The notes beneath the pieces were generated by a model. That model made no database searches. It saw only the letters and a list, made by a program, of their open reading frames with translations, and had not been told where the DNA came from. A DNA stretch of 64,000 nt from Ignavibacteria bacterium. GTDB taxonomy: Bacteria > Bacteroidota > Ignavibacteria > UBA10030 > SZUA-254. Positions 1 through 64,000 of this stretch are shown here, piece after piece (the stretch's first letter is position 1; every line of letters starts with the position of its first letter). The stretch is from NCBI GenBank assembly GCA_003235555.1, contig QJVY01000092.1, forward strand, positions 17,257 through 81,256. The letters run 5' to 3'. The translations under genes were made by a program, and so were the position numbers.

Positions 1-1
1 C

Positions 2-409
2 ATCATCGCCTACAGCCACTGTATCGCACACGGCATCAACATGGGGAAGGGAATGACGAACCAGAAGGTCGCCGCCGAGAGCGGGTACTGGCCGCTCTAC
101 CGGTACAACCCCGTCCTCGCCGGGAGGGGCGAAAACCCCCTCCGCCTGGACTCGAAGCCGCCGAAACTCCGGTTCACGGACTTCGCGAACCTGGAGACGC
201 GCTACAAAATGCTGCGCAAGAGCCATCCCGACGCGGCCAGGGACCTGGCGCTCCTGGCCCAGGAGGACATCGACACGCGGTGGTCCGTCCTGGAAGAGAT
301 GGCACGGCCCCGGTCCGGCAACGGGCAGGGGGCGCCCCCCCCGGCCCCCGCACCCGCCGGGCACGATCTGGGCGCCCGGACAGGCGCCGGGGCAACGGAA
401 ACCAACTAA
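2..409 (+). CDS. nifJ: Pyruvate:ferredoxin(flavodoxin) oxidoreductase, C-terminal fragment; the gene starts upstream of the window.
   Basis: Translation ...[32 protein letters not shown] matches the conserved extreme C-terminus of PFOR/NifJ. The frame is open to the window edge. Confidence 0.8.
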
Positions 410-425
410 CCAACCACAGGGACCT

Positions 426-1415
426 ATGGACCTCACGACCTCATATCTCGGGCTGAAACTGAAAAACCCGATCGTCTCCTCCGCGGGACCGCTCTCCCAC
501 TCGCTCGACAGCATGAAAAAACTCGAGGACGCCGGCGCCTCTGCGGTGGTGATGTACTCGCTGTTCGAGGAGCAGATCGCGCACGATTCCGCCGAACTGA
601 ACCACTACCTCTCCTACGGCACTGAGAGCTTCGCCGAATCGCTGACGTACTTCCCCGAGGTGGGCGAGTACAACCTCGGGCCCGAGGAATACGTTGAGCT
701 GGTCCGGAGGGCGAAGGAGGCCCTCTCCATCCCGGTGATCGGGAGCCTCAACGGCATCACCTCCGGCGGGTGGACGGATTACGCGCGGAAGATCCAGCAG
801 GCGGGCGCCGACGCCCTGGAACTGAACGTCTACTACATCTCCACCGATCCCGACATCCCCGCCGCCGAAGTCGAGGACCGCTACGCCGAGGTGCTGCACG
901 CCGTCCGGCGCGCCGTCTCGATACCGGTCGCGATGAAGCTGAGCCCCTACTTCAGCTCCTTCGCAAACATGGCCCGCCGCCTCGACAACGCGGGCGTGAA
1001 CGGCCTGGTGCTCTTCAACCGCTTCTACCAGCCCGACATCGATCTCGAGGAACTGGAGGTCCTGCCCAACGTCATCCTGAGCACCCCGCAGGCCATCAGG
1101 CTCCCGATGCGCTGGGTCGCCATCCTCCACGGCCGGGTGAAGGCGAGCCTCGCCGCCACCAGCGGGATCCACACCGCGGAGGACGTCATCAAGATGCTCA
1201 TGGTCGGCGCCGACGTGACGATGATGTGTTCGGCCCTGCTGCGCCACGGCGCGGGGCACATCACCGAGGTCCTCGGGGAGATGGAACGGTGGATGATCGA
1301 TCACGAATACCTGAGCGTCGCCCAGATGAAGGGGAGCATGAGCCAGAAATCCGTCGCGGACCCGGCGGCCTTCGAGCGGGCCAACTACATGAAAGCCCTC
1401 CAGCGGTACAAATGA
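426..1415 (+). CDS. Dihydroorotate dehydrogenase-like protein (PyrD-like TIM barrel), a common PFOR neighbour.
   Basis: ATG at 426 sits 17 nt after the PFOR stop. The N-terminus [24 protein letters not shown]... and the [13 protein letters not shown] region are typical of the DHOD-like family. Confidence 0.75.
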
Positions 1416-1446
1416 TCAGTCACGCAACCATCATGACAACAACGCG

Positions 1447-2676
1447 ATGTTCTTCAGGGAAACCATTCACAGGGGCGGGCCGCTGACCGGATCCGGCCCG
1501 GTCACACACAGCGGCAGCGGAGCGGAAACGACCGGTCCGAATCCCCGGATAATCCGGAAAATCAAAAAACTCCCCCGGCACCTCCGCAAACCCCGGATCG
1601 ACTTCCGGGCCGAAACGGATTTCCTCAAACGCACCCTCCTGCGGCTCAGGTACGATTCGCAGTTCCTCCGGACGACAATCCAGATGGCCTTCCTTCTCCT
1701 CTGCGTCTGGATCGGCATGGAGTTCGCGCTTTTCGTGGCCTGGGGGGAGAGCGGCGGCTCGGCGGGCTTCACCGCCCGGCCCCCGGGCGTGGAGGGGTTC
1801 CTCCCGATCAGCGCGCTGATCTCCCTCGGCTACTGGCTGCGGACCGGTTTCATCAACGGCATCCACCCCTCGGGGCTCTTCATCTTCCTCGCCGTCGTCG
1901 CCCTGGGTTTTTTTCTGAAGAAATCATTCTGCAGCTGGATGTGCCCGGTGGGGACGGTGAGCGAATCCCTCTGGAAACTCGGAGAGAAAATTTTCGGCCG
2001 GAACCTGAAGCTGAACCGATGGATCGACTACCCGCTCCGGGCGGTCAAGTATCTCCTCCTGCTCTTTTTTCTCTGGTCCGTCGGCACGATGGACACGGCC
2101 TCCCTGAAGGCGTTCATCTACAGCCCGTACAACAAGATGGCCGACGTGAAGATGTATTATTTCTTCGCGCACATCGGAGAATTCGCCCTCTGGACGCTCG
2201 GGATCCTCGTCGTCCTCTCCGTCGTGATCAGGAATTTCTGGTGCCGCTACCTCTGCCCCTACGGCGCCCTCCTCGGGATCACCGGATGGTTCTCACCCGT
2301 GAAAATCACCCGGAACTCTTCGACCTGCATCGACTGCGAACTCTGCACGAAGGCCTGCCCCTCCTCGATCCGGGTCCACGCGTCAAACCGCGTCTTCAGT
2401 GACGAGTGCAGCGGGTGCCTGGACTGCGTCGACGCCTGCCCGGTGAAGGACACGCTCGGGATGAAGAGCGCGCACTCCGACCGCTACGTGCGCAACTGGG
2501 CGTTCGGTCTGCTGGTGGTCGGCCTGTTCGCGGGGATCACCGGCCTTGCGATGCTCGCCGGCCGCTGGGAGAACGACATGTCGAAGGAGGAATACCTTTT
2601 TCGTTTCCGGAACATCGACTCGCCGCTCTACGAACACGCGCGCGGTCAGGTACCCGAGTATGGACCGAACGACTGA
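1447..2676 (+). CDS. NapH/MauN/NosR-type membrane polyferredoxin (4Fe-4S binding, quinol-dehydrogenase family).
   Basis: Four to five predicted TM helices. Two membrane CxxCP motifs (CSWMCPVG, CRYLCPYG). Two ferredoxin motifs (CIDCELCTKACP, CSGCLDCVDACP). The first 79 codons are low-complexity, so the likely true start is the ATG at 1684 (MAFLLLCVW...). Confidence 0.7.
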   Translation: MFFRETIHRGGPLTGSGPVTHSGSGAETTGPNPRIIRKIKKLPRHLRKPRIDFRAETDFLKRTLLRLRYDSQFLRTTIQMAFLLLCVWIGMEFALFVAWGESGGSAGFTARPPGVEGFLPISALISLGYWLRTGFINGIHPSGLFIFLAVVALGFFLKKSFCSWMCPVGTVSESLWKLGEKIFGRNLKLNRWIDYPLRAVKYLLLLFFLWSVGTMDTASLKAFIYSPYNKMADVKMYYFFAHIGEFALWTLGILVVLSVVIRNFWCRYLCPYGALLGITGWFSPVKITRNSSTCIDCELCTKACPSSIRVHASNRVFSDECSGCLDCVDACPVKDTLGMKSAHSDRYVRNWAFGLLVVGLFAGITGLAMLAGRWENDMSKEEYLFRFRNIDSPLYEHARGQVPEYGPND

Positions 2677-3499
2677 GGCGGGGGGGCCGAGCGGACCCGC
2701 CGGCAGAACATCCCGTGCATCAGGACGCGACGGCGGTCCCGGCGCCCCCGATGAAATCCGGCGCTTCTACGACGGCCTCGCGCCCGATTACGACCGCATG
2801 ACTGACTTTCAGGCCCGCCTCGGGAGGGACGCTCCCGTTTTCTCCGCGATCGTCCGGCGGTTCGGGATCGGCCGGGCGCTCGACGCCGGCTGCGGCACCG
2901 GGTTCCATGCGATCCTTCTCGCCCGGGCGGGGGTGGAGGTCACCGGGATTGACCTATCAGCGGAAATGGTCCTTCGCGCCGTGGAGAACGCATCCCGTGC
3001 CGGCGTCACGATCCGGTTCTTTCAGTCGATGCTCCAGGAACCCGGAGGGCTGATCCGGCCCGCCGGGGGAGATACCTACGACGCCGTTTTCTGCCTCGGA
3101 AACACACTCGCGCACATGCCCGACGACGGGGCCCTGGATGCGACGCTGGAAAATTTTCGGGGGGTGTTGCGGCCGGGGGGATCGCTGATCGTCCAGTTGC
3201 TGAACTACGAGAAAATTCTCGCCGCGCGGAAAGAAACGCTCAACACCCGGAAGGTGGGAGACACGACGTTTGAAAGAACCTATGCGTACGGGGAGGAAAA
3301 CATCACGTTCACCGTTTCGATGACCGGACCGGAACGAAGCCGATCCGGTTCGGTCACACTCCGTCCCCTGACGCGGCCCCTTCTCATCGGTGCCCTCCGC
3401 CGCAGCGGTTTCCGTGACGTCCGGTCGTCCGGGAGCCTCCTTCTCGCGCCCTACGACCCGGGCGCCTCCCCCGACCTCGTGACGGTCGCCGTCCGCTGA
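2660..3499 (+). CDS. Class I SAM-dependent methyltransferase.
   Basis: SAM-binding motif LDAGCGTGFHAILLA and methyltransferase post-I/II motifs. Start chosen at the in-frame ATG 2660 (MDRTTEAG...), which overlaps the upstream gene by 17 nt. The ORF track lists 2546. Confidence 0.7.
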   Translation: MDRTTEAGGPSGPAGRTSRASGRDGGPGAPDEIRRFYDGLAPDYDRMTDFQARLGRDAPVFSAIVRRFGIGRALDAGCGTGFHAILLARAGVEVTGIDLSAEMVLRAVENASRAGVTIRFFQSMLQEPGGLIRPAGGDTYDAVFCLGNTLAHMPDDGALDATLENFRGVLRPGGSLIVQLLNYEKILAARKETLNTRKVGDTTFERTYAYGEENITFTVSMTGPERSRSGSVTLRPLTRPLLIGALRRSGFRDVRSSGSLLLAPYDPGASPDLVTVAVR

Positions 3500-3535
3500 A
3501 CCGTGCGGCGCCGGGGCGCCCGGAGGGTTTGCGGT

Positions 3536-4462
3536 TTACTCCCCCGGGTGCGTGCCGGAATGCTCGCTCATGATCACCCCGAGGGCGATGGAGAGGAGTT
3601 TCGCGTCGCTCTTGTCGGAGCGGGAGGGGATGAGCACCGGGATCCTCCCCCCGACGATCACGTGCGCGAGGCGCAGCCCTCCGAAATACGTCGTGCTCTT
3701 CGCCAGGCTGTTCGCCGATTCGATGTTGGCGGCCACGAGGATCTCCGCGCGGCCGGCAATCGGGGATTTGATCCCCTTCTCTTCGGCCGCCTCGACCGAA
3801 ATGGCGTTGTCGAGCGCCAGCGGCCCGTCGACGATGCATCCCCTGATCTGGCCCCGTTCGTTCATTTTGGAGAGCGCCGCCGCGTCGAGCGTGGACTGCA
3901 GGTTCGGCATGACGAACTCCGTCGCCGAGAGGACGGCCACCCTGGGATTGTCGTTCCCGAGCGCGTGCGCGACCTCCACGGCGTTCCGGATCAGTTCCAT
4001 CTTGTTTTTGAGATCGGGCGACATGGTCATGCCGCCGTCGGTGATCATGATGAACTTGTTGTCCGGGCGTTCGGGGAACTCCAGGAGAAAAATGTCCGAC
4101 AGGAGCCTTCCAGTCCGGACCCCGGTCCCCTCTTTCAGCACCGCCTTCATCATCGAGGAGGTGTCGATGCCACCCTTCATCAGGATGTCCGCCCGCCCGG
4201 CGCTCACGAGTTCGAGGGATTTCCCGAGGGCCGGGACCGCGCCTTCGATGTCGAAAATCTCGATGTCGGCCTCCCCCGATGCACCCGGCATGAATTTTTC
4301 TATCACGGCTTTTTCCCCGACCAGGAGGAACGAGGCGATGCCGTGTTCCCGGGCCCTGCGGACCGCCTCGAAGGTTTCCTCGTTGTTCGGGAAGACCACC
4401 AGCACCTTTTTTTTGCCGGACGCCCGCGCCGCGGTGAGCAGCGCCTCGAAATTCATGATCAT
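3536..4462 (-). CDS. ptb: Phosphate butyryltransferase / phosphotransacylase.
   Basis: 308 aa with Pta/Ptb family signatures (VVFPNNEE..., DGPLALDNAIS, ILVAANIESANSLAKS). Its start abuts the buk stop. Confidence 0.85.
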   Translation of the reverse strand: MIMNFEALLTAARASGKKKVLVVFPNNEETFEAVRRAREHGIASFLLVGEKAVIEKFMPGASGEADIEIFDIEGAVPALGKSLELVSAGRADILMKGGIDTSSMMKAVLKEGTGVRTGRLLSDIFLLEFPERPDNKFIMITDGGMTMSPDLKNKMELIRNAVEVAHALGNDNPRVAVLSATEFVMPNLQSTLDAAALSKMNERGQIRGCIVDGPLALDNAISVEAAEEKGIKSPIAGRAEILVAANIESANSLAKSTTYFGGLRLAHVIVGGRIPVLIPSRSDKSDAKLLSIALGVIMSEHSGTHPGE

Positions 4463-5560
4463 CTAATACTCCCTTTCTTGTTCTTCACCGGCCAGGACGC
4501 GCAAAGCGCCACCGGCAAGCGCCTCCATTTCCATCTCGCCGGGGTAGACGAGGACCTTCGCCAGGTACTTCACCCGGTCGGAGACCCAGCGGGTGAGCAT
4601 CTGCGACGACGCGAGACCGCCGGTGAGGATGACCCCGTCGACAAGGCCCCGCAAAACGGTCGCCATCGCCCCGATTTCCTTCGCGATCTGGTACCCCATC
4701 GCCCCGTACACCTCCGCCGCCCGGACGTCCCCCGTCGCAATCCGGGATTCGACCTCGACCGAATCGTTCGTGCCGAGGTAGGCCACCAGGCCCCCCGCGC
4801 CCATCACCATGCCCCGGAGTTCCTTTTCGGTGTACGCTCCCGAGACGCACAGTCCGATGAACTCCTGCAGGGGAAGCCCGCCCGAGCGTTCCGGTGAAAA
4901 CGGCCCGTCGCTCGCGGCGTCGTTGACGTCGATGATCCGCCCCCCGCGGACGGGCGCCACCGAGATCCCTCCCCCCATGTGGGCCACCACGAAAGAGGAA
5001 TGCGTGTGCGGGATCTTCAGGTCACGGGAGGCCGTCCGCGCGACCGCGTGGATATTGAGGACGTGGGCAAGGCTGGAACGGGAGATGAGCGGGTGTCCGG
5101 AGTATCGTGCCGGCGGTTCGAATTCGTCCACCGAAACGGGGTCGACGACGAAGGCGGGACAGTCGTACTCATCGGCGAGGGATCGGGCGATGAGGCACCC
5201 CAGGTTCGAGGCGTGTGCGCCCCTTTCACCGGCCCTGGCGTCGGCGCACATGGCCGCGTTCACCCTGTACGTCCCCCCCCCGACCGGCCTGAAGAGCCCC
5301 CCCGGGGCGACGACCGCGTCGCACGTCCGGGCCCGTTCCCGGAACCACGCGCGGGCTGCGCCGAGCCGAAGCTCCAGCTGGCCGGGGACGCTCCCGCACG
5401 CCGCGAGCTCCTCCGCGGAGTACCGGATCACCTCCCTCTGCGTGAACGCGTGCCTGTCGAATATTCCCAGCTTCGTCGAGGTCGAACCGGGATTCACCAC
5501 CAGCAGACTGAAGTCCCGCCGGAGGGGGTCTTGAGGATCCGCGACGGCGGGATGTTTCAT
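4463..5560 (-). CDS. buk: Butyrate kinase (acetate/butyrate kinase family).
   Basis: N-terminal LVVNPGSTSTKLGIF phosphate-1 motif and HMGGGISVAPV motif. 365 aa. Confidence 0.85.
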   Translation of the reverse strand: MKHPAVADPQDPLRRDFSLLVVNPGSTSTKLGIFDRHAFTQREVIRYSAEELAACGSVPGQLELRLGAARAWFRERARTCDAVVAPGGLFRPVGGGTYRVNAAMCADARAGERGAHASNLGCLIARSLADEYDCPAFVVDPVSVDEFEPPARYSGHPLISRSSLAHVLNIHAVARTASRDLKIPHTHSSFVVAHMGGGISVAPVRGGRIIDVNDAASDGPFSPERSGGLPLQEFIGLCVSGAYTEKELRGMVMGAGGLVAYLGTNDSVEVESRIATGDVRAAEVYGAMGYQIAKEIGAMATVLRGLVDGVILTGGLASSQMLTRWVSDRVKYLAKVLVYPGEMEMEALAGGALRVLAGEEQEREY

Positions 5561-5563
5561 CGG

Positions 5564-5806
5564 TCAGGAGGGGTTGACGAGTTCCCCGTCGCTCTTGATG
5601 CAGTCCATCGGGCAGACCGAGATCGCCTTCAGGATGTCGTCCTCCTCGCGCTGGTCGGCGGGCTGCTCGAGAACGTAATAGTACGACGAATCGCCCGCGT
5701 ACATGAAATTCTGCAGGGCGTACGCGAAACAGAGGCCGCAGCCGTTGCAGTCATCCGTGACGTAGTATTTTCCGGGGGTGTTGTCTTCAAGTTTCTGTGC
5801 TGCCAT
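5564..5806 (-). CDS. Small 4Fe-4S ferredoxin.
   Basis: 80 aa with CNGCGLC....CP cluster-binding motifs. It lies 4 nt upstream of buk. Confidence 0.65.
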   Translation of the reverse strand: MAAQKLEDNTPGKYYVTDDCNGCGLCFAYALQNFMYAGDSSYYYVLEQPADQREEDDILKAISVCPMDCIKSDGELVNPS

Positions 5807-5838
5807 GGGTTTCTCCTGGTGATCGGTGCTGTGGTGTA

Positions 5839-6357
5839 TTAATTATCGTGAATACCGGGGTTCTTTCCCCGCGATTTCTGTCTGATGAACGGCGCGAGGA
5901 CGTCACCCTCATGGATGATGTGCCTCCGCAGGACCGTGACGAGTTCCCGAATCGTACGGAGGAGGTCTCCCACCGAGCTGCCGTGGATGCGTCCCCCCTC
6001 GATGTCGCGGATGGTCGAGTGCAGTGTGCCGAGCAGCCCCCGTGTGGTGCGATGTTCTTCGCTGAACGACCTGGCGAGGGCGGGATCGATTTTCCGGAGT
6101 TCGGGGAAGAGGAGGTCCTCCTCCAGTTCTTCATGCCGCCGGAACATCTCGTCCAGTGTCGCGCCGACCGAGGAGATCGTATCGAACGAACGGGCCGTGA
6201 AACCCCGTTCGTGGATTGAACGGGCGGCTTCTTCCAGTTCCCTGATCGTTCCGAGGGTGGCGTCCCGGTCCCGTTCGAGGGCAAGCAGCGATCTGCTCCC
6301 TTTCCCGCCCCGGGGCTTCTCGAGGATGGGGACCGTATTTTTCGGCTGGCGGGGCAT
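5839..6357 (-). CDS. Hemerythrin-like (HHE cation-binding) domain protein.
   Basis: Repeated H...HxxxE spacing (HEELE, HIIHE) in a 172-aa acidic helical protein. Moderate confidence. Confidence 0.5.
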   Translation of the reverse strand: MPRQPKNTVPILEKPRGGKGSRSLLALERDRDATLGTIRELEEAARSIHERGFTARSFDTISSVGATLDEMFRRHEELEEDLLFPELRKIDPALARSFSEEHRTTRGLLGTLHSTIRDIEGGRIHGSSVGDLLRTIRELVTVLRRHIIHEGDVLAPFIRQKSRGKNPGIHDN

Positions 6358-6413
6358 AAGTACCGAAGAGAGTGCAACGGGCGTGCCAGTCCCGTCCGGG
6401 GGGCGAACGAACG

Positions 6414-6449
6414 AAAAAAGCCGTCGTTCGGCTGAACGACGGCTTTTGA
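6414..6449 (-). terminator. Rho-independent terminator of the porin-cytochrome operon; the hairpin is bidirectional.
   Basis: AAAAAAGCCGTCGTTC-ggct-GAACGACGGCTTTT: an 11-bp perfect stem with A-tract and T-tract flanks, about 130 nt after the stop of the cytochrome gene ending at 6577. Confidence 0.6.
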
Positions 6450-6576
6450 GAATCCTGAAACCGGCCTGAATGGTTACTTTTTCAAGTGTGAAAATCCGGG
6501 CGGGAGTGGGCTTTCACTTGTGAGAATCAGCCCCGAATCGCATCACTTCCGGAGGGGATGTGACCGCCGGCCCCGG

Positions 6577-7458
6577 TCAGAAAGGCCGCTCATAGTCAAA
6601 CGCGTTGATCTTGCCATTCATGTGGAGCGACTTGTCCGCAATCTTGCCCTGCGCGTCCACCACGCCGAGGTGGCAGTTACCGCAGGTGGTGAGCAATGCC
6701 GGCATGTGGCCGGCCGGGGGCAGCCCGTGGCAGCTGCCGCACGCCGCTTCCGCCGATCCGCCGGTCCAGACCGGGGTGGCGTTCGATCCGGTGATAAATG
6801 CTGATGTGTAGGCAAATTGCCTCGGAGAGGTCGCGCTGTCGGCCCTCCAGTTCCCGTGGCAGTAGGTGTCCGAACAGGTCAGGGCGGTGTAATCATGCGA
6901 GGGAGAGGGAACGATCCCGGCGCTGGCCGTGCGCGCCCGCGGTCCGTTCAGCGGGACCTCCGCCGGAAGGTCGGAGTCCACGTGGCCGGCCGCGTAGACC
7001 GACGTCGGCACGGTGTGGCACTCGTAACACCAGACGATCGAGGAGAGGTTTCCCCCCTGTACGTGCTTCTGGTGCGCGCCCACACCCGCTGCGGCGGTGG
7101 CGGTGTTGCCGGCGAGGTCCTCCGGCGGCGCGGGTGAGTTGGGTCCGCCGTGGCAGGTGGCGCAATTTTCAGGACCTCCTCCGTCCGTGTGGCACGTGCG
7201 GCAGGACACTTCCGCGACCCCGCCGGAGTAGTCGCTCCCGTGGCAGGTCCGGCACGACCGCATGTCCCACGAATCGGCCATGATGGCTTTCCCGTGGAAA
7301 TTCGCCGAGGAAGGGTTCGTCCAGCCCTCGGCGTGCACCGCGATCGCGGGGTTCGTTCCCGCGGGAAGTTTGTCCTTCAGCTCGGCGCACCCGCCGAACA
7401 TGGCCAGGGAGAGGACGGCCGCACTCAGCACCGGAACCAATGTAAGCTGTTTTTTCAT
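6577..7458 (-). CDS. Multiheme c-type cytochrome lipoprotein (6-7 hemes).
   Basis: Signal peptide with a lipobox-like LAMFGGC. CxxCH motifs CRTCH x2, CATCH, CYECH, CGSCH and CGNCH, plus one CX4CH (CSDTYCH). Confidence 0.85.
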   Translation of the reverse strand: MKKQLTLVPVLSAAVLSLAMFGGCAELKDKLPAGTNPAIAVHAEGWTNPSSANFHGKAIMADSWDMRSCRTCHGSDYSGGVAEVSCRTCHTDGGGPENCATCHGGPNSPAPPEDLAGNTATAAAGVGAHQKHVQGGNLSSIVWCYECHTVPTSVYAAGHVDSDLPAEVPLNGPRARTASAGIVPSPSHDYTALTCSDTYCHGNWRADSATSPRQFAYTSAFITGSNATPVWTGGSAEAACGSCHGLPPAGHMPALLTTCGNCHLGVVDAQGKIADKSLHMNGKINAFDYERPF

Positions 7459-7497
7459 CTGGATCGACTCATGCCCTTGATAATCGCCCTACCCCGC

Positions 7498-8613
7498 TCA
7501 GGGTTTCCGCAGCTCCTCAAGTGAGCTCGCGAGCAGCTCCCGCGCGTACTTGGTGTTATGGATCCCTTCGCTCAGATCGTGTTCGATGAAGAAATAATTG
7601 TACAGCGCTCCCGCCTTCACCGCCGGTGTGATCAGCAGTGGCGATGACGAACTCGCGTTGACGCTGCCGCCGGCGGTGATCCACCCCCGGCTCAGCAGCT
7701 CGTCGTGCAGAGCGTCGAGCGAGTCCTCGATGCCCTGCTGGACGAGGTGCATGTCGTCGGCGGAGAAGGACGAGGGGTGGCACCCGGACTGCAGGCAGCC
7801 GGTCAGGAGGGGAACTTCCCCTCCCCCCTCAACTTCGTAGTGGATGTTCATCGTGTGGCCGCCGGCTTTGCCCGTCCCCTGCGCGGGTGGGTACGACTGT
7901 TCGGCCATGTGGCAGGTGGGGCATCCCTCCTGCATGATGACCGCGTTGGTGGTGTGATTCGAGTTCCCCGTGTACGTGTATCCGGGGAACTGGTATCCGC
8001 CGTTGCCCGAGAGCATCTGGCTCTGGACGCCGTAGTGCGAATACCACCGGCTGCTCGTGATGCGGAGGGTGTCCGTCGCTCCGGGGTTCGAGGGCATCTT
8101 CGGCGACGTCGACCGGGGCATGTGGCACTGGGCGCAGAGGTTGCCCTTCCCGTAGTCGAATGTGGCGTCGGGCACGCCGTCGATATTTGAGAGCAGCGTC
8201 ACCGGTGTCGCCTTGCGGAGCGTGAAATTTCCCCTCGAATGCGGTGAATGGCAGGCGAAGCATCCCGGGGGGCTCGGGACGTACTGGTTGGTGACGGTTT
8301 CCCCGTTCATCCGCTGCACGAAACCCTCCGATGTATGGCACCCGGCGCACGACGACCCGTTGCGCTCGCTGTCTCCGCCGTTGGCGTGTTTCGACTGCGC
8401 CCACTGGTAGGCCCGTCCTGCGATGAAATAGGTGGTATCCACATCGGGGTTATGGCAGCTGGCGCATTGTATGCCCTCGGCGAATCCCTCGAAGGCATCG
8501 GATCCGGCTCCCGGCGGACCCTGCGGCCCCGGGTCGCCCTTGCAGCCCGTCATCAGGAATGACACAATCGCCGTGATCGTCAGCGCGAGTGATAGCGTTC
8601 GCATCCTGTTCAT
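7498..8613 (-). CDS. Multiheme c-type cytochrome lipoprotein (5-6 hemes).
   Basis: Signal peptide with lipobox LMTGC. CASCH, CAGCH, CFACH, CAQCH and CPTCH, plus CX4CH (CLQSGCH). Confidence 0.85.
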   Translation of the reverse strand: MNRMRTLSLALTITAIVSFLMTGCKGDPGPQGPPGAGSDAFEGFAEGIQCASCHNPDVDTTYFIAGRAYQWAQSKHANGGDSERNGSSCAGCHTSEGFVQRMNGETVTNQYVPSPPGCFACHSPHSRGNFTLRKATPVTLLSNIDGVPDATFDYGKGNLCAQCHMPRSTSPKMPSNPGATDTLRITSSRWYSHYGVQSQMLSGNGGYQFPGYTYTGNSNHTTNAVIMQEGCPTCHMAEQSYPPAQGTGKAGGHTMNIHYEVEGGGEVPLLTGCLQSGCHPSSFSADDMHLVQQGIEDSLDALHDELLSRGWITAGGSVNASSSSPLLITPAVKAGALYNYFFIEHDLSEGIHNTKYARELLASSLEELRKP

Positions 8614-8667
8614 CGTACTCTTCTCCTCATGATAAAAATTTTCCGAAATCCTGTCCGCGGCCCGCGC

Positions 8668-9807
8668 CTACCTGCCCGAATGACAGAGTATGCACGTCGG
8701 GTCCTGTCCCTCGACGTCGTGGCACGACACGCACGATTCGATGTCGCGGCGTCCCATCTGCGCGTGCCTCCCGCCTCCCGAACCGGAGGCGATCATGACC
8801 CATCCGGCTTCGAAATGGGACTGCGGTTTGATCTTTCCCTCCGTCAGGATGCCGCCGTTCTGGTGGCAATCGGCGCAGAAGGCCTGACGATCGTGGCAGC
8901 CGGAGCAATCGATCATCCTGTTGCGGGCGTCGACCGGGTGCGTGAACCGGTAGTTCAGGTCGTGCGCCGCCTGGAGGCGGAGTTCGTCGGGCGAGTCCTT
9001 CAGGGACTGCCGGGCTCCGGGGACGGTCATCAGTCCCCTCGTCCCGCCGAAGCCCCTCAACTGGTCCCCGGTATGGCAGTCCTGGCAGAAACTTTCGGTG
9101 TGGCATGTCGAACAGGTGACGTCCATCGAGCCGAGGCGGACGGCCCTGTCGTGTTCCTTCGCGAACCCCGAGACGAGATGATTTTCGGGGATGAGGTTCG
9201 TGAAGTTCGAGTGGCACGTCTCGCAGTTCACCGACACCTGCTTTGCGGAATGGCAATCGACGCACATCGCCATCGCCGGCATGTGCGATTCTGTGCCACC
9301 CGTTCCGGAATGTGTCATTGCGCCCCCGGCGTCCCCGCCCTCACCACCATTCCCGGTGTCGACCGGGGGGAGGCCGCCGTGGCAGGTTTCGCAGGCTATG
9401 CCGCCGGTGGTCGCGTGTTTCTTGTGTGAAAAAATGAGATCCCGGGAGGGAAGGACCATGGGTTCGATCGCGTCGGGGTTCGTGTGGCAGTAGGAGCAGT
9501 CGTTCTCTATCGCCTCCCCGTGGCATGTTTCGCAGCTCTGGTGGTCCGGGATCAGCCTGTCCAGGGAGGATTCACTTTCGGGGGCGGCTGTGTGGCAGTC
9601 GGCGCAGGCGATTTCCCTCTCGACCACGTGGTTCTCATGTGAGAACATGACGCTCTTCCCGGGCTGCTGCTGTCCGGTTCTGTCCTGTGCGGCGGGTGTG
9701 GCGGCCGCGGACGGTTGTTTCATACCGGTGGCGACGAACAATATGGCAAGCGCGGAAACCGTGATGACGGCCGCGGTGTTCATGGTTTTTCTCATCCCGG
9801 GCGTCAT
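8668..9807 (-). CDS. Periplasmic dodecaheme cytochrome c.
   Basis: N-terminal signal peptide and twelve CxxCH motifs in 379 aa (CADCH, CETCH, CSYCH, CETCH, CVDCH, CETCH, CSTCH, CQDCH, CSGCH, CADCH, CVSCH, CILCH). Its start overlaps the upstream porin gene stop by 4 nt. Confidence 0.85.
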   Translation of the reverse strand: MTPGMRKTMNTAAVITVSALAILFVATGMKQPSAAATPAAQDRTGQQQPGKSVMFSHENHVVEREIACADCHTAAPESESSLDRLIPDHQSCETCHGEAIENDCSYCHTNPDAIEPMVLPSRDLIFSHKKHATTGGIACETCHGGLPPVDTGNGGEGGDAGGAMTHSGTGGTESHMPAMAMCVDCHSAKQVSVNCETCHSNFTNLIPENHLVSGFAKEHDRAVRLGSMDVTCSTCHTESFCQDCHTGDQLRGFGGTRGLMTVPGARQSLKDSPDELRLQAAHDLNYRFTHPVDARNRMIDCSGCHDRQAFCADCHQNGGILTEGKIKPQSHFEAGWVMIASGSGGGRHAQMGRRDIESCVSCHDVEGQDPTCILCHSGR

Positions 9808-11093
9808 AGTAATCCGAGCTGGTGGTGGAACCAGTAACTGACCTTCAGGAACCCCCGCAGGTCGCTGTCCATGAACCTGTTGTTCAGCATCTGGACCTGG
9901 ACATCGAAAGAGAAATGGTCGGCGGGCCTGACCACCGCCCCGAGAGATCCGGCGAACATCGTCTCATCCGGCGACCCCGCCTCGAGCCGGTAACTCGAGT
10001 AGGAAATTGCCGCGGTGGGAACGAGTTTTCTCTCGAGGAGGGGATACATCCCCTGGAGGTAGAACGAGCTCAGCTCTCCGGCGTAACCGTTGGACCCGCT
10101 GTAACTGACGGTGAAATACGTCGTGGTCAACCCCGCCGAGAGCCGGCGGCTGAGGTCTCCATCGTACCCCACGTACGCGAACCGCGCGGAGGCCCGGAGG
10201 GTGCGGGTGAACGCGTACTCCACGCCCCCCTCGTATTCCCGGACCGGCGACAGGGGAAACATGGTGAAAAACGAATTGTAGGGAACCGCGGGTTCGCGGT
10301 AGATGAAGTTCGCGAGGAAGGTGAACTGCGCGGTGATCGCGGCCCGGGCGTTGAGTTCGCCCCTGCGGGTCCGCTCGAGGTTCAGGTCGTAGTCGTAGCG
10401 GCCGTAGAACGATGTCCCGCTCCCCGCGTCGTGGGACGCGTCCACCCCGAACAGTTGCGTCGCCCTCGATCCCGGAGAAATCAGCACCATGACCGGGTTG
10501 AAGAGGGAATCCGCCCGGAGGGTTTCGTATTCCTGCCGTTCGATCCTGCGGTTCACGTAGCTCACGCCGAGGCGGGTACCCGGTGCGATTTCTCCCACCG
10601 CCTGCGCCCCGAGCAGAAAATTTTTGTCCAGGTCGCGGTTATGGTCGTAGACAAGGGAGCCCGGCACGTTCGACCCGCCGTATACTGAAAACGACAATTT
10701 GTTTTCGGCCGCCCTGATTTTGACGAAGCCGCCATCCACACCTCCGACACCCACGCCCGCGAAGACCGGCACCCGGCCAAGCCGGAGTTCAAACGTCCGA
10801 TCGCCGTTGCGATACTTCGCGAAGAGGTTCCGGACACGGAGCTCCGCCCCGTCGCCGATCGACTCGGAGAGGGACGCGGTCCCGAAGACCGACGTGGAGA
10901 GCGTGAAGTTCCCCTGGTTGACGTCCACCTGGAAATTCTGCATTCCCAGGAGAACGTTGCCGGAAGCGCCGACGGTGTCGAATTTTTCCCAGCCGTAGAG
11001 CGATGTGGAGAAGCGTCCGTTGATTTCCTGGGCGGCCGCGGGGAGGGCGAGCAGCACGATCCCGGCGACGAACGTCCGGAGTGCGGTGCGCAT
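9804..11093 (-). CDS. Outer-membrane beta-barrel protein, the putative porin of a porin-cytochrome conduit.
   Basis: Signal peptide MRTALRTFVAGIVLLALPAAAQE. Alternating hydrophobic beta-strand pattern throughout, with an aromatic C-terminal region (KVSYWF). No cofactor motifs. Start taken at the in-frame Met (11093); the ORF track extends to 11123. Confidence 0.55.
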   Translation of the reverse strand: MRTALRTFVAGIVLLALPAAAQEINGRFSTSLYGWEKFDTVGASGNVLLGMQNFQVDVNQGNFTLSTSVFGTASLSESIGDGAELRVRNLFAKYRNGDRTFELRLGRVPVFAGVGVGGVDGGFVKIRAAENKLSFSVYGGSNVPGSLVYDHNRDLDKNFLLGAQAVGEIAPGTRLGVSYVNRRIERQEYETLRADSLFNPVMVLISPGSRATQLFGVDASHDAGSGTSFYGRYDYDLNLERTRRGELNARAAITAQFTFLANFIYREPAVPYNSFFTMFPLSPVREYEGGVEYAFTRTLRASARFAYVGYDGDLSRRLSAGLTTTYFTVSYSGSNGYAGELSSFYLQGMYPLLERKLVPTAAISYSSYRLEAGSPDETMFAGSLGAVVRPADHFSFDVQVQMLNNRFMDSDLRGFLKVSYWFHHQLGLL

Positions 11094-11323
11094 GCTGGCC
11101 CCTGTGAGGGGGAATGCAATCATGAGAATGCTTTAGAAGTCCGATCGCCGAATTGGTGGTGTGACACTACCCTTACGATCATCCGAAGTGAATATCCGCA
11201 AAAAAACAAAAAGATACAATGGAAGTATTGAAGATTTTTACACTGTGCCGGGACGGATTATCGAAAATCCGACCACTTCGGTCGGAGAATAAACCTCCGG
11301 CGATATCCTTCCTCCCGGGGGTA

Positions 11324-11377
11324 GAAATAAAAATCGGACGCGCGAGGGGAGGGCCTCTTCCTCCGGAACGCGCGTCC
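11324..11377 (-). terminator. Rho-independent terminator of the first T9SS cytochrome gene.
   Basis: Minus-sense GGACGCGCG-(24 nt)-CGCGCGUCC, a 9-bp perfect GC stem, followed by GAUUUUUAUUUC. Confidence 0.6.
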
Positions 11378-11468
11378 GATCATCCACCAGTGTACAGATT
11401 CAAGACCGACTGCAGAGTATCGGCCTGTACGGGCCCCGGAAACCCGGGGCCCGCCGGTCCGTTTAAGA

Positions 11469-13586
11469 CTATTTCAGCAGGATCATTTTCTTCACGGAAC
11501 TGAACTCCGCGGTCTGCATCCGGTAGATATAGATACCACCGGCAACATCCTTTCCCGACCCGTCCCTGCCGTCCCAGGAGACCTGGTACACGCCCGGAGC
11601 GTAAGTCCCGTCCATGAGCGTTGCGACCCTGGCACCGAGGACGTTGAAGACTTCCACCCTCACTTCGCCGCTCTTCACCATCCCCACCTTAAAGGTTGTC
11701 GTCGGGTTGAAGGGGTTCGGGTAGTTCTGCGTCAGGACGTATTCCGCGGGTAGCGGTTCGTTCCCGGAGAAATCGATCCCGGTCAACTGGTTCACCGTTG
11801 TCTGCAGGAGTCCGATCACGTATTTGGGATTGTGGGCTCCATGGCTGTGGTCCTCCACGACGTAGAGGTAGTTCCAGTAGACCTGTTTGAGGAAGACGGA
11901 ATCCGGCTCCTCACCGATCAGCGCCCGCGTGATATCGGTGCTGCCGAAGGGGGGAAGCTGCATCGCGATCATGTCGAGGAGCCCATCCACCTCGTGCATG
12001 AACGGTTCGAGCGTTCCGTCCTTGTCGTAGTCGACCGCCGCGACGATATCCGAGAACTCGGTGATCCCCGTGTGGCATTCCACGCACTTGGTCACGTTGT
12101 TGTACTCGACGGAATCCGGGCCCTCGTACTCCATGTTCCAGCTGTGACCGCCGATCTGGTCGCGTGCGACGCTGCCGGTGTCGGGCGTCGGAGACATGTG
12201 ACACCCCACGCAGAGATCATCCACGAGCCGGTGGCCGATGCTGATGGGGATCTCCTGGCCGAAGGTATACCCGTTCTGGCCGAGGAAAACATCGGTCGCG
12301 CCGCGATGGTGCGGCCCCCTGAAACTGGACGCCCGCGTGTTGGGGATGTACGATTCGGGTTCGCGACGATATTTATGACAGTTGGTGCAGAGTTTCCCCT
12401 TCCCGAAGAAAGTCTCGCCGGCATAGGAATAGCCGTTCGCGAGGGTGTCGCTCCCCGGGGGTGTGACCCGGAGTTCGGTCGAGTGGGGATTGTGGCAGGT
12501 CTGACAGGTCATTTCGGAACGTGTCAGTTTGCTGTATCCCGACGATATCCTGTTGTCGAAAGGTTCGCCCTTGGTGAAAGCGACGAATCCCCCGCCGTCG
12601 TGGCAGCGGATACAGGCATCCAGCGTGTAGTTTGTGACGAGCGTGTCCGCGTCGGAGTCGTAACTTCCCGACCACGGTGGGTTGGCATGGCCGGAATTCG
12701 ACCACATCGAATAGAAATTGTGCCGCCACGGTTCATCGTGGCATTGTCCGCACATTTCCGCTTTCATGGTCTTCGGCTGGGTGCCGGGACCGGCATGCGC
12801 CGGATTTTTCGGGCCGTGGCATTGCTCGCATCCGATCCCTGAAAGAAGGGTCATCGTTTTTTTGTCGGTTGTGAGCAGGGAATCGTAGAGACCCGGCCTC
12901 CAGGGCATCCACTGCGTGTCCACGAATCCGACCGCCTGTTGGACTTCATCGAATCCGCCGTTATTGGCGCTGAGGTTGAACCCCGTCGTATGGCATTTGA
13001 AACAGGCCTGACCCCAGTACGAGCCGTTGTCGCCGTTCATGCCCTTCTCGAATTTCTTTGCGTGCCCCGATTCCGACCATGCGGCGTACACCTCTGGCTT
13101 CACCGACGAGTGGCACGTCTTGCAGTTGAATGCGCCCCCGCCCACGTCGTGGCGGTCGACGCCGATGAAATTCGCGGCGACGATGTTCACCGACGTGTCA
13201 ACTCCGCCGATCGTCAACCGGACACTGTAGGTACCGGCAGAATCGGTGTGCAATGTCGTCCACTGTGTGGTCGTGGAATCCAAAACGGCTGCGGAACCCG
13301 CCGGTTTCGAGAGGAGCTCCCAGAGGTAATCCGCTCCCGGGGCGTAGTTCTGTCCGTCGGAAACGTCCCACCCCGAGAGGAAGACACGCGTTCCCTTCCC
13401 CACAAGTGGGAGACCGGTGGTCACGTTGTCATGCTCGTTGGGGTTTTCGAAACCCATCTCGCCGAGCCGATGGGGGCTCATCGGTTCGATCTTGATTGCC
13501 GTCGCAGTCGTCTGCGCGGACACCCCGCCGACGGCCAGGAACAGAAAGAGAATGGAAAGGGTGGAAAACAGTATCATTTTAGCCAT
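11469..13586 (-). CDS. Extracellular nine-heme c-type cytochrome with a T9SS (Por) C-terminal sorting domain; paralog 1.
   Basis: Signal peptide. CxxCH motifs CKTCH, CFKCH, CEQCH, CGQCH, CIRCH, CQTCH, CTNCH, CVGCH and CVECH. The C-terminus ...LTQNYPNPFNPTTTFKV...IYIYRMQTAEFSSVKKMILLK is a Por_Secre_tail-type CTD. Confidence 0.85.
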   Translation of the reverse strand: MAKMILFSTLSILFLFLAVGGVSAQTTATAIKIEPMSPHRLGEMGFENPNEHDNVTTGLPLVGKGTRVFLSGWDVSDGQNYAPGADYLWELLSKPAGSAAVLDSTTTQWTTLHTDSAGTYSVRLTIGGVDTSVNIVAANFIGVDRHDVGGGAFNCKTCHSSVKPEVYAAWSESGHAKKFEKGMNGDNGSYWGQACFKCHTTGFNLSANNGGFDEVQQAVGFVDTQWMPWRPGLYDSLLTTDKKTMTLLSGIGCEQCHGPKNPAHAGPGTQPKTMKAEMCGQCHDEPWRHNFYSMWSNSGHANPPWSGSYDSDADTLVTNYTLDACIRCHDGGGFVAFTKGEPFDNRISSGYSKLTRSEMTCQTCHNPHSTELRVTPPGSDTLANGYSYAGETFFGKGKLCTNCHKYRREPESYIPNTRASSFRGPHHRGATDVFLGQNGYTFGQEIPISIGHRLVDDLCVGCHMSPTPDTGSVARDQIGGHSWNMEYEGPDSVEYNNVTKCVECHTGITEFSDIVAAVDYDKDGTLEPFMHEVDGLLDMIAMQLPPFGSTDITRALIGEEPDSVFLKQVYWNYLYVVEDHSHGAHNPKYVIGLLQTTVNQLTGIDFSGNEPLPAEYVLTQNYPNPFNPTTTFKVGMVKSGEVRVEVFNVLGARVATLMDGTYAPGVYQVSWDGRDGSGKDVAGGIYIYRMQTAEFSSVKKMILLK

Positions 13587-13647
13587 TGGTGGTACCTTCT
13601 GATTATGATTCCGATGGATGATAACGTGATGATTTTGACCACACTAC

Positions 13648-13663
13648 CGCAAAAATCATGCCG
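13648..13663 (-). promoter_or_regulatory. Sigma-54 (-24/-12)-type promoter candidate for paralog 1.
   Basis: Minus-sense CGGCATgatttTTGCG, with GG and GC separated by 10 nt, about 62-77 nt upstream of the start at 13586. Confidence 0.4.
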
Positions 13664-13811
13664 TTGAAAATTTCAACACTTTTGGGGAAATTGGCGAGTT
13701 TTTATACTCTGAAAAGGGGGGAATTTCTCAAATCTGAGGAGTTGGGTGTGTTAACCCTCTGATGCACGGATCGGGGCGGAAGGACCCCCTTTCGGGGATA
13801 TCATGGGTGGA

Positions 13812-13862
13812 GACAAAAATCGGACGCGTGAAAGAGGGACTTCTCCTCCGCAACGCGCGTCC
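13812..13862 (-). terminator. Rho-independent terminator of the second T9SS cytochrome gene; a duplicated copy of the 11324-11377 element.
   Basis: Minus-sense GGACGCGCG...CACGCGUCC stem (1 mismatch) followed by GAUUUUUGUC. About 75 nt of flanking sequence is shared with the paralog-1 terminator. Confidence 0.5.
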
Positions 13863-13952
13863 GATCATCCACCAACGTACAAATATCTTATTTGACCGGA
13901 GAGTGCCGGCCCCGAGGGCCCCGCGTTCGCGGGGCCCTCGGCCCGATTACAA

Positions 13953-16052
13953 TCATTTCAGCAGGATCATCTTCTTCACGGAGCTGAATTCCGCGGTCTT
14001 CATCCGGTAGATATAGATGCCGCCCGCCGCATCCTTTCCGGAGACATCCTTGCCGTCCCACGTTACCTGGTAGACGCCGGGAGGATAGGTCCCCTCCATG
14101 AGTGTCGCAACCCGGGCGCCCAGGACGTTGAACACCTCAACCGTGACCTCTCCCCCCTTCGCCATCCCCACTTTCATGGTCGTGGTCGGGTTGAAGGGGT
14201 TCGGGTAGTTCTGCGTCAGGATATACTCCGACGGAACCGGCTCGTGGCCGCTGAAATCCACGCCCGTGAGGTTGCTGAGGGTCACCTGGAGCAAACCGAT
14301 GATATATTTCGGGTTGTGCGCCCCCTTGCTGTTGTCTTCCTTCACGTACGCGTAGTTGTAGTAGACCGCTTTCATCCGCGCGGAATCGGGATCCGCTTCG
14401 ATCAGGGCGAAATCGATGTCCGTGCTTCCGAACGGCGGCAGCCCCAGCTCCACCATTTCGAGGAGGCCTTCGACTTCCATCTGGAAGGGTTCGGTGGTGC
14501 CGTCCATGTCGTAGTCGAAGCCCGCGACGATATCGCTGAACTTGGTGATACCGGTATGGCACTCGACGCACTTGGTGATGTTGTCGTACTCGACTCCACC
14601 TTCGACATACTTCTGCGTCCAGCTGTGGCCGCCGATCTTGTCGCGGGCCACGGTGCCGGTATCCGCCGTCGCCGACATGTGGCAACCGACGCAGAGGTCG
14701 TCCACCAGCCTGTGGCCGATGCTGTTGGTCAGCGTCTGGCCGAAGGTGTAACCATTCTGCCCGAGGATAACGTCGGCCGCGCCCCGGTGGTGCGGACCGA
14801 AGTGGCTGGAGAGGCGCCCGAGGACGTATGTTTCAGCGTCCCTCCGGTATTTATGGCAGTTGACGCAGATCTTGCCCTTGCCGAAGTTGAACGCCGAGTA
14901 GTCGTACCCGTTGCCCAGAGTATCGCTGGCGGCGGGGGCAACTCTCAACGAAGCATCGTGCGGATCATGGCATGTCTGGCAGTTGATCTTCGTGTGCGTC
15001 AGTTCGCCATATCCCGACGAAATCCGGTTGTCGAAGGGTTCGCCCTTCGTGAACGCCACGAAACCCGCGCCGTCGTGACAGCGGATGCAGGTGCTCAGGC
15101 CGTATTCGGTGACCGGGTTGGCGCCGTCGCTGTCGAAACTACCCGACCAGACCGCCTCGGCGTGGACCGAGTTTTCGAATTCGGAGACCTTGTTGTGCCG
15201 CCACGGTTCGTCGTGGCACTGTGCACAGAGAAGGAAGTCCATCGATTTGGGCTGCGTCCCGGCTCCCGCGTGCGCGGGGTTTTTCGGACCGTGGCAGTTT
15301 TCACAGCCGATACCGGCGACCATGCTCAGCTTGGCCTGGGGGGTGGTGAGCAACGAATCATAGAGGCCGGCCCTCCAGGGTGTCCACTCGGTGTCCACGA
15401 ATCCGAGCGCCTGGGCGACGTCGTCGAACCCGCCGTTGTTCGCGAACTCGTTGTAACCGACCGTGTGGCATCCCCAGCAGGACGGACCCCAGTGGTCGCC
15501 CCACACGTTGTTCAATCCGTTCTCCCACATCATCGCGTGCCCGGAACCGCTCCACTTGCTGACGATCTCGGGGGTGGCCCCGTTGTGGCATGTGAGGCAG
15601 TTGAACGCCCCGCCGCCCACGTTGTTCCTGTCGGCTCCGATGTAGTTGGCCGCAATGATATTGATGCTCGTGTCCTTGCCGCCGATCGTCAGTTTCACGG
15701 TGTAGGTTCCGGCCGAATCGGTATGCAGTGAGGTCCATTGCATCGTGGTCGAATCGAGTATCGCCGCCGAGTTCGCCGGCCGCGCGGTCAGCTCCCAGAG
15801 GTAATCTGCCCCCGGCAGGAACTCATCACTACTGACGTCCCAGCCCGAGAGGTACACCCAGGTGCCTTTTCCCACGACGGGCAGGCCCGACGTCGTGTTA
15901 CCGGCGCCGTTGGCGGATTCGAACCCCATCGTCTCGAGACTATGAGGGGTCAGCGCCTCGATCCTGATGGCAGTCCGCTGGGCGAAGAGATCTCCCCCGG
16001 TTGCGACCAGGATACACATCATGATTACCGCAAACAGTATCGATTTTTTCAT
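13953..16052 (-). CDS. Extracellular nine-heme c-type cytochrome with T9SS C-terminal sorting domain; paralog 2.
   Basis: 699 aa, collinear with 11469-13586. Nine CxxCH motifs. The CTD ...LTQNYPNPFNPTTTMKV...KKMILLK is near-identical to that of paralog 1. Confidence 0.85.
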   Translation of the reverse strand: MKKSILFAVIMMCILVATGGDLFAQRTAIRIEALTPHSLETMGFESANGAGNTTSGLPVVGKGTWVYLSGWDVSSDEFLPGADYLWELTARPANSAAILDSTTMQWTSLHTDSAGTYTVKLTIGGKDTSINIIAANYIGADRNNVGGGAFNCLTCHNGATPEIVSKWSGSGHAMMWENGLNNVWGDHWGPSCWGCHTVGYNEFANNGGFDDVAQALGFVDTEWTPWRAGLYDSLLTTPQAKLSMVAGIGCENCHGPKNPAHAGAGTQPKSMDFLLCAQCHDEPWRHNKVSEFENSVHAEAVWSGSFDSDGANPVTEYGLSTCIRCHDGAGFVAFTKGEPFDNRISSGYGELTHTKINCQTCHDPHDASLRVAPAASDTLGNGYDYSAFNFGKGKICVNCHKYRRDAETYVLGRLSSHFGPHHRGAADVILGQNGYTFGQTLTNSIGHRLVDDLCVGCHMSATADTGTVARDKIGGHSWTQKYVEGGVEYDNITKCVECHTGITKFSDIVAGFDYDMDGTTEPFQMEVEGLLEMVELGLPPFGSTDIDFALIEADPDSARMKAVYYNYAYVKEDNSKGAHNPKYIIGLLQVTLSNLTGVDFSGHEPVPSEYILTQNYPNPFNPTTTMKVGMAKGGEVTVEVFNVLGARVATLMEGTYPPGVYQVTWDGKDVSGKDAAGGIYIYRMKTAEFSSVKKMILLK

Positions 16053-16117
16053 ATGAGTGTCCTGTCTAGTTACAGTGAATGGTGAATTTTCGATCGAGTG
16101 TGTTTATCACCAAAAGG

Positions 16118-16132
16118 GCAAGAATTATGCCA
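16118..16132 (-). promoter_or_regulatory. Sigma-54-type promoter candidate for paralog 2.
   Basis: Minus-sense TGGCATaattcTTGC, 66-80 nt upstream of the start at 16052. This is the same spacing as the paralog-1 motif. Confidence 0.45.
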
Positions 16133-16329
16133 CGGTGACGGCCTGTACAAAAAATGTTTGGGGAGCTGAATTACGGTGGAAGGATGCCGGGGAGAAGAAA
16201 GTGATCAATACACCGCCGGATCGGTGTCGAAATTTTCAACAACCTCTGGATGAAGGGAAGTCCCCCACTCTCGGGGGGAATCCTGTTCTCACACCTGAAA
16301 GGGGGTGGGGGTAATGGGTTAAAATCCCC

Positions 16330-16368
16330 AAAAAAAACCCGGTATGGATGCCGAACATCCATACCGGG
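16330..16368 (-). terminator. Rho-independent terminator of the tetraheme cytochrome gene.
   Basis: Minus-sense CCCGGTATGGATG-uucgg-CAUCCAUACCGGG, a 13-bp perfect stem, followed by UUUUUUUUGGGG, starting 26 nt after the stop. Confidence 0.75.
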
Positions 16369-16393
16369 AACAGGTACGAAGGGATCGTCCCCT

Positions 16394-16936
16394 TTATTTC
16401 TTCGGAACCCGGTGCTCGATCTGCGGCCACATCTTGGCGTATTCGAATTTCTTCGCCGTCGGGCTCTTCTCGTTGTGGCATGTGACACAGAGCGCCGTGA
16501 TCGCCTTCTCGTCCTCGTACATCAACAGGCCGGCTTTTTCGGCTTTCTTCGCGTCCTTCATCGTCGCCATGTTCTTGTATCCAGATCCTGCACCGTGGCA
16601 CGATTCACACTGTACACCGTCCTTGACGTCGAATTTCTTGTCGAGCAGTTTGGCATCGGCGGTGATCGTGTGGCATCCCAGACACTCGGGTGTTTCAACG
16701 GCCTTCGTCTTGAATCCCTTCTTGGTGGCGATGGCGTCCGCTTCCTTCGTCAGGAGCACACTGTAGGCCTCGGAGTGTTTGCTCTTCGACCAGATCTCGA
16801 ATTGTTTACCCTGCTTTTCAGTATTGTGGCACATCTTGCACGTCGTCGTGCCCACGTATGTGTTCTGGGCGCTCGTGAGGGATGACAACACGAAGATGAG
16901 GCCGGCCAGGAGGGCGATGATTGTGAATCTGCTCAT
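16394..16936 (-). CDS. Periplasmic tetraheme c-type cytochrome.
   Basis: Signal peptide MSRFTIIALLAGLIFVLSSLTSAQ. CKMCH, CLGCH, CESCH and CVTCH in 180 aa. Confidence 0.8.
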   Translation of the reverse strand: MSRFTIIALLAGLIFVLSSLTSAQNTYVGTTTCKMCHNTEKQGKQFEIWSKSKHSEAYSVLLTKEADAIATKKGFKTKAVETPECLGCHTITADAKLLDKKFDVKDGVQCESCHGAGSGYKNMATMKDAKKAEKAGLLMYEDEKAITALCVTCHNEKSPTAKKFEYAKMWPQIEHRVPKK

Positions 16937-17049
16937 GGGGATCTCTCTTTCTTGTGTGAATTGGAGGTTTATGTAAAAGACTCTCGTACCGTGGATAAAT
17001 TTATGGTTTTTTCAGCTCATTTTCCTCAATCAAACCTACCAACTAATAC

Positions 17050-17065
17050 TGCATATTTCGTGCCA
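17050..17065 (-). promoter_or_regulatory. Sigma-54 promoter, near consensus, for the tetraheme cytochrome.
   Basis: Minus-sense TGGCACgaaatATGCA (GG-N10-GC), about 115 nt upstream of the ATG at 16936, in an AT-rich intergenic region. Confidence 0.5.
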
Positions 17066-17121
17066 TTACCATCAATATGAAAAAGGCACGAATTTAACCG
17101 TTTTTCAAAATTTTCACTCGC

Positions 17122-17170
17122 GCATCCGGATGAAACTGTCTTCTTTTTGAGAAATGATTATCCCGGATGC
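17122..17170. promoter_or_regulatory. Inverted repeat, a candidate enhancer-binding-protein (UAS) site.
   Basis: GCATCCGGA-(30 nt)-TCCCGGATGC, located 60-110 bp upstream of the sigma-54 promoter at 17050-17065. Confidence 0.25.
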
Positions 17171-17216
17171 ATATCCGACCGGAAAAAAGCCGGTATTGGA
17201 GGGTTCCGGGGGCACC

Positions 17217-17633
17217 TCAATTCACGGAGTTCAGGATCTTCCGGACGAGTGAAACCATAAAGTTGAGGTTGAACGGTTTTTCAACGAAATAGTCCACCAT
17301 CCTGCTTTTCCCCACCTCTTCGAGTGACTCCTCCCCGTGTTCGATCGCCAGTACGAGGGGGGTCCTCCCCGAGATCGTCTTGATCCGCACCGCAAGTTCC
17401 AGGCCGTCCATCCCGGGGAGGTGGTAGTCGCTGATCACAAGGTCGACCGGTCCCTCGTTGAATTTCCGGAGAGCATCCTCGCCGCATTCCACGACATCTG
17501 GATCATAGCCGGCGCGCCCGAGGGCGTTCGCCATTGACCAGCCCAGGAGCGCTTCGTCTTCGACGATCAGGATCTTCTTGACATCCCGTGAGGGTACGGG
17601 TGGCGGGAGGGAATATGGTGAATTATTCAGCAC
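17217..17633 (-). CDS. Stand-alone response-regulator receiver (CheY-like).
   Basis: KKILIVEDE...DLVISDYHLPGMDGLEL...K receiver motifs. 138 aa with no output domain. Confidence 0.75.
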   Translation of the reverse strand: MLNNSPYSLPPPVPSRDVKKILIVEDEALLGWSMANALGRAGYDPDVVECGEDALRKFNEGPVDLVISDYHLPGMDGLELAVRIKTISGRTPLVLAIEHGEESLEEVGKSRMVDYFVEKPFNLNFMVSLVRKILNSVN

Positions 17634-17667
17634 CGTAACCGGTTGCGATCTGTGTGCGTACAGGAAG

Positions 17668-17682
17668 GCAAACTTTATGCCA
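17668..17682 (-). promoter_or_regulatory. Sigma-54-type promoter for the stand-alone receiver gene.
   Basis: Minus-sense TGGCATaaagtTTGC, 35-49 nt upstream of the start at 17633. Confidence 0.45.
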
Positions 17683-17804
17683 CCGCCAGAAAGGGGGATT
17701 GAGGCGTGGGTGTATGGTTATCGGCCGGTGGCGCGTAAGGGCACTGATCGTGATGACCCGTTTGTGTCAAATCACCCAGAGAGAGGCTCCGGTGCCGCGG
17801 ATGG

Positions 17805-19165
<1,361 letters not shown>

Positions 19166-19166
<1 letters not shown>

Positions 19167-20689
19167 TACGATTTGTCCTTCGCGATCTCCCCGGGATCGA
19201 CGGGGAGGCGTACACGGCAGGTCGTCCCTGCCTGGTCCCCGCTTTCGAGGGAGATGGTACCATGGTGCTGTTCAACGATGCGCCGGGAGATGGTCAGCCC
19301 CAGACCGGTCCCCTGGTGCTTGGTCGTGTAGAACGGCCTGAAAATATTTTCACGTTCGGCCGGGGCGATCCCCTTCCCGGTGTCGCGGACGGTCACCGTC
19401 ACCGACCCGTTCCCGCCCTCGGTCGCGACGCTCACCCGCCCACCGTCGTCGGCGGCCTGCACGGCGTTTAAAATGACGTTCCAGAGGAGCTGCTGGAGGA
19501 GTTTCCTGTCCGCCGTCAGCCGCGGCAGCTCCCTGTCGAGCGACAGGTCGACCGTCACGTTTTTCTTCAACGCCTGCGAGGTCATGATCGAGACCGTCCG
19601 GTCGATGATGCCGTTCAGGTCGGTGAGGTCGAACCTGGGCGGGGAGGGCCTCGCGTAGCTCAGCAGGTCGTTGACCGCGAGGTTCATCCGCTCCATCTGC
19701 ACCATCATCTCCTGGAGTATCGGTTTGTTCGGGTCGACGTCGGCCAGGTCTGAATCGATCACCTGGAGCGCCCCCAGGACCCCCGCCAGCGGGTTTCGGA
19801 TTTCATGCGCCATGCTGGCCGCCATCTCACCGGTGGTCGCCAGCCGGTCGGCGTGCTCCAGCTGTTCATGGTGGAGTTGATGGAGGCGCCCGTGGGCCTC
19901 GTTCAACCGCTCCACCAGTGTGTTGAACGTGGTGATCAGGTCGGAAATTTCATCGTTTCTCGGAGACGGTTCCAGCGTGGAAAAAATCACCGGCTGCCCC
20001 TTTTCGACCCCCGCCAGCTGGTTCTGCAGCGTCCCCATCCGCTGCCGCAGAGTGGAAACGGGCCGGATCACCAGGACGAGCAGCGCCCCGGAAATGACCA
20101 GGCCGATTCCGCCGAACGTCACGATCGTCATCAGGATGTTCATCGTCCGGTGGTTCATGGACGCCTCCTGGATGTGGCCCATGGTGATCTTGACGGCCAT
20201 GTATCCGAGGACAGGTGCGGTGCCCGCGTGACATCCCGAGCAGCTCGGTTTCCTCTCGAGCGGCGTGAGGACGTACTGGAAGGGGGTCCCATCTTCCGTC
20301 CGCGAGAGGAACATCCCCCCGGGGAAACCTTCGCTCTCCCGGTACTCCGAGATCCGGAAGACCCGTCCGGAACTGTCCGGTACCGTGCTCACGCTGATTC
20401 CACCGTCGGGTTTGAGTAAGAACAGTGCCGCGATGTGGCCGGTGGAGTCTATCGTCCGCATGGCCGCCTGGAGGTGACTTTTTTCACCCTGGAGCATCAT
20501 GAATTCCACCACCCCCCTGCCGTACCGTGCGAGCGTGTACGCCTTGTCCCGTCCGTACTCGTTCAACATCTCCGTGCCCGTCCTGTAGGCGAAGTACGCG
20601 AAGCTGCCGCCGGCCACGACCAGGGCCGCCGCGACCGCCGCGATCATCTTCCGCCCGACGGAGTTGAATATTCGGGGGAGCATGGTCAT
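19166..20689 (-). CDS. Sensor histidine kinase with a heme-c (CxxCH) motif in its periplasmic sensor domain.
   Basis: TM1 at about residues 15-35 and TM2 at about 183-208 flank a ~145-aa periplasmic domain containing CSGCH. The cytoplasmic part carries HisKA (HEIRNPL) and HATPase_c. The start overlaps the ccmF stop by 4 nt, and the stop overlaps the NtrC start by 1 nt. Confidence 0.85.
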
Positions 20690-22944
20690 ACCATGGTCAC
20701 TGCGTCCGACTTCAGCCGTTTGACAAATGCGAGCAGGGTACCCCCGATGATGAACACGACGCCCGTCCAGAGCACCATCATCATCGGGATCATGCTGACA
20801 TCCAGCAGGAGCGCGGTGTTCTGCGGGGAGGACTCGTCCCCCTCGAAACCATGGAATTCCAGCAGGATTTTTTTGGCCTCGACCTGCATGCCGGCCAGGA
20901 TGACCTGGGGTTGCACCGTCCCCTTCGAGGGGTTGACCAGGGCCGGCAGGTCGACGGGCCCCGATTCCCGTTCACCGTTGCGGTTGAACGCGACCGTGGG
21001 GACGACGGAGTGGTCGTTCCCGTGGACGGGAACGTTGAGAACCGCTCCCACCATCATCGCGCCGGACTCGCTGTGCTGGGTCATGTCGAACTTCCGGAAC
21101 TCGATCTCGTAGCCATTGATGGATTTCTTCTCCCCCATGACGAGCTCCAGGGACGGATGGTTGTGGCCGCCCCCCGAACCCTGAAGTTCCATCGGGGAGA
21201 GGTAGAGGTCCTTGAGGGGCAGGACCCTGATGTGCGGCTCGCGCATGACACCCTTGTTGTATTCGCTGTAATAGAGTTTCGGCGTGGCCGCGAACTTCGA
21301 GACCCCGTCGGAGATTTCCAGGACGACGACGTTTTTCGCGTCGGGGGCCGGCTCCATGCCCCTGAAGGTGACGTCATAGCCGAACACACTCTGAGGCTCG
21401 TTCTCCTTCAACAGCACCTTCCGTGATTCCGTGAAGTTCCCCGATCCGACGATCCCGAGCATCAGCAGGGCCGCTCCGATGTGGCCGATCGGCCCGCCGA
21501 GCCCCAGGAACCCTGAGCGGTACTGCCTGAATGCAATGATCGAATTGCTGATCAGCGCGAATGCCGACATCGCGGTGAACAGGAGCATCATCGGCTCGGT
21601 GACGCCGGCCACGAACGCGATGACACCCCCAAGGACCGTCAGCACCAGCGGCAGGGAAAGCCGCCTCAGCAGCGACGCGGTATTGTCCCCCGCCCAGCCG
21701 AGAAAGGGTGTCACGCCCAGCAGGAGCGCCATCACGATCGCCACCGGCAGGTTGACCCTGTTGTAGAAGGAGATGTCCACCTGGGATGCCTTTCCCACCA
21801 GCCCGGTGAGGATCGGCGACGACATTCCGACGAAGGTGAACGCCGCGCAGGCCGAAAGCGCGTAGATGCTGAGCACGAGGAAGATTTCCCGGTAGAACGA
21901 GTGGTGGTCCACCGGCGGCGATTTGATTTCCCGGAACCGCCTGAAAAACATCCCGAATCCGAAGAGCGCTGTCGCCAGCATGACCGCGACGAGGTAGTTG
22001 TTGATTCCGAGGTCGACGAAGGAGTGCACGGAAAAATCCGCGAGGACACCGCTGCGGGTCAGGAAGGTCGCATAGAGGACCAGTAAAAAAACGATGATGG
22101 CGAGGAACATGTTCGTCCGCCGGAGGGACCCCCTTCCCCTCTCGACGACCATTCCGTGGATGAGCGCCAGCATCATCAGCCAGGGGACCAGGGAGGAATT
22201 TTCCACCGGGTCCCACCCCCAGTACCCGCCCCATCCCAGGACTTCGTAGGCCCAGAATCCTCCGATGATGATCCCCGCGCCGAGCATGGTCCCCGCAAAG
22301 AGCGTCCATCTGAACCCGAACGTCTTCCAGGCATCGTATTTCCGCGTCGTGAGGCCGGCCATCACGAGCGCGAAGGGAAAGATCGCCGCGGCGTAGCCCA
22401 CGAACAGAATCGGCGGATGGATGGCCATCCAGGGGTCCTGCAGGAGTGGGTTCATCCCCTGCCCGTCCGGCGGTACCATCTTTGTCATCTCGAACGGGCT
22501 CTGTACCAGCATCAGGAGATGTAAAAACGCGATATAGAGGCACACCACCGCGGGCGCGACCCCGGACCTGATCCCCTGCTTATGGATTAAAACGAGTCCC
22601 ATCAGCGCCACCATCAGGGCCCAGAGGAGGAATGTTCCTTCCTGTCCCGCCCAGAAAGAGGAGATGAGGTAGAGCATCGGCAGCGAACGTGAACTGTAAT
22701 GCGCCACGTAGGCGTATTCGAAGGAGTGGGTGAGGAGATGATAGTAGAGCAGGATCGACGAAGCGATGACCGACACGGTCGCGACGTGGTAGAGCTGTAT
22801 CGCGGCACGCGGCGGCGTCCCCCCTCTATTCCCCCTTTGCGCCCGGTTTTTCGGGTCCTGTCTGCCCGGTGCGGTGAAGAAAAACCACGCGGCGCCGAGC
22901 GACGCCAGGAACGTGATGAGTATGGTCAACTGGCCGGAATTCAT
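20686..22944 (-). CDS. ccmF: Cytochrome c-type biogenesis heme lyase CcmF/NrfE family.
   Basis: Polytopic, 752 aa. Diagnostic CcmF motifs: WAGQEGTFLLWA, NPLLQDPWMAIHPPILFVGY and the WWD region WAYEVLGWGGYWGWDPVENSSLVPWL, followed by a CcmF C-terminal domain. Confidence 0.85.
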   Translation of the reverse strand: MNSGQLTILITFLASLGAAWFFFTAPGRQDPKNRAQRGNRGGTPPRAAIQLYHVATVSVIASSILLYYHLLTHSFEYAYVAHYSSRSLPMLYLISSFWAGQEGTFLLWALMVALMGLVLIHKQGIRSGVAPAVVCLYIAFLHLLMLVQSPFEMTKMVPPDGQGMNPLLQDPWMAIHPPILFVGYAAAIFPFALVMAGLTTRKYDAWKTFGFRWTLFAGTMLGAGIIIGGFWAYEVLGWGGYWGWDPVENSSLVPWLMMLALIHGMVVERGRGSLRRTNMFLAIIVFLLVLYATFLTRSGVLADFSVHSFVDLGINNYLVAVMLATALFGFGMFFRRFREIKSPPVDHHSFYREIFLVLSIYALSACAAFTFVGMSSPILTGLVGKASQVDISFYNRVNLPVAIVMALLLGVTPFLGWAGDNTASLLRRLSLPLVLTVLGGVIAFVAGVTEPMMLLFTAMSAFALISNSIIAFRQYRSGFLGLGGPIGHIGAALLMLGIVGSGNFTESRKVLLKENEPQSVFGYDVTFRGMEPAPDAKNVVVLEISDGVSKFAATPKLYYSEYNKGVMREPHIRVLPLKDLYLSPMELQGSGGGHNHPSLELVMGEKKSINGYEIEFRKFDMTQHSESGAMMVGAVLNVPVHGNDHSVVPTVAFNRNGERESGPVDLPALVNPSKGTVQPQVILAGMQVEAKKILLEFHGFEGDESSPQNTALLLDVSMIPMMMVLWTGVVFIIGGTLLAFVKRLKSDAVTMV

Positions 22945-23037
22945 GATGTATTCTCGTGATCGGTATTGGAGTGCACGTCTTCATTCGAGGGAAAGCGACA
23001 TCAAAATCCAGAATTTCTTCCCTTTCCGGGCAATAAT

Positions 23038-23052
23038 GCAATCTTTATGCCA
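23038..23052 (-). promoter_or_regulatory. Sigma-54-type promoter for the ccmF-kinase-NtrC operon.
   Basis: Minus-sense TGGCATaaagaTTGC, about 95-108 nt upstream of the ccmF start at 22944. Confidence 0.45.
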
Positions 23053-23202
23053 GAGCGGGATATCGGTCAGGACGGGTGGGTTTTTTCACCCACCCCCGGC
23101 GGAGGGGGCCCTTTTTTTCAGCGGTGAAAAATATTACATCAAAACGATCTCAGAAATGACTCGGACTCGGTATATCGAAATGGAGGGGATGATCAGGTCG
23201 GG

Positions 23203-24564
23203 CTATTTTTCGGTCGATATGGAAAGTTCTTTGATCCTACGGTATAACGTGGGCAGGCTGATTTGAAGTGATTTCGCCGTCTTTTCCTTGTCGAAATCGT
23301 TTTTCCTGAGGACGGCGACGATGTATTCCCTGGCGAGGTCGTTCACCACCTGGTCGAGGGATTTGTCCCCGTCGGCGGAGGGGACGGGCGGATAATTGTG
23401 GAAGGTGTCGGGGAGATCGGCAACGGTAATGGAGTCCCCCTTCGCGAAGATGACCGCACGCTCCACGATATTCTCCAGTTCCCGGACCTCCCCTCTCCAC
23501 GGGTGGTGGATCAGCAGGCGCATGACCTCCTGGTCGACCCCCTGCATCTTTCTGCCCATCTCCGACGAAAATTTTTCGAGGAAATGGTTGACCAGTATCG
23601 GGATGTCTTCCTTTCTTTCCGTCAGCGACGGCAGCCGGATTTCGACAATGTTGAGACGGTAGAAGAGGTCCTCGCGGAACCTTCCTGCTTCGATTTCTTT
23701 GCGGAGGTCCCGGTTGGTCGTCGCGATGAACCTCACGTCGACGGCCTGGGGTTCCGACGTCCCCACCGGAACGATTTCCTTCTGCTCGATCGCGCGCAGG
23801 AGTTTCACCTGGAGCTGGACCGGCATCTCGCTGATCTCGTCGAGCAGGAGCGTTCCCCCGTCGGCGGCCTTGAAGTAGCCCCCGCGGTCGGCGAGCGCCC
23901 CGGTGAAGGATCCTTTTTTATGGCCGAAGAGTTCGCTCTCGATGAGAGATTCGGGGATCGCGCCGCAGTTGACCGCGATGAAGGGCCTGTCGGCCCGCGG
24001 GCTGTTGGCATGGACCGCCCTCGCCACCATCTCCTTCCCCGTTCCGCTCTTCCCGGTGATGAGGACGGTCCCGTCGGTCGCCGAGATCCGCCGGACCGTG
24101 TCGAAGATCCGTTCCATCGCGGGACTCTGCCCGATGAGGTTCTTGAAGTCCACCCCACCGCTCGCTTCCTCGCGAAGGTACTGGTTTTCCCAGATGAGTT
24201 TCCTGTGCTCGAGCAGCCGCCGGATTTTGAGAGTGAGCTCGTCGAATTCGATCGGCTTCAGGATGTAGTCGTTCGCACCCTTGCGCAGCGCCGCGATAGC
24301 GGTCTCCATCGACCCGTACGCGGTGATGATCACGACGATGGTCTGGGGGCTGAGCTCCTTGATTTTTTCGAGGAGTTCCATCCCCTTCATTTCCGGCATC
24401 TCGAGGTCGGTGATCACCAGGTCGTACGATTTTTCGACGAACTTGTCGTAGGCCACCCTCCCGTTCGGGGCCTCCTCGACGCGGAACCCCTCCTTCTTCA
24501 GGATGAACGATGCGGATTCCCTGATGATCTGTTCGTCGTCGACGATGAGTATCGTGTCTGCCAT
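23203..24564 (-). CDS. Sigma-54-dependent response regulator (NtrC family), second copy.
   Basis: Receiver domain (ILIVDDE..DLVITDLEMP), then an AAA+ sigma-54 activator domain (GKSGTGKE..), then HTH. 453 aa. Confidence 0.9.
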   Translation of the reverse strand: MADTILIVDDEQIIRESASFILKKEGFRVEEAPNGRVAYDKFVEKSYDLVITDLEMPEMKGMELLEKIKELSPQTIVVIITAYGSMETAIAALRKGANDYILKPIEFDELTLKIRRLLEHRKLIWENQYLREEASGGVDFKNLIGQSPAMERIFDTVRRISATDGTVLITGKSGTGKEMVARAVHANSPRADRPFIAVNCGAIPESLIESELFGHKKGSFTGALADRGGYFKAADGGTLLLDEISEMPVQLQVKLLRAIEQKEIVPVGTSEPQAVDVRFIATTNRDLRKEIEAGRFREDLFYRLNIVEIRLPSLTERKEDIPILVNHFLEKFSSEMGRKMQGVDQEVMRLLIHHPWRGEVRELENIVERAVIFAKGDSITVADLPDTFHNYPPVPSADGDKSLDQVVNDLAREYIVAVLRKNDFDKEKTAKSLQISLPTLYRRIKELSISTEK

Positions 24565-24591
24565 GGTTATCGCTTGATGATGTGCACGGTG

Positions 24592-26094
24592 TCAGATGTC
24601 CGTCTTCCGGGGAGCAGCGGGACGCCCGGGCGCCCCCGGCTGCGGTTTCACGCCCCCGTGGAGCGGCAGTGTGATCGTAAATGTCGTCCCCTCCCCCACG
24701 AGGCTGTCCACCCGGATTTCTCCATCGAAACTCTTGATGATCCCGTAACTGATCCAGAGACCGAGGCCGGTGCCCTCCCCCACCTGTTTCGTCGTGAAGA
24801 ACGGCTCGAAGATCTTGGCGAGGTGTTCGTCGCTGATCCCCCTGCCGTTGTCCGAGATTTCGGTGACGACGGAGTCCCCGTCGGCGCGGGTCCTGCAGAT
24901 GATTTTCCCCGTCCGTTCTCCGGGCGGCACCGCCGCGAATTTATCATCCACCGCGTCCACGGCGTTGATCAGTACGTTAACGAACACCTGCTGGATCTGG
25001 TCCGAGACCACCGCCAGGCGCGGCAGGTTGTCCGCGGTGTGGACTTCGAGGGCGACCGTTTTCGCCTTCCTGGCCACACCGACGATGGCGGTCGCTTCCC
25101 GCAGGCACGCGTTGACGTCCGTCAGCTGGATTTCGTAGTTCGAGCGGCGGGAGAAATCGACCAGGTCACGGATGATCCGCGATATCCTGTTCACCTGGTT
25201 TTTGATGAGTTCAAGCTTGTCCCGCGTGAAGGCGTCCTCGGTCGTCCTTTCCAGCACCTGCACCAGCGAGGAGATGGACGTGAGCGGATTGCCCACTTCG
25301 TGCGCGATTCCGGCCGTCAGCAATCCCATGCTCTCCATCTTCTGCGCCTGGAGGAGATGCTTCTCGAGGGATTTCTGTTCGGTGATGTCCCGGTGGATGC
25401 CGAAATATCCGACCACCGTACCGTCGCCGTCGAGGATCGGCGAAATCAGCAACTGTGTATGGAATGGTTCCCCGCCGCGTTTCCGGTTCTCCACCTCCCC
25501 CGTCCAGACCTTCCCGGCCTTGATGGTCTCCCACATCTTCTTCCAGAATATCGCGGGGTGTTTCCCGCTGGAAAAGATGTTCGGGTTCCTGCCGATGAGT
25601 TCCGCGCCGGAATACCCGCTCGCGGCCTCGAATGCGGGGTTGACGTAGATGATCCGGCCTTCGGGGTCAGTGATTTCGAGGGGGTTGACGGTGTGGTGTG
25701 CGAGGTTCGAAAACCTCAGGAAGTCGAGGTCTTTCTTCTTCTCTTCCGATATATCGCGGCCGATAGCCAGGATGACGGCTCCGTGGTCTCCCTTCAGGGG
25801 GGAAAACGAAAACGACACTACCCGTTCGTCCCCGTCATCCCCTGCGAGCGTCAATTCGGTCCCGTCCGTACCACCGGTCCCGGACTCGTCCATCGCCCTC
25901 CTGAAAGCCGCCCGTGTCGATGGTGAGAGGAACTCCTCCATAGACCTGCCCGCAGGACTCATCCTCCCTGCTCCGAGGGTCTTCATGGTGGTGGTGTTCA
26001 GGTGCACGATGGAGCCGTCGGGGTTCAGGAGGAGGCAGAAATATGGAATTGCGTCGAGCAGGGATACCGGGATGGAATCCCGTCTCGCGCTCAT
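24592..26094 (-). CDS. PAS-domain sensor histidine kinase (cytoplasmic).
   Basis: Two PAS-like regions, HisKA ([10 protein letters not shown]) and HATPase_c. No TM segments. Lies immediately upstream of the NtrC-type regulator. Confidence 0.85.
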
Positions 26095-26244
26095 CCCCGC
26101 CGCAGGAGCTCTCCTTCGACTTTTCGTTGTCTGCCGCGGTTTCGGAATAACGGACTCCCGGGATGGGTATGGAGCATTCTCAGAATTGATAAAATATAGT
26201 GTATCCGGGAGGGAATTCCAACTTACCGGGGATCCCCCGGGGCC

Positions 26245-26739
26245 TCACCTCTGGCGACGCTGGAGGCTGTCGGGCGGATAGGTGGATTTCATGTATGCCC
26301 GGGAATCCTGGACCCACGCGTTCAGAAGGTCCTTCTGTTCAATGGTGAGGGATGCGTGGCGGTGGACGAGGAGGTAGGACGGGAGGGGCATTTCGCCGAG
26401 GTCGATCTGCTCGGTGATTTCTTCGAGCTTATGGTATTGCCGTCGGAGGCTCGAGACGGCGAAATCTGAAAAGTTCAGGTGTTGTTTGGCCTCCCTGATA
26501 TGGTCGTCGAGCCACCAGCCGACCGGCTGGACCTCGAAATACCACGGGTACCGGGTCTCCTCACTGTGGCAGTCATAGCAGGACTCCCGGAGGATCGCCG
26601 CGACGGTGTCGGGAACAGGAAGAGCAGTGGAGATATCCTTCGAGAGGTCGGGCGCGGCCGTGTTCTTCTCCGGCCGGATGAACTGGACGATCACGAACAC
26701 GACGAAGAGGAGTATGAGAACGGTTTTGATGATTTTCAT
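26245..26739 (-). CDS. Single-heme 'haem-binding domain' protein (CxxCH), membrane-anchored.
   Basis: N-terminal TM/signal anchor. SCYDCHSEETRYPWYF resembles the Haem_bd domain family. Confidence 0.5.
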   Translation of the reverse strand: MKIIKTVLILLFVVFVIVQFIRPEKNTAAPDLSKDISTALPVPDTVAAILRESCYDCHSEETRYPWYFEVQPVGWWLDDHIREAKQHLNFSDFAVSSLRRQYHKLEEITEQIDLGEMPLPSYLLVHRHASLTIEQKDLLNAWVQDSRAYMKSTYPPDSLQRRQR

Positions 26740-26816
26740 GGTTCCACCTGATGGTCGCCTGATCTCAAGATAACCATTCGGGGAACAAAATCCATCATCC
26801 TACCCCCGCCGTCGGC

Positions 26817-29039
26817 TCACGACCTCCACAAGTAGGACATTTTCAGGAAGAGGCCTCTGCGCATTTCCAGGAACCGGTCGCTGTCGACGTACTGCGCACC
26901 GTCCCACCGGAGTTTTTCATAGACCGATCCGTACCCCAGGTAGATCACCGTGCCCGGGATGTAGGTGAACGACGCCAGGAATTCCGTGTTCAGGCTTTTC
27001 CGGAAATCATTGTACTCGCCGATTCCGCGGAAGAAGAGATACTGGTTCACCTGGTAGGTGAGCCGGAGGCGCGTGATCATGTAGTCGTAGAGCTTCTCGC
27101 CGCCCGCGTCGCGGTAAAAATCGGAATAGGTGAAGCTGACGTCGGAGCGGAGATTGTCCAGCGGGTCGATGGTAACCGACGCGCTGAGTGCGTTGCTCTT
27201 CCCCTGCTCCGGAGTCTCGTAGAAGATCGAGCGGATTCGCCGGTGGACGATGTTGACGAACAACCGTTTTGAGATCTGCGACCGGATCTGCGTGTGGATG
27301 CCGCTGGTCTGGAACCTCTGCCCCCCGAAGATCTCCGTGGAGTAATTGAGGCGCGTCCTGAACAGCCAGTTCCCGCCGAAGAAGAAATTGACCGCGGCGT
27401 CGTTACCGGTTTCCCAGAGCCCGCTCGGCCGGTCCTTCGTATGCGAGGAAGTGAATTCGAACCCGATTTTCTGTATAAAATCGGTCTCGGGAAAGATCCT
27501 GGGATTCAGATACCCGGCGATGTTCACCAGGTTCGTCCGCGTGAGGAACCCCATGTCGGCCCTGAAATTCTCCGAAACCTCCCGGACGGATGCGCTGTAG
27601 GTCAGGTCGCGCGTGTCGCGCATGAAATCCAGGCCCACCGTGTGCCCGTTCATCGTCTCCGCGGAGGGCCCGTCCTTCGCCGTGGAGATGAAACCGTTGC
27701 CCGACAGCACTGCCGCGTCCGAGACGCGCACCATCTCGTCAAAGCCGAACACGCGGTTGTTCGCGTGCTCGAGCTCCCTCCCGGTGTACAGCAGCCCCAC
27801 GTAGCTGTCGTCGGAGAGGGACCGTTTGTAGCGGACGACGGGCGTGTGCACGTACCGTCCCAGGGCCGGCCTGTCCGGTTCGAGCACATTGTCCAGGGCG
27901 TAGAGGACCGCGACGGTGTTCGCCCCTCCGATCTTGCCGGTCACCTTCGTCCCGACGACCGGGTCCGCGATCGTACGGGAATAAAAAATCAGCGGATCAT
28001 ACGAGCCGGACGAGGCGGCAGTGTTGTAGTTGTCTTTTCCTTCCAGGAAGAACGGCCTCTTCTCCGAATAGAAGAGGCTGTACCGGAGGTTGATGTCCAC
28101 CTGGCCCGCGTCGGATTCCACCTGGCTGAAGTCGGGGTTGAGCGTCCCGTCCAGTATCAGGTCCGAGGTGAGGCCGTATTTTCCCGTGAGGCTGACCTCC
28201 CCTTCCTGTTTGTCGCGGACAAGGTTGGTTCCCCGCCGGACGTCCTGGCGCGTGGCAGTCACCGCCGGGAGGAGTTCATAGAGCGTGTAGTGTTCGATGC
28301 CATCGTACCGGACGGGCGTCATCTGCGTCAGGAGGGCGAACCCCTTCGCCGGATCGAGCCGCGGGACGGAACTGTGCTCGCTGCGCCGGCTGATGTACCT
28401 CTCGAGGATCACACCCATGTACGTCGGGTCACCGTCCCGGTATCGCAGGCTCTTGAAGGGAAGGCGCACCTCCACGGTGAAGCCGATCGAATCGATCTTC
28501 CCCGCGCTGTACCAGACGAAATCGGGTGAAAAATCCTCGTTGCCCGCCGCGAATCGGCTGTCCCCCTGGATCCCGAGCGGGTTGACGTAGAAGGCGTTCA
28601 GACCCTGCTGGTCGTTGAAGGGGTCCAGGTTGATGCAGATGAAATCGTCCGACAGCATCTTGTCCCGGGCCGAAACAGACGCCTTGATCTGGGAGATGTC
28701 ATCGTAGCATCGGAACGCGAAATAGATATTCTCCCGATCGTAGGCGAGCGCGACCTCGGTCTGCTCCTTCGGGACGATATCGAAGTCGGGGATGAACGTC
28801 TTGAAACCGGTGAGGCTCGGGGCGGTTTTCCAGAACGCTTCGTCGAACACGCCGTCGATGACGGGCGGCGTCGACGTGAAGACCGGGACGAGCGTGTCCG
28901 TGCTTGCCGGCGCGGGAGCGAAGGGGGAGGATCCCGGGCCTGGTACACCGGCCTCGGTCCTTCCGAATGAGGTGAGCAGGAGAAGCAGGCACAAAACGGA
29001 GACTGTTGAGCGGATGTCGGCGGCGGCGATGGAGGTCAT
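26817..29039 (-). CDS. Large secreted, outer-membrane-associated protein with an N-terminal CBM9-like domain (DUF5916-like).
   Basis: Signal peptide. The VIDGVFDEAFWK motif is typical of the CBM9/DUF5916 N-terminus. 740 aa with beta-rich composition. Family assignment is tentative. Confidence 0.4.
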   Translation of the reverse strand: MTSIAAADIRSTVSVLCLLLLLTSFGRTEAGVPGPGSSPFAPAPASTDTLVPVFTSTPPVIDGVFDEAFWKTAPSLTGFKTFIPDFDIVPKEQTEVALAYDRENIYFAFRCYDDISQIKASVSARDKMLSDDFICINLDPFNDQQGLNAFYVNPLGIQGDSRFAAGNEDFSPDFVWYSAGKIDSIGFTVEVRLPFKSLRYRDGDPTYMGVILERYISRRSEHSSVPRLDPAKGFALLTQMTPVRYDGIEHYTLYELLPAVTATRQDVRRGTNLVRDKQEGEVSLTGKYGLTSDLILDGTLNPDFSQVESDAGQVDINLRYSLFYSEKRPFFLEGKDNYNTAASSGSYDPLIFYSRTIADPVVGTKVTGKIGGANTVAVLYALDNVLEPDRPALGRYVHTPVVRYKRSLSDDSYVGLLYTGRELEHANNRVFGFDEMVRVSDAAVLSGNGFISTAKDGPSAETMNGHTVGLDFMRDTRDLTYSASVREVSENFRADMGFLTRTNLVNIAGYLNPRIFPETDFIQKIGFEFTSSHTKDRPSGLWETGNDAAVNFFFGGNWLFRTRLNYSTEIFGGQRFQTSGIHTQIRSQISKRLFVNIVHRRIRSIFYETPEQGKSNALSASVTIDPLDNLRSDVSFTYSDFYRDAGGEKLYDYMITRLRLTYQVNQYLFFRGIGEYNDFRKSLNTEFLASFTYIPGTVIYLGYGSVYEKLRWDGAQYVDSDRFLEMRRGLFLKMSYLWRS

Positions 29040-29164
29040 CGGGAGGAACCCTGAGTAAAAATCTGTAAAAATTATATAAATCCTGATACGGCTGGAAATC
29101 AGCGGAGTTTCATTCGGAAGGGGGGGACAGGAGAATTCTGCACTCCCGGACGGATTGGACCCTC

Positions 29165-30217
29165 TCAGGATCGTCGATTCACGGTTTCATGGTCAATGAG
29201 CCATTTTTTTCGCCAGACTCCCCCCCCGTAGCCGGAAAGGGACCCGTCCGACCTGATGACCCGGTGGCAGGGAATCACGATGGCCAGGTAATTCCGCCCG
29301 TTGGCCTGTGCCACCGCGCGGACCGCCTTCGGATCCCCCGACTTCACTGCGAGTTTCGCGTACGACCAGGTGGTGCCGTGGGGAATTTTCCGCAGGTTGG
29401 ACCAGACCCGTTTGTCGAACGGCGAACCGCCCGGCAGGAGCGGAACGGTGAAGGCGTTCAGTTTTCCCTCGAAGTACGATGCGAGCTCCCGGGTGATCGT
29501 GTCGAGGTGCGGGTTCTCCCCCGGGACGATGACGCATTTCATCCGCCGCCGGAGCGTCCCGATCGCGCGTTCGAGTCCGCGCCGGTCCACGAAATCCAGC
29601 AGGCAGACACCATCGTCGTTCGCCACCGCGAGCATCGCCCCCAGGGGGGTATCGATCCATCTGGCGGCGAGGACCCCCACCCCGTTCGCGGCCCCGGGCC
29701 GCTCACCAAAAATCTTCCTGAACGCCCGCCAGAAACCGCTCGCCGATTCGTACCCCTGGTTCAGCTGCGCCCCGATGACGCTTTCACCCCCCCGGACCTC
29801 CCGCAGCGCCCGCCCCATCCTGCGCGCACGGTGGTACGCGTGGAACGTCATACCGTAATACCTCTTGAACTGCCTGCGGGCCGTGGACGGATCGATTCCC
29901 CGCTCAAGGAGTGCCGCGTCGGTCAGCCTTCCGTCGGGCAGGGCCTCGATGGTCCGACGGAGCGTCTTCACCAGCGGCGGGGGATCCACGCGCGATTCCA
30001 GCGGTTTGCACCTCTCGCACGGCCGGTAACCCGCGAAGAGGGCGTCGCGCGAGGTCGGGAAATATTCGACGTTCGCCGGCTTGGGTTTTTTGGCCCCGCA
30101 GGTCGGCCTGCAGAAGATCGAGGTGGTTTTCACCCCGGCGTAGAACACACCCTCGAAAGAGGAATCCCTCTTCACGAGGGCGTTGTACATCGTTTTTGTC
30201 GATGGCAGAGTTGTCAT
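29165..30217 (-). CDS. ada: Bifunctional Ada: methylphosphotriester-DNA methyltransferase / AraC-type regulator fused to O6-methylguanine-DNA methyltransferase.
   Basis: N-terminal Ada Zn-binding domain (FCRPTCGAKKP..CERC), AraC HTH, and C-terminal MGMT with the PCHRV active site. Confidence 0.8.
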   Translation of the reverse strand: MTTLPSTKTMYNALVKRDSSFEGVFYAGVKTTSIFCRPTCGAKKPKPANVEYFPTSRDALFAGYRPCERCKPLESRVDPPPLVKTLRRTIEALPDGRLTDAALLERGIDPSTARRQFKRYYGMTFHAYHRARRMGRALREVRGGESVIGAQLNQGYESASGFWRAFRKIFGERPGAANGVGVLAARWIDTPLGAMLAVANDDGVCLLDFVDRRGLERAIGTLRRRMKCVIVPGENPHLDTITRELASYFEGKLNAFTVPLLPGGSPFDKRVWSNLRKIPHGTTWSYAKLAVKSGDPKAVRAVAQANGRNYLAIVIPCHRVIRSDGSLSGYGGGVWRKKWLIDHETVNRRS

Positions 30218-30297
30218 GGCTTCATTCCCGCAATGTCGTTCACGGGAAAAAGATACGGACTCCCCCGGAGCCGTGCATTCGAAAAACGGGCGGTGAA

Positions 30298-31029
30298 TTA
30301 CAACACTTTCGCGAGCACCTTCGTGAGGCCGACCTGAATCTGCCAGTCCGCCGCGTCATCGCTCAGGCCGATGAAGAACGCAGCGTCCACCACGAAATCC
30401 CTGGAGACCGAAAACAACACTCCGGCGTCGAAATAGAACGGGGAGTAATTACTGGCGGATTCACCGTAAAACTCTCCGTAGACGCTCACCGGCGACGGCA
30501 TGACCGGCGCGAACGCGACGGCGTAGACGAGGGAGGTCGTGCCGCTCCAGGTGGTGAATCCGAACGTCCCGTCGAACTGGCCGAAAAACGGGGTCAGGGT
30601 GGGAACGGCGGTGGCGGTGAACCGGGTGCCGCCGTCGGCAAAGTCCAGCCGTGCCACGCCTGCGACCGCCGTGTTGCCTTCGTTCATGAACTGATATTTC
30701 GCCTGGATCCCCGGGTCACCGATCTCCGTCGAGGTCACTCCCTTCGATGTATGGTTGATCAGTCCCGACATGAGGAAACCGAACTCGAAGTTGTGGACGA
30801 GCGAGGCCTTCACGAGCGTCGGGATCGAATAGAATCCGTCGCTCAGGAGCAATCCGGTTTCGACTTCGAGGTATCCGGGGGCGGTCAGGAACGCGTTGTC
30901 CGCCGCCGAGGGGCGCGTGGGGTTGGCGGCCGGGAGGCCGCCGCCGGCATTGTCATCCGTCCGGTCCTGCCCGGCTGCCGGCAGGGAGATCACGAAAAGT
31001 GTTGCAAGAACGGGGAAGAATTTTCTCAT
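30298..31029 (-). CDS. Putative outer-membrane beta-barrel protein (hypothetical).
   Basis: Signal peptide MRKFFPVLATLFVISLPAAGQ and a beta-strand pattern ending in aromatic residues. Start taken at the internal Met; the ORF track lists 31095. Confidence 0.35.
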   Translation of the reverse strand: MRKFFPVLATLFVISLPAAGQDRTDDNAGGGLPAANPTRPSAADNAFLTAPGYLEVETGLLLSDGFYSIPTLVKASLVHNFEFGFLMSGLINHTSKGVTSTEIGDPGIQAKYQFMNEGNTAVAGVARLDFADGGTRFTATAVPTLTPFFGQFDGTFGFTTWSGTTSLVYAVAFAPVMPSPVSVYGEFYGESASNYSPFYFDAGVLFSVSRDFVVDAAFFIGLSDDAADWQIQVGLTKVLAKVL

Positions 31030-31062
31030 ACGGTTCGAATTTTTGGTTGAATGATACCGTAA

Positions 31063-31102
31063 ATATAACAAAAAACGGGGAGGATGTACCCGCACACCCC
31101 CG
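31063..31102 (-). terminator. Candidate intrinsic terminator of the BNR-repeat gene.
   Basis: Minus-sense CGGGGGUGUGCGGGUACAUCCUCCCCG hairpin followed by UUUUUUGUUAUAUUU. The stem is short. Confidence 0.35.
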
Positions 31103-31126
31103 AAAATACCTGCCGCAGTGCGCCGG

Positions 31127-34100
31127 CTATCGTAACAGCATCATCTTCCTGACGTCGACTGTCCCCGCGTGGGTCAGTCGGAGAATGTACAATCCGCTCG
31201 GCAGCCCGGTGCCGTCGAATGTCAGCGAGTGCGTACCGGCCGCCTGGGTTTCGTCCACGAGGACGGCCACCCGCCGCCCCGCGGTGTTGAAGACTGTGAG
31301 CCCCACCCGCCCTGTCCGCGGAATTTCGTATGCGATCCGCGTCGCGGGGTTGAACGGGTTCGGGTAGTTCTGCGACAATCCGAAACCCCCGGGTACAGAC
31401 GGACCCCCCGGAGCCTCGTCCGGACGCGGGGGCGGCGGGGGCAGTTCGGACGTGTGCGTGATCCGTATCCGGTTCAACGGCGTCGCGCCGGCTCCCCCTT
31501 CCAGGGTGAGTGTTCCCGCCGAATCCACCTTCACCCAGTAGGCCTCCCCCGGCCGGACGGTGTCCGAGGGGAGATACCCTCCCGAGTACCCGTAGAACTG
31601 ACTCGTTACCATGCCGGCGGGATCGGAGGTGATCGAACCGGCCGGCACGGGGGTCGTCATCGAACCGATGATGTTCCAGCCCGCCTCCACGGTGATGGTT
31701 ATCTCGATGATTTCCGTCCCGTCCAGCGTTCGGGGGGAGACCGGCACGTCCGGGAACTTCGCCCAGTATCCCCTCCCGGGAAGGAGGGAATCCCCGGGAG
31801 CGTACGAACCGCCCGTGTAGGCATATGCCGGTGAAACCGCGTCGGGAAAATTGGTTGAAAGCCTGGGATCGCCGAGCGTCACCGGGTTCGAGATCAGGTT
31901 CCATCTGGCGTGTACCTCCACGTCCACCGTCCCGGGGCCGATGACCGGCAGGCTCGTCGTGTACACCGACCTCCCGTGCGTGAAGGCGGCGAGGGTCCGC
32001 GACCCCGCGTGGATGTCGATGTCGTGCACCGTCACCCCCGGAAGGTCGTCGCCAAACTCTGTCCAGGTGGCTCCGAGGTCGGTGGTCCGCATCACGTTCA
32101 GGTCGGAGGCCACGTAGAGCGTGTTCGGATAGAGCGGGTCCACCAGGACGTCGTTCAGCGGAATGTCCGGGAGCCCGCTGCCGATATCGGTCCAGGAGGC
32201 GCCGTAGTCCGTCGTGCGGTAAATATGCCCCTGGTCGTCGTACTCCCTGAACCCGGAGAGCGTCACGTAGGCCACGTTCGCGCTCTCCGGGTCCGCGGTC
32301 ACCCGGGACACCCACCGCAGCGGCAGCCCACTGTCAATTTCCGTCCAGCCGCCGCCCCCGTCGGTGGTCACCCAGACGCGCCCGTCCCCGGTGCCGGCGT
32401 AGACCACGTTCGAATCGGTGCGGGAGACGTCGATTGTCGACATCGTGCTGTAGAAACCCGGGAGGCCGTAGGTGAGTGTCGGGGATATTTTCGTCCACGA
32501 CTGCATGTTGTTCGTCGTGCGGTAGACGGCGTTCGTGCCCGTGTAGAGCGTCTTCGGGTGCTGCAGGTCCATGGCGATGGGGGTCTGCCAGTTCACCGGT
32601 TCGGCGAAGTTGATCCCCGTCGTGCCGTTGCTGAACGATGCGCCGCCGTTCGTGGAATAGAGCAGGCCGGCGTTCTGGTATTCGGCGTAGATGTAATTCG
32701 AGTCGGTCGGATCGACGAGGCAGTTGAACCCGTCTCCGCCGGCGATGATGCCCCAGTCGTCGGGGACGCTCGTGTGGGTCCGCGAGGTGGAATTGTCCTG
32801 TGCCCCGCCGAGAAGGTGGTACTCGTTCTGCGGCGCGATCGTGCCTGCGTAGAACTGCGTGACGGGCAGGTTCGGACACTTCACCCAGGTCAGCCCGCCG
32901 TTCGTCGAGGTGAACACACCCCCGTCATTTCCGAAAACCATTTTGGCCGTGTCCGAGGGGGCGTATTCGATAACGTGGTGGTCCACGTGATAGCTCCCGC
33001 CGATTCCCGCGTGACCGAAGGTGGCCCCGTCGAACGATTTGTACATCGATGTCATTCCCACCCAGAGGCGGTTGGGATCGTCGGGGTGAATCCTGAGGAT
33101 ATTGTTGTACCAGACCTGCCCTTCCGAAAACCCCCCGCTGTTGTCGTACACTTTCGACCAGTTGAAGCCGTGGTCGAAGCTTTTATAGACGCCGTCCCAG
33201 TTGTAGCCGCCGCCGCCCGCGACGCTCGCGTAGACGACCGCGTTGTCACTCTTCGACCAGTCGATGGAGATCGACCCGATGTCGGGGTCGTTGAACGGAA
33301 AACCGCCCGTCACCTGGATCCAGAGCGCCCCCCCGTTCGTTGTCATGTACAGACCGCTCCCCGGACCGGAACGGGAGACCGTCGGGAGGGTTCTGTAGTA
33401 TGTGAATGTCGCCGCCAGGACACGCGCGGTGTCGCTCGGGTCGATCAGGATGTCCGAGGCGCCGGTGGTATCGTCGACCTGGAGAATTTGCGTCCACGAT
33501 CCCCCGGCGTCCGTCGATTTATACACCCCCTTGTCGGTGTTCTTGCTCCTGTAGAGGCCGAACGCCGCCACGTAGATGGTGGAGGGATTGAGCGGGTTGA
33601 CGGCGATCTTCGCGATATGCCCGGTCTCCTCCAGTCCGAGGTTCGTCCACGTGGCGCCCGCGTCGGTCGACCTCCAGATACCGTTCCCGGGGTAGGTGTC
33701 GACGCTGCTCGGGTTCGATTCGCCGGTCCCGACGTAGATCGTCGAAGGATCCGCCGGGTCGAAGGCCAGCGCTCCGCTCGAAAAACTTTCGTTGAAGACG
33801 TTGGCCCACGTCAGGCCGAAATCGGTCGATTTCCACACCCCGCCCGATGCGGCGGCGGCGTATAGGATATCTGGATCGGTTGGGTGGATGAGCACCGCCG
33901 TGATCCGCCCGCCGATGTTCGTCGGCCCGACGGATGTCCACGTCGGTGAAGCCGCGGCCTGCGGAACGGCGGTGAGCCGGGTTTTCCGGAACGCAGTCGC
34001 CGAGCGTCGGATTTTGGAGGCCACCCGGTCCGGCAGGGACATCTGCGGGTACGCCCGCCGGGCGAAAAACCAGTCGTCTTCGGGCTGGGCGCCTCCCGCG

Positions 34101-34225
34101 GCCAATTCCGCCCGGACCTTCGCGAGCGCCGCGAGGCGGTCATGACGCGGGTGGTGCCGTTGCGTCTGGAGGAAGAACGCCAGGAACAACACGAGGGGCG
34201 CAACGGGCTGGTAGACGAATTTCAT
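31127..34225 (-). CDS. BNR/Asp-box repeat beta-propeller protein (sortilin/GH74-like) with T9SS C-terminal sorting domain.
   Basis: Many S-x-D-x-G-x-T-W repeats (WKSTDFGLTW, WRSTDAGATW, YKSTDAGGSW...). C-terminal LSQNYPNPFNPATRIAYEIP...VRKMMLLR Por CTD. 1032 aa. Confidence 0.75.
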   Translation of the reverse strand: MKFVYQPVAPLVLFLAFFLQTQRHHPRHDRLAALAKVRAELAAGGAQPEDDWFFARRAYPQMSLPDRVASKIRRSATAFRKTRLTAVPQAAASPTWTSVGPTNIGGRITAVLIHPTDPDILYAAAASGGVWKSTDFGLTWANVFNESFSSGALAFDPADPSTIYVGTGESNPSSVDTYPGNGIWRSTDAGATWTNLGLEETGHIAKIAVNPLNPSTIYVAAFGLYRSKNTDKGVYKSTDAGGSWTQILQVDDTTGASDILIDPSDTARVLAATFTYYRTLPTVSRSGPGSGLYMTTNGGALWIQVTGGFPFNDPDIGSISIDWSKSDNAVVYASVAGGGGYNWDGVYKSFDHGFNWSKVYDNSGGFSEGQVWYNNILRIHPDDPNRLWVGMTSMYKSFDGATFGHAGIGGSYHVDHHVIEYAPSDTAKMVFGNDGGVFTSTNGGLTWVKCPNLPVTQFYAGTIAPQNEYHLLGGAQDNSTSRTHTSVPDDWGIIAGGDGFNCLVDPTDSNYIYAEYQNAGLLYSTNGGASFSNGTTGINFAEPVNWQTPIAMDLQHPKTLYTGTNAVYRTTNNMQSWTKISPTLTYGLPGFYSTMSTIDVSRTDSNVVYAGTGDGRVWVTTDGGGGWTEIDSGLPLRWVSRVTADPESANVAYVTLSGFREYDDQGHIYRTTDYGASWTDIGSGLPDIPLNDVLVDPLYPNTLYVASDLNVMRTTDLGATWTEFGDDLPGVTVHDIDIHAGSRTLAAFTHGRSVYTTSLPVIGPGTVDVEVHARWNLISNPVTLGDPRLSTNFPDAVSPAYAYTGGSYAPGDSLLPGRGYWAKFPDVPVSPRTLDGTEIIEITITVEAGWNIIGSMTTPVPAGSITSDPAGMVTSQFYGYSGGYLPSDTVRPGEAYWVKVDSAGTLTLEGGAGATPLNRIRITHTSELPPPPPRPDEAPGGPSVPGGFGLSQNYPNPFNPATRIAYEIPRTGRVGLTVFNTAGRRVAVLVDETQAAGTHSLTFDGTGLPSGLYILRLTHAGTVDVRKMMLLR

Positions 34226-34348
34226 CTCTTCGAACGCGCTGGTGAGGTGACGGATCCGGAATCATGAAATCCCGGCGTGGCAGAAGGAAAGGTAGGTAAA
34301 GGGAGGATAACCATCAAGCGTTTGGAGGGGCCCGCGGCTCCGGCTCCC

Positions 34349-36271
34349 TCATTTCAGCAGCACGAGCCTCCTCGTTTCCGTGTCGTCCCCGGCCTGCAGC
34401 CGGTAAAAGTAGACGCCCCCGGCGAGGCCGCCGGCGTCCCAGCGAAGGGCATGGTTTCCGGCGGGAAGTCTCGCGGAGACCAGCGTACTCACTTCCCTCC
34501 CCAGCATGTCGTAGATTTTCAGCGTGACGTCGGCCGGCGACCCGATCCGGAAGGAGATCGTCGTGACGGGGTTGAACGGGTTGGGATAGTTCTGTCCGAG
34601 GGCAAACCCTCCCGGCAGGGATTCGTCACGGACGGCCGTCGTGAGGGACGGGCCGGTGACCGGCAGTTCGATCCACGACGGCCCGCCGGGCGAGGAAAGC
34701 ACTTCGGAGTGCGACGACAGGAAATACGGGATCGTGTTGGCCTGGTCCGGCTGGAGGAGGTCGAACGACGTGACTTCCACGCCGATGCGGTGCCCCGCGG
34801 GAACGAAATGCGACAGCGCCCTTCCTTCGATGTCGATCGTGCGGATCTCCCCCGGGACGTTGTCACGGACACCGTTGATGGCCCGGCTCATGAGGTTCCA
34901 GGCGTACCCGGTGTCCTGCCATGAAACGTCATAGTACCGGACGTGGGCCTGGAATTTTGCGGCGTCGCTCCTGACGTGGATCCTCCCGGTGGGAGTTCCG
35001 GTGATCTCCGCGTCCGCGTCGAGGGGTTCGGACATCAGCCGGACGGGCGCGCTCGTGAACGCCGACATGAACTCCGTCCCGCCGTAGAGGTGCTCCCATG
35101 CGCTGTCGGCGGAGTAGGCGGTGTCGTATTCCAGAGAGAACGGGAGTTCAGAGGAGTCGGACGGCGCGGCCGCGGTGAGGCCGGACGCTGTGAGATAGAA
35201 ACGCGCCATGCTGTGCGGCTGCGGGGGCCAGACGGGTACGGTGTGGAGGGGCCATCCCGGTCTGTCGTCGGCGTAGAGGACCAGCGGAAGGGAGTCGTCG
35301 TCGAGCGAAAAACCCTTGATCCAGTGGTCGAACCACTCGACCGTCTTCTGGAGAAGCGTGAGTGCCTGGGAGTTGTCCAGGGGTTCGCCGTGACCGTTGG
35401 TCCCGAAATAGGACCGGACGGGGACGCCCCGGGCCGCGATCGACTCGCGGGCCCGGATCCCGCCGTTCGCCGGAAAGAGGAAATCGGCCCAGCCGAGCTG
35501 CTGGAACACCGGAATCCGGACGCTGTCGAGCCGCGCCTCGAGGTCGCGGAGGTTGATGTACGCCATCAGTGAGTCGTACTCGTCGGCGATGATCAGCTCG
35601 CGGACCGAGTCGCGGTCGTCGCAGTACCGGACTGACCCGATGCTCAGCTCGCGGGGAAGGCCGCGGGTGACGCAATTGTTGGGAACGAGGTCGGTCGCGT
35701 AGCTCGGCGTGCCGATGATCGGAACGACGGCCCTGATCCCCGGCATCCGTGCCACGGCCGCCATCCAGGAGTGTATCCCCCCCTGCGAACCGCCCGTCAC
35801 CCCGAGGGCATCGGGATTGATCTGGCTGTAGTTCCGGAAATAATTGATGATCTCGACGAGGTCCTGCTCCTCCCTCGGGCCGCTCACCGTCGAACATCCT
35901 CCGGAGGCCCCCTGCCCCCTCACGCTGTAGGCGAGCGAGGCATACCCGTAGAACGCCGCGGTCTGCGCGATGGACTGCATGTCCCCCCTGCTCCCGCCGT
36001 ACCCGTGGATGAGGATGATGCCGTCGAAGCCTTCCGCCGGCGGTAGTCCGATCGGCTTCATGATCCGCGCCTCGAGGAGGACCCCGTCGCTCATGAGGAC
36101 CTCCACGTCCGTCTGGACCTGGGCGCGAACCCGGCCCGGGAACATCAGCAACAACAGGCAGGCGATCCCCGCCCCGACGGGCATGAGAAACGCGCGGGTC
36201 GTGAGCCTCTTCATGTTCATCTCAACGCCTCCGGGGGGAGATTGGTCGCGGGCGCACAAAACCCGGTTCAC
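34349..36271 (-). CDS. CocE/NonD (S15, X-Pro dipeptidyl-peptidase-like) alpha/beta hydrolase with T9SS C-terminal sorting domain.
   Basis: Alpha/beta-hydrolase nucleophile elbow GGSQGG. C-terminal LGQNYPNPFNPVTTISFRI...RLVLLK CTD. The true start is probably the internal Met (MKRLTTRAF..., around 36217). Confidence 0.7.
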   Translation of the reverse strand: MNRVLCARDQSPPGGVEMNMKRLTTRAFLMPVGAGIACLLLLMFPGRVRAQVQTDVEVLMSDGVLLEARIMKPIGLPPAEGFDGIILIHGYGGSRGDMQSIAQTAAFYGYASLAYSVRGQGASGGCSTVSGPREEQDLVEIINYFRNYSQINPDALGVTGGSQGGIHSWMAAVARMPGIRAVVPIIGTPSYATDLVPNNCVTRGLPRELSIGSVRYCDDRDSVRELIIADEYDSLMAYINLRDLEARLDSVRIPVFQQLGWADFLFPANGGIRARESIAARGVPVRSYFGTNGHGEPLDNSQALTLLQKTVEWFDHWIKGFSLDDDSLPLVLYADDRPGWPLHTVPVWPPQPHSMARFYLTASGLTAAAPSDSSELPFSLEYDTAYSADSAWEHLYGGTEFMSAFTSAPVRLMSEPLDADAEITGTPTGRIHVRSDAAKFQAHVRYYDVSWQDTGYAWNLMSRAINGVRDNVPGEIRTIDIEGRALSHFVPAGHRIGVEVTSFDLLQPDQANTIPYFLSSHSEVLSSPGGPSWIELPVTGPSLTTAVRDESLPGGFALGQNYPNPFNPVTTISFRIGSPADVTLKIYDMLGREVSTLVSARLPAGNHALRWDAGGLAGGVYFYRLQAGDDTETRRLVLLK

Positions 36272-38355
36272 TCCAAACCCCGCCGCCTGAGGAGTGCGTC
36301 GACCTTCGGCTCGGCTCCGCGGAACTTCACGTACTGCGCCATCATGTCGTTCGAGCCCGCCGAGAGCAGGTGCTTCCTGAAGGAGGCGGCGAGTTCCCGG
36401 TTGAACAGGCCCGTTTCCTTGAAGGCCTGGAAGGCGTCGGCGTCGAGGACCTCCGCCCAGATATAGCTGTAATACCCGGACGAGTAACTCTCACCGGAAA
36501 AGATGTGGCTGAAGTTGGTGCTCAGGTACCGGGGTTCGATTTCATCCATGATCCCCATTTTTTCGAGTGAGGCTTTCTCGAAAGCGGCGGCATCGGCGGG
36601 GGTTGCGTCGGTCAGGACGTGCCAGTCCATGTCCAGGAACGACGCCGCCAGGTATTCCACCGTCGCGAACCCCTGGTTGAAGTGTTTCGACATCTCGAGT
36701 TTGCCGATCAGTTCCTGCGGGATCGGCTCGCCGGTCAGGTAATGCACCGCGTAGGTTTTCATGACGGCCGGGTCCATGGCCCAGTTTTCCATGATCTGAG
36801 AGGGCATTTCAACGTAATCCCTCGGCGTCGATCTCGACCCGGAATAGACCGTGTTCCCGAAGAGGCTGTTCAGGGCGTGCCCCAGTTCGTGAAACAGTGT
36901 CTGCACCTCGTCGACGCTCATCAGCGACGGTTTGTCCGCGGTGGGTTTGGAAAAATTTCCGACGTTGTAGACCAGCGGCGTCACGAATTTCCCGTCCATG
37001 TTCGACTGGCTCCTGAAACTGCTGGACCAGGCGCCCGCCCTCTTGCCGTCACGGGGGTAATAATCGCTGTAAAACAGGCCGAGGTGTTTCCCGTCGCCTT
37101 CGGTCACCTCGAAGACCTCGACGTCGGGGGCGTACACCTGGATGTCCTTCCTGGGGATGAACCGGATCCCGTAGAGCTTCTCCGCCACGTCGAACGCCCC
37201 GCGGCGCACGTTTTCCATTTTAAAATAGGGACGGAGCATCGCTTCGTCGAGCGCGTATTTTTCCTTCTTGACCTTCTCCGCATAGTACCACCAGTCCCAT
37301 GCCGCCAGCCTGAATCCGCCCCCCTCCCGGTCGATGATGGCCTGCATGTCCGCGATCTCCGCGCGGGCGCGTTTCAGTGAGGGCGTCCAGAGGTCGTTCA
37401 GGAATCTGAAGACGTTCTCCGGGTTCTTGGCCATGTTCCGTTCGAGGATGTAGTCGGCGTGCGTCCTGTAGCCGAGGAGATTCGCCCGCTTCACGCGGAG
37501 TGCCGCTATCGAGGCGATGATCTTCTTGTTGTCGAACCCGTCGTCGTTGTTTCCGCGGTTGACGTAACCCTTGAAAACGATCTCCCGCAGGTTCCGCTTC
37601 TGTGCATACTGCAGAAAGGGGATGAAACTCGGTTTCTGGAGTGTGAACGCCCACTTCCCCTCCATGTTTTTCGCGGCGGCGAGATCGGCGGCCCCCCTGA
37701 CCGCGTCCTCCGGCAGTCCCGCGAGATCATCCTGCTTGTCGATGACGAGGATGACCGCGTTCGTCTGGTTGAGGTGGTTCTGGCGGAACTTCACGTAGAG
37801 GTTGCTCAGCTCCTCGTTGATCTTCCGCAGTGTCGCCTTGTCCTCGTCGTTGAGGTTCGCCCCGCTCCGGACGAAATTCTTGTAGTAGTTCTCCAGGAGG
37901 GTGTTCTCCTCGGCGTTCAACCCGAGGGTTTCCTTCCCGTCCCAGAGCGCCTTCACGCGTGCGAACAGTTTCGGGTTCAGGCTGATGTCGTCGCCGTGCC
38001 TGGTCAGCAGCGGGTCGACCTCCTGCGAGATTTTCTGGAGCTCGTCGTTCGTGTTGGCCCCGTTCAGGCATCCGAACACGCGGGAGACGTTGTCGAGCGT
38101 CCTGCCGCTCTTTTCGAGGGCAGCGATGGTGTTCGCGAAGGTCGGTCCGTCGGGGTTGTCGGCGATCGCCTCCACCTCCGCCGCCTCGAGCCTCATCCCC
38201 TCCCGGAACGCGGGCATGAAGTGGGCTTCCGTGATCGCGTCGAACGGAGGCGTCTCGAACGGCGTGTCCCATTTTCCGAGGAGCGGATTGCCGGTTTGGT
38301 CCGATTGTCCGGGGATGAGCATGAGGGCTGTCAGGGCGAGTGAATATTTTATCAT
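36268..38355 (-). CDS. dcp: M3 family peptidyl-dipeptidase (Dcp / oligopeptidase A-like).
   Basis: 695 aa with zinc motif FHELGHALN and a downstream E. Signal peptide present. M3 fold signature throughout. Confidence 0.85.
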   Translation of the reverse strand: MIKYSLALTALMLIPGQSDQTGNPLLGKWDTPFETPPFDAITEAHFMPAFREGMRLEAAEVEAIADNPDGPTFANTIAALEKSGRTLDNVSRVFGCLNGANTNDELQKISQEVDPLLTRHGDDISLNPKLFARVKALWDGKETLGLNAEENTLLENYYKNFVRSGANLNDEDKATLRKINEELSNLYVKFRQNHLNQTNAVILVIDKQDDLAGLPEDAVRGAADLAAAKNMEGKWAFTLQKPSFIPFLQYAQKRNLREIVFKGYVNRGNNDDGFDNKKIIASIAALRVKRANLLGYRTHADYILERNMAKNPENVFRFLNDLWTPSLKRARAEIADMQAIIDREGGGFRLAAWDWWYYAEKVKKEKYALDEAMLRPYFKMENVRRGAFDVAEKLYGIRFIPRKDIQVYAPDVEVFEVTEGDGKHLGLFYSDYYPRDGKRAGAWSSSFRSQSNMDGKFVTPLVYNVGNFSKPTADKPSLMSVDEVQTLFHELGHALNSLFGNTVYSGSRSTPRDYVEMPSQIMENWAMDPAVMKTYAVHYLTGEPIPQELIGKLEMSKHFNQGFATVEYLAASFLDMDWHVLTDATPADAAAFEKASLEKMGIMDEIEPRYLSTNFSHIFSGESYSSGYYSYIWAEVLDADAFQAFKETGLFNRELAASFRKHLLSAGSNDMMAQYVKFRGAEPKVDALLRRRGLE

Positions 38356-38538
38356 GGTGTTTGGCCTTTTGCCTTGGCCGGATAGGAGTACCCGGGCGGA
38401 TTTTCGATACTCATGATGGAACCGGGCCGGCAGTCTGCGTCCACCGACGCCGGGCCGACAATGGGTCTGACATTCGGTCGGCGGGTGATAGCGGGAATAT
38501 AAGGTTTCGGGTCGAGAGATTCAATCGTGGTTCCGGGA

Positions 38539-41355
38539 TCACCTCACGAAGGTATTTTTAACCCGTTTGGAGGTGAGGAAGTAGGGAACCCAGATGATGA
38601 CGGAGAGGAGGTCCCTGACCAGGTCCGTTGAATCATCCCCCTGTACCGCGGTGACCGCATACTGGAGGTGATCAACGACAAGGGCGTCGAGAAGGAAGAG
38701 GGCCGGGCCGGCGATGATCAGGATGATCATCAGACGGGGTGCCTCCTTCAGTTTTCTGAAGAAGTAAATCGCAGCCACCACTCCGAAAAGAATCAATGCC
38801 CCGTTCAGGAAATACTCCGCTCCGATGAGCGCACCGAAGTACGGCATGTATCCTTCCCCCGATTCGGTTGTCAGGGCATCCCATCGGCCGGAATTGAAGA
38901 GGGCGATAAAATCCCCCATTTCCACCATGTTCACCAGCGGTCGGAAAATCAGGCCCATGGCCGGAAGGAGAAGAAATCCCGAAATACCCTCCGGGACGGG
39001 GGCGGGGACCACCGGGTCGGCGGGCGGGGAGTCGGGGTCTTCCTCCTCCGCCGGATCGTCGACCGTCGGGGATTGTTCGATCACCGGAGTATCCCCCCCG
39101 GCCGGCGTTGTGCTCTCCGCCGGCGATCCCGCGTCCGGTTCAGGCGGATCCGCCCCGGCCTTACGAAGTCTCACTGCCCGCCGGATCGGGAAAAACCCTC
39201 CGAGCAGCAATGCCCCGGTCAGAATGAAGAAGACCGGGGTGAAGCTCATGATACCGTCCGGGTACTTGGTGAAGATCGTCCCGATGTTACTCAACGCACT
39301 GGTCACGTCCGCCTCGTATTTCCGGAAGGACTCGGGCGGCACCCGGTCCGTCAGTGTGGTGTACCCGTACTCGATCTTCACCCTGTTGCCCGCGCCGGTC
39401 AGGCTGTAGGTGAACTGAAATGCCTCATTATTCACGAAGGATGCGTCGTCCTCGACGTCCCACGGTTCCGGGAAATCCACGAACGTGACGTACTCGATGG
39501 ACCTCGGGTGATTGATCCCCAGCGGTACGGTCCTCCCCTCATCCGGGAGACCCCCCAACAACCGCCGGACCAGGGTCGCGTATACGGCCGCCTGCTTTCG
39601 GTTGATCGTCGCCGAACGGGTCCAGAAAGAATCGATGGAATACCGCTCCGAGAGGGTGAAGGTATTGCCGACGGTGTCGTCCTCCTCGACTCTCATCGGT
39701 TCCAGGGTGTGGACGCCGTCGTATTCGCCGGAATAGTATTCGTAACCGATCTTCTCGAGTTCTTTCGCGGTCCGGCGTCCGAAAAAGTTCCGTGCATAGT
39801 TTGCACGGGCACCGTAGAATTTTGATACAACCTCCAGCTCCACCGGCCGTGAAAAGTCCGTGATCCGGAAATATTCCTCGTACTGTTCCCGGGAGGAGAC
39901 ACCTTCCCGCGGATGGATATCCACGAGTCCGTCGGATCCCTCCCCGACCACCAGGCCCTTTGTCTCCAGGGCCATGCACCGTCCGGTGAGGGGTCCGCGC
40001 TCGAGGGTTTCGGTGGGATCGACAAAATATTCCTCTCCGTCGAGACCGATTCTCACCACGACGTGATCGAACGCGAGCGGCCAGGGGTGATCGACGACGA
40101 TTTCCGCCCGTTTCCATGAGTTGACGAGCACAGGGTCGGCGGCAATGCCCGCCCCCTCCAGCAATGCGCAGAGCAGGAGTGATTTGTCCTTGCAGTCTCC
40201 GAACCGCTGCTTCAGCACCTTCGCGGGGGATGTCGGCCGGTGGGAACTCTGACCGACCTCAATGCCGAAATACCGTATCTCGTCCTGGACGAATGTCAGT
40301 GCGGCGCAGGCGTACTCTTCGGGAGTCGGATGGTCGGCCCGGAGACGGTCGACGACTTCTTCCAGGCCCCCCGTTTCAGAACGCGAAGCCGCGTACACAT
40401 CCCTCGCCCACCCGGCCACGTCCTGCCAGGAATGAAATTCGCTCAACCGGATTCTGGGGTAGGGATCGTACCAGGACGGAACGTCCTCTTCCATGGTCAG
40501 GGCTGGTACGTTCTTCTCCCTCCAGACATATGTGGAGTGCCCCCCCTCGTCCGCAGGTTTGGGCAGCGTGTAGGGGGTATCGGCGGTGATTTCGATCGTC
40601 CTCCCCGCGGGGACCCTGAGACGGCAGTACCTCAACTGGATCGGGATCGAGTACCGCATTTCAAAGGACCCGAGAAACTTGCCGCCGAAGATGGGGTTCT
40701 GGCCTCTGACCGAATAGGCGTACTCCAGCGTATCGCCGGGGCGAACGTCTTCCAGCAGCAGGACACCGGTGAGCCGTCCGTCGTAGAGGTTATACTCGAG
40801 GCTGTTCTCCCTCTGGAGAATGTTGAAGGTCTGCCTCGAGAGCAGGTCGTGGATGAGGCCGTTACGCCTGACTCGCACGTAATGAACGCTCGCGCGGTTG
40901 TAGGAAGGTGCGTAGGTAATCTTGAGTGTCGAGAGTTCCTGCAGACCCGTGGGCCCGAGGACCTTCACCGCGACATGGTAGAACCAGGTGAGCGATGCCA
41001 CATCGTACTGTTCGTCCACGAGGAGGTAGGACGATCCCTCCCCGGCGGCCGGACTGAAATCCGGGTCCGCCCCGGGTATGCGGACGGTACTGACCCAGGA
41101 GGGGATGGCCCGGATGGTGATCCCGTCACGCGTTCCCGCTTCGAGGAAAGTCGTCCGACAGGCAGTCACGAAAATGATCAGGACTGCCGCCCTGACGACC
41201 TCCCGGAAGATTCCCGTTCGGCCGTGGTGGACACCGGGATTGCCGTACTCCCGTGATGACATCGGTGCGCCTCCTGATTGCCTCCCCTGAGTACCTCCGG
41301 GGAAGTATAGATAATTTTCTCTCAAATTCAAGTCCGGAAATCCGCTCGTCGACAC
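38539..41355 (-). CDS. DUF3857 / transglutaminase-like cysteine protease domain protein with a C-terminal polytopic membrane domain.
   Basis: Transglutaminase core motif FGDCKDKSLLLCALL. Pro/Asp/Glu-rich linker. Four to five C-terminal TM helices. 938 aa; the start is uncertain. Confidence 0.6.
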   Translation of the reverse strand: MSTSGFPDLNLRENYLYFPGGTQGRQSGGAPMSSREYGNPGVHHGRTGIFREVVRAAVLIIFVTACRTTFLEAGTRDGITIRAIPSWVSTVRIPGADPDFSPAAGEGSSYLLVDEQYDVASLTWFYHVAVKVLGPTGLQELSTLKITYAPSYNRASVHYVRVRRNGLIHDLLSRQTFNILQRENSLEYNLYDGRLTGVLLLEDVRPGDTLEYAYSVRGQNPIFGGKFLGSFEMRYSIPIQLRYCRLRVPAGRTIEITADTPYTLPKPADEGGHSTYVWREKNVPALTMEEDVPSWYDPYPRIRLSEFHSWQDVAGWARDVYAASRSETGGLEEVVDRLRADHPTPEEYACAALTFVQDEIRYFGIEVGQSSHRPTSPAKVLKQRFGDCKDKSLLLCALLEGAGIAADPVLVNSWKRAEIVVDHPWPLAFDHVVVRIGLDGEEYFVDPTETLERGPLTGRCMALETKGLVVGEGSDGLVDIHPREGVSSREQYEEYFRITDFSRPVELEVVSKFYGARANYARNFFGRRTAKELEKIGYEYYSGEYDGVHTLEPMRVEEDDTVGNTFTLSERYSIDSFWTRSATINRKQAAVYATLVRRLLGGLPDEGRTVPLGINHPRSIEYVTFVDFPEPWDVEDDASFVNNEAFQFTYSLTGAGNRVKIEYGYTTLTDRVPPESFRKYEADVTSALSNIGTIFTKYPDGIMSFTPVFFILTGALLLGGFFPIRRAVRLRKAGADPPEPDAGSPAESTTPAGGDTPVIEQSPTVDDPAEEEDPDSPPADPVVPAPVPEGISGFLLLPAMGLIFRPLVNMVEMGDFIALFNSGRWDALTTESGEGYMPYFGALIGAEYFLNGALILFGVVAAIYFFRKLKEAPRLMIILIIAGPALFLLDALVVDHLQYAVTAVQGDDSTDLVRDLLSVIIWVPYFLTSKRVKNTFVR

Positions 41356-41401
41356 CGGTCGAACCGTGCCCCGGAATCATCGGACGAGACGACGGATATC
41401 C

Positions 41402-42931
41402 CTATCTTTTTGTACAGAACCTCCTCACCATGGCTGCCGCGATACGCTCCGCGTTCGCGAGGATCGTGAGGCTCGAATTGACGGCCAGCGACGTCGGTAT
41501 CGCGGCACCGTCCGTCACGAAGAGGCCCGGATAATCGAAGACTTCCCCGTACGCGTCCGTGACCCCGTCCTCCTTGCGGTCCGCCATCCTGCACGACCCG
41601 ATCATGTGTGTGGTCTCGAACCGGATCCCCGCGCGTGCGGCGCCTTCGTCGTCCACGCCGGTGATCCTGACGACGCGTGCCCCGTTGCGGGTGAGGATCG
41701 AGTGGAGGATGTCCTTGGTGTTTCTGTAATAGGCCGCCAGGACGGAGTCGATCGGCAGCTCGGGAGTGATCTTCCCATCGGGTCCCAGGGTCACCGAGGC
41801 CGCCGGAGGTGTGAGCCCGAGTGCGTACAGGACGATCATCCGCCGGCGGAACTGTTTCATGAGCTCGACGTGCGCCTCCCCCCAGTAATCGGGTTCACGG
41901 TCCTCCCCCTCCAGGACCAGGCGGGCGGCCGAGACGGCGTGCAGCGGCAGTGGTTTCGCCGAGGAGATCGTAATCCCCAGGGAGTCCAGGAACTCGTAAC
42001 TGATCATACCGGGGTGTGACCTTCCGAGGAGCATGTCGCCGTCCATGAAACCGTCGGGCAGGAGCCCGGCGGCCTTGACGCTTCCGTTGAACGCGATGTT
42101 TTTTCCGACGTGCGAACTTAACCGCGGCATCAGGGCGGTCGAGCCGAGCAGGAGTTTCGCCGAACCGATCGTTCCCCCGCCGAGGACGACCAGTTTTGCC
42201 CGGACCGCGAAGGAATCGCCGGACAACACGTTCCGGCACTCAACCTCGTACCGCTCGGGAATCTGCCCGATCGGGATTTGCCGGGACGCCGGACCGCCGT
42301 CCGGACGGAGGGGCCGGATGCGAACCGCCTCCGTGTCGGTGAGGAACCCGACCCCGGCCCTCTTCGCCTGAGGCAGATAATTCATGTGGAGAGATTGTTT
42401 CGCCTGGTAGATGCATCCCGAGACGCAGTAACCGCTCCCCTGACAGCCCCGTACCGCGTACCGGGCCCGGTCGCAGGAATATCCGAGGTTCTTCATGAGT
42501 TTCGCGAACACGACACCCGATTTGGGGATTTCGTCGGGACCGATCTGCTCGACGTTGATCATCTCCTCGGCGATATCGTAGTAGGGATCCATCGCCCGCC
42601 GGTCGAGGGCCCCGGGCCAGAGCCGTTTTCCGTCGGGACCGGCAAGGTCAAAAGCGACCGAGGGAGCGCGCAGCGAGACCATTTCGTAAAATCCCGACCC
42701 GCCGCCGAGCCCTTCCGCATAGGTAAATCCCACGTTGTCGGATGATGTCCCCTTGAGATAGTGTAAGAGGTACTTCGGATCGTTTGTCTGTCGGAAATCC
42801 TTTTCAGGATCGATGTTTCCCCCCTTCTCGAGGACCAGGACGCTGCATCCGGCCTGACCCAGTCTGAGGGCCGGCGCCGCCGCCCCGAATCCGCTTCCGA
42901 TGACCAGTATTTCCGTGTGCAGAGTGCGCAT
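41402..42931 (-). CDS. GMC family FAD-dependent oxidoreductase.
   Basis: N-terminal Rossmann motif ILVIGSGFGAAAPALRL. C-terminal GMC signature HMIGSCRM..DGAAIPTS. Confidence 0.8.
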   Translation of the reverse strand: MRTLHTEILVIGSGFGAAAPALRLGQAGCSVLVLEKGGNIDPEKDFRQTNDPKYLLHYLKGTSSDNVGFTYAEGLGGGSGFYEMVSLRAPSVAFDLAGPDGKRLWPGALDRRAMDPYYDIAEEMINVEQIGPDEIPKSGVVFAKLMKNLGYSCDRARYAVRGCQGSGYCVSGCIYQAKQSLHMNYLPQAKRAGVGFLTDTEAVRIRPLRPDGGPASRQIPIGQIPERYEVECRNVLSGDSFAVRAKLVVLGGGTIGSAKLLLGSTALMPRLSSHVGKNIAFNGSVKAAGLLPDGFMDGDMLLGRSHPGMISYEFLDSLGITISSAKPLPLHAVSAARLVLEGEDREPDYWGEAHVELMKQFRRRMIVLYALGLTPPAASVTLGPDGKITPELPIDSVLAAYYRNTKDILHSILTRNGARVVRITGVDDEGAARAGIRFETTHMIGSCRMADRKEDGVTDAYGEVFDYPGLFVTDGAAIPTSLAVNSSLTILANAERIAAAMVRRFCTKR

Positions 42932-42943
42932 GGCTGACCCCTT

Positions 42944-43582
42944 CTAGACGTAGTTTCCGTTGGTCGTCAGTTCGTGGGAGAGAAAGGGGGACGGGTCACG
43001 GTAATAGATCTCGTCGGGATCGTACACCCTGCCGGTCCCGGGGTATCCGATCAGGGGACAGCCGCCCTCATCGTCATAAATACTCCCGAAAAAACTCACC
43101 TGGCACATGAAAACGGCCGCCTGGTAGAGACGCGAGATGATCGCATCGCCGCGAAGTCCCTCCCGGATGACCCGTGTGCGGTCCGCCGGCGCGAGCAGGT
43201 GAAACCGCTCATCCCCGTGGAGATCGGCGCTGCGCGAAGCGAGGTCGGAGACGAAAAACCGGCAGTGCGTGTGGAAGGGGTAATATTCGTCGGTATAGAT
43301 ACGCACAAGGTTGGGGTCGCCGATCCACGCCCCCGGGATCACCGTCACGACGAACGCCCGGAGATATTCTTCGACGAGATCAGGGTCGTCCTTGAATTTC
43401 GAGGGATAGGCCTTGAACAGGATCTTCGCGGGAGTGCATCCGACGAGCGTGGCGCCGAGCAACAGGCTGATCCGGGCGACGAACGCCTTGCGGGTGATCA
43501 GGTTCCCGGGCCGGTCCTCACCGGAGAGCGTGACACCCTTCGGTGGACGGTGATCGGACGGTATATTGTTGCCGTTTCGCAT
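42944..43582 (-). CDS. Gluconate 2-dehydrogenase subunit 3-like small subunit, partner of the GMC oxidoreductase.
   Basis: 212 aa. Tat-like leader (ITRKAFVARISLLLGATLVGC). Lies immediately upstream of the GMC gene, as in GADH-type operons. Confidence 0.55.
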   Translation of the reverse strand: MRNGNNIPSDHRPPKGVTLSGEDRPGNLITRKAFVARISLLLGATLVGCTPAKILFKAYPSKFKDDPDLVEEYLRAFVVTVIPGAWIGDPNLVRIYTDEYYPFHTHCRFFVSDLASRSADLHGDERFHLLAPADRTRVIREGLRGDAIISRLYQAAVFMCQVSFFGSIYDDEGGCPLIGYPGTGRVYDPDEIYYRDPSPFLSHELTTNGNYV

Positions 43583-43710
43583 CTTCGGTATCCCGGGACA
43601 AGATACCGCATGCGGCAGGCGTCTTTGTCAGAATAATGTCAGGGTGTTGTAAATGATTCCCACCCTGCGGGAAGGCGGGGGCTGGGAGAGGCGGTCGTCA
43701 CGGAGTGGAG

Positions 43711-43914
43711 TCAGTCGTGATGATCAGCCGGTTCCATGCCCTCGGCCCCGGGGAGTTTTCCGGCGAGGGATTGCGGATCGTGGATGAGCATCGGGAGGTG
43801 TTGTGGACAGATCAGAAATTTCTTTCCACGGTAGTCGAGGGTGATGAGGGGAACCTCCCGGGCGGTCCTGCCGCAGGCGAGGCATCGTGGTGGGGTGTCG
43901 TGTTCGGAGGCCAT
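43711..43914 (-). CDS. Small zinc-ribbon hypothetical protein.
   Basis: 67 aa with CLACG...CPQH metal-binding spacing. No other similarity recognised. Confidence 0.3.
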   Translation of the reverse strand: MASEHDTPPRCLACGRTAREVPLITLDYRGKKFLICPQHLPMLIHDPQSLAGKLPGAEGMEPADHHD

Positions 43915-43938
43915 GGTCCGGATCTGATCCGATGATGG

Positions 43939-44286
43939 TTATTGGACGACGTAATTCATCTTTTGAAGCTCCTCCCGCGCGCGGGCGCGCTGGTCCCCCT
44001 GGAGTTCGATGTTCCCCCCCTTCACCGTGCCGCCGGTACCGCACCGTTCCTTCAGCGCGTGCGCGATTTCCTTCATGGTGTCCGGGTTGTGGTGCAGTCC
44101 GGTGACCAGCGTGACGGTCTTCCCCTTGCGCCCCTTTCTGTCGAGCCTCAGCCTGACTGCCTGCCCCCTCCCGTCATGACCGCGGGGCGGGCCCCCGGCC
44201 GGACCCCGCCCCGGGACGGCTGCGGATGCGTCCTTTCCCGAACCGGGGAGCAGTACGCGCAGATCTTCGAGCGATTTGAGTTTCAT
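43939..44286 (-). CDS. yciH: Translation initiation factor SUI1/YciH family.
   Basis: MKLKSLEDL...RKGRKGKTVTLVTGL...CGTGGTVKGGNIELQGDQR is the canonical YciH/eIF1 core. Start at the internal ATG; the ORF track extends to 44430. Confidence 0.75.
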   Translation of the reverse strand: MKLKSLEDLRVLLPGSGKDASAAVPGRGPAGGPPRGHDGRGQAVRLRLDRKGRKGKTVTLVTGLHHNPDTMKEIAHALKERCGTGGTVKGGNIELQGDQRARAREELQKMNYVVQ

Positions 44287-44342
44287 GACCCGTGTGTGTT
44301 CGTTCGGCGCATGATCGGGACCCGGTGCCCGGGACGGTCGGT

Positions 44343-47300
44343 TCACCGGTCCGGTTTCAGGACCGTCATCCGGCGTTCGGCCAGCATCGCATTGATCCCG
44401 GCCATCGCCGTACCGGTGAAGGCGGTCCATTGGGTTTCCATGGCCTTCACCGCCGTCTCCCCCTCGCGCACGGCCGCAGCCTGGGATTCCGTCGGCTGGG
44501 CGTCGGCATTTTGAAGGATGAGCATGACGTACATCAGCCGGCGCTGGATACCGTTGAGGGTCTGCTTGACGGATTTCCCCTCCCGGACGGTCGTGTAGAT
44601 GATGTCGACATCCTGGGGCGGACCGTCTCCCTCCGACACCCGGAGTATCCTGTCGAAAGCGTCGAGCGAGTCGAGCAGGACCCGGTCTTTCACCTCGCCG
44701 CGGAGCGCCGCGATCTGGGAACGGAGGGAGTTCGATCCACGGACCAGACGCTGTATCCTGTCCAACCCGTCGTAACAGTTCATCGAGAGGTCGAACTGGC
44801 GCCTCAACACCGGGGCCGCGGCCGTCACCCTGGGGTCCATCGTCACGGTCAGCGTCCTGGGGATGCTCTTCCCGTCAACGGTGAGGATCACCGTGTAGGG
44901 ACCGGGCATGACCCACGGGCCGTCCGGGCCGCTCGCGGTGTTCCCGTACACCGCGGCGATCGGAAACGACCGGGGCAGATTCTCAGGCGGGGGGTAATGC
45001 AGGTCCCACACGAACCGGTGCGTCCCCGGGTCGGCCGACAGCGACATCCGCGGACGGATCCAGTAGGTGGGGAACCTCAGGTCGCGCTCGTCGATCTCCT
45101 CCGGGGGGTCTTTGCTGGAGAACTTCCGGATGATGGTCCCCTTCGGGTCGATGATGTCGAGCGTGACCTCCCCGGCTGCGGAGGGCAGGTAGTAGTCGAG
45201 GACCGCCCCGTCCGGGGGGTTCTCCCCGGCGGGTTCGTCCGGCGGAAGGGGGGTGTCCGTGTTCATGTTCCACCGGACGCGGACGGCCGGGTGGGGCTCA
45301 AAAAACCTGACGCCCGTGCCGGGATCCCCCGCAGATCCCGTCGCGGCCATCTGGCGCAGCGAGCTGACGTCGTCGAGGATCCAGAACGAGCGGCCGTGCG
45401 TACCGACCACGATGTCGGCATCGTGTATCACCAGGTCGCGGATCGATGTGGCGGGCATGTTGTTCCGGAGTGATTGCCAGTGGTCCCCGTCGTCGAAGGA
45501 GACGTACACTTCCCTCTCCGTCCCCGCGAAGAGGAGACCTTGTTGTTCGGGGTCCTCCCGTATGGTGTTCACCGGTCCGCTCACCGGGAGACCGGCGACG
45601 ATTTCTTTCCAGGTCGCACCCCCGTCATGAGTCCGGAAGATATGCGGGCGCCAGTCGTCGAGTTTCATGCTGTTGACGGCTGCGTACGCCGTGCTCCCGT
45701 CATGGTGACCCGCGTCCATGCCTGCGACCTTGCTCCAGGATGTCAGTTGCGGGGGAGTGACGTTTTTCCAGTTCCGGCCGCCGTCGCGCGTCAGGTGCAC
45801 CAGTCCGTCGTCCGTCCCAGCCCAGATGAGGCCGGCGTCCACCGGGGAGAGTGCCAGTGAATAGATGACTCCCCTGCGGGGCTGGTCGGCGAGCTCCGGG
45901 GTGGTGAAGATCCCGATGTTCGGGGGGACCTCCGGTTTTTCGCGCGAAAGATCGGGGCTGATCGCTTCCCACCTGGCCCCTCCCGTGGTCGTTTTGAACA
46001 ACACGTTCGCCGCGAAGTAGAGCGCGGTCCGGTCGATCGGAGAGAACATCAGCGGAGCCGTCCGGAGGGTGCGGTACTTTCCGGAACGGACCGCCTCGGG
46101 GGCTACGTATTGCGTCTGCCCGGTGGATTTGTCGAACCGTGTGACCCTGCCGCCGTAGATGATGTCCGGATGAAGCGGGTCGGGGGCGATGTATCCGTAT
46201 TCGTCCGCTCCGACCGGATGCCATTCCCTGAACGTGATCTGGCCGTCGTTCCCCCTGCTCACGATCCCGACCGAACCGCTTTCCTGCTGGCCCCCGTACA
46301 CGTTGTAGGGAAACTGGTCGTCGGTGATGACGTGGTAGAACTGCGCCGTCGGCTGGTTGTACCAGGAGCCCCACGATTCCCCGCCGTTGACGGTGACGAC
46401 TGCGCCCTGGTCGGCCGCCAGAATCATGATGTCGGGATGGAGGGGGTTGATCCAGATCGTGTGATAATCGTCCCCGCCCGGGGCACCCTTGAATCCGGTC
46501 CACGTTACGCCGGCATCGGTGGACTTGTATGTCTGGATGTTCCCCGAAAAGAGGACGTCCTTGTTTTTGGGGTGCACCTTCAGTTCCGCGAAATCGCTTC
46601 CCCGGCTCCAGACCCTCCTCTCGGATGCGACGTGCGTCCAGCTTTCCCCCGCGTCGTCGGAACGATAGATCCCCCCGTCCTGCCCGGCGTCCACCGCCGC
46701 GTACATCCTCGACGGGTCGTCCGGCGCAATGGCGATGCCGATCCTCCCCAGCCCCTGGTCCGCGGTCGGCAGTCCCCTGGTCATCTGCCTCCAGGTGTCG
46801 CCTCCGTCCGTCGATTTGAAGAGCCCGCTGGTCCTCCCCTGCCATGCGCCGTTTTCCCACGGTCCCTGTCGCGCCGACCAGAGCACTGCGAAGAGGGTTC
46901 GCGGGTTCCCCGGATCGAACTCCAGGGCGATCGCGCCTGTGTTCTCGTCTTTATACAGGACCTTCTCCCAGGACGATCCTCCGTCGGTCGATCTGAACAC
47001 GCCGCGTTCCTCATTGGGTCCGTAGGGATGGCCGAGGGCCGCGACGAACACCCTGTCCGGGTCGCCGGGATCCACGATCACCGCGCCGATCTGCAGGGCA
47101 TCTGACAGCCCCCTCTGCGTCCAGGTCCTGCCGGCGTCGGTGGACCTGAACACTCCGTCGCCGACGGAGAGGTCCGGCCGTTGGAGCCCCTCGCCGCTTC
47201 CCACATAGAGGATGTCGGGATTCGAGGGTGCCAGCGCGATCGCGCCGATCGAACCGGTGGGTTGGTCGTCGAAGATCGGCTTCCAGGTCCGGCCGTAATC

Positions 47301-47534
47301 ACTCGTGCGCCACACGCCCCCGTTGTTGACTCCGATATAGAAGACGTTTGGCTGGCCGGGAATACCGGCGACGCCGACCGTCCTCCCCCCCCTGTGGGGT
47401 CCGATCATGCGCCATCGGAGGTGGGAGGTTTCGATGGGATTCTGGGCCCGGGTTCCCGTTGCCATCGTGAACATGACGATGAGAAGGGAAACAATCGACG
47501 TGCGTCTGGTATTCATGGTTGATCCGGTTTTCAT
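44343..47534 (-). CDS. BNR/sortilin (VPS10)-like beta-propeller glycosidase-family protein.
   Basis: Repeated Asp-box motifs (WRTSDYGRTW, FRSTDAGRTW, FRSTDGGSSW, FKSTDGGDTW...). Signal peptide at the internal Met (MKTGSTMNTRRTSIVSLLIV). No T9SS CTD. Confidence 0.7.
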   Translation of the reverse strand: MKTGSTMNTRRTSIVSLLIVMFTMATGTRAQNPIETSHLRWRMIGPHRGGRTVGVAGIPGQPNVFYIGVNNGGVWRTSDYGRTWKPIFDDQPTGSIGAIALAPSNPDILYVGSGEGLQRPDLSVGDGVFRSTDAGRTWTQRGLSDALQIGAVIVDPGDPDRVFVAALGHPYGPNEERGVFRSTDGGSSWEKVLYKDENTGAIALEFDPGNPRTLFAVLWSARQGPWENGAWQGRTSGLFKSTDGGDTWRQMTRGLPTADQGLGRIGIAIAPDDPSRMYAAVDAGQDGGIYRSDDAGESWTHVASERRVWSRGSDFAELKVHPKNKDVLFSGNIQTYKSTDAGVTWTGFKGAPGGDDYHTIWINPLHPDIMILAADQGAVVTVNGGESWGSWYNQPTAQFYHVITDDQFPYNVYGGQQESGSVGIVSRGNDGQITFREWHPVGADEYGYIAPDPLHPDIIYGGRVTRFDKSTGQTQYVAPEAVRSGKYRTLRTAPLMFSPIDRTALYFAANVLFKTTTGGARWEAISPDLSREKPEVPPNIGIFTTPELADQPRRGVIYSLALSPVDAGLIWAGTDDGLVHLTRDGGRNWKNVTPPQLTSWSKVAGMDAGHHDGSTAYAAVNSMKLDDWRPHIFRTHDGGATWKEIVAGLPVSGPVNTIREDPEQQGLLFAGTEREVYVSFDDGDHWQSLRNNMPATSIRDLVIHDADIVVGTHGRSFWILDDVSSLRQMAATGSAGDPGTGVRFFEPHPAVRVRWNMNTDTPLPPDEPAGENPPDGAVLDYYLPSAAGEVTLDIIDPKGTIIRKFSSKDPPEEIDERDLRFPTYWIRPRMSLSADPGTHRFVWDLHYPPPENLPRSFPIAAVYGNTASGPDGPWVMPGPYTVILTVDGKSIPRTLTVTMDPRVTAAAPVLRRQFDLSMNCYDGLDRIQRLVRGSNSLRSQIAALRGEVKDRVLLDSLDAFDRILRVSEGDGPPQDVDIIYTTVREGKSVKQTLNGIQRRLMYVMLILQNADAQPTESQAAAVREGETAVKAMETQWTAFTGTAMAGINAMLAERRMTVLKPDR

Positions 47535-47614
47535 CCTGGAAGCGTGAGTCGCAGACCGAGGTTGAACATCGTCCGTGGGAATGGTGTTGAAATAATAGTA
47601 ATAAATCGGGATTA

Positions 47615-48937
47615 ATGGAAGTAGCGGGCAGCCGCGTCCCCCCCCCGAATCCCCGTCCGTTGGACACAATCAGCCGGGATTTTTGTTCCACTCCCCCACA
47701 ATCCCTATATTCCACCGGATATCACGTGAAGTACACAGAGAAAACCAACACCCGGCCCGGGTTCCGCCTGGCTCTCGCCCTTGCATTGTCGGTCTTCTGT
47801 GGGTGCGGTGTCGGGCCGTATTACCTTCACCCCGGTGAGTCGGCGGCGCCCGACTCACTCACCGGTCCGGCCCCGGGCACCGTACCGGTCTTCCACATCG
47901 GCCTGATCGGCGACGCCGGGTACGCGGGACCGGAAAACGACGCCCCCATCCGGGCGCTCGCCGCCGAATCGAGATCCATTACGACGCCCGGACTCATCGC
48001 ATACCTGGGGGATAACGTGTATCCCGACGGCATGCCCGGCCTGGACGACCCGGACCGCGACCGTACCGAGCGGGTCCTCGACACACAGATCGCTCCGTTC
48101 CTGGCCGATACGACCATGGATGTGGTTTTCATCCCAGGCAACCACGACTGGGGGGGAATGGGAAGGGAGGGCCGCGCGAGGGTCATCCTGCAGGGTGCAT
48201 ACCTCCGCGCGGCCACGGCATCGCGGATCGGTCTCGTCCCGGAGAACGCCGGACCGGGCCCGGCGCTCGTCATGCGCAACGATGTCGTACAGGTCATCGC
48301 CCTGGACACCCAGTGGTGGCTCCACGAATACGACAAACCGCTCTATCCGGGGGAATCGTCGGACTCCGCCACCGCCGAATTCCTGGCGGATTCCCTCTGG
48401 GGCATGATGTCAGAGTTCGGTGGAAAGGTGACGGTCATCCTCGGGCACCATCCCTTTGAGACGCACGGCCCGCACGGCGGCTTCTTCGACTGGCGTGACC
48501 ACATCTTTCCGCTGCGCAACCTCGCCCCCTGGCTATGGCTCCCCCTGCCGCTCATCGGATCGGCCTACCCCTGGTTGCGCACCTCCGGCTGGTCCGGGCA
48601 GGATATTTCCAACGGACGCTACAGAAAGATGGTGCACACGCTCGGACCCCTCCTCGTCCGCGGAGGCCGCGTCATCTACGCCTCCGGCCATGAACACGAC
48701 CTGCAGGTGATCCGGCCCACCGACGACCTCTGGTTCCTCGTGAGCGGCAACGGTATCCTTGAACACGCGTCCCCTCTCTCCCCCGGCGCCAATACGGTCT
48801 TCGCCTCCGAGATACCGGGATTTATGACGCTTGATATATACGATGACGGTGGTGTCCTCCTGAAAACGGTCGGATTCCCCGGCGGGGAGACGGAAGGAAG
48901 GGTGTTGTTCGAACGGTGGATCCCCGCTAAAAAATAA
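47615..48937 (+). CDS. Calcineurin-like metallophosphoesterase, probable lipoprotein.
   Basis: GDAGY / GDNVYP / GNHDW / GHEHD phosphoesterase motifs. Lipobox LSVFCGC. The true start is probably downstream of 47615. Confidence 0.7.
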   Translation: MEVAGSRVPPPNPRPLDTISRDFCSTPPQSLYSTGYHVKYTEKTNTRPGFRLALALALSVFCGCGVGPYYLHPGESAAPDSLTGPAPGTVPVFHIGLIGDAGYAGPENDAPIRALAAESRSITTPGLIAYLGDNVYPDGMPGLDDPDRDRTERVLDTQIAPFLADTTMDVVFIPGNHDWGGMGREGRARVILQGAYLRAATASRIGLVPENAGPGPALVMRNDVVQVIALDTQWWLHEYDKPLYPGESSDSATAEFLADSLWGMMSEFGGKVTVILGHHPFETHGPHGGFFDWRDHIFPLRNLAPWLWLPLPLIGSAYPWLRTSGWSGQDISNGRYRKMVHTLGPLLVRGGRVIYASGHEHDLQVIRPTDDLWFLVSGNGILEHASPLSPGANTVFASEIPGFMTLDIYDDGGVLLKTVGFPGGETEGRVLFERWIPAKK

Positions 48938-49847
48938 TACAGGTCAGCGTCAGTCCCCCGGGGCCGAAACCCCAGCCGAAACGGCTCGTGCCATGCTCCG
49001 CGGCCGATCCTTCATCACCACCGGCTTTCCCGCCCGACCTCCTCTCCGCTTCCCGTGAAACGGCGAAACTTCCCGCCAGGTAGCCGATCGCGGAGCCGAG
49101 CAGGACGTCGGAGGGCCAGTGCTCGTTCCCCCACGCCATCGCGAGGGCCGTGAGCCCGGCGAACGAATACAACGGTACGCCCGCCCACGTCCGGTCGATC
49201 CGTTTCGCGAGGACGGTCGAGATGGCGAACGCGACCGTCGCGTGTCCGGAGGGGAGTGACTGGTGCTCGTTCCCCCACTCGAAGAAATTGTAACGGTACG
49301 CTCCACTGCCTTCGTGCGGCCTGCTCCTGCCCAGACCGTACTGGATCGTGATCGCGGGGGTTCCGGCCAGCAGCAGCGCCTCGCCCATCAGGCGGCCGGT
49401 GACGCGGATCCCGTCGTTCCCGGCGAACAACCCTCCGAAATACAATCCCAGGCTCGCGTACTGCATCGTACGCAGCCTCCCCCACTCCTTCGCCCACTCG
49501 AGCGGGTCCTCCAGGAAACCCCGGCCCGGGTGACTCACCAGAAGCCCGTTGAGGGGCTCGTCCATTCCCATGATGATTCCGAGCGCGCCGGCTCCGGTCG
49601 CGGTCCGGTCCCAGTCCGATTTTCCGAAGCGAAGGGGAGCGGTGAAGAACCCGAGAACGTCGTCGAAAGCCGTTCGGATATCCCCGACGACGGTGGCGGG
49701 GATGGTCGCATCTCGTGACTGTCGGGCGGAGTCACTCTCCGGCCGGGGGATCCGGCCGGTGGCGTTTGCGACAGGCAGGCAGAGGAAGGCTACGATGAGG
49801 GCGACGCGGACCCCCCCGTTCGAGGGATCGGAACGGACCTCACCCAA
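48927..49847 (-). CDS. PAP2 family acid phosphatase.
   Basis: PAP2 motifs KRIDRTWAG...SLPSGHAT...SDVLLGSAIG. Start uncertain: a TTG at 49847 is chosen; the ORF track extends to 49988, overlapping sixA. Confidence 0.6.
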   Translation of the reverse strand: MGEVRSDPSNGGVRVALIVAFLCLPVANATGRIPRPESDSARQSRDATIPATVVGDIRTAFDDVLGFFTAPLRFGKSDWDRTATGAGALGIIMGMDEPLNGLLVSHPGRGFLEDPLEWAKEWGRLRTMQYASLGLYFGGLFAGNDGIRVTGRLMGEALLLAGTPAITIQYGLGRSRPHEGSGAYRYNFFEWGNEHQSLPSGHATVAFAISTVLAKRIDRTWAGVPLYSFAGLTALAMAWGNEHWPSDVLLGSAIGYLAGSFAVSREAERRSGGKAGGDEGSAAEHGTSRFGWGFGPGGLTLTCIIF

Positions 49848-50349
49848 GGTGGTTCTTCGGCATTTCGAAGAACATGAGTGTTCCGGCGCCGGGACGCACC
49901 ATCCGCCAGGTTTCGACCGGAAACCGGAGAGCGACGATGCTGCAGGTGGGCATGTGGGTGATGGGGGTCGGGGAAAGGAGGGCCGCAAACCGGGTCATCC
50001 CGGGATTGTGTCCTACCAGCATGGCGCTCGAGAATTTGTCGTCGAGTCCGTAGACGACGTCCTGGAGCGCGTCGGGATCGGCGTTGTAGATACCCCTGGC
50101 CTCATGGATGTTCGCGGGCGGTACGGCGAGCGCCCCGGCAAAGTGCCTCGCAGTTGCCGCCGCCCGTTTCGCCGGGCTGGTCATGATGAGTCCGACGGAA
50201 TCTCCCCGTCCGGCGAGCAGGCCCGCGAGGACGCCCCCCATGAAGGGGGCGTCCCGGAGTCCGCGATTGTTGAGCGGCCGGTCGACGTCCCTCATTCCGG
50301 GAGTGTCCCAGCTCGATTTTGCGTGGCGGACGAGGTACAGAATCTTCAT
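49840..50349 (-). CDS. sixA: Histidine phosphatase family protein (SixA-like).
   Basis: LYLVRHAKS motif and a downstream conserved His. Start at the in-frame ATG (MKILYL); the ORF track lists an alternative TTG at 50358. Confidence 0.65.
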   Translation of the reverse strand: MKILYLVRHAKSSWDTPGMRDVDRPLNNRGLRDAPFMGGVLAGLLAGRGDSVGLIMTSPAKRAAATARHFAGALAVPPANIHEARGIYNADPDALQDVVYGLDDKFSSAMLVGHNPGMTRFAALLSPTPITHMPTCSIVALRFPVETWRMVRPGAGTLMFFEMPKNHLG

Positions 50350-50507
50350 TGCCTGCAAAGATAGGCATTACTCCAGAGTATTCAAACCGTCCGGACGCGA
50401 TCCCCCCCCGGGGGTATTTTGACGCACCCTTTACATTTTGGTGACATTCCTCCCTCCCTCCCGCCGTACTTTTCCCGAAGAACATTATCAAGGAAAATGG
50501 AAAAACG

Positions 50508-50627
50508 ATGACACTCGTACTGATTACCGGATTGGCCCTGACACTCGCAGGAATCCTGCTGAGAAAGTTCGTTCGGACCGCCTTTGAATGTCTCGGCGCC
50601 ATCTCGTCGATCCTGAGGACACGGTAA
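50508..50627 (+). CDS. Possible small membrane protein (39 aa).
   Basis: ATG preceded by an AGGAAAA-rich Shine-Dalgarno region. Encodes MTLVLITGLALTLAGILLRKFVRTAFECLGAISSILRTR with one TM helix. Lower GC than surroundings. Not in the ORF track because it is below 60 aa. Confidence 0.2.
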   Translation: MTLVLITGLALTLAGILLRKFVRTAFECLGAISSILRTR

Positions 50628-50668
50628 TGATCCCTGACCATCAAGTACCGCTGTGAAAGGAGAACATC

Positions 50669-51478
50669 ATGAAAACAGCCATCATCACGGTGTTTTGCAT
50701 GCTTCTTCCGGTCTTCGGGCCGGCAGTCCCGCAATCCGGAAACAACGCCGTCTTCCGCGCCGGGGAGGAGCTTGTCTATGCGGTGAAGTGGAACTTCATC
50801 CCCCTGGGCAGGATCATCATCCGGACGAATATCGACTCCGCGGACACCAACCGCGTTATGGTGCTCATGGTTGTCGAGTCCACGCCCGGCCTTCCGTTCA
50901 TCTCTATCAGGGACGTCAACAGGAGCGTCATCGACAGGAACCATTCCAATACCCTCCGGTACACCGGAAAACACTGGAAGGGGGACGACACGCTCTCCAT
51001 CGAATACGTGTACGACCAGGAGACGAAAACGCTCACTTTTTCGGAGTGGGATCTCACCGAGAACGTCTCCCTCCACCGGGAGGTCAGTAACGACATTCCA
51101 CCGTTCGTGGACGGGAACGCGCTCTTCTTCTACGCGAGGTGGAGGTCCAGTTCGGGAAAGTCCTTCCGGGTCCCCACGGTGGTGGACGGGAAATTGAGTT
51201 ATACGACCCTCACTTTTTCGGGGGAGCGGGAAGCTATCGAGGTGGACGCGATTCCGGGTCCCGTCGTGGTGCGGAAATATACCGGACGGGCCGAATGGAC
51301 CGGCGGGAGCTCCGCCGGACTTTCCGGCGAATTCACGGGTTGGGTGAGCGACGATCCCGCCGCGGTACCGGTGCGTGCCGAGATGCAGATCGCGCTCGGT
51401 TCCATCACCATCGAACTGGAACAGTGGAAACGGAGTGGCTGGACGCCGCCGCTTTCACTGGACTCCCGCCTTGATTAA
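50669..51478 (+). CDS. Secreted DUF3108-like protein.
   Basis: Strong RBS (GAAAGGAG) 8 nt upstream. Signal peptide, then a beta-rich 269-aa protein. Family assignment is tentative. Confidence 0.5.
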   Translation: MKTAIITVFCMLLPVFGPAVPQSGNNAVFRAGEELVYAVKWNFIPLGRIIIRTNIDSADTNRVMVLMVVESTPGLPFISIRDVNRSVIDRNHSNTLRYTGKHWKGDDTLSIEYVYDQETKTLTFSEWDLTENVSLHREVSNDIPPFVDGNALFFYARWRSSSGKSFRVPTVVDGKLSYTTLTFSGEREAIEVDAIPGPVVVRKYTGRAEWTGGSSAGLSGEFTGWVSDDPAAVPVRAEMQIALGSITIELEQWKRSGWTPPLSLDSRLD

Positions 51479-51502
51479 CGGACAGAAAGGAGGAAAAGGG
51501 CG

Positions 51503-52474
51503 ATGAAAACGACCGTATCACGCATCAGACGATTGTTCATCGAATTGCGGAGTGTCGATCTCCTGATACTGACATTCATCCTCCTCCTGGCGGCGGTGGA
51601 GACGGCCTTCCGGTCGAACATCGGGGGGTGGGGGACACGGGTCCTGACTGCGATGTTGCTGGCGTCGGGGTATGCGGCCGCGGTCATGGTCATCGGCCGG
51701 AGCGGGCGCGCGTCCGGATTCCTGATATCCTGCCTGCGCATCACCCTGGTGATGGCTGCGTCTTCGGTGATCTACGGTGAGGTCGGCCATCTCATCCATG
51801 CCATTTTCCCCTTCTCGTGGGACTCGATGATCCACGCGATCGACCTGGCCGTCTTCGGCCGATTCCCGACGCTCTGGTTTGAGTCCTTCGCCCGGCCCTG
51901 GCTGACGGAAATCATGATGTTCGCCTATGTCGTCTACCTTCCCCTCCTTCCCGCTGTCGCGTTCATGGCCTACCGCAGCGTGGGACGGGACGGGATGGAA
52001 CAATTTCTCTTCGAGCTGACCCTCGTCAATTTTCTCTGCTACCTCGCGTATTTCCTGATTCCGGTCTCCGGTCCCACGCGCGCGCTCGCGGACCAGTTTT
52101 CGGGGCCGCTCGACGGGTATTTCTTCACATCGGTCACCGGATACATGGCGGCGAACGTCCACCTTCCGGGGGGAGCGTTCCCGAGCGCCCACTGCGCGGC
52201 GTCCACGACGTTCCTCCTGGCCGCGCTGCGGTACAACAGGAAAACCGGGATCCTCCTCAGCCCCGTCGTGGCCCTGATCTACATCTCGACCGTGTACGGC
52301 CGGTTCCACTACGTGGTCGACGCCATCGCCGGCATTCTCGTGGCGGCGGCCGTCTACCGTTTCGCGCCGCTCCTCCACCACCGCTTCGACCGCTGGGTGC
52401 TGGGAATCGCATTCACAAAAGAACCGGAACGTGCGTTCCTGCAGCCCGCCGAACAACGGGGGGAAACGATATGA
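51503..52474 (+). CDS. PAP2-superfamily integral membrane protein.
   Basis: Six TM helices. PAP2 motifs PSAHCAAS and YGRFHYVVDAIAG. Confidence 0.6.
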   Translation: MKTTVSRIRRLFIELRSVDLLILTFILLLAAVETAFRSNIGGWGTRVLTAMLLASGYAAAVMVIGRSGRASGFLISCLRITLVMAASSVIYGEVGHLIHAIFPFSWDSMIHAIDLAVFGRFPTLWFESFARPWLTEIMMFAYVVYLPLLPAVAFMAYRSVGRDGMEQFLFELTLVNFLCYLAYFLIPVSGPTRALADQFSGPLDGYFFTSVTGYMAANVHLPGGAFPSAHCAASTTFLLAALRYNRKTGILLSPVVALIYISTVYGRFHYVVDAIAGILVAAAVYRFAPLLHHRFDRWVLGIAFTKEPERAFLQPAEQRGETI

Positions 52475-53469
52475 AAACATTCATGACGGGAGCCACCGGG
52501 TTCATCGGCGGCCGGCTGGCCGGGGAACTGTCACGGCGCGGGGGTGAACTCGTCGTTCTGCGCCGGGAGGGTCCGGTGTGCCCGGTGTCCGGGCTGCCCG
52601 GAGTTGAGACGGTGACTGGTGACATCCTCGATCTCCGGTCACTCGAAACCGCGATGGCGGGTTGCGGCAGTGTTTACCACCTTGCGGGGTACGCGAAAAA
52701 CTGGGCGAACGACCCCGCCACCTTTACGCGCGTCAATGTGGACGGGCTCTGCAACATCCTCGAGGCCGCGCGCCGTTCGGGCGTCCGGAGGGTGGTCTGG
52801 ACCTCGAGCGCGGTTACCCCCGGACCCTCGAACGGTACACCCGTCACGGAGTCGACCCTCCGGGAACATTCCTTCTACACGCCGTACGAAGCATCGAAAT
52901 ACGCTGCGGAACAGCGGGTCCGGGAATTTACCGGCAGCGGGCTGGAGGTCGTCACGGTCAACCCCTCGAGGGTCTTCGGTCCGGGGGTCCTCAACGAAGG
53001 AAATTCCGTCACCCGGATGATCGCGCTCACGCTCGCCGGCAGGTTCCGGTTCATCCCGGGCGACGGGGAGGCGGTCGGGAACTACGCCTTCGTGGAGGAC
53101 GTCGTCAACGGGATGATCCTCGCCATGGAGCATGGGAGGCCGGGCGAGCGGTACATCCTCGGGGGCGAGAACGTGAGCTACAATGAATTCTTCCGCACCG
53201 TCTCCCTCGTGTCCGGCAGGCGACGGAAGATGTTCCACCTTCCCCGCGGCCTCGCGATGACGTTCTCACGGTTCGAGGAATTCCGCTCGGTGTTGGGGGG
53301 CCATCCCCTCATCACACCAGGCTGGATGAGGACGTTCCTGGGGAACTGGGAGGTCTCCGTGGAGAAATCCCGGAGGGAACTGGGGTACGAAACGACCCCC
53401 TTTGCCGATGCGGTGGGGAAAACGGTCAGATGGCTGTCGGACCTGCGGAAACGGGGAGGTTCGAAGTGA
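52471..53469 (+). CDS. NAD-dependent epimerase/dehydratase (extended SDR).
   Basis: GATGFIG Rossmann motif and YxxxK catalytic dyad (YEASK). Overlaps the upstream gene by 4 nt. Confidence 0.8.
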   Translation: MKTFMTGATGFIGGRLAGELSRRGGELVVLRREGPVCPVSGLPGVETVTGDILDLRSLETAMAGCGSVYHLAGYAKNWANDPATFTRVNVDGLCNILEAARRSGVRRVVWTSSAVTPGPSNGTPVTESTLREHSFYTPYEASKYAAEQRVREFTGSGLEVVTVNPSRVFGPGVLNEGNSVTRMIALTLAGRFRFIPGDGEAVGNYAFVEDVVNGMILAMEHGRPGERYILGGENVSYNEFFRTVSLVSGRRRKMFHLPRGLAMTFSRFEEFRSVLGGHPLITPGWMRTFLGNWEVSVEKSRRELGYETTPFADAVGKTVRWLSDLRKRGGSK

Positions 53470-53492
53470 ACGCTCCCGGGGTGCTCGCTGAA

Positions 53493-54179
53493 ATGAGATC
53501 TCTCATCCCCGCCGGGCGGGCCAGGCCTGCGATGGTCCTGATCGTGGGAACGCTGATGGTGGTGATCAGCAGGCATACCGGGGCGGTGCCCTTCAGGGGC
53601 GCGGATTTCGCGGGGACGGGGAGTATCGGCTCCCTTCTGTCCCTCTTCCTGCCGACGTTTTTGCTCTTCGGTGTCCTGCCCGCCGCGGGTGTCGGGGTTC
53701 TGTTCGGGGGACAGTGGAGGTCCTTCGGGTTGTGCGTCGGCGACTGGAAGGCCGGCCTCAGGTTGCTCGCGGTCTCCTACCCTGTCATCGCCCTCGCGCT
53801 GCTTCTTCCCGCCGCGCTCACCCCGGAGATCAGGGACTTCTATCCGATCGACCGCACGGCCCTCGTGTCCTGGGGCGCCTTCGCACGGCTCGAGATCACC
53901 CGGATCGTGGTGTTCTACACCGCCTGGGAGTTCATCTTCCGGGGATTCATGCTCTTCGGGGTGGAAAAATCGGCCGGGCCGTGGATCGCCATCGCCGCGC
54001 AGACCATCCCCTCCTGCCTCTGGCACATCGGGATGCCGACATCCGAACTGGTCTCCTCCATTGCGGGGGGAATTCTCTTCGGGATGATGGCGGTCCGCAC
54101 GCGGTCGATCCTCTGGCCATTCATCCTGCACTGCCTGATCGGCACGACCCTCGATTCTTTCATCGTTCTGACAACATAA
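53493..54179 (+). CDS. CPBP (CAAX/Abi) family intramembrane metalloprotease.
   Basis: Motifs EFIFRG (motif 1), FxxxH (ILHCLIG) and WHIGM, with six TM helices. Start at the internal Met. Confidence 0.6.
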   Translation: MRSLIPAGRARPAMVLIVGTLMVVISRHTGAVPFRGADFAGTGSIGSLLSLFLPTFLLFGVLPAAGVGVLFGGQWRSFGLCVGDWKAGLRLLAVSYPVIALALLLPAALTPEIRDFYPIDRTALVSWGAFARLEITRIVVFYTAWEFIFRGFMLFGVEKSAGPWIAIAAQTIPSCLWHIGMPTSELVSSIAGGILFGMMAVRTRSILWPFILHCLIGTTLDSFIVLTT

Positions 54180-54191
54180 GGAGAAACAGCC

Positions 54192-55181
54192 ATGAACGTA
54201 CTCATCACCGGGGCGACGGGATTCATCGGTAGCCACCTCGCGACGAAGCTCCATGAGAGGGGGGACCGCGTGACCTGTATTTCCAAGGATGCGATGAACA
54301 GCAGGTATCTGGAATCGCTGGGAATGGAGGTGGTGCTGTCGGACCTGGGAAACGGAATCAACTGGGTCAGGACCCTGCGGGACGTGGAGATTGTCTTTCA
54401 CCTGGCCGGACTGACCCGGGCCAGGAAGGCGGAGGAATACTACAGGGAAAACCGGTCGGCCACGGCCAGGTTCATCCGCACGTGCGCGGCGCACGCCCCC
54501 GCCCTTCGCCGGTTTGTCCATGTGAGCAGCCAGGCCGCGGCCGGCCCCTCTCCGGACGGACGTCCCGTGACCGAGGACATGCCATGCCGTCCCGTCTCCC
54601 ACTACGGAAGGAGCAAACTCCTCGGGGAGGAGGAAGTGCGCTCATGGAGCGGCGAACTTCCCGTGACCATCGTCCGTCCATCGGCCGTGTACGGCCCGAG
54701 GGAGCGCGACATGTACGAATATTTCAGGATGATCCGGATGGGAATCCAGCCGCTCGTCGGTTTCAGGGAGAAACTGCTCTCGCTCATCCACGTCGATGAC
54801 CTCGTCGACGGGATCATCGCGGCGGCGCACAGCCCGGTCGCGGTCGGCCGGACCTATTTCCTCGCCGGGGAACACCCGCACACCACTTCCCAAATCGGGG
54901 ATGCGATCGCCGAGACACTCTCGAAGAAGCCCCTGAAGGTCCGGCTCCCCCACGCGCTGGTCTTCGGGGTGGGAGGTGTCATGGAGGTGATCGCGCGGTT
55001 GTCCGGCAGGCAGGTCTTTTTCAACCTCCAGAAGGTGAGGGAATCGGTGTGCAGCGCCTGGGTGTGCTCCGTCGGAAAAGCCGCGGCGGAATTCGGCTTC
55101 GCAACGAAGAAAACCCTCTCCGCAGGCATGAAGGAAACGTACCGGTGGTACGTCGAGCACGGGTGGCTCGATGATCGGTAG
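54192..55181 (+). CDS. NAD-dependent epimerase/dehydratase (extended SDR), second copy.
   Basis: GATGFIGSHL Rossmann motif and YGRSK catalytic motif. Confidence 0.8.
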   Translation: MNVLITGATGFIGSHLATKLHERGDRVTCISKDAMNSRYLESLGMEVVLSDLGNGINWVRTLRDVEIVFHLAGLTRARKAEEYYRENRSATARFIRTCAAHAPALRRFVHVSSQAAAGPSPDGRPVTEDMPCRPVSHYGRSKLLGEEEVRSWSGELPVTIVRPSAVYGPRERDMYEYFRMIRMGIQPLVGFREKLLSLIHVDDLVDGIIAAAHSPVAVGRTYFLAGEHPHTTSQIGDAIAETLSKKPLKVRLPHALVFGVGGVMEVIARLSGRQVFFNLQKVRESVCSAWVCSVGKAAAEFGFATKKTLSAGMKETYRWYVEHGWLDDR

Positions 55182-55247
55182 GTGGTGCGGTCGCGGGAGC
55201 GCCGGACGACGACCCGGGAGCGACCGGCGCCGCCCGCCCTGGTTCGG

Positions 55248-56924
55248 CTAGTTGACTTTCTTGCGGGGTCCGGTGGGTTTCACCTGCGCCATTTTTTCCG
55301 CCTCGGGGAGGAGCTCGAGGGCCTTCCCCACCTGGTTGTCGGACGGGAGCATCGTCCGGAACCATCCTGGATCGTTGAAGAGGCTCTGTCCGATCTGGGC
55401 CTTCAACCGTGTCCTGATGTACGGTTCGTCGGTCGAAAACTCATCCCCGTCGACGGCGATCTCCTTGCTCTTCACGAAATCCACGAACGATTTCACGATG
55501 GCATCATCGATGTGGAAACGGTCCGTGAAGGAATCGAGGTCCGGGAAGTCGGCCCGCAGGGAGCGCCCGTCGCCGTCAAGATACGCGGAGACGAACAGGT
55601 AGAACACGTTCCGGCGGAGCATGTTGGAGGTGGTCCCCGTGAGGGTTCCCGGTTTCACGATGTGGTCCGGGGTGATGCCGCCCCCCCCGTAGACGATCCG
55701 GCCGGCGCCCGTGGCGTATTCCGGGCGCGCGGAGTCCTGCCGTCCCGGCACCGCCCCCGCCGGGTCCCCTCCCGACCGCGGGCGGTCCTCCACTCCGGTG
55801 GTGTCGTCCGTCGTATACGCCTGCATCACGTATTCGTCCCGGTCGAGGCCGTCGTAGGGACGCTGGATGAGCCGTCCGCTCGGCGTGTAGTACCGTGCGA
55901 CCGTCAGGCGCACCGCCGATCCGTCGGGGAGTTCCCACTGCCTCTGCACCAGCCCCTTGCCGAAACTCGTTTCCCCCACGATGAGCGCCCGGTCCCAGTC
56001 CTGCAACGCGCCGGCGACGATCTCACTCGCGCTCGCCGAACCGTGGCTGATGAGCACGACCAGCGGAAGTTTTTCGTAGGCTTCGCCGGTTTTCGCGTAG
56101 AACGTTTCGTCCATCCGGCCGTCGTGCGATTTCGTGTAGACCACCTTCCGCTGCGCCCCGCCGGGACCGCCGTCGAGGAATTCGTCGGCCATGTCCACCG
56201 CCTCGTTCAGGATCCCGCCGGGGTTCCCGCGGAGGTCGAGGATCAGCTTCTTCATCCCCTGTCGCCGCAGGGTGTCGAGGGCGGCACGCATCTCATCGTC
56301 GGTCGTGGCCGCGAACCGGTTGACGCTGATGTACCCCACGTCGTCGCGCAGCATGAGCGCCACGTCCACCGATGTGATCGAAATATTGTCGCGCACGATG
56401 TCGTACTTCAGGGGCTCTTTCTCGCCCGCGCGGAGGATCGTGACGCCCACCTTCGTCCCCTTCGGCCCGCGGAGTTTCTTCGCAGCCCCCTGTGTCGTGA
56501 TGCCGATGCAGCCCGTATCGCTGATTTCAATGATACGGTCGTTCGAAAGGATTCCCAGCCTCGCGGCGGGCCCTCCGCCCATCGGGTTCACCACCATGAG
56601 CGTGTCGTTCACCACGAGGATCTCGAGGCCGACGCCCTGGTACGATCCCTGGAACCGTTCCCCCTCCTGCTCGGTGACCTGGGGGGTCATGTAGACGGAG
56701 TGGGGATCCAGCTGGGAGAGCATGGAGGTGATCGCGTTGGACGTGAGTTCCTGGACGTCGACGGTGTCCACGTAGTTGTTCTGGATCAGTGACAGCACGT
56801 CCTTGATCTTGTTGAGCTGCGTGAAGATGTTGCCGTCGTCGAGGAAGTTCGAAACGCCGATGCCTACGACCAGCGCCGTCACCACCAGGACCATCGTCAT
56901 CCAGAGTGATATTTTCCGTTTCAT
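55248..56924 (-). CDS. ctpA: S41 family C-terminal processing peptidase with PDZ domain.
   Basis: N-terminal TM anchor, PDZ domain and S41 catalytic region (GSASASEIVAGALQD, K in the TSFGKG region). Confidence 0.85.
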   Translation of the reverse strand: MKRKISLWMTMVLVVTALVVGIGVSNFLDDGNIFTQLNKIKDVLSLIQNNYVDTVDVQELTSNAITSMLSQLDPHSVYMTPQVTEQEGERFQGSYQGVGLEILVVNDTLMVVNPMGGGPAARLGILSNDRIIEISDTGCIGITTQGAAKKLRGPKGTKVGVTILRAGEKEPLKYDIVRDNISITSVDVALMLRDDVGYISVNRFAATTDDEMRAALDTLRRQGMKKLILDLRGNPGGILNEAVDMADEFLDGGPGGAQRKVVYTKSHDGRMDETFYAKTGEAYEKLPLVVLISHGSASASEIVAGALQDWDRALIVGETSFGKGLVQRQWELPDGSAVRLTVARYYTPSGRLIQRPYDGLDRDEYVMQAYTTDDTTGVEDRPRSGGDPAGAVPGRQDSARPEYATGAGRIVYGGGGITPDHIVKPGTLTGTTSNMLRRNVFYLFVSAYLDGDGRSLRADFPDLDSFTDRFHIDDAIVKSFVDFVKSKEIAVDGDEFSTDEPYIRTRLKAQIGQSLFNDPGWFRTMLPSDNQVGKALELLPEAEKMAQVKPTGPRKKVN

Positions 56925-57031
56925 CCTATTGTCGATTTTAGCCCGATATGCCCGGATCGCCGTTGAATCCCCGCCCCGGGTCCCTTAATATACGAAAGAA
57001 TCCGCGCCGGGATGCGGCACGGCCGTCCGGC

Positions 57032-59095
57032 TCACTCGTGATCACTCTCCCGGGTAACTTTCAGCTCCGCGCCGTCGTAATGGCAGTATTCGTACCCGAA
57101 GTCGTACTCCCTTTGGCAGGAGGGGCAGTATTTCACCAGCGGCGTCGCCGCCGGGTTCCGGCTCCCCAGCCATTCCCTCCTGAACGACAGCATCCCCTCC
57201 GTCACCGGGAGGCCGGCCTTCTCGAACGTGACGACTTCCATGGCCGGCTCTTCGATGAAGGTGATCCGGCCCGTGCGATGCACTCCGCGCTGGACGTATT
57301 CGATGTCGACCGTCTGTCCCGGTTTGTGTTTACCGAACAGGGAATCGAGGTCCGCCTGCGATGCGACCTTCCCGCCGGCGATCGTCAGGACGGTGTCGAA
57401 CCGGTCGAGGCCGGCCCGGTACCAGGCGCTTGTTTCGACTGTGCCCGACTCCATGACGACCCTGTCGTCGTGGAACCCGACGGTCCCCGGTCCGAAGGAG
57501 GTTTTTCCGCTGTCCTTCATCCTGTAGAGGAGACCCGCGGACTCCAGGAGTTGCCGGTAATCGGCGGCTTCGTGTCCCCCGATATATCTCCGGAAGAAAT
57601 CCTCCGCGAACTCCTTTCCCGCGTACTCTCCGAGCAGCATCCGGAGGTCGTCATTCGTGTAGGGCGTGCCGGTCCTGCCGTGCGTGATCCAGACTCTTTC
57701 CATGAAGCCGTCGAGCGACAGCGGCTCCGCTCCCCCCGACCCGTTCCCCCGTCCCCGCAACGTCAGGTCGAGGGCGGTGGCGATGGCGTCACCGAATGAA
57801 TAGTACGACAGGAAGGTGTTGGCCCAGTTCATCCTGTCGGGAAACTGGGCGCCGTCGGTCAGCGCCGCCTTGGCGCTCATCCCCTCCGCGCTGAAATAAT
57901 TCCTCCCGGGGGCCCGCACGACGCCGTCGAGGTTCCCCCCGAGGCTCGATACGAACCTGTCGATCCCGAAGATCCCCGCCCGCATCCGGAGCAGCCGGCT
58001 GTAATAATTCGTGAAACCTTCAGCGAACCAGAGCTCGGCGGACATATTCGACCGCTCGAAGTCGAACGGTTCCAGCGACCGGGGTCGCATCCGCTCCACG
58101 TTCCACGCGTGGAAGAATTCGTGGGTGACCGTCCCCAGGTGGCCTACGGCGTCCGTCTTCAGCGGCCGGGTGGACAGGATGAACGTCGAGTTCCGGTGCT
58201 CCATCCCGTCGCCGGCGATCCAGGGGAGGTAGTCCACGATGAAGGTGTACGTCCCGTTGTCGAACCGGGGAAATTCCCCGAACACCGTCCATTCCTCCTC
58301 CACCACCCGCCTGCACATCGAGGCGAATGCCTCCGCCTCGGCCTCCGAGCCCTTGTGGTGAAGGGCGAGCCTGAACGTGTACGTGCTGTCGCGGTCCTTC
58401 ACCTCCCACGTCCGGAGTGTGAAATCGCTGATCTCGGTGGGGCTGTCCATGAAATACTGCAGCTCCGGGGCGGTGAACATCCGGGGATGGTGCGTCCCGA
58501 ACAGCTGCGTGGCGATCTTCCATCCCGATCCATGCGGGATTTTGAATTCGATCTCGACGGGCCGCGATTCCATCCCGCGGGCCCAGGCGAAGGTGGCCGG
58601 CATATTCAGGTGCGCGTGACTCGCGTCGATCCCCGTGAACGTGCCGTTCCCGTAATCGCCGTACAGGGTGTACCTGATCTCGACGGTGCCGTCGTGCCCC
58701 GCGACGTTCCACTGGTGGGGGTCCGGCCGGGTCACCGCGAGCTCGCGCCCGCGGCCGTCGACCGCCCTGAAATTGTAGACGTTCCGCGAGAAATCCATCC
58801 GGCCGTATCTGCCGGGCGAGGAGACGCTCATTCGGACCTCGAGGGTATCCCGGTTCACGTCCCTGAACAGCACCGTCACCTCCGCCTCGTGGTGGACCGC
58901 GTTGTCGAAGGATATCGTGTAGCCCACCGGGCCCTCCCGGGGCGGTTTATCGGGTGCGACCGGGGGCGCGGCGGACAACGACAGTGTGTGCATCGTCAGA
59001 ATGGCCAGGATGACCGCTGTTCGCGGCGCCCGTCCGGCCCCGGGCGGGACGCCCAAACCGGTGGTTCCCGTGTCAGTTGAACTTGTTTCCATCAT
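57032..59095 (-). CDS. M61 family glycyl aminopeptidase with C-terminal PDZ-like domain.
   Basis: Zinc motif HEFFHAWN...E. Signal peptide after the Met at 59095 (MMETSS...). Its start forms a 4-nt ATGA overlap with the upstream gene's stop. The upstream 198 codons of the track ORF are rejected. Confidence 0.8.
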   Translation of the reverse strand: MMETSSTDTGTTGLGVPPGAGRAPRTAVILAILTMHTLSLSAAPPVAPDKPPREGPVGYTISFDNAVHHEAEVTVLFRDVNRDTLEVRMSVSSPGRYGRMDFSRNVYNFRAVDGRGRELAVTRPDPHQWNVAGHDGTVEIRYTLYGDYGNGTFTGIDASHAHLNMPATFAWARGMESRPVEIEFKIPHGSGWKIATQLFGTHHPRMFTAPELQYFMDSPTEISDFTLRTWEVKDRDSTYTFRLALHHKGSEAEAEAFASMCRRVVEEEWTVFGEFPRFDNGTYTFIVDYLPWIAGDGMEHRNSTFILSTRPLKTDAVGHLGTVTHEFFHAWNVERMRPRSLEPFDFERSNMSAELWFAEGFTNYYSRLLRMRAGIFGIDRFVSSLGGNLDGVVRAPGRNYFSAEGMSAKAALTDGAQFPDRMNWANTFLSYYSFGDAIATALDLTLRGRGNGSGGAEPLSLDGFMERVWITHGRTGTPYTNDDLRMLLGEYAGKEFAEDFFRRYIGGHEAADYRQLLESAGLLYRMKDSGKTSFGPGTVGFHDDRVVMESGTVETSAWYRAGLDRFDTVLTIAGGKVASQADLDSLFGKHKPGQTVDIEYVQRGVHRTGRITFIEEPAMEVVTFEKAGLPVTEGMLSFRREWLGSRNPAATPLVKYCPSCQREYDFGYEYCHYDGAELKVTRESDHE

Positions 59096-60444
59096 TCCGC
59101 CCTGAGATTGATCGTGAGGTGTGAACGAAGCCCGGCTTTTTCGAGCTCGACGAGGACCGGACGGTAGATCGCGGGATGGGTCGGTATATGGCACCCCGTC
59201 AGCGGGATCTTCCCGTTCAGGATCAGGCGCGTGGTGATGGCCAGGGGGAGTCCCACCGTTCTGGAGATCGCCGTCTCGCCGCGGGGTTTTCCGTATTCGA
59301 TCATCGTGTCCGTGATTTTCTCCAGCCGGTTTTTTTCCTTCGGGTAGAGCGCCTCGACCTCGTGCACGAGGATCACCATGTCCCGGGCACCGTTCGGAAG
59401 CCGGAGTTTTTCCTGCATGAGGTGGATCATGACGTCGGCGGCGGTCTCCACGTCCAGCCCGATTTTGTCTTTCGAGAAGAGCCCCAGCCATTTCAGGTTT
59501 TGCATGATATGGCCCGTGGGGCTGATGCCGAGGTAGCTCGCCATCTGCTGTTCGAGCTTCATTTTCCCCTCGATCGCCGGGACGAACATTTCGGTCAGCT
59601 CCCGGTAGGTCATCTCCCGGAGGTTGGGAATCCGGAGCGATTCGTTGGCGAGGCCGAGGTGGACGATCCACTGCCAGGTCTCGCTCCATCCCGGGTACCG
59701 GAGCGTCCCGCGGACGATCGTGTGGTTCTGCCTCAGTCCCAGGATGTGCTCGTAGGCGAGGGAGTCACGGTTCGGGTACGCCTCCATCGTGCCCACGCCC
59801 TCGACCTCGACGATCCACGTCCGCTGGAAGACCTGGTGGAAGGGGAGCACCTTGATCTTGCCGTCCTCCTTGAAGATCGCCCCGTCCTCCCCGGCCATCA
59901 GGACGTTCCGGGGGTTCCAGGTGATCGCGTACTTCAGGGGTCCCGCGGCCACCTCGGGCGCAGGGAGTCCGCTTCCGTATGACCGGAAACTCGTGACGAA
60001 TCCGCCGTTCGACCTGATTTTTTCCAGGATGGCCATGCCTGTCATGTGGTCGATGCCCGGGTCCAGTCCCATCTCGTTCAAAATGAGAATATTCCGCCGG
60101 TGCGCATCGGGTTCCAGCGTGCGGACCCTGATGTCTTCGTACGAAGCGCTCAGCATGTGTGCGTTGTTGTTGAGACAGTCCACCGCGATGAGGTACTGGT
60201 AGGGACGGGTCAGCATGTTGACCACGATGTGGGCCTTGCCGATCATCGAGGCACGTGCGGTCGTATCGTTGATGTCCAGCCCGATCGCCTGGCCCCTCGG
60301 GTGGTTCCGAATGCGGCTCTGCGCGGTGGAGAGGTCCTTGTCACAGACGGTGACGAACCAGTCCTGTTCCTGTGCCTCCTCCAGCAGGTGTGAGATCAGG
60401 TACGAGGTGCTCTTTCCCGCACCGAGGACGAGAATGTGCTTCAT
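59092..60444 (-). CDS. Saccharopine dehydrogenase-like NAD(P)-binding oxidoreductase.
   Basis: N-terminal Rossmann ILVLGAGKSTSYL and saccharopine-dehydrogenase C-terminal domain. 450 aa. Confidence 0.75.
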   Translation of the reverse strand: MKHILVLGAGKSTSYLISHLLEEAQEQDWFVTVCDKDLSTAQSRIRNHPRGQAIGLDINDTTARASMIGKAHIVVNMLTRPYQYLIAVDCLNNNAHMLSASYEDIRVRTLEPDAHRRNILILNEMGLDPGIDHMTGMAILEKIRSNGGFVTSFRSYGSGLPAPEVAAGPLKYAITWNPRNVLMAGEDGAIFKEDGKIKVLPFHQVFQRTWIVEVEGVGTMEAYPNRDSLAYEHILGLRQNHTIVRGTLRYPGWSETWQWIVHLGLANESLRIPNLREMTYRELTEMFVPAIEGKMKLEQQMASYLGISPTGHIMQNLKWLGLFSKDKIGLDVETAADVMIHLMQEKLRLPNGARDMVILVHEVEALYPKEKNRLEKITDTMIEYGKPRGETAISRTVGLPLAITTRLILNGKIPLTGCHIPTHPAIYRPVLVELEKAGLRSHLTINLRAE

Positions 60445-60453
60445 GGCCGTCGC

Positions 60454-61827
60454 TCAGGAATCCCTGGAATCTTTGGAAGCGCTTCCCCCGCGGAGGAGGT
60501 TGTCGTGAAGATACGAAAATTCCGGCGTCAATTCCCCCGCGTGCGCGATGAGCGCCCGGCGGAATTCGTCCGGAAGGTCTAGCGAGGCGGCGGGCCCGGA
60601 AAAATCCACCCGGGCGAGACCGGGGACGAAACGTTCGAGGGCGTTCCCGAACGACTCGGAGGCCTCGTGCGGCAGCTCGGTCGGGAGTTTGTCCACGGCC
60701 ATGACCACCGGGCCCCTGCCCTTCCACCCGTCGGTGACGCGGCCGGTCCGTGGATCGTAGACGAACACCGGGTTGTCCGCGTTGGTTTCCCTGACCGTCA
60801 CCTCGACCGATCCGCCGATATCGCAGGTGATGTCGCCGATGACCCGCAGACGCGGCGCCGTCCCCCCTTTTCCCGCACTCCCCTCTCCCGCGCCGGAAAA
60901 CAGCCGCCTCACATCGTCCCTGCTGATCAGCCGGGGGAAACGCGGCTCCCAGTAAATGCCGTTCACGACGACGGTGAGGTGCGGCAGGTAGTCCGCGAAC
61001 CTGCCGCGGAAGAGGTCGGGACGGGATGCGAATTTTTCGGGGTTGAAACTCCCGCCCTCCGTATCGGCGTACAGATCGGGTTTATGGAACTCGCACTTGT
61101 ACACCTTCCTGTCGGAGAATTTCCCCCGGGCGATGAACGACGCGAGGTCGCAGGGCGCGACCGGCTCCGACGGGAGGAGGTCGTAGAGCTCCTGCGCGGA
61201 CTTCGAAACGTGTCCGTACCCGGTGAATCCCGTGATGAACGGTACGAGGCGCCCGGGAAGCCCCTTCGAGGAGATCTCGTCCCCGATGACCCGCAGCGCC
61301 GCCCTCGCGCGTTCGAGGCGGTCGTATCCGGTCGCGTAGCGCACCGACGAGAAGGGGTTCGGGATACCCTCCCACGCGAGCCTCTTTCCCAGCGCCCACA
61401 GCGTATCGATCATGCCGGCATAGCCCGCGAACGGCCCGAAGAACACCAGCCGTTTCCCGCGGTCGTCCCGCACGAGCTCGTAATCGAACAGGGTGACCCT
61501 GCGGTCGAGGATCTCGCGGAGCATCGGCATGTTATAATCCTGCCCCTTCACCGTGTGCGAAAAAAAACAGTACGCCGAACCGGGGGTGAGGTGGGGCGCG
61601 TAGATCTCCTTGACGCCGAGGATGACGTTGCAGCCGGAGAGATCGTGCGAGATCGACGCCCCTGCGTCCGCGTACGTCGCGTCCGGGAAAACCCGGTTTT
61701 TCCACGGTTCGACGACGACCTTCAGGCCGTGGTCGCTCACCAGGCGCCGGACGTTCGCGGGGGAGAGCGGTGCCCTTCGCTGCGTGTTGTCCTTCGTCTC
61801 TTTGCGGACACCGACCGTCCCTCTCAT
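60454..61827 (-). CDS. Lysine-ketoglutarate reductase-like (alanine dehydrogenase/PNT fold) protein.
   Basis: N-terminal GVRKETKDNTQRRAPLSP and an AlaDH/PNT-type fold typical of LKR domains. Adjacent to the SDH-like gene. Confidence 0.65.
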   Translation of the reverse strand: MRGTVGVRKETKDNTQRRAPLSPANVRRLVSDHGLKVVVEPWKNRVFPDATYADAGASISHDLSGCNVILGVKEIYAPHLTPGSAYCFFSHTVKGQDYNMPMLREILDRRVTLFDYELVRDDRGKRLVFFGPFAGYAGMIDTLWALGKRLAWEGIPNPFSSVRYATGYDRLERARAALRVIGDEISSKGLPGRLVPFITGFTGYGHVSKSAQELYDLLPSEPVAPCDLASFIARGKFSDRKVYKCEFHKPDLYADTEGGSFNPEKFASRPDLFRGRFADYLPHLTVVVNGIYWEPRFPRLISRDDVRRLFSGAGEGSAGKGGTAPRLRVIGDITCDIGGSVEVTVRETNADNPVFVYDPRTGRVTDGWKGRGPVVMAVDKLPTELPHEASESFGNALERFVPGLARVDFSGPAASLDLPDEFRRALIAHAGELTPEFSYLHDNLLRGGSASKDSRDS

Positions 61828-62333
61828 CGACCCCGTGACTTTTTGACGAGCCGTTTGATCAGCCGGATCTGCCCGGCGTGATAGACGTCGTGCGCCCCGA
61901 TGCCGATGATCATGTGGATGTTGGGCTGGCGGCTCCCCCGGGATTTCCTGCCGAGGTCACGGTCGCCGAGGGACGCGACCGCCCTCCGCAGCGAACGGTG
62001 GGTCTCCTCCAGCATCCTGAGGTCCTCCCTCCAGTCGGCCCCCCGGGCGGGACGCCTGAACCAGTCGCTCCCCCGGAGGGGAAAGGACCCCCGCTTCTCG
62101 CCGAGGATGCGGCGCCGCACCGCGTACTTCCAGTAGGCGGCGTGGACGGCGATCTCCCAGATGTTGTGACGGCCGGGGGCGGGTCTGCGCGACGCGTCCT
62201 CCGCGGTGAGCCCCCGGAGGGCTCCCCGCAGGTTCGGGCCGTGCCAGGCGCGCCTGCCGTATCCCTCGTCGATGAGGCGCAGGACGGCTTTCATCGCCGG
62301 TCCGGAGGCGGGTGTTGTTCTTTTTCGCGGCAT
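61824..62333 (-). CDS. DinB/YfiT-like (DinB_2) metal-dependent protein.
   Basis: Four-helix-bundle His triad (HAAYW...HDVYHAGQI). 4-nt overlap with the upstream gene. Confidence 0.55.
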   Translation of the reverse strand: MPRKRTTPASGPAMKAVLRLIDEGYGRRAWHGPNLRGALRGLTAEDASRRPAPGRHNIWEIAVHAAYWKYAVRRRILGEKRGSFPLRGSDWFRRPARGADWREDLRMLEETHRSLRRAVASLGDRDLGRKSRGSRQPNIHMIIGIGAHDVYHAGQIRLIKRLVKKSRGR

Positions 62334-62454
62334 GGGGTCGGTCTCCTCTGTTCGGTTGGATGGTCGTCCGGGTCAAAACTGGCGACGGCCCCGACAGGGG
62401 CCGCCGCCGACACACGCCGGACAACCGTGAATCGAAATCCGGTGTTCGCGGGAA

Positions 62455-63057
62455 TTATTTCCCGGCTTTGTCCATCGTCTCCTGTTCGGCGGCCCGTTCC
62501 GCGACGGTCCACGGCGGCACCACATTGTTCATCCGGGCGTAGGCGATCGACTGCCCGAGGTGTTCGTGAATGTGTCCCACCGCCTCGAGCATCGCGTGCC
62601 TCTTGGTCATTTCGGTCCCGAAAAAATTCATCGTCTCATCGAGCTGCGCGGGGGTGACTTTCTGGGCGGAGGCGCGGAGAAAACTGAACGACGCCTTCAG
62701 GATGTCGGCGATTGTGGACAGGTCGGTTGTCTGCGTGTCCCATTTTTTTATGTCCATGGAGAAATTCACGTCGGCCGGGGGTTCGAATCCCACGAGCTTC
62801 ATCATGAGATAGTTCCCGAACGCGACGTGGAGGTAGGTTTCGCTAACCGACCTCACGCCCTCCATCGGGCGCCAGGATTCCTTACCCTTCATCGCCCCCT
62901 CGAGGGCCAGGAGTTTTCCCTCGGCCGCTTCGACAGCGCCGGTGAAATCCTTGATGAACGGGGACCCGGCCTCGCCGGACGAGCCCTGCCCGAAGGCTGT
63001 GGACGCGATCGAAAGCGACAGGATGACCGCGAAAGTAACCAATAGCGAAATTTTCAT
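62455..63057 (-). CDS. Secreted DinB family protein.
   Basis: Signal peptide and HIHEHLGQ His-rich motif. 200 aa. Confidence 0.55.
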   Translation of the reverse strand: MKISLLVTFAVILSLSIASTAFGQGSSGEAGSPFIKDFTGAVEAAEGKLLALEGAMKGKESWRPMEGVRSVSETYLHVAFGNYLMMKLVGFEPPADVNFSMDIKKWDTQTTDLSTIADILKASFSFLRASAQKVTPAQLDETMNFFGTEMTKRHAMLEAVGHIHEHLGQSIAYARMNNVVPPWTVAERAAEQETMDKAGK

Positions 63058-63170
63058 GATTTTTGACTCCTTAGATAATATATTGAGGGTGGAACAAACG
63101 TGACTGGGGTGATTAACCCGACAATGTAATCAGTCCCGGCCTCTGAATCAACCCATACGCGGTTCCCGGT

Positions 63171-64000
63171 TCACCGTCGGCGGGTGGGGCGGCCCTCCCC
63201 GGCGTAGATTTTCGCGTATTTTTTCGCGCTTTCCCCCCATCCGAATCTGGCCTTCCGGGCTGCCTCCACCACCTCTTTCCACCCCCGTGGATCGTCGCGG
63301 CGGAGATCGAGGGCCCGCCTGACTGTCCCCACGAAATTGTCCACTTTTTCGACCAGCGTCGAACCCCCGAATGTAAACCCGTCCCCGCCGTCGATGACGG
63401 TGTCCTTCAGCCCCCCCACCGCGTGTACGAGGCAGGGCTGACCCTCGCGCATCGCCTGCATCTGCGTGATCCCGCACGGCTCGTACGAACTCGGCATCAC
63501 GAATAGGTCACCCCGCGTGAACAGGCCGCGCGCCGATTCCCTGTAGAAACCGTTGAGAAAGATGAAAGATTCGTACCTCCGGAAGGCCTCCCCGAGGGCC
63601 TTTTCGTATTCATCCGCGCCGGAACCGATGAAAATGTACCCGGCCCCCCGTTCGGTGACCAGGGAGAGGATGCGCTCCAGCGCGGTCCTCCCGTCGCTTC
63701 CCTTCTCGAACATCAACCGGACCTTCTGTTCGGAAATCCTCGTGACGCTCGACAGCACGAACCTCCCGGTGCCGTCCAGAATCCTGCGGACGCGGCGGGG
63801 GATCTCGTCGGCGAAGGGCGCCCGGATGCGGTCCGGGGCCCCGGAGATTTCGGCGATGATCGTCTTCGCGAGTGCTTCGTCGTCGACGCCCGGATCCGCC
63901 GCCCTGGACGCGGTCTCCGGACGCGCAGGGTATTCCACGCCGTTCAGGATCCCGACGAGCCGGCCCTCGTCGTGCGCCGCCCTCAGCGCCACCTCCAGCC
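63171..64000 (-). CDS. glgA: Glycosyltransferase family 1 / glycogen(starch) synthase-like, C-terminal part; the gene continues past the window end.
   Basis: GT-B C-terminal domain with FVMPSSYEPCGITQMQAMREG (the GlgA E-x7-E region). Confidence 0.7.
   Translation of the reverse strand, partial: LEVALRAAHDEGRLVGILNGVEYPARPETASRAADPGVDDEALAKTIIAEISGAPDRIRAPFADEIPRRVRRILDGTGRFVLSSVTRISEQKVRLMFEKGSDGRTALERILSLVTERGAGYIFIGSGADEYEKALGEAFRRYESFIFLNGFYRESARGLFTRGDLFVMPSSYEPCGITQMQAMREGQPCLVHAVGGLKDTVIDGGDGFTFGGSTLVEKVDNFVGTVRRALDLRRDDPRGWKEVVEAARKARFGWGESAKKYAKIYAGEGRPTRRR

Follow-up and report, generated by a model that had tools for sequence, protein, structure and literature searches.

A probable Pcc/Ext-type trans-outer-membrane electron conduit encoded by four genes of an Ignavibacteria/Bacteroidota bacterium

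Gene anatomy, heme motifs and targeting signals

The window analysed here is a stretch of 64,000 nucleotides from an Ignavibacteria bacterium (contig QJVY01000092.1), whose minus strand carries a four-gene operon encoding an outer-membrane barrel, a 12-heme cytochrome and two lipoprotein cytochromes, hereafter A and B:

9804-11093, minus strand: outer-membrane beta-barrel ('porin') gene, 429 aa, Sec signal peptide, 0 CxxCH
8668-9807, minus strand: periplasmic dodecaheme cytochrome c gene, 379 aa, cleavable signal peptide without lipobox, 12 CxxCH
7498-8613, minus strand: lipoprotein cytochrome A gene, 371 aa, 5 CxxCH and 1 CX4CH
6577-7458, minus strand: lipoprotein cytochrome B gene, 293 aa, 6 CxxCH and 1 CX4CH
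~6411-6447, minus strand: intrinsic terminator closing the operon, 14-bp perfect stem and U6 tail

Four co-directional genes had been proposed at these positions by the original prediction, and the open reading frames matched it, as did the count of heme motifs, for which at least 23 CxxCH had been claimed and 23 were found (0 + 12 + 5 + 6), together with two CX4CH motifs (CLQSGCH and CSDTYCH), one in each lipoprotein. In a six-frame translation of the 64-kb window, ORFs of 80 aa or more contained 47 CxxCH motifs, of which 45 crowded into seven adjacent genes (6577-16936), which excludes chance. The four-gene operon is real, and its genes lie in one cluster with a single terminator: the end of the barrel gene shares 4 nt with the beginning of the 12-heme gene, as previously described, and the remaining gaps of 54 and 39 nt were free of terminator-like sites in a terminator scan. 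The strong intrinsic terminator that had been predicted was likewise recovered by both folding (centroid -22.4 kcal/mol, z = -3.6) and the terminator scan, which found the same site. The sigma-54 sites seen at the neighbouring genes are missing from the operon, for which no promoter could be located, and the barrel ORF has an alternative ATG at 11123.

In the 12-heme protein, all 12 CxxCH motifs were invariant in 42 homologues, which also shared 12 further conserved histidines (11 of them without exception, His305 in at least 90%), a pattern consistent with bis-His ligation. An AxA-type signal cleavage site was conserved in the absence of a lipobox, as expected of a periplasmic multiheme cytochrome. 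The protein corresponded to its 14-heme relatives minus a C-terminal di-heme extension of ~50 aa and matched Pfam Cytochrome_C7 with 54.6 bits, while its AF2 model was poor (pLDDT of 61, falling below 50 in the C-terminal half). It was rejected as an MtrA/DmsE decaheme, having 12 hemes and scoring 17.9 bits against TIGR03508 (cut-off 192.2).

Both proteins that had been called lipoproteins have a lipobox, LMTG↓C in A and MFGG↓C in B, with the cysteine conserved in homologues in each case, so that two outer-membrane lipoprotein cytochromes with 5+1 and 6+1 heme motifs are present. Lipoprotein A starts a collagen-like Gly-x-x tether right after the lipidated cysteine, and CKGDPGPQGPPG is conserved in its homologues, as is the post-cysteine motif C[AST][ED]LK[DN]xLPxP in those of lipoprotein B. 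Obvious MtrA/MtrB/OmcB-type motifs had been denied by the original prediction; this did not hold, as lipoprotein B passed TIGR01904, the Geobacter CxxxxCH/CxxCH domain (42.9 bits, cut-off 27), and also PF09698 (27.7 bits, cut-off 21.7), and lipoprotein A barely reached the cut-off of 30 for PF22113, the MtrC/MtrF domain II/IV (30.4 bits). Lipoprotein B is regarded as the OmcB-like cytochrome at the core of the family, putatively exposed at the cell surface.

Assignment of the cytochromes to the Nrf, Hao or Otr families, which would have spoken against a conduit, was not confidently obtained, since NCBIfam scores were far below the cut-offs and the best PDB sequence matches (E = 0.016) were to octaheme nitrite reductase over ~45 residues. 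Lipoprotein A remained below the cut-off for PF02335 (14.6 bits vs. 24.1), and neither CxxCK nor any other catalytic-heme signature was found in the cytochromes. Hence, periplasmic multiheme reductases (NrfA, HAO, OTR) were rejected for want of both a family-level match and CxxCK.

Barrel fold and conserved synteny

The barrel was modelled by AF2 with a pLDDT of 87.8 and 24 strand elements, two of them short, giving 22-24 strands, with no plug and short loops, none longer than 17 aa. The best structural matches of the model were barrels of 22 and 24 strands, and MtrB was also matched. The earlier expectation of a large barrel (~20-26 strands) over one of 8-12 strands was thus borne out, and the protein, as modelled, would be an integral outer-membrane protein large enough for a cytochrome. 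Its mature N-terminus at Gln22 was invariant. No family match was found in Pfam, NCBIfam or PDB sequence searches; the barrel family comprised 578 clusters at 50% identity, the retrieved names of the relatives being all 'hypothetical protein' entries of MAGs.

Synteny was compared in 47 species-level loci, all from Ignavibacteria/Bacteroidota MAGs. In all 47, the gene directly after the barrel, overlapping or nearly abutting it, encoded a 12- or 14-heme homologue, and in 41 of them a lipoprotein B homologue with the Geobacter CX4CH/CxxCH domain followed. On this comparison, the barrel, the 12/14-heme cytochrome acting as a putative wire and the OmcB-like lipoprotein would define the invariant core of the family. 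Three loci (L026, L030 and L033) combined a barrel of 426-429 aa with a 14-heme cytochrome of 400-401 aa, and a 410-aa lipoprotein with 9+2 hemes was also present in L026 and L033, while that of L030 ended at the contig end. Moreover, 20 of the 47 loci encoded a 7-motif ImcH-like cytochrome with an NrfH/NapC-like domain (NapC/NirT-type quinol dehydrogenase; for the ImcH architecture, see PMC4251993), and at least seven encoded a 13-heme protein, fused in L027 to a b-type cytochrome domain (CbcL-like). These ImcH-like and CbcL-like proteins would complete a pathway from the inner to the outer membrane in the relatives; within the 64-kb window, no inner-membrane quinol dehydrogenase cytochrome was found.

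Upstream T9SS-sorted cytochromes and their putative regulon

Three more cytochrome genes, missed by the original prediction, lie directly upstream on the same strand and are followed further upstream by a probable regulatory/maturation operon:

~11323-11381, minus strand: terminator of paralogue 1 (-38.9 kcal/mol, z = -5.3)
11469-13586, minus strand: nonaheme cytochrome with T9SS C-terminal sorting domain, paralogue 1, 9 CxxCH
~13648-13663, minus strand: sigma-54-like promoter site of paralogue 1
~13812-13866, minus strand: predicted terminator of paralogue 2
13953-16052, minus strand: nonaheme cytochrome with T9SS sorting domain, paralogue 2, 68% identical to paralogue 1
16117-16132, minus strand: sigma-54-like promoter site of paralogue 2
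16338-16368, minus strand: terminator of the tetraheme gene (terminator scan)
16394-16936, minus strand: small periplasmic tetraheme cytochrome, c554-like (PF13435, 63 bits)
17050-17065, minus strand: sigma-54-like promoter site of the tetraheme gene
17805-22944, minus strand: probable regulatory/maturation operon (Pfam matches; overlapping genes), comprising the next three genes
17805-19166, minus strand: sigma-54 activator response regulator gene (Pfam)
19166-20689, minus strand: sensor histidine kinase gene with periplasmic CxxCH (Pfam)
20686-22944, minus strand: CcmF-like protein gene (Pfam)
23037-23052, minus strand: sigma-54-like promoter site of the ccmF-like/kinase/activator operon

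Both nonaheme paralogues carry the CTD and the Sec signal of type A T9SS cargo, with TIGR04183 scores of 32.2 and 36.7 bits (cut-off 23) for paralogues 1 and 2, respectively, and signal peptides ending between A and Q; they also matched PF22113 (37.5 and 43.5 bits, cut-off 30). Two other CTD proteins were encoded within the window, and T9SS component genes were absent from its scanned ORFs. The CxxCH of the sensor kinase (CSGCH, residue 150) is located between two predicted TM helices. The c554-like tetraheme, whose homologue adjoined the barrel cluster in 23 of the 47 loci, is a candidate periplasmic shuttle. Other neighbouring genes were of a fermentative or heterotrophic kind (acetate/butyrate-type kinase, phosphotransacylase and peptidases).

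As a tentative reading, which we hold with less than even confidence, the T9SS may export heme-loaded multiheme cytochromes as the outermost EET layer in one clade of Ignavibacteria/Bacteroidota, the same hexaheme module being used either lipidated, as in lipoprotein A, or T9SS-sorted, anchored or released, under a sigma-54 regulon whose heme-c kinase would read the periplasmic redox state. It is rather doubtful that these cytochromes are instead functionally unrelated neighbours, such as secreted redox enzymes, the conduit working with the two lipoproteins only. Promoter-like sites and terminators of their own do set them apart as separate transcription units, and they appeared in only 10 of the 47 related loci. 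However, lipoprotein A is a homologue of their hexaheme core, aligning with the T9SS cytochrome over residues 252-601 of the latter (25% identity, E = 3e-19), with the CX4CH of lipoprotein A pairing with a CxxCH; in eight of those 10 loci they directly precede the barrel on the same strand, and in the other two they lie just downstream of the cluster; and sigma-54-type promoters are common to them, the tetraheme gene and the ccmF-like/kinase/activator operon.

In Shewanella, MtrC and OmcA are served by type II secretion, to which the T9SS would be the counterpart if the export reading is true. A full-text literature search for T9SS or type IX secretion together with multiheme or c-type cytochromes or EET returned no paper describing such a connection, and the upstream cytochromes are the fresher point of the locus compared to the conduit itself. 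If they are functional, extracellular cytochromes would gain a new route of export, and the T9SS would be tied to respiration in a way that can be tested.

Conduit reading and known systems

Conduits of this kind have been defined for Geobacter by three elements, namely a periplasmic multiheme cytochrome, an outer-membrane barrel and one or more lipoprotein cytochromes (PMC6148476). All three are present here and genetically coupled, in line with the Mtr/Pcc-like architecture originally proposed. Given the large barrel, the invariant heme motifs of the 12-heme protein, the conserved synteny, the lipoprotein domain and the lack of fit to Nrf, Hao or Otr, the four genes probably encode a Pcc/Ext-type trans-outer-membrane electron conduit, most likely running outward. 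In the proposed mechanism, the plug-less barrel of ~22-24 strands would sit in the outer membrane, its lumen filled by the secreted 12-heme cytochrome, the product of the translationally coupled gene. Its hemes would form an insulated wire that runs from periplasm to surface, where one or two multiheme cytochromes with a lipid anchor, presumably surface-exposed, would take over the electrons: lipoprotein B, the conserved partner resembling OmcB, and lipoprotein A, an accessory module of six hemes held by a Gly-Pro tether. Periplasmic cytochromes, with the c554-like tetraheme as a candidate, would bring the electrons from the quinol pool, and the acceptors may be insoluble or of high molecular weight, such as Fe(III)/Mn(IV) oxides, humics, electrodes or partner cells. 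In this lineage, the two T9SS-sorted nonaheme cytochromes probably provide a further, outer layer of hemes, at the surface or secreted.

The sequence leaves the direction unfixed, porin-cytochrome systems have been described as bidirectional (PMC8258643), and the window holds no quinol dehydrogenase that would indicate the reductive direction, so that the same conduit could run inward, for electron uptake or Fe(II) oxidation like MtoAB/PioAB or for cathodic or interspecies uptake. Such a direction is nevertheless improbable, as 'mto-like' systems are those without extracellular cytochromes (PMC6137239), against two lipoprotein and two T9SS cytochromes here, ImcH-like and CbcL-like proteins, known from Fe(III) and electrode reduction in Geobacter, accompany the cluster in relatives, and the genes around it are fermentative or heterotrophic. 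It is very improbable that there is no conduit at all, with a barrel that is an ordinary channel for diffusion or export and cytochromes that form a chain, periplasmic or associated with a membrane, which reduces a soluble substrate or stores electrons for it. In favour of this reading, the barrel lacks an annotated family, a few of its relatives weakly match Porin_4, LptD or OMP_b-brl, and the cytochromes weakly resemble NrfA/octaheme reductase fragments (E = 0.016-0.3) and QrcA/ActA c7 modules, but the pairing of barrel and 12/14-heme cytochrome in every locus, the reductase-family scores far below curated cut-offs with no catalytic-heme signature, the lipidation of two partner cytochromes and a barrel that would be an open hole unless filled all argue against it.

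Sediments, aquifers, peat and electrode biofilms harbour large numbers of Ignavibacteria and related Bacteroidota, which are suspected, unproven iron and electrode respirers. For the outward conduit favoured here, the window offers a clean and complete example from this group, and a profile of the barrel family would sharpen genome-based EET prediction outside Proteobacteria and Desulfobacterota.

Among known systems, membership of MtrCAB/MtoAB/PioAB was rejected, neither an MtrB/PioB-family barrel nor an MtrA/DmsE decaheme being found. Compared with Shewanella MtrCAB (PDB 6R2Q), there was no MtrB_PioB Pfam match, the barrel has ~22-24 strands vs. 26 in MtrB, the DmsE/MtrA score was 17.9 vs. 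a cut-off of 192 with 12 hemes instead of 10, and the gene order is another. The Pcc systems of Geobacter sulfurreducens (OmbB-OmaB-OmcB and OmbC-OmaC-OmcC) share with the window the order of porin, periplasmic multiheme and lipoprotein cytochrome, the CxxxxCH/CxxCH domain (TIGR01904) of the lipoprotein, found here in B, and a barrel smaller than MtrB, with 18-22 strands predicted for Pcc porins (PMC4245776). They differ in their host and in having 8 hemes in OmaB vs. 12 here and one 12-heme OmcB vs. two small lipoproteins (5+1 and 6+1 motifs). For homology of barrels to OmbB/OmbC, Shi et al. applied a BLAST cut-off of E < 0.01. Geobacter ExtABCD (GSU2645-2642), necessary and sufficient for electrode growth, is made of the same parts, pairing a beta-barrel with a periplasmic dodecaheme and with two lipoprotein cytochromes, of which one is a pentaheme (PMC6148476). 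The likeness is one of parts list; the ext cytochrome gene comes first, unlike here, ExtD has 12 hemes vs. 6+1, and ExtB is predicted with 18 strands vs. ~22-24.

The original prediction implied novelty for a conduit in a non-proteobacterial, T9SS-bearing genome; however, clusters of this kind are already noted in Ignavibacteria/Bacteroidota, where they are known from genomes, with pcc clusters published for Ignavibacterium album (2014), Melioribacter roseus and Ignavibacteria/Bacteroidetes MAGs (PMC4245776, PMC7399161, PMC6137239, PMC8258643). In the anode-enriched Bacteroidetes_1 MAG, a seven-gene 'uncharacterized EET cluster' of one beta-barrel and six multiheme cytochromes matched only hypothetical proteins of Bacteroidetes/Ignavibacteriae (PMC8258643), and its gene count, likened by description, equals that of the barrel plus six cytochromes here (6577-16052 and 16394-16936). 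Finally, IALB_1837-1840 of I. album encode, in this order, a porin, a 400-aa 14-heme periplasmic cytochrome and an outer-membrane cytochrome with atypical CXnCH, and a periplasmic cytochrome is also encoded upstream (Shi et al. 2014, PMC4245776). As far as the published description goes, this is exactly the layout of loci L026, L030 and L033, from which the window is set apart by the 12-heme form, the second lipoprotein (A) and the T9SS cytochromes.

Anatomy of the four-gene operon

ORF calls placed the four minus-strand genes exactly at the coordinates of the original prediction, and their motif counts agreed with the at least 23 CxxCH that had been claimed. The operon and its terminator are as follows:

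9804-11093, minus strand: barrel candidate, 429 aa, 0 CxxCH
8668-9807, minus strand: dodecaheme (12-heme) cytochrome, 379 aa, 12 CxxCH
7498-8613, minus strand: lipoprotein A, a predicted lipid-anchored cytochrome, 371 aa, 5 CxxCH plus 1 CX4CH
6577-7458, minus strand: lipoprotein B, likewise, 293 aa, 6 CxxCH plus 1 CX4CH
~6411-6447, minus strand: operon terminator, downstream of the operon, perfect 14-bp hairpin then U6

An alternative ATG at 11123 would give the barrel 10 extra residues, which are absent from its homologues. The proposed 4-nt overlap of the end of the barrel gene with the beginning of the dodecaheme gene was confirmed, while the remaining gaps were 54 and 39 nt long, and a scan of these two gaps for terminator-like sites placed none. 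The terminator proved as strong as had been described, its fold being equalled by 0 of 200 shuffles. The barrel operon was not preceded by a sigma-54 promoter, although six were found upstream of neighbouring genes, and a sigma-70 scan gave nothing above chance. The six-frame ORFs of 80 aa or longer over the whole 64-kb window contained 47 CxxCH motifs, of which 45 fell within seven adjacent genes (6577-16936), so that chance can be set aside. The four predicted genes stood, but the predicted limits of the cluster ended too early, as three more cytochrome genes lie upstream on the same strand.

The barrel and the cytochromes of the operon

The barrel had no match in Pfam, NCBIfam or PDB sequences, and a handful of its relatives presented weak Porin_4, LptD or OMP_b-brl matches. 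Its AlphaFold2 (AF2) model, for which 38 homologues were used as input, was confident (mean pLDDT of 87.8): after a signal helix come 24 beta-strand elements, of which two span just 5 residues, the plug domain is absent and the longest loop has at most 17 residues. Moreover, Gln22 was invariant at the predicted mature N-terminus, and cleavage sites between A and Q were found in three neighbouring cytochromes, both of which fit the N-terminal pyroglutamate habit of the Bacteroidota. More than 240 homologues of the barrel appeared in a word-indexed database, and an exhaustive profile search delimited a family of 578 clusters at 50% identity; the named homologues were all annotated as 'hypothetical protein' and all came from Ignavibacteria or Bacteroidota MAGs.

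Regarding the dodecaheme cytochrome, its 12 CxxCH motifs were all invariant among 42 homologues, which also shared 12 extra conserved histidines (11 of them invariant, and His305 present in at least 90% of the sequences), which would suffice to give each heme a bis-His ligation. The signal peptide ended at a conserved small-x-small site lacking Cys. The sole family-level signal was the c7-type triheme module (PF14522, 54.6 bits), the QrcA, DsrJ and nanowire_3heme matches of the family being all sub-threshold. The AF2 model was poor (pLDDT of 61), and the shape of the protein is therefore not established; Foldseek matches of this low-confidence model to ActA (alternative complex III) were weak, and no MtrA-like rod was seen in it.

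In lipoprotein A, the lipobox was followed by a collagen-like tether, CKGDPGPQGPPG, which is kept in homologues (loci L004-L050, from the set of related barrel loci) as a sharply conserved C[KE]G[DEP]xGPxGxxG after the lipidated Cys and may serve as a tether. With 30.4 bits, this protein was barely above the cut-off of 30 of the MtrC/MtrF domain II/IV model. Lipoprotein B scored 42.9 bits with TIGR01904, the Geobacter CxxxxCH/CxxCH domain model, whose cut-off is 27, and its homologues in the same loci presented, directly after the lipidated Cys, a strongly conserved C[AST][ED]LK[DN]xLPxP that may be a surface-export or docking signal.

An assignment to Nrf, Hao or Otr, which the original prediction had named among the outcomes that would speak against it, was rejected on scores for all cytochromes, none of which credibly fits. 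Membership of the Mtr family was also rejected, with no MtrB_PioB match and a DmsE/MtrA model score of 17.9 bits vs. 192.

T9SS cytochromes and sigma-54-type elements in the neighbourhood

The genes surrounding the operon included further cytochromes, cargo proteins of the type IX secretion system (T9SS) and regulators:

3536-4462: phosphotransacylase, after the acetate/butyrate-type kinase
4463-5560: acetate/butyrate-type kinase, after the ferredoxin
5564-5806: small ferredoxin, after the hemerythrin gene
5839-6357, minus strand: hemerythrin-domain protein, directly downstream of the conduit operon
11469-13586, minus strand: T9SS nonaheme cytochrome, paralogue 1, type A T9SS sorting domain with an NCBIfam score over the cut-off
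13953-16052, minus strand: T9SS nonaheme cytochrome, paralogue 2, type A T9SS sorting domain with an NCBIfam score over the cut-off
16394-16936, minus strand: c554-like tetraheme cytochrome, upstream of the barrel
17805-19166, minus strand: sigma-54 activator gene, same apparent operon as the next two
19166-20689, minus strand: sensor histidine kinase, CSGCH at residue 150 in the periplasmic domain
20686-22944, minus strand: CcmF-like cytochrome c maturation protein, 752 aa, Cytochrom_C_asm plus CcmF_C, heading the kinase/activator operon
26245-26739, minus strand: membrane-anchored 164-aa protein, single CxxCH (CYDCH), adjoining a second kinase/activator pair
31127-34225, minus strand: sortilin/BNR-repeat T9SS cargo protein, Por_Secre_tail
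34349-36271, minus strand: S15 X-Pro dipeptidyl peptidase, T9SS cargo, Por_Secre_tail

The two nonaheme paralogues were 68% identical. Both start with a Sec signal and an N-terminal domain of ~130 aa, carry heme domains of the MtrC/MtrF type and end in a C-terminal T9SS sorting domain. Homology to lipoprotein A covered residues 252-601 of the T9SS cytochrome, at 25% identity and E = 3e-19, a hexaheme core being the module common to both; furthermore, the CX4CH of lipoprotein A aligned to a canonical CxxCH of the T9SS cytochrome, which supports a true heme site. The two unrelated cargo proteins further along the window indicate that the organism uses the T9SS, whose machinery was not found within the 64 kb. 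The region downstream of these cargo genes was rich in secreted peptidases (M3, M61, S41). No link of the T9SS to multiheme cytochromes or extracellular electron transfer was found in a full-text literature collection that covers few subscription journals.

The two T9SS cytochromes and the tetraheme formed three separate transcription units, each with a strong terminator and a sigma-54-type -24/-12 element. A total of six such elements (TGGCA[CT]-N5-TTGC-like), all correctly oriented, made up 6 of the 12 top-scoring sites across the whole window:

6373-6388, minus strand: upstream of the hemerythrin gene, perfect consensus TGGCACGCCCGTTGCA
13648-13663, minus strand: T9SS cytochrome 11469-13586
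16117-16132, minus strand: T9SS cytochrome 13953-16052
17050-17065, minus strand: tetraheme cytochrome gene
17667-17682, minus strand: single-domain response regulator
23037-23052, minus strand: ccmF-like operon

In this last operon, the kinase gene shares 4 nt with the CcmF-like gene and 1 nt with the activator gene. The periplasmic domain of the kinase (residues ~33-181) sits between two TM helices, and the CxxCH within it suggests, from the motif, a heme-c redox sensor. As with NrfE, the CcmF-like protein could serve as a heme lyase dedicated to the atypical CX4CH sites. After this operon comes the second kinase/activator pair (23203-26094), made up of a PAS histidine kinase and a sigma-54 activator.

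Related loci and known conduits

The window itself comes from a contig of a JGI metagenome. A scan with two exact peptide patterns over one genome per species yielded 47 related loci, all from MAGs labelled Ignavibacteria, Bacteroidota or Chlorobi-group; I. album and M. roseus were absent, possibly owing to the use of those patterns. A dodecaheme homologue came directly after the barrel in all 47 loci, with 12 hemes or with 14 by means of a C-terminal di-heme extension of ~50 aa, and throughout the two genes either overlapped by 1-4 nt or were separated by a short gap. A lipoprotein-B homologue then followed in 41 of the 47, while a c554-like tetraheme (23/47), lipoprotein A (~20/47) and T9SS-sorted cytochromes (10/47) were found near the barrel less often. 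Moreover, 20 of the 47 loci (L009, L015, L020-L022, L026-L028, L030, L031, L033, L034, L038, L039, L041, L045, L047-L050) had, at most 8 kb from the barrel, a ~497-aa cytochrome that combines six CxxCH and a single atypical motif with an NrfH/NapC-like domain, which is the architecture published for ImcH. A 13-heme protein was present in at least seven loci and was fused in L027 to a b-type cytochrome domain, in a CbcL-like manner. Neither the ImcH-like nor the CbcL-like protein, nor any other inner-membrane quinol-oxidising cytochrome, was found within the 64-kb window; their presence beside the relatives indicates that, at the level of the family, the quinol pool and the cell surface are connected by a complete pathway.

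The four-gene cluster is probably a conduit of the type of the Geobacter porin-cytochrome systems (Pcc/Ext), as had been proposed, and all three components of the operational conduit definition for Geobacter (PMC6148476) were found in it. The translationally coupled barrel and dodecaheme would assemble as sheath and wire, with the dodecaheme threaded through the barrel; the lipoprotein cytochromes, presumably surface-exposed, would cap the conduit from outside, and periplasmic cytochromes would supply it with electrons. The T9SS cytochromes may also take part. Electron flow would be outward, to an extracellular acceptor; a conduit running inward for electron uptake is less likely in view of the predicted surface cytochromes and of the genes resembling ImcH and CbcL that neighbour the cluster in related loci.

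Regarding known systems, the cluster has the same gene order as Geobacter ombB-omaB-omcB and the same parts list as extABCD, in which a barrel and a dodecaheme are accompanied by a pair of lipoprotein cytochromes that includes a pentaheme. A pcc cluster of Ignavibacterium album was already listed in 2014 by Shi et al. (PMC4245776), comprising the porin IALB_1839, the 400-aa 14-heme periplasmic cytochrome IALB_1838, the atypical-motif outer cytochrome IALB_1837 and an upstream periplasmic cytochrome, and it was called distant from all other Pcc groups. Three related loci (L026, L030 and L033) showed the layout and sizes of this cluster, the lipoprotein of L030 being cut at the contig end, and the window very probably belongs to the same family, as matched through the published description. 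The link of the barrel to IALB_1839 and OmbB is inferential, because cluster look-ups and a barrel profile of the 14-heme clade returned no named cultured homologue, solely MAG entries ('hypothetical protein' or 'cytochrome c3 family'). Furthermore, Ignavibacteria PCCs have been described in bioanode and hot-spring MAGs (PMC7399161, PMC6137239), and an anode-enriched MAG carried a seven-gene cluster of one barrel and six cytochromes matching solely Bacteroidetes/Ignavibacteriae hypotheticals (PMC8258643); the multi-omics paper on M. roseus (PMC5492636) contained nothing on multiheme or outer-membrane proteins. The conduit type is thus already known, and the operon adds another example, not a new kind. 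New or under-described are the delimited barrel family with its invariant three-gene core, the conserved motifs after the lipidated Cys and, above all, the T9SS-sorted nonaheme cytochromes sharing a heme module with the operon lipoprotein, alongside a sigma-54 regulon that includes a CcmF paralogue and a kinase predicted to sense through heme c.

Follow-up and report, generated by a model that had tools for sequence, protein, structure and literature searches.

Two neighbouring genes in a 64,000-nt stretch of Ignavibacteria DNA (contig QJVY01000092.1; hereafter the window) encode nonahaem c-type cytochromes, A and B, in which an OcwA-type haem core is followed by a C-terminal domain (CTD) resembling the sorting domain of type IX secretion system (T9SS) cargo. 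Such a combination suggests a way of bringing electron-exporting cytochromes to the cell surface that has not been described before. From the observed domain content, predicted fold, homology, gene order, and promoter and terminator elements, we infer that A and B are exported by T9SS, sit at the surface, touch the porin–cytochrome conduit encoded immediately downstream and pass electrons outward; they would act for this conduit as terminal electron-transfer cytochromes, a proposal to which we assign a probability of roughly 60%. Those parts of the interpretation in an earlier note on this DNA that could be addressed computationally were supported, with the corrections given below.

In the mechanism that we propose, A and B would be exported by Sec to the periplasm as OcwA-type nonahaem c-type cytochromes, where the Ccm system would load nine haems onto each. 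Outside the cell, either anchored or loosely attached, they would form the outermost electron-transfer module of a conduit in which a ~24-strand barrel is combined with a 12-haem periplasmic cytochrome and a pair of lipoprotein cytochromes, and which a c554-like tetrahaem protein would feed. Respiratory electrons would in this way reach acceptors that are insoluble or lie outside the cell, for instance Fe(III)/Mn(IV) minerals, humics, electrodes or partner cells. Expression would be sigma-54-dependent, with a promoter for each gene, under the control of two adjacent NtrC-type two-component systems.

Anode biofilms, aquifers, sediments and wastewater reactors commonly harbour Ignavibacteria and related Bacteroidota, which are suspected iron and electrode respirers; to our knowledge, how their outer cytochromes reach the outside has not been addressed so far. 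Within the literature searched in full text, no paper connected T9SS with multihaem cytochromes, passage of a c-type holocytochrome through a T9SS was nowhere demonstrated, and no multihaem redox protein with covalent haem was reported as T9SS cargo.

Architecture of the two cytochromes

Gene A occupies positions 11469–13586 and gene B positions 13953–16052, as given in the earlier note; both lie on the minus strand. The 699-aa product of gene B comprises a signal peptide (aa 1–24; 15981–16052), an N-terminal Ig/PKD-like sandwich (aa 27–135; 15648–15974), an OcwA-like haem core (aa 141–600; 14253–15632) and, after a linker, a CTD of the T9SS type A kind (aa 611–699; 13956–14222). Its 705-aa paralog A has the same architecture, with the signal peptide at 13515–13586 and the CTD at aa 617–705 (11472–11738). 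The signal peptide and nine CxxCH motifs claimed for each protein were both seen: each contains exactly nine such motifs, and the only Cys outside them lies in the signal peptide of B. Read by eye from the sequence, the signal peptides are SPI-like, with a basic n-region and a hydrophobic core, and putative cleavage would fall between VSA and Q in A and between LFA and Q in B; this Gln (Q25) is almost invariant in the family alignment. Over their full length A and B are 68% identical, rising to 86–87% over the last 80–90 aa (87% for the CTD), in agreement with the ~85% C-terminal identity previously put forward.

A candidate T9SS sorting domain

Both tails passed the TIGR04183 model, for which the last ~85 aa scored 32.2 (A) and 36.7 (B) bits against a cut-off of 23, the match spanning residues 622–702 of 705 and 616–696 of 699, respectively. 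In the structure model, the CTD is a seven-strand (3+4) Ig-like β-sandwich running up to the last residue, preceded by a flexible linker of low pLDDT; it matches PorU, mirolase and PorZ in the structure of their CTDs, and PorU also by profile. In the family alignment, Gly645, just ahead of strand four, is invariant, and the KKM-LLK terminus is conserved. We count these two features in favour of T9SS export as counterparts of the Gly in the β3–β4 loop and the Lys-containing C-terminal motif that have been reported to be functionally required (PMC11285876). A and B thus have in common with T9SS type A cargo such as RgpB, HBP35 and mirolase (the domain also being found on PorU and PorZ) a Sec signal peptide and, at the C-terminus, a seven-strand Ig-like domain that has a conserved Gly in the β3–β4 region and Lys in its last strand. 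They differ in that known T9SS cargo consists of proteases, glycosidases, adhesins and motility proteins, whereas A and B are multihaem redox proteins loaded covalently with haem. Among 120 of the closest family clusters, the NYPNPF tail is kept in 119, and a PF18962 match is recorded for 104.

The domain had been described as canonical, a label which is somewhat generous: the TIGR04183 check named in the earlier note is passed, but the Pfam model PF18962 gave only 20.4 and 23.5 bits for A and B, under its cut-off of 27, so that just one of the two curated models is satisfied. Moreover, the FlgD Ig-like model (PF13860; 33.3 and 35.2 bits, cut-off 27) outscores PF18962 on both tails, which counts against a T9SS function, and the generic Ig-like fold of this tail type is found outside T9SS too. 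The CTD could be structural and FlgD-like rather than a secretion signal, with A and B remaining in the periplasm and catalysing the reduction of soluble oxyanions of nitrogen or sulfur (akin to NrfA, ONR or OcwA). We consider this improbable, given that TIGR04183 is passed and that the domain extends precisely to the C-terminus, where its last strand is K-rich, as is typical for CTDs of T9SS cargo. Secreted-type hydrolases of this genome also carry an equivalent tail; in the window, an S15 peptidase and a sortilin/BNR protein have it, both scoring above the PF18962 cut-off.

As for the machinery itself, no genes for SprA/Sov, PorK/L/M/N, PorU or PorV were found within the 64-kb window, to which this search was confined. 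T9SS has been reported as likely in Ignavibacteriota, and the closest named relatives of A and B come from metagenome-assembled genomes (MAGs) of Bacteroidota and Ignavibacteria, for which the system has been reported or is suspected.

Relationship of the haem core to OcwA and OmhA

A profile of the family retrieved two PDB sequences, 6qvm (E 2.5e-15) and 6i5b (E 7.8e-15), with the haem motifs aligned in order, while a single-sequence phmmer search of the PDB returned nothing significant. All nine haem motifs of A and B are collinear with those of OcwA, nine motifs are present in 112 of 115 close relatives, and the fold, including the C-terminal helical bundle, is shared with the OcwA/OmhA clade of NrfA/c554-related multihaem cytochromes. 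Judged from these profile and motif alignments, the core is homologous to that of OcwA and OmhA. In Thermincola potens, the former (TherJR_2595; PDB 6I5B) is the nonahaem terminal reductase at the cell surface; the latter (PDB 6QVM) is the S-layer undecahaem cytochrome of Carboxydothermus ferrireducens. Both proteins belong to monoderm Firmicutes, whose cell wall or S-layer holds them. A and B, by contrast, stem from a diderm, add the N-terminal Ig/PKD-like domain and the T9SS sorting domain, and are just ~27% identical to them. The suggestion in the earlier note that A and B are terminal reductases thereby gains independent support, OcwA and OmhA being terminal reductases of two Gram-positive iron reducers and having been located at the surface experimentally.

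At the level of individual residues, H286 aligns with OcwA H282, which together with H381 provides the distal-pocket His residues of the two open-coordination haems, and is at least 90% conserved. At the site of OcwA H381, a His-rich motif (H417, H421, H422) faces HHPH of OcwA, with a shifted register in the HMM alignment that leaves the correspondence ambiguous. OcwA resides on the cell surface and reduces iron oxides and electrodes, as well as nitrite and hydroxylamine (PMC6703420), so a role for A and B with soluble substrates cannot be excluded. With respect to a periplasmic reductase, the surface location of OcwA and OmhA, the closest characterised relatives, is further evidence to the contrary, as is the lack of a CxxCK haem.

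Two other family assignments were considered and rejected. (i) The NrfA model PF02335 scored 27.5 and 23.3 for the two proteins (cut-off 24.1) over a partial stretch only; NrfA ranks under OcwA and OmhA, and its active-site CxxCK haem is missing. (ii) PF22113 exceeds its cut-off for A and B, yet the fold search led to OcwA and NrfA rather than to MtrC, and A and B do not show the lipoprotein-anchored staggered-cross decahaem fold of the MtrC/OmcA family. The fold is thus OcwA/NrfA-like and not MtrC/OmcA-like. What A and B would have in common with MtrC/OmcA of Shewanella and OmcB-type proteins of Geobacter, which are outer-surface decahaem or dodecahaem lipoproteins, is the proposed job as outermost haem wire of a porin–cytochrome conduit.

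The adjacent porin–cytochrome genes

All conduit genes lie on the minus strand, as do A and B. Upstream of the two CTD-bearing cytochromes, and co-conserved with them, is the gene for a tetrahaem c554-like cytochrome (16394–16936; 180 aa, SPI signal), followed by a strong terminator (16368–16338). Downstream, an outer-membrane β-barrel of 439 aa (9804–11123; ~24 strands, no Cys) is predicted to be plug-less (pLDDT 91.3) and is presumed to be the porin of the conduit; it had no match in Pfam or NCBIfam, and MtrB was not its best match in structural comparison. The start of the next gene (8668–9807) overlaps the barrel stop by 4 nt and encodes a dodecahaem cytochrome (379 aa, SPI signal), presumed to be the insert connecting the periplasm to the barrel. 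Two lipoprotein cytochromes complete the set, one of 371 aa (7498–8613; lipobox LMTGC, five CxxCH and one CX4CH) and one of 293 aa (6577–7458; lipobox FGGC, six CxxCH and one CX4CH, PF09698). Genes for acetate kinase and phosphotransacetylase adjoin.

A large plug-less barrel beside periplasmic and lipoprotein multihaem cytochromes satisfies the definition of a Pcc/Mtr-type conduit. A barrel gene translationally coupled to that of a periplasmic multihaem cytochrome, together with lipoprotein cytochromes, is also what characterises the OmaB-OmbB-OmcB cluster of Geobacter and the OmbB-like clusters of Ignavibacteria, the latter being already known from Melioribacter roseus and Ignavibacterium album (PMC7399161). 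Published Pcc descriptions mention no secretion tail on the associated cytochromes, the word "secretion" having no occurrence in PMC7399161 or PMC5492636.

The order c554-like cytochrome, CTD-cytochrome(s), ~24-strand barrel, 12-haem cytochrome and lipoprotein cytochromes recurs down to 55% identity; it is kept at loci L083 (65% identity), L085 (81%), L086 (55%) and L088, and the cytochrome and barrel families share a contig in six more cases. The partnership with the neighbouring conduit that had been proposed is therefore backed by conserved gene order, and the same context, in which A and B do not sit beside nrfH-type partners, again disfavours a periplasmic reductase. A more distant pair (L081/L082; 39% identity) has no conduit nearby, so the partnership is not universal.

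This exception also bears on the fate of A and B after export, since T9SS cargo may finish either at the cell surface or in the surrounding medium (PMC5837995). Were the tail cleaved without anchoring, A and B would be released as diffusible or matrix-embedded carriers with a role like that of Geobacter PgcA or OmcZ, instead of being cell-anchored partners of the conduit; the flexible linker ahead of the CTD is compatible with such release. Sequence cannot tell anchored from released cargo, but the tight linkage to barrel and cytochrome genes, conserved at four loci, and an N-terminal Ig/PKD-like domain that could equally serve docking make release unlikely, though it is the most serious competitor.

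Nor is the direction of flow fixed by sequence. With architecture and export unchanged, the surface cytochromes could instead draw electrons from Fe(II), from a cathode or from a syntrophic partner, for the conduit to carry inward to the periplasm, and porin–cytochrome homologues of reductive systems do oxidise Fe(II) in other bacteria (PMC7399161). Against this stand the involvement of the characterised relatives OcwA and OmhA in iron reduction, the iron-reducing lifestyle of those cultured Ignavibacteria that possess such clusters (PMC7399161) and, weakly, the adjoining acetate kinase and phosphotransacetylase genes, which fit an organotroph; we thus regard inward flow as rather doubtful and retain A and B as presumed exporters of respiratory electrons.

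Promoters, terminators and regulators

The claim that each gene has its own sigma-54-type promoter was upheld. Elements of the -24/-12 type lie on the minus strand at 16117–16132 for gene B (TGGCATAATTCTTGCC) and at 13648–13663 for gene A (CGGCATGATTTTTGCG), both ~65–80 nt upstream of the ATGs. Each is kept upstream of the respective orthologs in L083 and L085, in the case of B with its distance preserved in spacers that have otherwise diverged. Co-oriented upstream windows, which make up 4.3% of strand space, hold 5 of the 11 consensus matches (P ~6e-5). Across the 64-kb window as a whole there was no enrichment of the consensus (11 matches against 15.4 expected); the sigma-54 assignment is weighted solely by the positional test and ortholog conservation.

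A palindrome, GTTGAAA(A/T)TTTCAAC, abuts the -24 element of A (13663–13677), with a second copy (16226–16240) ~92 nt upstream of the -24 element of B. It yields 6 strand-hits against 0.57 expected and is conserved in orthologs, making it a candidate regulator-binding site. On the minus strand at 17217–26094 is a regulatory and maturation block, also present in L083 and L088, that encodes a response regulator (17217–17633), a sigma-54 activator (17805–19166), a histidine kinase (19166–20689), a CcmF/NrfE-like haem lyase (20686–22944), a second sigma-54 activator (23203–24564) and a PAS histidine kinase (24592–26094). The adjacency of two sigma-54 activators was counted in favour of sigma-54 regulation of A and B.

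The 3′ region of gene B (13798–13952, minus strand) is terminator-like, with a GC-rich hairpin (13886–13952) followed by a long hairpin and U-run (13798–13885), the two hairpins having folding energies of -42.7 (z -5.7) and -35.5 kcal/mol (z -3.9). The corresponding region of gene A (11312–11468, minus strand) repeats this two-hairpin layout; its second hairpin and U-run (11312–11400; -38.9 kcal/mol, z -3.5) is 75–86% identical in DNA to the B copy, in keeping with the copied terminator described in the earlier note. Nothing credible was returned by Rfam for the intergenic elements.

Duplication, family spread and wider meaning

That A and B are tandem duplicates holds insofar as they are neighbouring paralogs, but the duplication is ancient. 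They fall into separate ortholog clades, both retained in at least three genomes, and gene A combines an A-clade core with a B-type CTD; a recent 3′ gene conversion replaced its own tail and terminator with sequence of the B type. With homogenisation limited to CTD and terminator, a recent tandem duplication was rejected.

At least 1975 relatives were found, mainly in Ignavibacteria and Bacteroidota MAGs. Contigs nearly identical to this one occur in JGI 3300027985, 3300022562 and 3300015263. A scan of genome contigs gave full-length relatives at only 3 of 80 loci, as matches to the generic CTD motif QNYPNPFN swamped the rest, and it is unusable for judging taxonomic range.

Whether T9SS may be the general route of extracellular-electron-transfer cytochromes to the surface in the Fibrobacterota-Chlorobiota-Bacteroidota group, with an OcwA-type core re-used in monoderms and diderms alike and fitted with exchangeable, lineage-specific C-terminal localisation modules, is in our view evenly balanced. 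If true, T9SS would join the T2SS-dependent display of lipoproteins in Proteobacteria and the wall or S-layer anchoring of Gram-positives as a third, independent solution. Should the tail prove functional, (i) folded redox proteins with covalently bound cofactors would form a new class of T9SS cargo, (ii) a multihaem core with a TIGR04183 tail would provide a simple marker for surface-exposed electron-transfer proteins in metagenomes of the superphylum, and (iii) Gram-positive and Gram-negative surface reductases would be linked via one haem core and swappable anchoring modules. Both cultured relatives and T9SS hosts amenable to genetics would allow a direct test of T9SS export of these cytochromes.

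Half of the 150 best representatives of the core carry the T9SS tail, and the remainder have other recurrent C-terminal motifs. By a crude regular expression, a lipobox and the CTD follow only a weak complementary trend among core relatives (5/63 versus 12/61).

Proposed export route of the tandem cytochromes

In the most likely sequence of events, A and B, the two tandem nonahaem cytochromes, would be expressed under sigma-54 control, exported by Sec to the periplasm and there loaded with haem; T9SS would then carry the folded, OcwA-type proteins to the cell exterior, where they would form the terminus of the adjacent porin-cytochrome conduit. T9SS export, localisation and anchoring are inferred, as is the direction of electron flow. 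The interpretation given in the earlier note is supported to the limit of what sequence and structure prediction can provide. Surface EET cytochromes and T9SS cargo are both known kinds; A and B are a variant of these and not a new category. The family is nonetheless widespread, and testing would be easy.

A T9SS-type C-terminal domain

Region 11324-16132 contains two minus-strand ORFs, gene B (13953-16052; 699 aa) and gene A (11469-13586; 705 aa). In both products, CxxCH occurs exactly nine times and CxxCK is absent. All cysteines lie within haem motifs, save one in the signal peptide of B. The earlier description of two collinear proteins of ~700 aa with signal peptides and nine haem motifs was accurate, with only the strand left unstated, and the claimed C-terminal identity of ~85% compares with 86-87% measured across the last 80-90 residues (68% over the whole length). 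Both proteins begin with an SPI-type signal peptide, with cleavage predicted between VSA and Q in A and between LFA and Q in B. Gln at +1 is in fact predicted for all four SPI-type signal peptides of the cluster, i.e., B (16052..), A (13586..), the c554-like cytochrome (16936..) and the barrel (11123..). Such a pattern agrees with the "Q-rule" described in Bacteroidetes and reported to be high in Ignavibacterium album too.

Over the last ~85 residues, A and B score 32.2 and 36.7 bits, respectively, against TIGR04183 (T9SS type A sorting domain; cut-off 23), and 33.3 and 35.2 bits against PF13860 (FlgD Ig-like; cut-off 27), but fall just below the cut-off of 27 for PF18962 (20.4 and 23.5 bits); the proposed sorting domain thus stands, although "canonical" needs qualifying. 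In a confident AlphaFold2 model of B built from 75 homologs (mean pLDDT 88.6), an N-terminal Ig/PKD-like sandwich (residues 27-135) precedes a haem core of chiefly helix and loop (~141-600), a low-confidence linker (~600-612) and a predicted seven-strand beta-sandwich reaching the last residue. In T9SS C-terminal domains (CTDs), function is reported to depend on a Gly around beta3-beta4 and on a last strand that contains Lys (PMC11285876); their counterparts here are G645, invariant in the family alignment, and the conserved KKM-LLK end. An HMM of the family tail matched exactly four ORFs in the window: A, B, an S15 X-Pro dipeptidyl-peptidase-like protein (34349-36271, minus strand) and a sortilin/BNR-repeat protein (31127-34225, minus strand), the latter two exceeding the PF18962 cut-off. 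The same tail is therefore found on proteins of typical secreted-hydrolase type in this genome. No T9SS machinery genes were detected within the 64-kb window, flanking sequence being outside the search.

At least 1975 clusters (90% identity) match B. Those with names come from MAGs of Bacteroidota or Ignavibacteria, and some carry the automatic annotation "T9SS type A sorting domain-containing protein." The tail motif is kept in 119 of the 120 closest clusters and nine haems in 112 of 115 close relatives. Full-text literature (subscription-only papers excluded) yielded nothing relevant linking T9SS, type IX or Por secretion to multihaem or c-type cytochromes or EET, and papers on Ignavibacteria conduits leave secretion unmentioned.

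An OcwA-like haem core

Against PDB sequences, the family profile matches OmhA (6QVM; E 2.5e-15), an S-layer cytochrome of Carboxydothermus ferrireducens, OcwA of Thermincola potens (6I5B; E 7.8e-15) and NrfA (3e-9), with haem motifs collinear with those of 6QVM and 6I5B. The nearly invariant H286 of B aligns with distal-pocket His282 of OcwA; the second distal-pocket His site falls in a His-rich motif where the alignment register is uncertain. OcwA is a reductase of iron oxides and electrodes, as well as of nitrite and hydroxylamine (PMC6703420).

For the core by itself, there are 1539 representatives at 50% identity; a T9SS-type tail is present on 75 of the best 150, the remainder ending in different recurrent motifs. 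Among tail-less cores (P0247-P0394), these include "[FY][FY]RV..P," "VPGAxLR" and "WxxY," which may be lineage-specific localisation modules; some such cores are fused into giants of 16-24 haems.

Conserved genetic linkage to a porin-cytochrome conduit

Directly downstream of A and B are four genes, encoding an outer-membrane barrel, a 12-haem SPI cytochrome (its start overlapping the barrel stop by 4 nt) and two lipobox cytochromes, which have 5+1 and 6+1 haem motifs. Each of the latter (7498-8613 and 6577-7458, both minus strand) carries one unusual CX4CH motif (PF09698), CLQSGCH and CSDTYCH across the pair. The genes upstream of B comprise a c554-like tetrahaem cytochrome, a response regulator, two sigma-54 activators of NtrC type together with their kinases, and a stand-alone CcmF/NrfE-like gene (20686-22944, minus strand; conserved in loci L083 and L088), whose product could be a haem lyase dedicated to the CX4CH motif.

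A gene order of c554-like cytochrome, CTD-cytochrome(s), barrel and cytochromes is also seen on the independent contigs L085, L083 and L086 (CTD-cytochromes 81%, 65% and 55% identical to B, respectively) and on the near-identical L088, and both CTD-cytochrome and barrel families apparently occur on six further contigs. A tandem pair of relatives at L081/L082 (39% identity) has no conduit in its vicinity. OmbB-like porin-cytochrome clusters of Ignavibacteria have already been published (PMC7399161). In L086, a 272-aa protein that is barely more than a T9SS-type CTD (12291-13109) follows the single CTD-cytochrome, occupying the slot of the second copy in the window.

Old duplication and gene conversion

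A and B fall into separate ortholog clades, each retained in at least three genomes; the duplication is therefore old. The haem core of A is A-type, sharing 78-81% identity with orthologs of the A clade against 63-66% with the B clade, whereas its CTD is B-type: it matches B at 87% and the tails of the B clade at 84-86%, but those of the A clade at just 67-70%. The hairpin and U-run that follow, correctly recognised earlier as a copied terminator, are 75-86% identical in DNA between A and B and form stable folds. Together, these features constitute a gene-conversion signature at the 3' end of A, seen on comparing 11312-11738 (CTD and terminator of A) with 13798-14222 in B. Independent homogenisation of the same kind is seen in L083, where tails are 81% identical and cores 63%.

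Sigma-54-type promoters

Sigma-54-type elements precede both B (TGGCATAATTCTTGCC, 16132..16117, minus strand) and A (CGGCATGATTTTTGCG, 13663..13648, minus strand); as each is conserved before the matching gene in both L083 and L085, where the surrounding spacers have otherwise diverged, the proposal that each copy has its own such promoter is supported. The sigma-54 consensus is not enriched across the whole window (11 matches); 5 of the 11 are in co-oriented 150-nt upstream windows, i.e., 4.3% of strand space (P ~6e-5), and all five belong to this cluster of cytochrome and regulator genes. A 15-nt palindrome, GTTGAAAnTTTCrAC, lies solely beside the two CTD-cytochrome promoters (13663-13677 and 16226-16240; 6 strand-hits versus 0.57 expected) and is kept upstream of A orthologs, making it a candidate binding site for one adjacent sigma-54 activator. 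Since a strong intrinsic terminator (16338-16368, minus strand; 14-bp stem, U8) stands immediately 3' of the c554-like gene, this gene and B are probably transcribed separately.

Similar sigma-54 sites precede the c554-like (17065..17050), response regulator (17682..17667) and ccmF-like (23052..23037) genes. A perfect consensus, TGGCACGCCCGTTGCA (6373-6388, minus strand), is situated 16 nt ahead of a hemerythrin gene (5839-6357, minus strand), after which come genes for ferredoxin, an acetate-kinase-like protein and phosphotransacetylase.

Follow-up and report, generated by a model that had tools for sequence, protein, structure and literature searches.

In Geobacter sulfurreducens, the RpoN regulon was described from promoters of the consensus TTGGCACGGTTTTTGCT, predicted or demonstrated ahead of genes among which are cytochromes of extracellular electron transfer (Leang et al. 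2009, PMC2725144). In the same organism, the BccR-cbcBA system is induced as redox potential falls, and Calditrichaeota and Bacteroidetes likewise have BccR-like regulators close to cbcBA-like clusters (Joshi, Chan and Bond, bioRxiv 10.1101/2021.04.15.440034). For Desulfovibrio vulgaris, a computational sigma-54 regulome matches activators of the NtrC type (EBPs) to -24/-12 promoters and to palindromes conserved upstream (Kazakov et al. 2015, PMC4641369). Anodes and iron-rich sediments commonly harbour Ignavibacteria-like bacteria, whose genomes contain porin-cytochrome clusters (PMC7399161); a literature search on the regulation of these porin-cytochrome genes found nothing.

The present locus, a 64-kb window (the whole stretch of DNA that was analysed, from an uncultured, Ignavibacteria-like member of the FCB superphylum), carries an island of extracellular-electron-transfer genes with a recurrent motif upstream of them. 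On the strength of sequence comparison, these motifs are most probably genuine sigma-54 (RpoN) -24/-12 promoters, which would split the island into six separately switched transcription units: a hemerythrin gene, two paralogous surface cytochromes (paralogs 1 and 2), a small tetrahaem cytochrome, a receiver-only regulator, and an operon of ccmF with the kinase HK1 and the activator EBP1.

Promoter Motifs and the Genes behind Them

An earlier note on this DNA had listed five minus-strand matches to TGGCAC-N5-TTGC, all with GG-N10-GC spacing. Each of the five strings is present where it had been placed, with the spacing as described, but a sixth and stronger site, P_hem, had been overlooked. At all six sites, the GG and GC of the TGGCAC-N5-TTGC-like halves are exactly 10 nt apart. 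Scores from a position weight matrix (PWM), whose weights are an approximation from the published sigma-54 consensus, range from 13.5 to 18.8 bits at five sites and reach only 10.6 bits at the site of paralog 1, which reads CGGCAT.

P_hem (6373–6389, minus strand; CTGGCACGCCCGTTGCA) is the best PWM match in the window, at 18.8 bits, and precedes a hemerythrin-domain gene (5839–6357, minus strand; Pfam PF01814, E = 5.9e-13). With its predicted start site near 6362 and the ATG at 6357, the leader would be only about 5 nt long, and a terminator lies just upstream, at 6433–6419. The site recurs unchanged upstream of the hemerythrin orthologue of the related locus L081, and the hemerythrin operon of L093 is preceded by CTGGCACGATGATTGAG.

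The two large cytochromes, also encoded on the minus strand, are 68% identical. Paralog 1 (11469–13586) has 705 aa, a signal peptide, nine CxxCH motifs by count and, according to Pfam, a T9SS C-terminal sorting domain, while paralog 2 (13953–16052) is a T9SS-sorted protein of 699 aa, likewise with nine CxxCH motifs, that matches Pfam models and NCBIfam TIGR04183 (36.7 bits against a cut-off of 23) and for which 1975 homologues were found. The weak sigma-54-like site P_par1 (13648–13664, minus strand; ACGGCATGATTTTTGCG, containing the string CGGCATGATTTTTGCG first listed at 13648–13663) ranks eighth among the PWM matches; its predicted start site is near 13637, with the ATG about 51 nt further on. 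P_par2 (16117–16133, minus strand; GTGGCATAATTCTTGCC, first listed as TGGCATAATTCTTGC at 16118–16132) scores 13.5 bits, with a predicted start site near 16106, and is kept at the same distance from the ATG (64–80 nt) in L081, where the -12 element reads TTGT, and in L082 and L176.

P_tetra (17050–17066, minus strand; ATGGCACGAAATATGCA, first listed as TGGCACGAAATATGCA at 17050–17065; 15.8 bits) would start transcription near 17039, about 103 nt from the ATG of a small c554-like cytochrome of 180 aa with a signal peptide and four CxxCH motifs (16394–16936, minus strand; Pfam PF13435, E = 5e-17). In a three-way alignment with L081 and L082, TGGCACG-AA-ATGCA within this site is the longest conserved block, and the counterpart in L176 is CTGGCACAAAATATGCT. 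P_RR (17667–17683, minus strand; GTGGCATAAAGTTTGCC, first listed as TGGCATAAAGTTTGC at 17668–17682; 13.5 bits) lies upstream of a response regulator of 138 aa that consists of a receiver alone (17217–17633, minus strand; Pfam PF00072 only) and has an orthologue at 8401–8796 of L082; the conserved block in that alignment is CTGGCATA..GTTTG. Finally, P_ccmF (23037–23053, minus strand; CTGGCATAAAGATTGCA, first listed as TGGCATAAAGATTGC at 23038–23052) scores 18.3 bits and is kept in L082 (CTGGCATACCCCTTGTA) and L086 (ATGGCATATTTATTGAA). The first gene behind it encodes a haem lyase subunit of the CcmF/NrfE family (20686–22944, minus strand; Pfam PF01578 and PF16327) that matches NCBIfam TIGR00353 under that family's cut-off, and the reading frames of ccmF, HK1 and EBP1 overlap at 20686/20689 and 19166.

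The transcription units of the island are set apart by terminators, all read on the minus strand. An intrinsic terminator with a 14-bp stem and a run of eight T follows the small cytochrome gene (16338–16368), and a double hairpin with a T-run follows paralog 2 (13815–13952) and is duplicated after paralog 1 (11330–11468), with fold z-scores for the double hairpins of -5.5 and -3.85.

The match of these sites to the published consensus mrNrYTGGCACG-N4-TTGCWNNw (quoted in PMC2725144) is far above chance. The earlier note had proposed comparing PWM hit density with background; run on the window against shuffled sequence, this gave 5 matches of at least 13 bits where 0.82 were expected (5 being reached in 1 of 300 shuffles), and TGGCA-N6-TTGC (TGGCANNNNNNTTGC) occurred 4 times against 0.21 expected (0 of 100 shuffles reached 4), a significance that whole-window shuffles overstate somewhat, since the host DNA is 62% GC on average and its intergenic parts are AT-richer. 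At a threshold of 10 bits there is no enrichment (8 matches, 6.2 expected). The five best PWM matches in the 128 kb of both strands are all intergenic and co-oriented with a start codon 17–115 nt downstream. A search of these promoter spacers for the sigma-70 -35/-10 consensus, a scan of them for the FCB-type -33/-7 consensus and a search for Rfam families found none.

Regulators Encoded in the Island

Two NtrC-family activators had been claimed for this region, and two proteins with the Pfam architecture REC-Sigma54_activat-HTH_8 are indeed encoded there on the minus strand, each with complete receiver, AAA+ and Fis-type HTH_8 domains, with Walker A and ESELFGH motifs, and with a histidine kinase gene adjoining, as is characteristic of NtrC-family two-component systems. 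EBP1 (17805–19166) has the Walker A sequence GESGTGKE and the L1 loop GAFTDA, which its orthologues in L082 and L086 retain. Its gene is overlapped by that of HK1 (19166–20689), a HAMP-HisKA-HATPase kinase with two transmembrane segments and a periplasmic domain holding one CxxCH (residue 150), a motif kept in the L083 orthologue. EBP2 (23203–24564) has the L1 loop GSFTGA, kept in five orthologues, and is preceded by the gene for HK2 (24592–26094), presumed to be its partner, which by Pfam is a cytoplasmic double-PAS histidine kinase and has no transmembrane segment. Both loop sequences are natural variants in functional EBPs (PMC4641369). Upstream of the EBP2 operon there is no sigma-54 motif, and no PWM match of at least 8 bits occurs in 26000–27000.

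Among NCBIfam models, the activators match AtoC, NtrC and ZraR best, and the kinases AtoS and ZraS. Considering that the activators score 427–465 bits against cut-offs of 559–760, and that activator and kinase scores alike fall far under the equivalog cut-offs, these proteins are not orthologues of the named ones; EBP1 and EBP2 are NtrC-family members that are not equivalent to AtoC, NtrC, ZraR or others of that kind.

Conservation in Related Loci

The comparison covered about 15 loci, rather than whole genomes, from relatives of 34–66% GC. In L082, which is fully syntenic at 65% protein identity, the genes with a motif upstream are ccmF, the small cytochrome, paralog 2 and the receiver gene; in L081, at 81% protein identity, they are the hemerythrin gene, the small cytochrome and the two paralogs. 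In both, the surrounding spacers have diverged while the motifs have kept their positions, and the two elements are kept in orthologous upstream regions of L081, L082, L176, L084, L090, L093 and L177. Across other genomes, the motif precedes T9SS cytochromes, ccmF, the receiver gene, the small cytochrome, hemerythrin genes and, in L084 and L092, genes for cytochrome-b/multihaem fusions. The more distant homologues L001–L003, L096 and L094 are without it.

GGCAY-N5-WTG was found upstream of 12 of 17 homologous T9SS multihaem cytochromes, against 16 of 84 other regions (Fisher P 6e-5). In fact, 15 of those 16 belong to genes of cytochrome/regulator clusters, so that the frequency outside clusters is about 1/60 (P = 2e-9, with a denominator estimated by hand rather than counted by script). 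Positions that played no part in selecting the 28 sites also follow the consensus, with T at -26 in 23, R at -20 in 27 and T at -15 in 25. The GC of the -12 element is normally near-invariant in sigma-54 promoters; in the relatives, several sites that are otherwise good have GT, GA or GG there instead. The pair of PAS kinase and EBP also adjoins T9SS cytochromes in L082, L084, L086, L088 and L092. Such conservation makes it very probable that the motifs are real promoters of a regulated gene set for metal or electrode respiration, and the recurrence of one motif upstream of homologous genes in other genomes strengthens the regulon idea of the earlier note.

Candidate Upstream Elements

Two kinds of sequence could conceivably serve as enhancers: a palindrome, TGGGT-N6-ACCCA (candidate UAS-A), at four promoters, and a TTGAAA-rich element at several. 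Four of the five UAS-A matches in the window lie upstream of sigma-54 promoters, at distances that vary widely (34 to 190 bp). Three have one mismatch each and precede the -24 elements of P_par1 by about 90 bp (13743–13758), of P_par2 by about 190 bp (16315–16330; kept in L081 at 7322–7337, in L082 at 9772–9787 and in L176) and of P_RR by about 90 bp (17763–17778; L082 has TGGGTCATATGACGCA at 8221–8236). The fourth, which precedes the -24 element of P_ccmF by about 34 bp, is an exact match (23077–23092), and its 16-nt block TGGGTGAAAAAACCCA is identical in L082.

The AT-rich pattern has 7 matches against 0.62 expected. One element, TTGAAAATTTCGA (16227–16239), precedes the -24 element of P_par2 by about 105 bp, and TTGAAAW recurs at -91 to -108 in L081, L177 and L093, as well as upstream of P_hem. 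Another, TGAAAATTTTGA (17105–17116), some 45 bp ahead of the -24 element of P_tetra, shows little conservation in L081 and L082. An AT-rich palindrome, TTGAAATTTTCAA (13664–13676), is kept in L082 and partly in L081; it directly adjoins the P_par1 -24 element, where activators do not classically bind.

Alternative Readings

Chance would account for matches of this kind most readily in AT-richer intergenic DNA, where the shuffles err in the motif's favour, and the lack of enrichment at 10 bits points the same way. Yet 6 of the 8 matches to the relaxed form YGGCAY-N5-WTGN fall in promoter-competent positions, which account for 3.3% of strand-positions (binomial P = 3.5e-8), all lie on the coding strand of the gene downstream, and they are kept at orthologous positions in genomes of very different GC content; an origin by chance is thus highly improbable and appears effectively refuted by the comparative data. 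Conservation speaks for function without naming the protein that reads GGCAY-N5-TTG, and that protein might be a transcription factor or a cluster-specific ECF-type sigma factor, with the nearby activators acting elsewhere. The varying -12 C among relatives would fit such a reader, as would the finding that none of the roughly 40 ORFs scanned in the window carries rpoN or Sigma54 domains, although sigma-54 activators are not known to occur without sigma-54. This alternative is nonetheless improbable, because both halves and their exact spacing fit the sigma-54 consensus even at positions unused in selection, because at least six loci have sigma-54 activators linked to their clusters, and because the distance from motif to start codon suits a promoter.

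The site of paralog 1 is the least secure of the six, and there a different reading is possible, if doubtful: CGGCAT-N5-TTGC may not be a working sigma-54 promoter but part of a larger operator, TTGAAAnTTTCAA-CGGCAYGA-N3-TTTG, for another regulator, or else a promoter for another sigma factor, in which case paralog 1 would be expressed differently from paralog 2. It has the lowest score of the six, C replaces T at -26, the GC of the -12 element is lost in L082, L088 and L092 (TTGA), and the conserved block runs 13 nt upstream into the abutting AT-rich palindrome. The block also ends in nnTTTG, similar to the -7 element of FCB-type promoters, but the spacing from TTG to TAnnTTTG is 16 nt and not 17–21, so the FCB-type scan gave no match. 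Against this reading, the GG-N10-G spacing and GGCAY are kept in five loci, L081 keeps the CGGCAY form in a good site (ACGGCACGAATTTTGCA, 14.0 bits), and the -12 variants TTGT, TTGA and TTGG also occur in the same relatives at sites with a perfect -24 half. Moreover, the strong terminator upstream of paralog 1 means that the gene needs a promoter of its own.

Proposed Regulation and Comparison with Known Systems

For the island as a whole, the sigma-54 reading of the earlier note is supported by the consensus match, the promoter positions, the conserved islands, the two activators and the absence of -35/-10 or -33/-7 consensus sequences from these spacers. We infer that sigma-54 reads the sites. 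Its RNA polymerase would sit on them as a closed complex, and the DNA would open only after an ATP-hydrolysing activator of the NtrC type, bound upstream, contacts sigma-54. As its operon lacks a sigma-54 promoter, EBP2, paired with the double-PAS kinase, is probably the primary switch, while the position of EBP1 and HK1 behind P_ccmF suggests a cascade, or autoregulation with positive feedback; any pairing of a given activator with a given promoter is putative. The periplasmic CxxCH haem-c motif of HK1 and the two PAS domains of HK2 give a concrete basis for suggesting that the signal is the periplasmic or cellular redox state or the availability of an acceptor.

A more far-reaching scheme can be put forward tentatively, in which the regulon is conserved across the FCB superphylum: the PAS kinase and EBP2 (GSFTGA) would switch on ccmF-HK1-EBP1, HK1 would sense periplasmic redox via its own c-type haem, EBP1 (GAFTDA) would drive the T9SS cytochrome promoters, and the sigma-54 of this lineage would tolerate a relaxed -12 element (TTGN). 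If true, such a two-tier cascade would represent a way of regulating extracellular respiration that arose independently of Geobacter and Shewanella. The two regulator pairs, the haem-containing sensor kinase and the candidate enhancer palindromes offer testable handles for predicting when mineral or electrode respiration takes place, and TGGCAY-N5-TTG upstream of T9SS-sorted multihaem cytochromes could be a simple marker for defining the regulon in metagenomes.

In domain architecture, the island pairs are the same as NtrB/NtrC, AtoS/AtoC and ZraS/ZraR, but their sensors differ, with a periplasmic CxxCH domain in HK1 and a double PAS in HK2. The D. vulgaris regulome concerns other organisms and other targets, and the present comparison spans some 15 loci and not entire genomes. 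Like BccR-cbcBA, the island joins a regulator of REC-sigma-54-interaction-HTH architecture to an adjoining cytochrome operon with a sigma-54-type promoter, and the BccR-cbcBA operon also carries a response-regulator gene. The target of BccR is an inner-membrane bc-type quinol oxidoreductase, whereas those of the window are outer-surface and periplasmic cytochromes, none bc-type, although the related loci L084 and L092 do have cytochrome-b/multihaem genes behind a sigma-54-like motif. The island also differs in its two activator/kinase pairs and its six promoters. The Geobacter RpoN regulon likewise has sigma-54 promoters at cytochrome genes and many NtrC-type activators (PMC2725144), but the present island belongs to another phylum, its promoters are predicted from sequence, and these precede genes for T9SS-sorted surface cytochromes, a hemerythrin and a dedicated CcmF/NrfE-like lyase. 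The association of sigma-54 with respiratory cytochromes, familiar from Geobacter, would thereby extend to a second, distant phylum, an ordinary but useful addition.

Probable sigma-54-type promoters upstream of the cytochrome genes

An earlier note on this DNA had listed five sigma-54 promoter-like sites, each made up of a -24 element (the GG half) and a -12 element (the GC half), upstream of two T9SS-sorted cytochrome genes (paralogs 1 and 2), a small tetrahaem cytochrome gene, a receiver gene and ccmF. All five strings are indeed found on the minus strand, at the positions that had been given and with GG-N10-GC spacing, and the downstream genes are what they were said to be; the count fell short by one, as a sixth site upstream of a hemerythrin gene had been overlooked. 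This site, P_hem (CTGGCACGCCCGTTGCA, 6373-6389, minus strand, 18.8 bits), lies just downstream of a terminator and 17 nt upstream of the hemerythrin ATG. Its predicted leader begins only ~5 nt before that ATG (6357-6389, minus strand), a geometry repeated in the related locus L081, so that either the hemerythrin transcript has next to no leader or its start codon is mis-assigned and really lies further downstream.

The position weight matrix used here approximates the published consensus mrNrYTGGCACG-N4-TTGCWNNw (quoted in PMC2725144). Over both strands of the 64-kb window, its top five matches are P_hem, P_ccmF (23037-23053), P_tetra of the small cytochrome (17050-17066), P_RR of the receiver gene (17667-17683) and P_par2 of paralog 2 (16117-16133), all on the minus strand. 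Comparison with background, which had been proposed as a check, came out in favor of the motifs, with five matches of at least 13 bits as against 0.82 in dinucleotide shuffles of the window (five were reached in 1 of 300 shuffles) and three of at least 15 bits as against 0.16. The simpler pattern TGGCA-N6-TTGC gave four matches where 0.21 were expected, a number reached by none of 100 shuffles. A relaxed pattern, YGGCAY-N5-WTGN, occurs eight times in the window, and six of these occurrences are intergenic and on the same strand as a gene starting no more than 250 nt downstream, a class of position that covers 3.3% of the window (binomial P=3.5e-8). P_par1, the site of paralog 1, has the lowest score of the six (10.6 bits) and comes eighth among the matrix matches. 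No rpoN gene was found within the 64-kb window.

Genes and transcription units behind the sites

Paralog 1 (11469-13586) and paralog 2 (13953-16052), both on the minus strand and 68% identical, each encode a protein of ~700 aa with a signal peptide, nine CxxCH motifs and a T9SS C-terminal sorting domain. The same strand carries the genes for the small cytochrome (16394-16936; 180 aa, four CxxCH), the receiver-only response regulator (17217-17633) and a CcmF/NrfE-like haem lyase (20686-22944). Hairpins resembling terminators lie behind the small cytochrome gene and both paralogs, and thus each of these genes would need a promoter of its own. The 3' flanks of the two paralogs (11330-11468 and 13815-13952, minus strand) are duplicates of each other. 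Each holds two successive hairpins (z=-5.5 and -3.85 for the two flanks), of which the first is GC-rich and the second, with a T-run, is formed by ...TGGTGGATGATCGGACGCGCG...CGCGCGTCCGATTTTT.

Downstream of paralog 1 lies a porin-cytochrome-like operon (6577-11123, minus strand) encoding a predicted outer-membrane protein of 439 aa, which lacks Cys and matches no Pfam family, and then cytochromes with 12, 5 and 6 CxxCH, two of which have lipoprotein-like N-termini. No sigma-54 site precedes this beta-barrel and three-cytochrome operon in its 345-nt upstream region (11124-11468) or in the related locus L082, and a weak one precedes the beta-barrel/cytochrome operon of L084. In L081, the same operon genes begin only 58 nt after paralog 1, making co-transcription probable there. 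The operon's 293-aa cytochrome (6577-7458, minus strand) matches PF09698, the Geobacter CxxxxCH...CxxCH motif family, and the CcmF/NrfE-like lyase might serve the non-standard haem sites of such a protein. Three more proteins predicted to be T9SS cargo, or surface proteins related to it, are encoded at 31127-34225, 34349-36271 and 44343-47669 (minus strand): two with Sortilin/BNR repeats, of which one has a Por_Secre_tail, and an S15 X-Pro dipeptidyl peptidase that also ends in a Por_Secre_tail. This cargo set is consistent with an FCB-superphylum origin of the DNA.

Conservation in relatives

Homologues of paralog 2 found by protein search grade from 87% down to 37% identity, and the DNA around twelve of them was fetched; orthologous loci were obtained through this search and exact-protein look-ups. 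The locus L082 (65% identity; GCA_035292425.1, labelled Bacteroidota bacterium) is fully syntenic with the window, in the order PAS kinase, activator, ccmF, kinase, activator, receiver, small cytochrome, two T9SS cytochromes, and beta-barrel with further cytochromes. Orthologous sites were found for P_ccmF in L082 and L086, for P_RR in L082, for P_tetra and P_par2 in L081, L082 and L176, for P_par1 in L081 and L082, and for P_hem in L081 and, before an operon, in L093. When these regions are aligned, both promoter halves stand out as conserved islands between a diverged spacer and diverged flanks.

The pattern GGCAY-N5-WTG occurs on the coding strand within ~300 nt upstream of 12 of 17 homologous T9SS cytochrome genes, from genomes of 34%-66% GC, as against 16 of 84 other upstream regions of the same loci (Fisher P=6e-5). 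All but one of those 16 control matches precede neighbouring cytochrome, ccmF, receiver, hemerythrin, cytochrome-b/multihaem, small HTH_8 or short unannotated in-cluster genes; outside the clusters, roughly 1 gene in 60 has the pattern (P=2e-9), with a denominator estimated by hand from the table rather than by a scripted count. Positions outside the selection pattern also fit the sigma-54 consensus: of 28 sites, 23 have T at -26, 27 have a purine at -20 and 25 have T at -15.

Scans of genome and metagenome contig collections with paralog 2 were dominated by matches to the T9SS-tail peptide pattern and gave only four full-length distant homologues (L001-L003 and L096), none with the motif. It was likewise not found upstream of the distant homologue in L094, and L095 has GGAAC variants in its place, so the arrangement is widespread and not universal. 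In L081, L082, L084, L086, L088, L092 and L093, otherwise good sites frequently have TTGT, TTGA or TTGG at -12 where TTGC would be expected, several of them next to a perfect -24 half. Such variants are unusual for sigma-54 promoters; either the sigma-54 of this lineage tolerates them or those sites are weak.

No site in any locus scores higher than TTGGCACGCTCCTTGCA (19.8 bits; L088 7719-7735, with the same motif in L092), which precedes an 89-aa HTH_8-only gene (Fis-type HTH) adjoining a PAS kinase/activator pair and a T9SS cytochrome. This small gene is reminiscent of HgtR, a small RpoN-dependent repressor of Geobacter. Sigma-54-like motifs also lie upstream of fusion genes in L084 (3451-5616, minus strand; ATGGCATACGGATTGAC) and L092 (14847-16913, plus strand; TTGGCACGGGACTTGCC) that combine multihaem cytochrome with cytochrome-b (Ni_hydr_CYTB) domains and whose products are probable inner-membrane quinol oxidoreductases.

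Alternative readings of the motifs

Other promoter types and RNA elements were also considered. Canonical sigma-70 promoters (-35/-10) were found five times where 4.8 were expected, none in the relevant spacers, and the FCB-type -33/-7 consensus (TTG-N17-21-TAnnTTTG) had no match in ten intergenic regions examined. Both negatives are weak, because the housekeeping promoter of this lineage may differ from either consensus. No Rfam family was found from 5 to 30 kb, and the motifs are thus not part of a known RNA element. Enrichment over shuffles, promoter positions and conservation in relatives together uphold the sigma-54 reading of the earlier note. Judged from sequence, this reading is very probable for the five sites other than P_par1 and still probable for all six taken together. 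For P_par1 itself the balance tips modestly towards a sigma-54 promoter; its site, low in score and abutted by an AT-rich element, could instead belong to a larger operator, which seems rather unlikely.

Activators, kinases and candidate enhancers

The two NtrC-family activators that had been noted nearby are REC-Sigma54_activat-HTH_8 proteins, EBP1 (17805-19166, minus strand) and EBP2 (23203-24564, minus strand), each with a histidine kinase gene (HK1 and HK2) directly upstream. Both have the Walker A (GxSGTGKE) and ESELFGH motifs, and the sigma-54-contacting loop reads GAFTDA in EBP1 and GSFTGA in EBP2, not GAFTGA. GAFTDA is kept in the L082 and L086 orthologues and GSFTGA in those of L082, L084, L086, L088 and L092, and both are listed among functional variants in Desulfovibrio vulgaris (PMC4641369). 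Both activators fall below the cut-off of every named NCBIfam equivalog, the best being AtoC, NtrC and ZraR.

HK2 is a cytoplasmic double-PAS kinase. HK1 (19166-20689, minus strand) has two transmembrane segments around a periplasmic domain of ~150 residues (33-181) with a single CxxCH (CSGCH, residue 150; CSDCH in the L083 orthologue). This conserved motif makes HK1 a plausible haem-c redox sensor, as is also suggested by its predicted co-transcription with the haem lyase: ccmF, HK1 and EBP1 overlap end to end behind P_ccmF. The gene immediately upstream of the HK2/EBP2 pair (26245-26739, minus strand) encodes a Haem_bd (PF14376) protein that is anchored in the membrane and has a single CxxCH; it could be a signalling partner.

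The palindrome TGGGT-N6-ACCCA (at most one mismatch) occurs five times in the window where 1.8 are expected, with four copies upstream of P_par1, P_par2, P_RR and P_ccmF. The ccmF copy lies inside a 16-nt block identical in L082, and the paralog-2 copy is kept in L081, L082 and L176. Taken as a terminator of the EBP2 operon, the TGGGT-N6-ACCCA hairpin has no U-tract and shows no significant folding (z=-1.65), and it is better read as a palindrome that binds protein. An AT-rich element of the form TTGAAAnTTTCAA has seven pattern matches as against 0.62 expected. One copy abuts the -24 element of P_par1, and others lie upstream of P_par2 (by ~105 bp) and of P_tetra (by ~45 bp). At P_hem and in L081, L093 and L177, TTGAAAW recurs at a distance of 91-108 bp before the GG. 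With distances of 34 to 190 bp, these palindromes and AT-rich elements are leads, as candidate binding sites only.

The simplest arrangement would be a cascade. In it, EBP2 would be expressed without sigma-54, the matrix scan having found no sigma-54-like site in the Haem_bd-HK2-EBP2 region, and would switch on P_ccmF, perhaps along with further promoters; the response would next be strengthened or diversified by HK1 and EBP1. Another possibility is that EBP1 regulates its own expression. That these local activators serve the sigma-54 sites is reasonably likely, and for a redox or acceptor signal the chances are about even.

Comparison with known systems

In Geobacter sulfurreducens, sigma-54 is an established regulator of genes for extracellular electron transfer, and the RpoN regulon includes cytochromes (PMC2725144). 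There, BccR (REC-AAA+-HTH) turns on the cbcBA cytochrome operon when redox potential falls, and its authors pointed to comparable clusters in Calditrichaeota and Bacteroidetes that have BccR-like regulators nearby (10.1101/2021.04.15.440034). The multihaem/cytochrome-b genes of L084 and L092, with their sigma-54-like motifs, parallel this sigma-54-driven cbcBA. Porin-cytochrome clusters in Ignavibacteria were already known (PMC7399161); sigma-54 promoters of these clusters or of T9SS-sorted cytochromes were not described in the literature found, and no paper on sigma-54 in Ignavibacteria or Melioribacter turned up. The sigma-54 finding is well supported and of use in a group that has been little studied, if unsurprising to the specialist: mechanism and physiological theme are those of Geobacter, whereas the phylum, the targets and the proposed two-tier arrangement are new.

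Follow-up and report, generated by a model that had tools for sequence, protein, structure and literature searches.

Abundant small soluble multiheme cytochromes of the periplasm, such as PpcA and STC/CctA, carry electrons from an inner-membrane quinol oxidase to an outer-membrane conduit; members of the PpcA family are about 70 aa in length and possess three hemes. Cytochrome c554 of nitrifiers, in which three hemes are bis-His and the fourth is five-coordinate, is instead a dedicated partner of HAO and not a general shuttle. For I. album, a pcc cluster has been described that includes the porin-like IALB_1839, the 400-aa, 14-heme periplasmic IALB_1838, the outer-membrane IALB_1837, which carries an atypical heme motif, and a pcc-associated periplasmic cytochrome, IALB_1840 (Shi, Fredrickson and Zachara 2014, PMC4245776). 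The pcc clusters of Ignavibacteria have also been surveyed elsewhere, and cultured relatives possessing such a cluster reduce Fe(III) (PMC7399161; PMC6137239). Additionally, in metatranscriptomes of Geobacter, the expression of tetraheme cytochromes of Pfam family PF13435 ('cytT') changed with anode potential, which links them to extracellular electron transfer (Ishii et al. 2018, PMC6246609).

The gene considered here lies at positions 16394–16936 (minus strand) of the window, by which we mean the entire 64-kb stretch of Ignavibacteria DNA that was analysed, and specifies a 180-aa protein of the cytochrome c554 family with four CxxCH motifs, located at residues 33, 85, 110 and 150. The GC3 of this ORF is 0.77, similar to that of other genes in the window; plus-strand ORFs overlapping it (16250–16885 and others) do not have the GC3 bias of real genes and were ruled out. 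The N-terminus of the protein is a Sec-type signal peptide (MSRFTIIALLAGLIFVLSSLTSA; residues 1–23, nt 16868–16936, minus strand) with an SPase-I site preceding QN, and no lipobox, second hydrophobic segment, membrane segment or T9SS tail was found in the sequence. The mature protein was computed to be 157 aa, with a mass of ∼17.5 kDa without hemes, a pI of 8.9 and 26 Lys residues. These properties point to a small, soluble periplasmic, lysine-rich c-type cytochrome, and the four-heme cytochrome that the initial annotation had placed here was thus borne out by its ORF, GC3, heme motifs and signal peptide.

With respect to descent, the protein had been described as PpcA/STC-like; this did not hold, as both Pfam and a profile match to a solved structure place it in the cytochrome c554 family. 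The Pfam model Cytochrome_C554 (PF13435) matched with 63 bits (cut-off 20.8) over model positions 1–84 of 84, whereas matches to c7, c3 and MtrC-type families were partial and far weaker, and a precomputed PF13435 label is present on nearly all homologs of the protein. When the PDB was searched, the sole significant solved relative was cytochrome c554 of Nitrosomonas europaea (1BVB), detected with the single sequence at E = 9e-5 (phmmer, all four heme motifs aligned) and with a 30-homolog profile at E = 8.8e-10. In the phmmer alignment, the motifs CKMCH, CLGCH, CESCH and CVTCH are matched with CSSCH, CVGCH, CESCH and CSACH of 1BVB. The NCBIfam equivalog model for nitrifier c554 CycA (NF043010) scored 39.8 bits, the cut-off being 400. 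As judged from its sequence, the tetraheme protein is therefore a member of the cytochrome c554 family and, given this equivalog score, is not orthologous to nitrifier c554. Membership of the PpcA/Cytochrome_C7 family was rejected, the match to PF14522 being partial (30 bits, residues 99–160) and the protein having 180 aa and four hemes; neither the protein nor the profile matched PpcA or STC structures in the PDB at E-values up to 1. NapB/NrfB membership was likewise rejected, with no such family among the Pfam and NCBIfam matches at E-values up to 0.01, and no HAO-type, Nap or Nrf genes are found within the 64-kb window. Orthology to NapB, NrfB or nitrifier c554, which had been named beforehand as evidence that would speak against a shuttle, was thus absent, and no gene for a cognate enzyme is present nearby.

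The four CxxCH motifs, His54, His175 and Met126 are invariant among 30 homologs. As the protein has a total of six His residues, all of them invariant, at most two of its hemes can be bis-His. The alignment with c554 suggests His/Met ligation for heme 1 and five-coordination for heme 2, with the other two hemes predicted to be bis-His. A heme-free AlphaFold2 model of the protein was of moderate quality (pLDDT 71) and returned no fold match, and for this reason our account of heme packing and ligands depends on sequence alignment alone. A comparison of the C-terminal peptide with the PDB, aimed at the distal ligand of heme 4, was uninformative.

The tetraheme family is widespread. A word-indexed search returned 715 relatives, nearly all of them ∼180 aa, which, where named, are called 'cytochrome c family protein' and derive from Bacteroidota or Ignavibacteria metagenome-assembled genomes. 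In an exhaustive search of 50 %-identity representatives, we found 2,786 sequences at E-values up to 1e-3 and 703 at 1e-10, with tandem and fused versions included. A close relative is encoded in >530 species-representative genomes, with hosts being mostly Ignavibacteria, Melioribacter and unclassified Bacteroidota, and a few labelled Kryptoniota, Gemmatimonadetes or Acidobacteriota. A multi-omics paper on Melioribacter roseus (PMC5492636) makes no mention of these cytochromes.

For the analysis of gene neighbourhood, the ORFs of 86 loci (those of the 80 best) were labelled by BLAST against the genes of the window and of one well-resolved relative, using 27 reference gene families, with HAO, Nrf and Nap not among them. 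A homolog of the porin-like gene found at 9804–11123 in the window was next on the same strand for 45 of 83 family genes, mostly at a distance of 6–45 nt, and for another three the 12-heme gene was situated ∼1.2–1.4 kb downstream, a distance that could accommodate a porin gene of too divergent a sequence to be labelled by BLAST. A CbcL-like gene, whose product joins a multiheme domain to a diheme cytochrome b in one polypeptide, was next downstream in 8/83. On the upstream side, the neighbour was CbcL-like in 14/83, whilst in a further 12/83 it was an 11-heme gene at the end of a module containing ImcH-like, Rieske and cytochrome b genes; these neighbours fit the descriptions of CbcL and ImcH in PMC6295460. 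Amongst the 49 loci with ≥ 5 kb on both sides, an outer-membrane module was present in 41, an inner-membrane module in 29 and both in 24, and in 18 of these 24 the tetraheme gene was located where the two modules adjoin. Most relatives appear to transcribe the gene together with that of the porin. A rough neighbour-joining tree grouped the window protein with those of four related contigs as one derived branch among porin-adjacent lineages, and it is in this branch that two tandem 9-heme T9SS cytochrome genes lie between the tetraheme and porin genes, which are ∼5 kb apart.

One of the loci (L051) belongs to a metagenome-assembled genome of I. album, and here a 4-heme c554-type gene is followed by genes for a porin, a 14-heme protein of 399 aa and a protein with six CxxCH motifs and one CX4CH motif, an order that fits the published description of IALB_1840–1837 (PMC4245776). 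By equating locus tags on the basis of gene order and published descriptions, we infer that the window protein is an ortholog of IALB_1840. Given this match, the family is one that was already noticed in 2014 as a pcc-associated periplasmic cytochrome, although it was never characterized or assigned to c554.

In the window, the conduit genes are all found on the minus strand, as is the tetraheme gene. The usual immediate downstream neighbour of the family is represented by the gene at 9804–11123, which specifies a 439-aa porin-like outer-membrane beta-barrel; no Pfam match was obtained for this protein, but its AlphaFold2 model (pLDDT 87.6) is all-beta with ∼24 strands, and a Foldseek search of this model against the PDB returned outer-membrane barrels only. 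Following the porin-like gene are those for a 379-aa, 12-heme periplasmic cytochrome (8668–9807), the counterpart of IALB_1838, a 371-aa lipoprotein cytochrome with five CxxCH motifs and one CX4CH motif (7498–8613; lipobox MTGC), and a 293-aa lipoprotein cytochrome with six CxxCH motifs and one CX4CH motif (6577–7458), the counterpart of IALB_1837. Located between the porin-like gene and the tetraheme gene are a 699-aa, 9-heme cytochrome with a T9SS C-terminal sorting domain (13953–16052) and its tandem paralog, a 705-aa, 9-heme T9SS-tailed cytochrome (11469–13586), with sigma-54-like promoters at 16117–16132 and 13648–13663, respectively. No homologs of CbcL, ImcH, Rieske or cytochrome b proteins were found in the 64-kb window.

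Upstream of the tetraheme gene, 113 nt from its ATG, is a candidate promoter of the sigma-54 (−24/−12) type (TGGCACGAAATATGCA; 17050–17065, minus strand), which has one mismatch to TGGCAC-N5-TTGCW, and in its extended form reads TGGCACG-N4-ATGCA. Its −24 and −12 elements carry GG and GC, respectively, spaced 10 nt apart, and two sigma-54 activators are encoded adjacent to it. It had been held to be the best sigma-54 promoter of the window, a rank that instead belongs to TGGCACGCCCGTTGCA (6373–6388, minus strand), which matches the consensus perfectly and lies directly upstream of a hemerythrin gene (5839–6357, minus strand). The intervening 5′ leader of 113 nt (16937–17049, minus strand) contains, immediately ahead of the start codon, a purine-rich ribosome-binding region (AGAAAGAGAGAT) that is conserved, and an Rfam search of 5.5–27 kb, this leader included, identified no RNA family. 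Downstream of the gene is an intrinsic terminator (16330–16368, minus strand), formed by a hairpin (16338–16368) of 14 pairs, eight of them G-C, with a 3-nt loop, and a run of eight T residues (16330–16337). The hairpin alone has a value of −25.2 kcal/mol (centroid structure), and a 71-nt segment containing the terminator has −33.5 kcal/mol, with z = −4.2 versus shuffles. We compared these elements between the window and the four related contigs L007, L087, L088 and L089, whose tetraheme proteins are 79–87 % identical. The block TGGCACGrAATATGyAG is invariant in all five sequences whilst its flanks diverge, and is kept in L087 despite a different upstream gene; the hairpin and T-run recur in the four relatives with an altered stem sequence, such that the terminator, previously described as a textbook example, was confirmed. 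Invariance in relatives extends to TGGCATAATTCTTGCC (16117–16132), the sigma-54-like promoter of the gene that follows. Our reading of the tetraheme promoter as sigma-54-dependent in vivo derives from these sequence features, and is accordingly a prediction.

The same class of promoter also precedes both T9SS cytochrome genes, the hemerythrin gene, a response-regulator gene and an operon comprising CcmF-like, kinase and activator genes, the latter two on the same strand and upstream of the tetraheme gene. The response regulator is a single-domain protein of 138 aa (17217–17633, minus strand) with a sigma-54-like promoter at 17667–17682, and no terminator was found between its gene end (17217) and the tetraheme promoter. 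The operon (17805–22944, minus strand; sigma-54-like promoter at 23037–23052) contains genes for a CcmF-like heme lyase (20686–22944), a sensor kinase (19166–20689), whose periplasmic domain has a CxxCH motif and gave no Pfam match, and a sigma-54 activator (17805–19166). Beyond it is a PAS histidine kinase gene (24592–26094) together with that of a second sigma-54 activator (23203–24564), the pair spanning 23203–26094 on the minus strand and recurring near the tetraheme family in other genomes. The cluster holds about six sigma-54-type promoters, which are probably driven by adjacent two-component activators. Since the same promoter class is found across the cluster, the activators are nearby and no terminator follows the response-regulator gene, the tetraheme unit is probably transcribed separately but most likely co-regulated, its regulation being shared with that of the cluster. 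Of the separate sigma-54 unit originally proposed, the promoter and terminator therefore stand, whilst the separate regulation does not. Furthermore, the independent unit, which had been taken as support for the role of the protein, is a derived feature of one small clade. A sigma-54 motif was found directly upstream of the gene in four of 79 more distant loci, versus ∼2.4 expected, which is at chance level, and direct sigma-54 control of the tetraheme gene is therefore clade-specific.

Signs of sigma-54 promoters, albeit weaker, were also seen before CbcL-like genes in six loci. In the window, a palindrome, TTGA-W5-TCRA, is found before the promoters of both T9SS cytochrome genes, with a degenerate copy before the tetraheme promoter; as the latter copy is unconserved in relatives, it was given no weight as evidence for a shared activator-binding site. 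It is conceivable, albeit with a very slim chance of being correct, that the tetraheme protein, with its predicted five-coordinate and His/Met hemes, signals to the CxxCH-bearing sensor kinase (19166–20689) how reduced or oxidised the cytochromes of the periplasm are, and that the activator at 17805–19166 in turn drives the tetraheme, T9SS cytochrome and CcmF-like promoters, creating a feedback loop by which extracellular respiration would tune itself.

On the basis of gene neighbourhood only, we consider the tetraheme protein likely to be a periplasmic electron carrier that serves the porin–cytochrome conduit. A carrier feeding such a conduit had been put forward in the initial annotation; it is the best-supported reading by virtue of the neighbourhood (45/83 for the adjacent porin gene, 18/24 for the module junction), whilst the arguments that had been drawn from promoter and regulation fail. 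Following Sec export, the soluble protein would carry electrons across the periplasm, receiving them from CbcL-like, ImcH-like or Rieske/cytochrome b quinol oxidoreductases, which are encoded beside it in relatives and would lie outside this window. The electron sink would be formed by the barrel (9804–11123), the 12-heme cytochrome (8668–9807) sheathed by it and the two lipoprotein cytochromes, with the two T9SS-displayed 9-heme cytochromes probably constituting the outermost layer. In the clade to which the window belongs, the protein would be made as a short unit that extends from the conserved sigma-54 promoter to the conserved intrinsic terminator, and a separate short unit of this kind may allow the soluble carrier to be produced in excess over the membrane complexes. 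The redox partners and the direction of electron flow given here are likewise predictions. Counted against a carrier are the observations that the 64-kb window has no inner-membrane quinol oxidase, that the nearest solved relative, nitrifier c554, serves one enzyme (HAO), and that a bound subunit would account equally well for the close operon linkage with the porin gene.

Such a subunit, fixed to the 12-heme cytochrome on its periplasmic side or serving there as a docking adaptor, and not a freely diffusing shuttle, would explain why in most lineages the tetraheme gene shares a strand with the porin gene and precedes it by 6–45 nt, leaving no room for a terminator, a tight spacing that is typical of stoichiometric partners. 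This is at odds, however, with the ∼5 kb that separate the gene from the porin operon in the window's clade, where it has its own promoter and terminator, with the CbcL-like gene that follows instead in eight loci, and with the protein itself, which is small, basic and soluble-looking; we therefore regard a bound subunit as unlikely. A second possibility concerns the direction of flow, in that the conduit may bring electrons into the cell, in Fe(II) oxidation or electron uptake, with the tetraheme protein passing them from the outer membrane to the inner, a route that has been proposed for MtoD. This is a variant of the carrier role and not a competitor to it. Sequence fixes no direction, the invariant Met126 suggests one higher-potential His/Met heme, and CbcL/MtoC-type proteins are known from both iron reducers and iron oxidisers (PMC6295460). 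Nevertheless, ImcH-like genes, which are common neighbours of the family, have so far been reported only from Fe(III) reducers (PMC6295460), and it is Fe(III) that is reduced by the cultured relatives with the cluster (PMC7399161; PMC6137239), such that inward flow seems to us improbable. More remote still is a function as the partner of an HAO-type enzyme, or in reactions with NO or peroxide at a five-coordinate heme, in the manner of nitrifier c554. Whilst the closest solved structure is indeed that of N. europaea c554, and six invariant His residues for four hemes mean that one heme may be five-coordinate, an equivalog score so far below its cut-off (39.8 versus 400) and a window with no HAO, Nrf or Nap gene make this extremely improbable.

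The promoter, too, is open to another explanation, namely that its motif is a chance match and that the tetraheme gene is read through from the response-regulator promoter, a route along which no terminator is found between 17217 and the motif. Matches to the sigma-54 motif across the whole window were not above chance, with 11 found versus 15.4 expected, and the −12 element is TGT, not TGC, in three of the five related sequences, its GC being replaced by GT. The placement of the matches, on the other hand, is difficult to reconcile with chance: of the eight best, in which GG and GC are kept, five are located between genes, in the same orientation as the gene that follows and no more than 135 nt ahead of its start codon, a class that makes up 2.5 % of strand-positions (binomial P ∼5e-7). 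Moreover, the 16-nt block is the most conserved upstream part in the five sequences and persists in L087, and two sigma-54 activators are encoded next door, leading us to view a chance match as very unlikely.

Should the tetraheme protein be a carrier as proposed, its family would represent the standard periplasmic link of the Ignavibacteria-type porin–cytochrome pathway, with a c554-fold protein performing the job that is done by PpcA in Geobacter and by STC in Shewanella. As sediments, aquifers and anode biofilms commonly harbour Ignavibacteria-type bacteria, this small, easily expressed carrier would offer a practical entry point for testing the function and direction of the conduit. What is new beyond genomic surveys is the family assignment, the strength of the porin linkage and the clade-specific rewiring, and otherwise little.

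Amongst known systems, IALB_1840 shares the family of the window protein (49 % identity to the copy in the I. album metagenome-assembled genome), its four hemes and signal peptide, and its porin-like, large periplasmic multiheme and outer-membrane cytochrome partners, all three of which are found on the same strand in the window. The two differ in gene arrangement: in I. album and most relatives the tetraheme gene directly precedes the porin gene, whereas in the window two T9SS-tailed cytochrome genes intervene, and the tetraheme gene has a sigma-54 promoter and terminator of its own. N. europaea c554 (CycA; 1BVB/1FT5/1FT6) is homologous, with four CxxCH motifs in the same order and register; its His27, after heme 1, corresponds to H54 of the tetraheme protein and is conserved, and the His count of the latter is compatible with one five-coordinate heme. 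It is, however, only ∼25–30 % identical to the tetraheme protein, which is 30 residues shorter, carries an invariant Met in the region of c554 His102, has no hydroxylamine oxidoreductase partner and scores below the equivalog cut-off. Geobacter 'cytT' proteins, likened to the tetraheme protein via the Pfam family only, are of the same Pfam family but come from another phylum and gene context. Finally, PpcA, the triheme cytochrome c7 of Geobacter, and STC/CctA, the small tetraheme cytochrome of Shewanella, belong to other families, and the tetraheme protein is about twice their size; it is nevertheless with these carriers that it shares its proposed role.

The operon of sensor histidine kinase and sigma-54 activator is headed by a CcmF-like cytochrome c maturation gene (20686–22944, minus strand), upstream of which lies a sigma-54-like promoter (23037–23052). 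As CcmF-like genes are also found at the end of many related clusters, this arrangement suggests that the product is a dedicated heme lyase, co-regulated with the cytochromes of the cluster. In the kinase itself (19166–20689, minus strand), a periplasmic domain of ∼145 aa lies between two membrane segments; Pfam returned no match for this domain. Within it, at residues 150–154, we identified a CxxCH heme-binding motif (CSGCH) that is kept in the homologue from L007, a related contig. Judged from sequence, the domain looks like a c-heme redox sensor that would feed the adjacent sigma-54 activator, in which the GAFTGA loop reads GAFTDA.

The porin-cytochrome cluster is interrupted by two inserted genes, 13953–16052 and 11469–13586 (both minus strand), which are tandem duplicates encoding 9-heme cytochromes with a type IX secretion (T9SS) C-terminal sorting domain and FlgD-Ig. 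Both genes are equipped with a separate sigma-54-like promoter and a separate terminator, and a 3′ flank of ∼150 nt was copied along with the gene in the duplication. A literature search for type IX secretion together with multiheme cytochromes found no paper connecting them. Near the promoters of these genes we observed a palindrome, TTGA-W5-TCRA, with an expected count in shuffles of ∼0.03 per window. At one of the two T9SS cytochrome promoters (13648–13663), a copy (13664–13676) is immediately adjacent to the −24 element; at the other (16117–16132), a copy (16227–16239) is located ∼95 nt upstream. The tetraheme promoter is preceded, at a distance of ∼40 nt, by a degenerate copy (17105–17116). 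In the related contig L087 the equivalent place is occupied by GTTGAAAAACTCAAC. The palindrome is a candidate regulator-binding site.

Directly 3′ of the tetraheme terminator, a block at 16290–16330 (minus strand) is conserved in all five relatives (columns ∼113–170 of the alignment of this region from the window and four related contigs). It reads TTTTTTTGGGTATTTTCACCCA...TCAGGnGTGATAAC and contains a small GGGT/ACCC hairpin. Ahead of the porin operon, the region 11124–11468 (minus strand) holds two terminator-like hairpins and no recognizable sigma-54 motif; in L087, only 58 nt separate the second T9SS cytochrome gene from the porin gene. The last cytochrome gene of the cluster has a terminator that is directly followed by a perfect sigma-54 consensus, TGGCACGCCCGTTGCA (6373–6388, minus strand). 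Only ∼16 nt separate the end of this motif from the start codon (ATG) of a hemerythrin-domain gene (5839–6357, minus strand; 172 aa). In L087, too, this hemerythrin gene is the final gene of the cluster. The plus-strand ORF at 5885–6469 is probably spurious.

A recurring supercluster was observed in relatives (L004, L005, L011, L015, L061 and others). It opens with HemN-like, PAS kinase and sigma-54 activator genes and continues with CbcL-like, 19-heme, ImcH-like, Rieske, cytochrome b and 11-heme genes; the c554-type gene comes next, followed by porin, cytochromes and a CcmF-like gene. The setting of a Rieske/cytochrome b module among multiheme cytochromes is unusual. In a search of 50%-identity representative proteins (matches P0241–P0262), many relatives were found to carry the c554-type module as a tandem double or fused into proteins of 300–960 aa, where two stretches matched. 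As such, the c554-type four-heme unit seems to be a reused building block.
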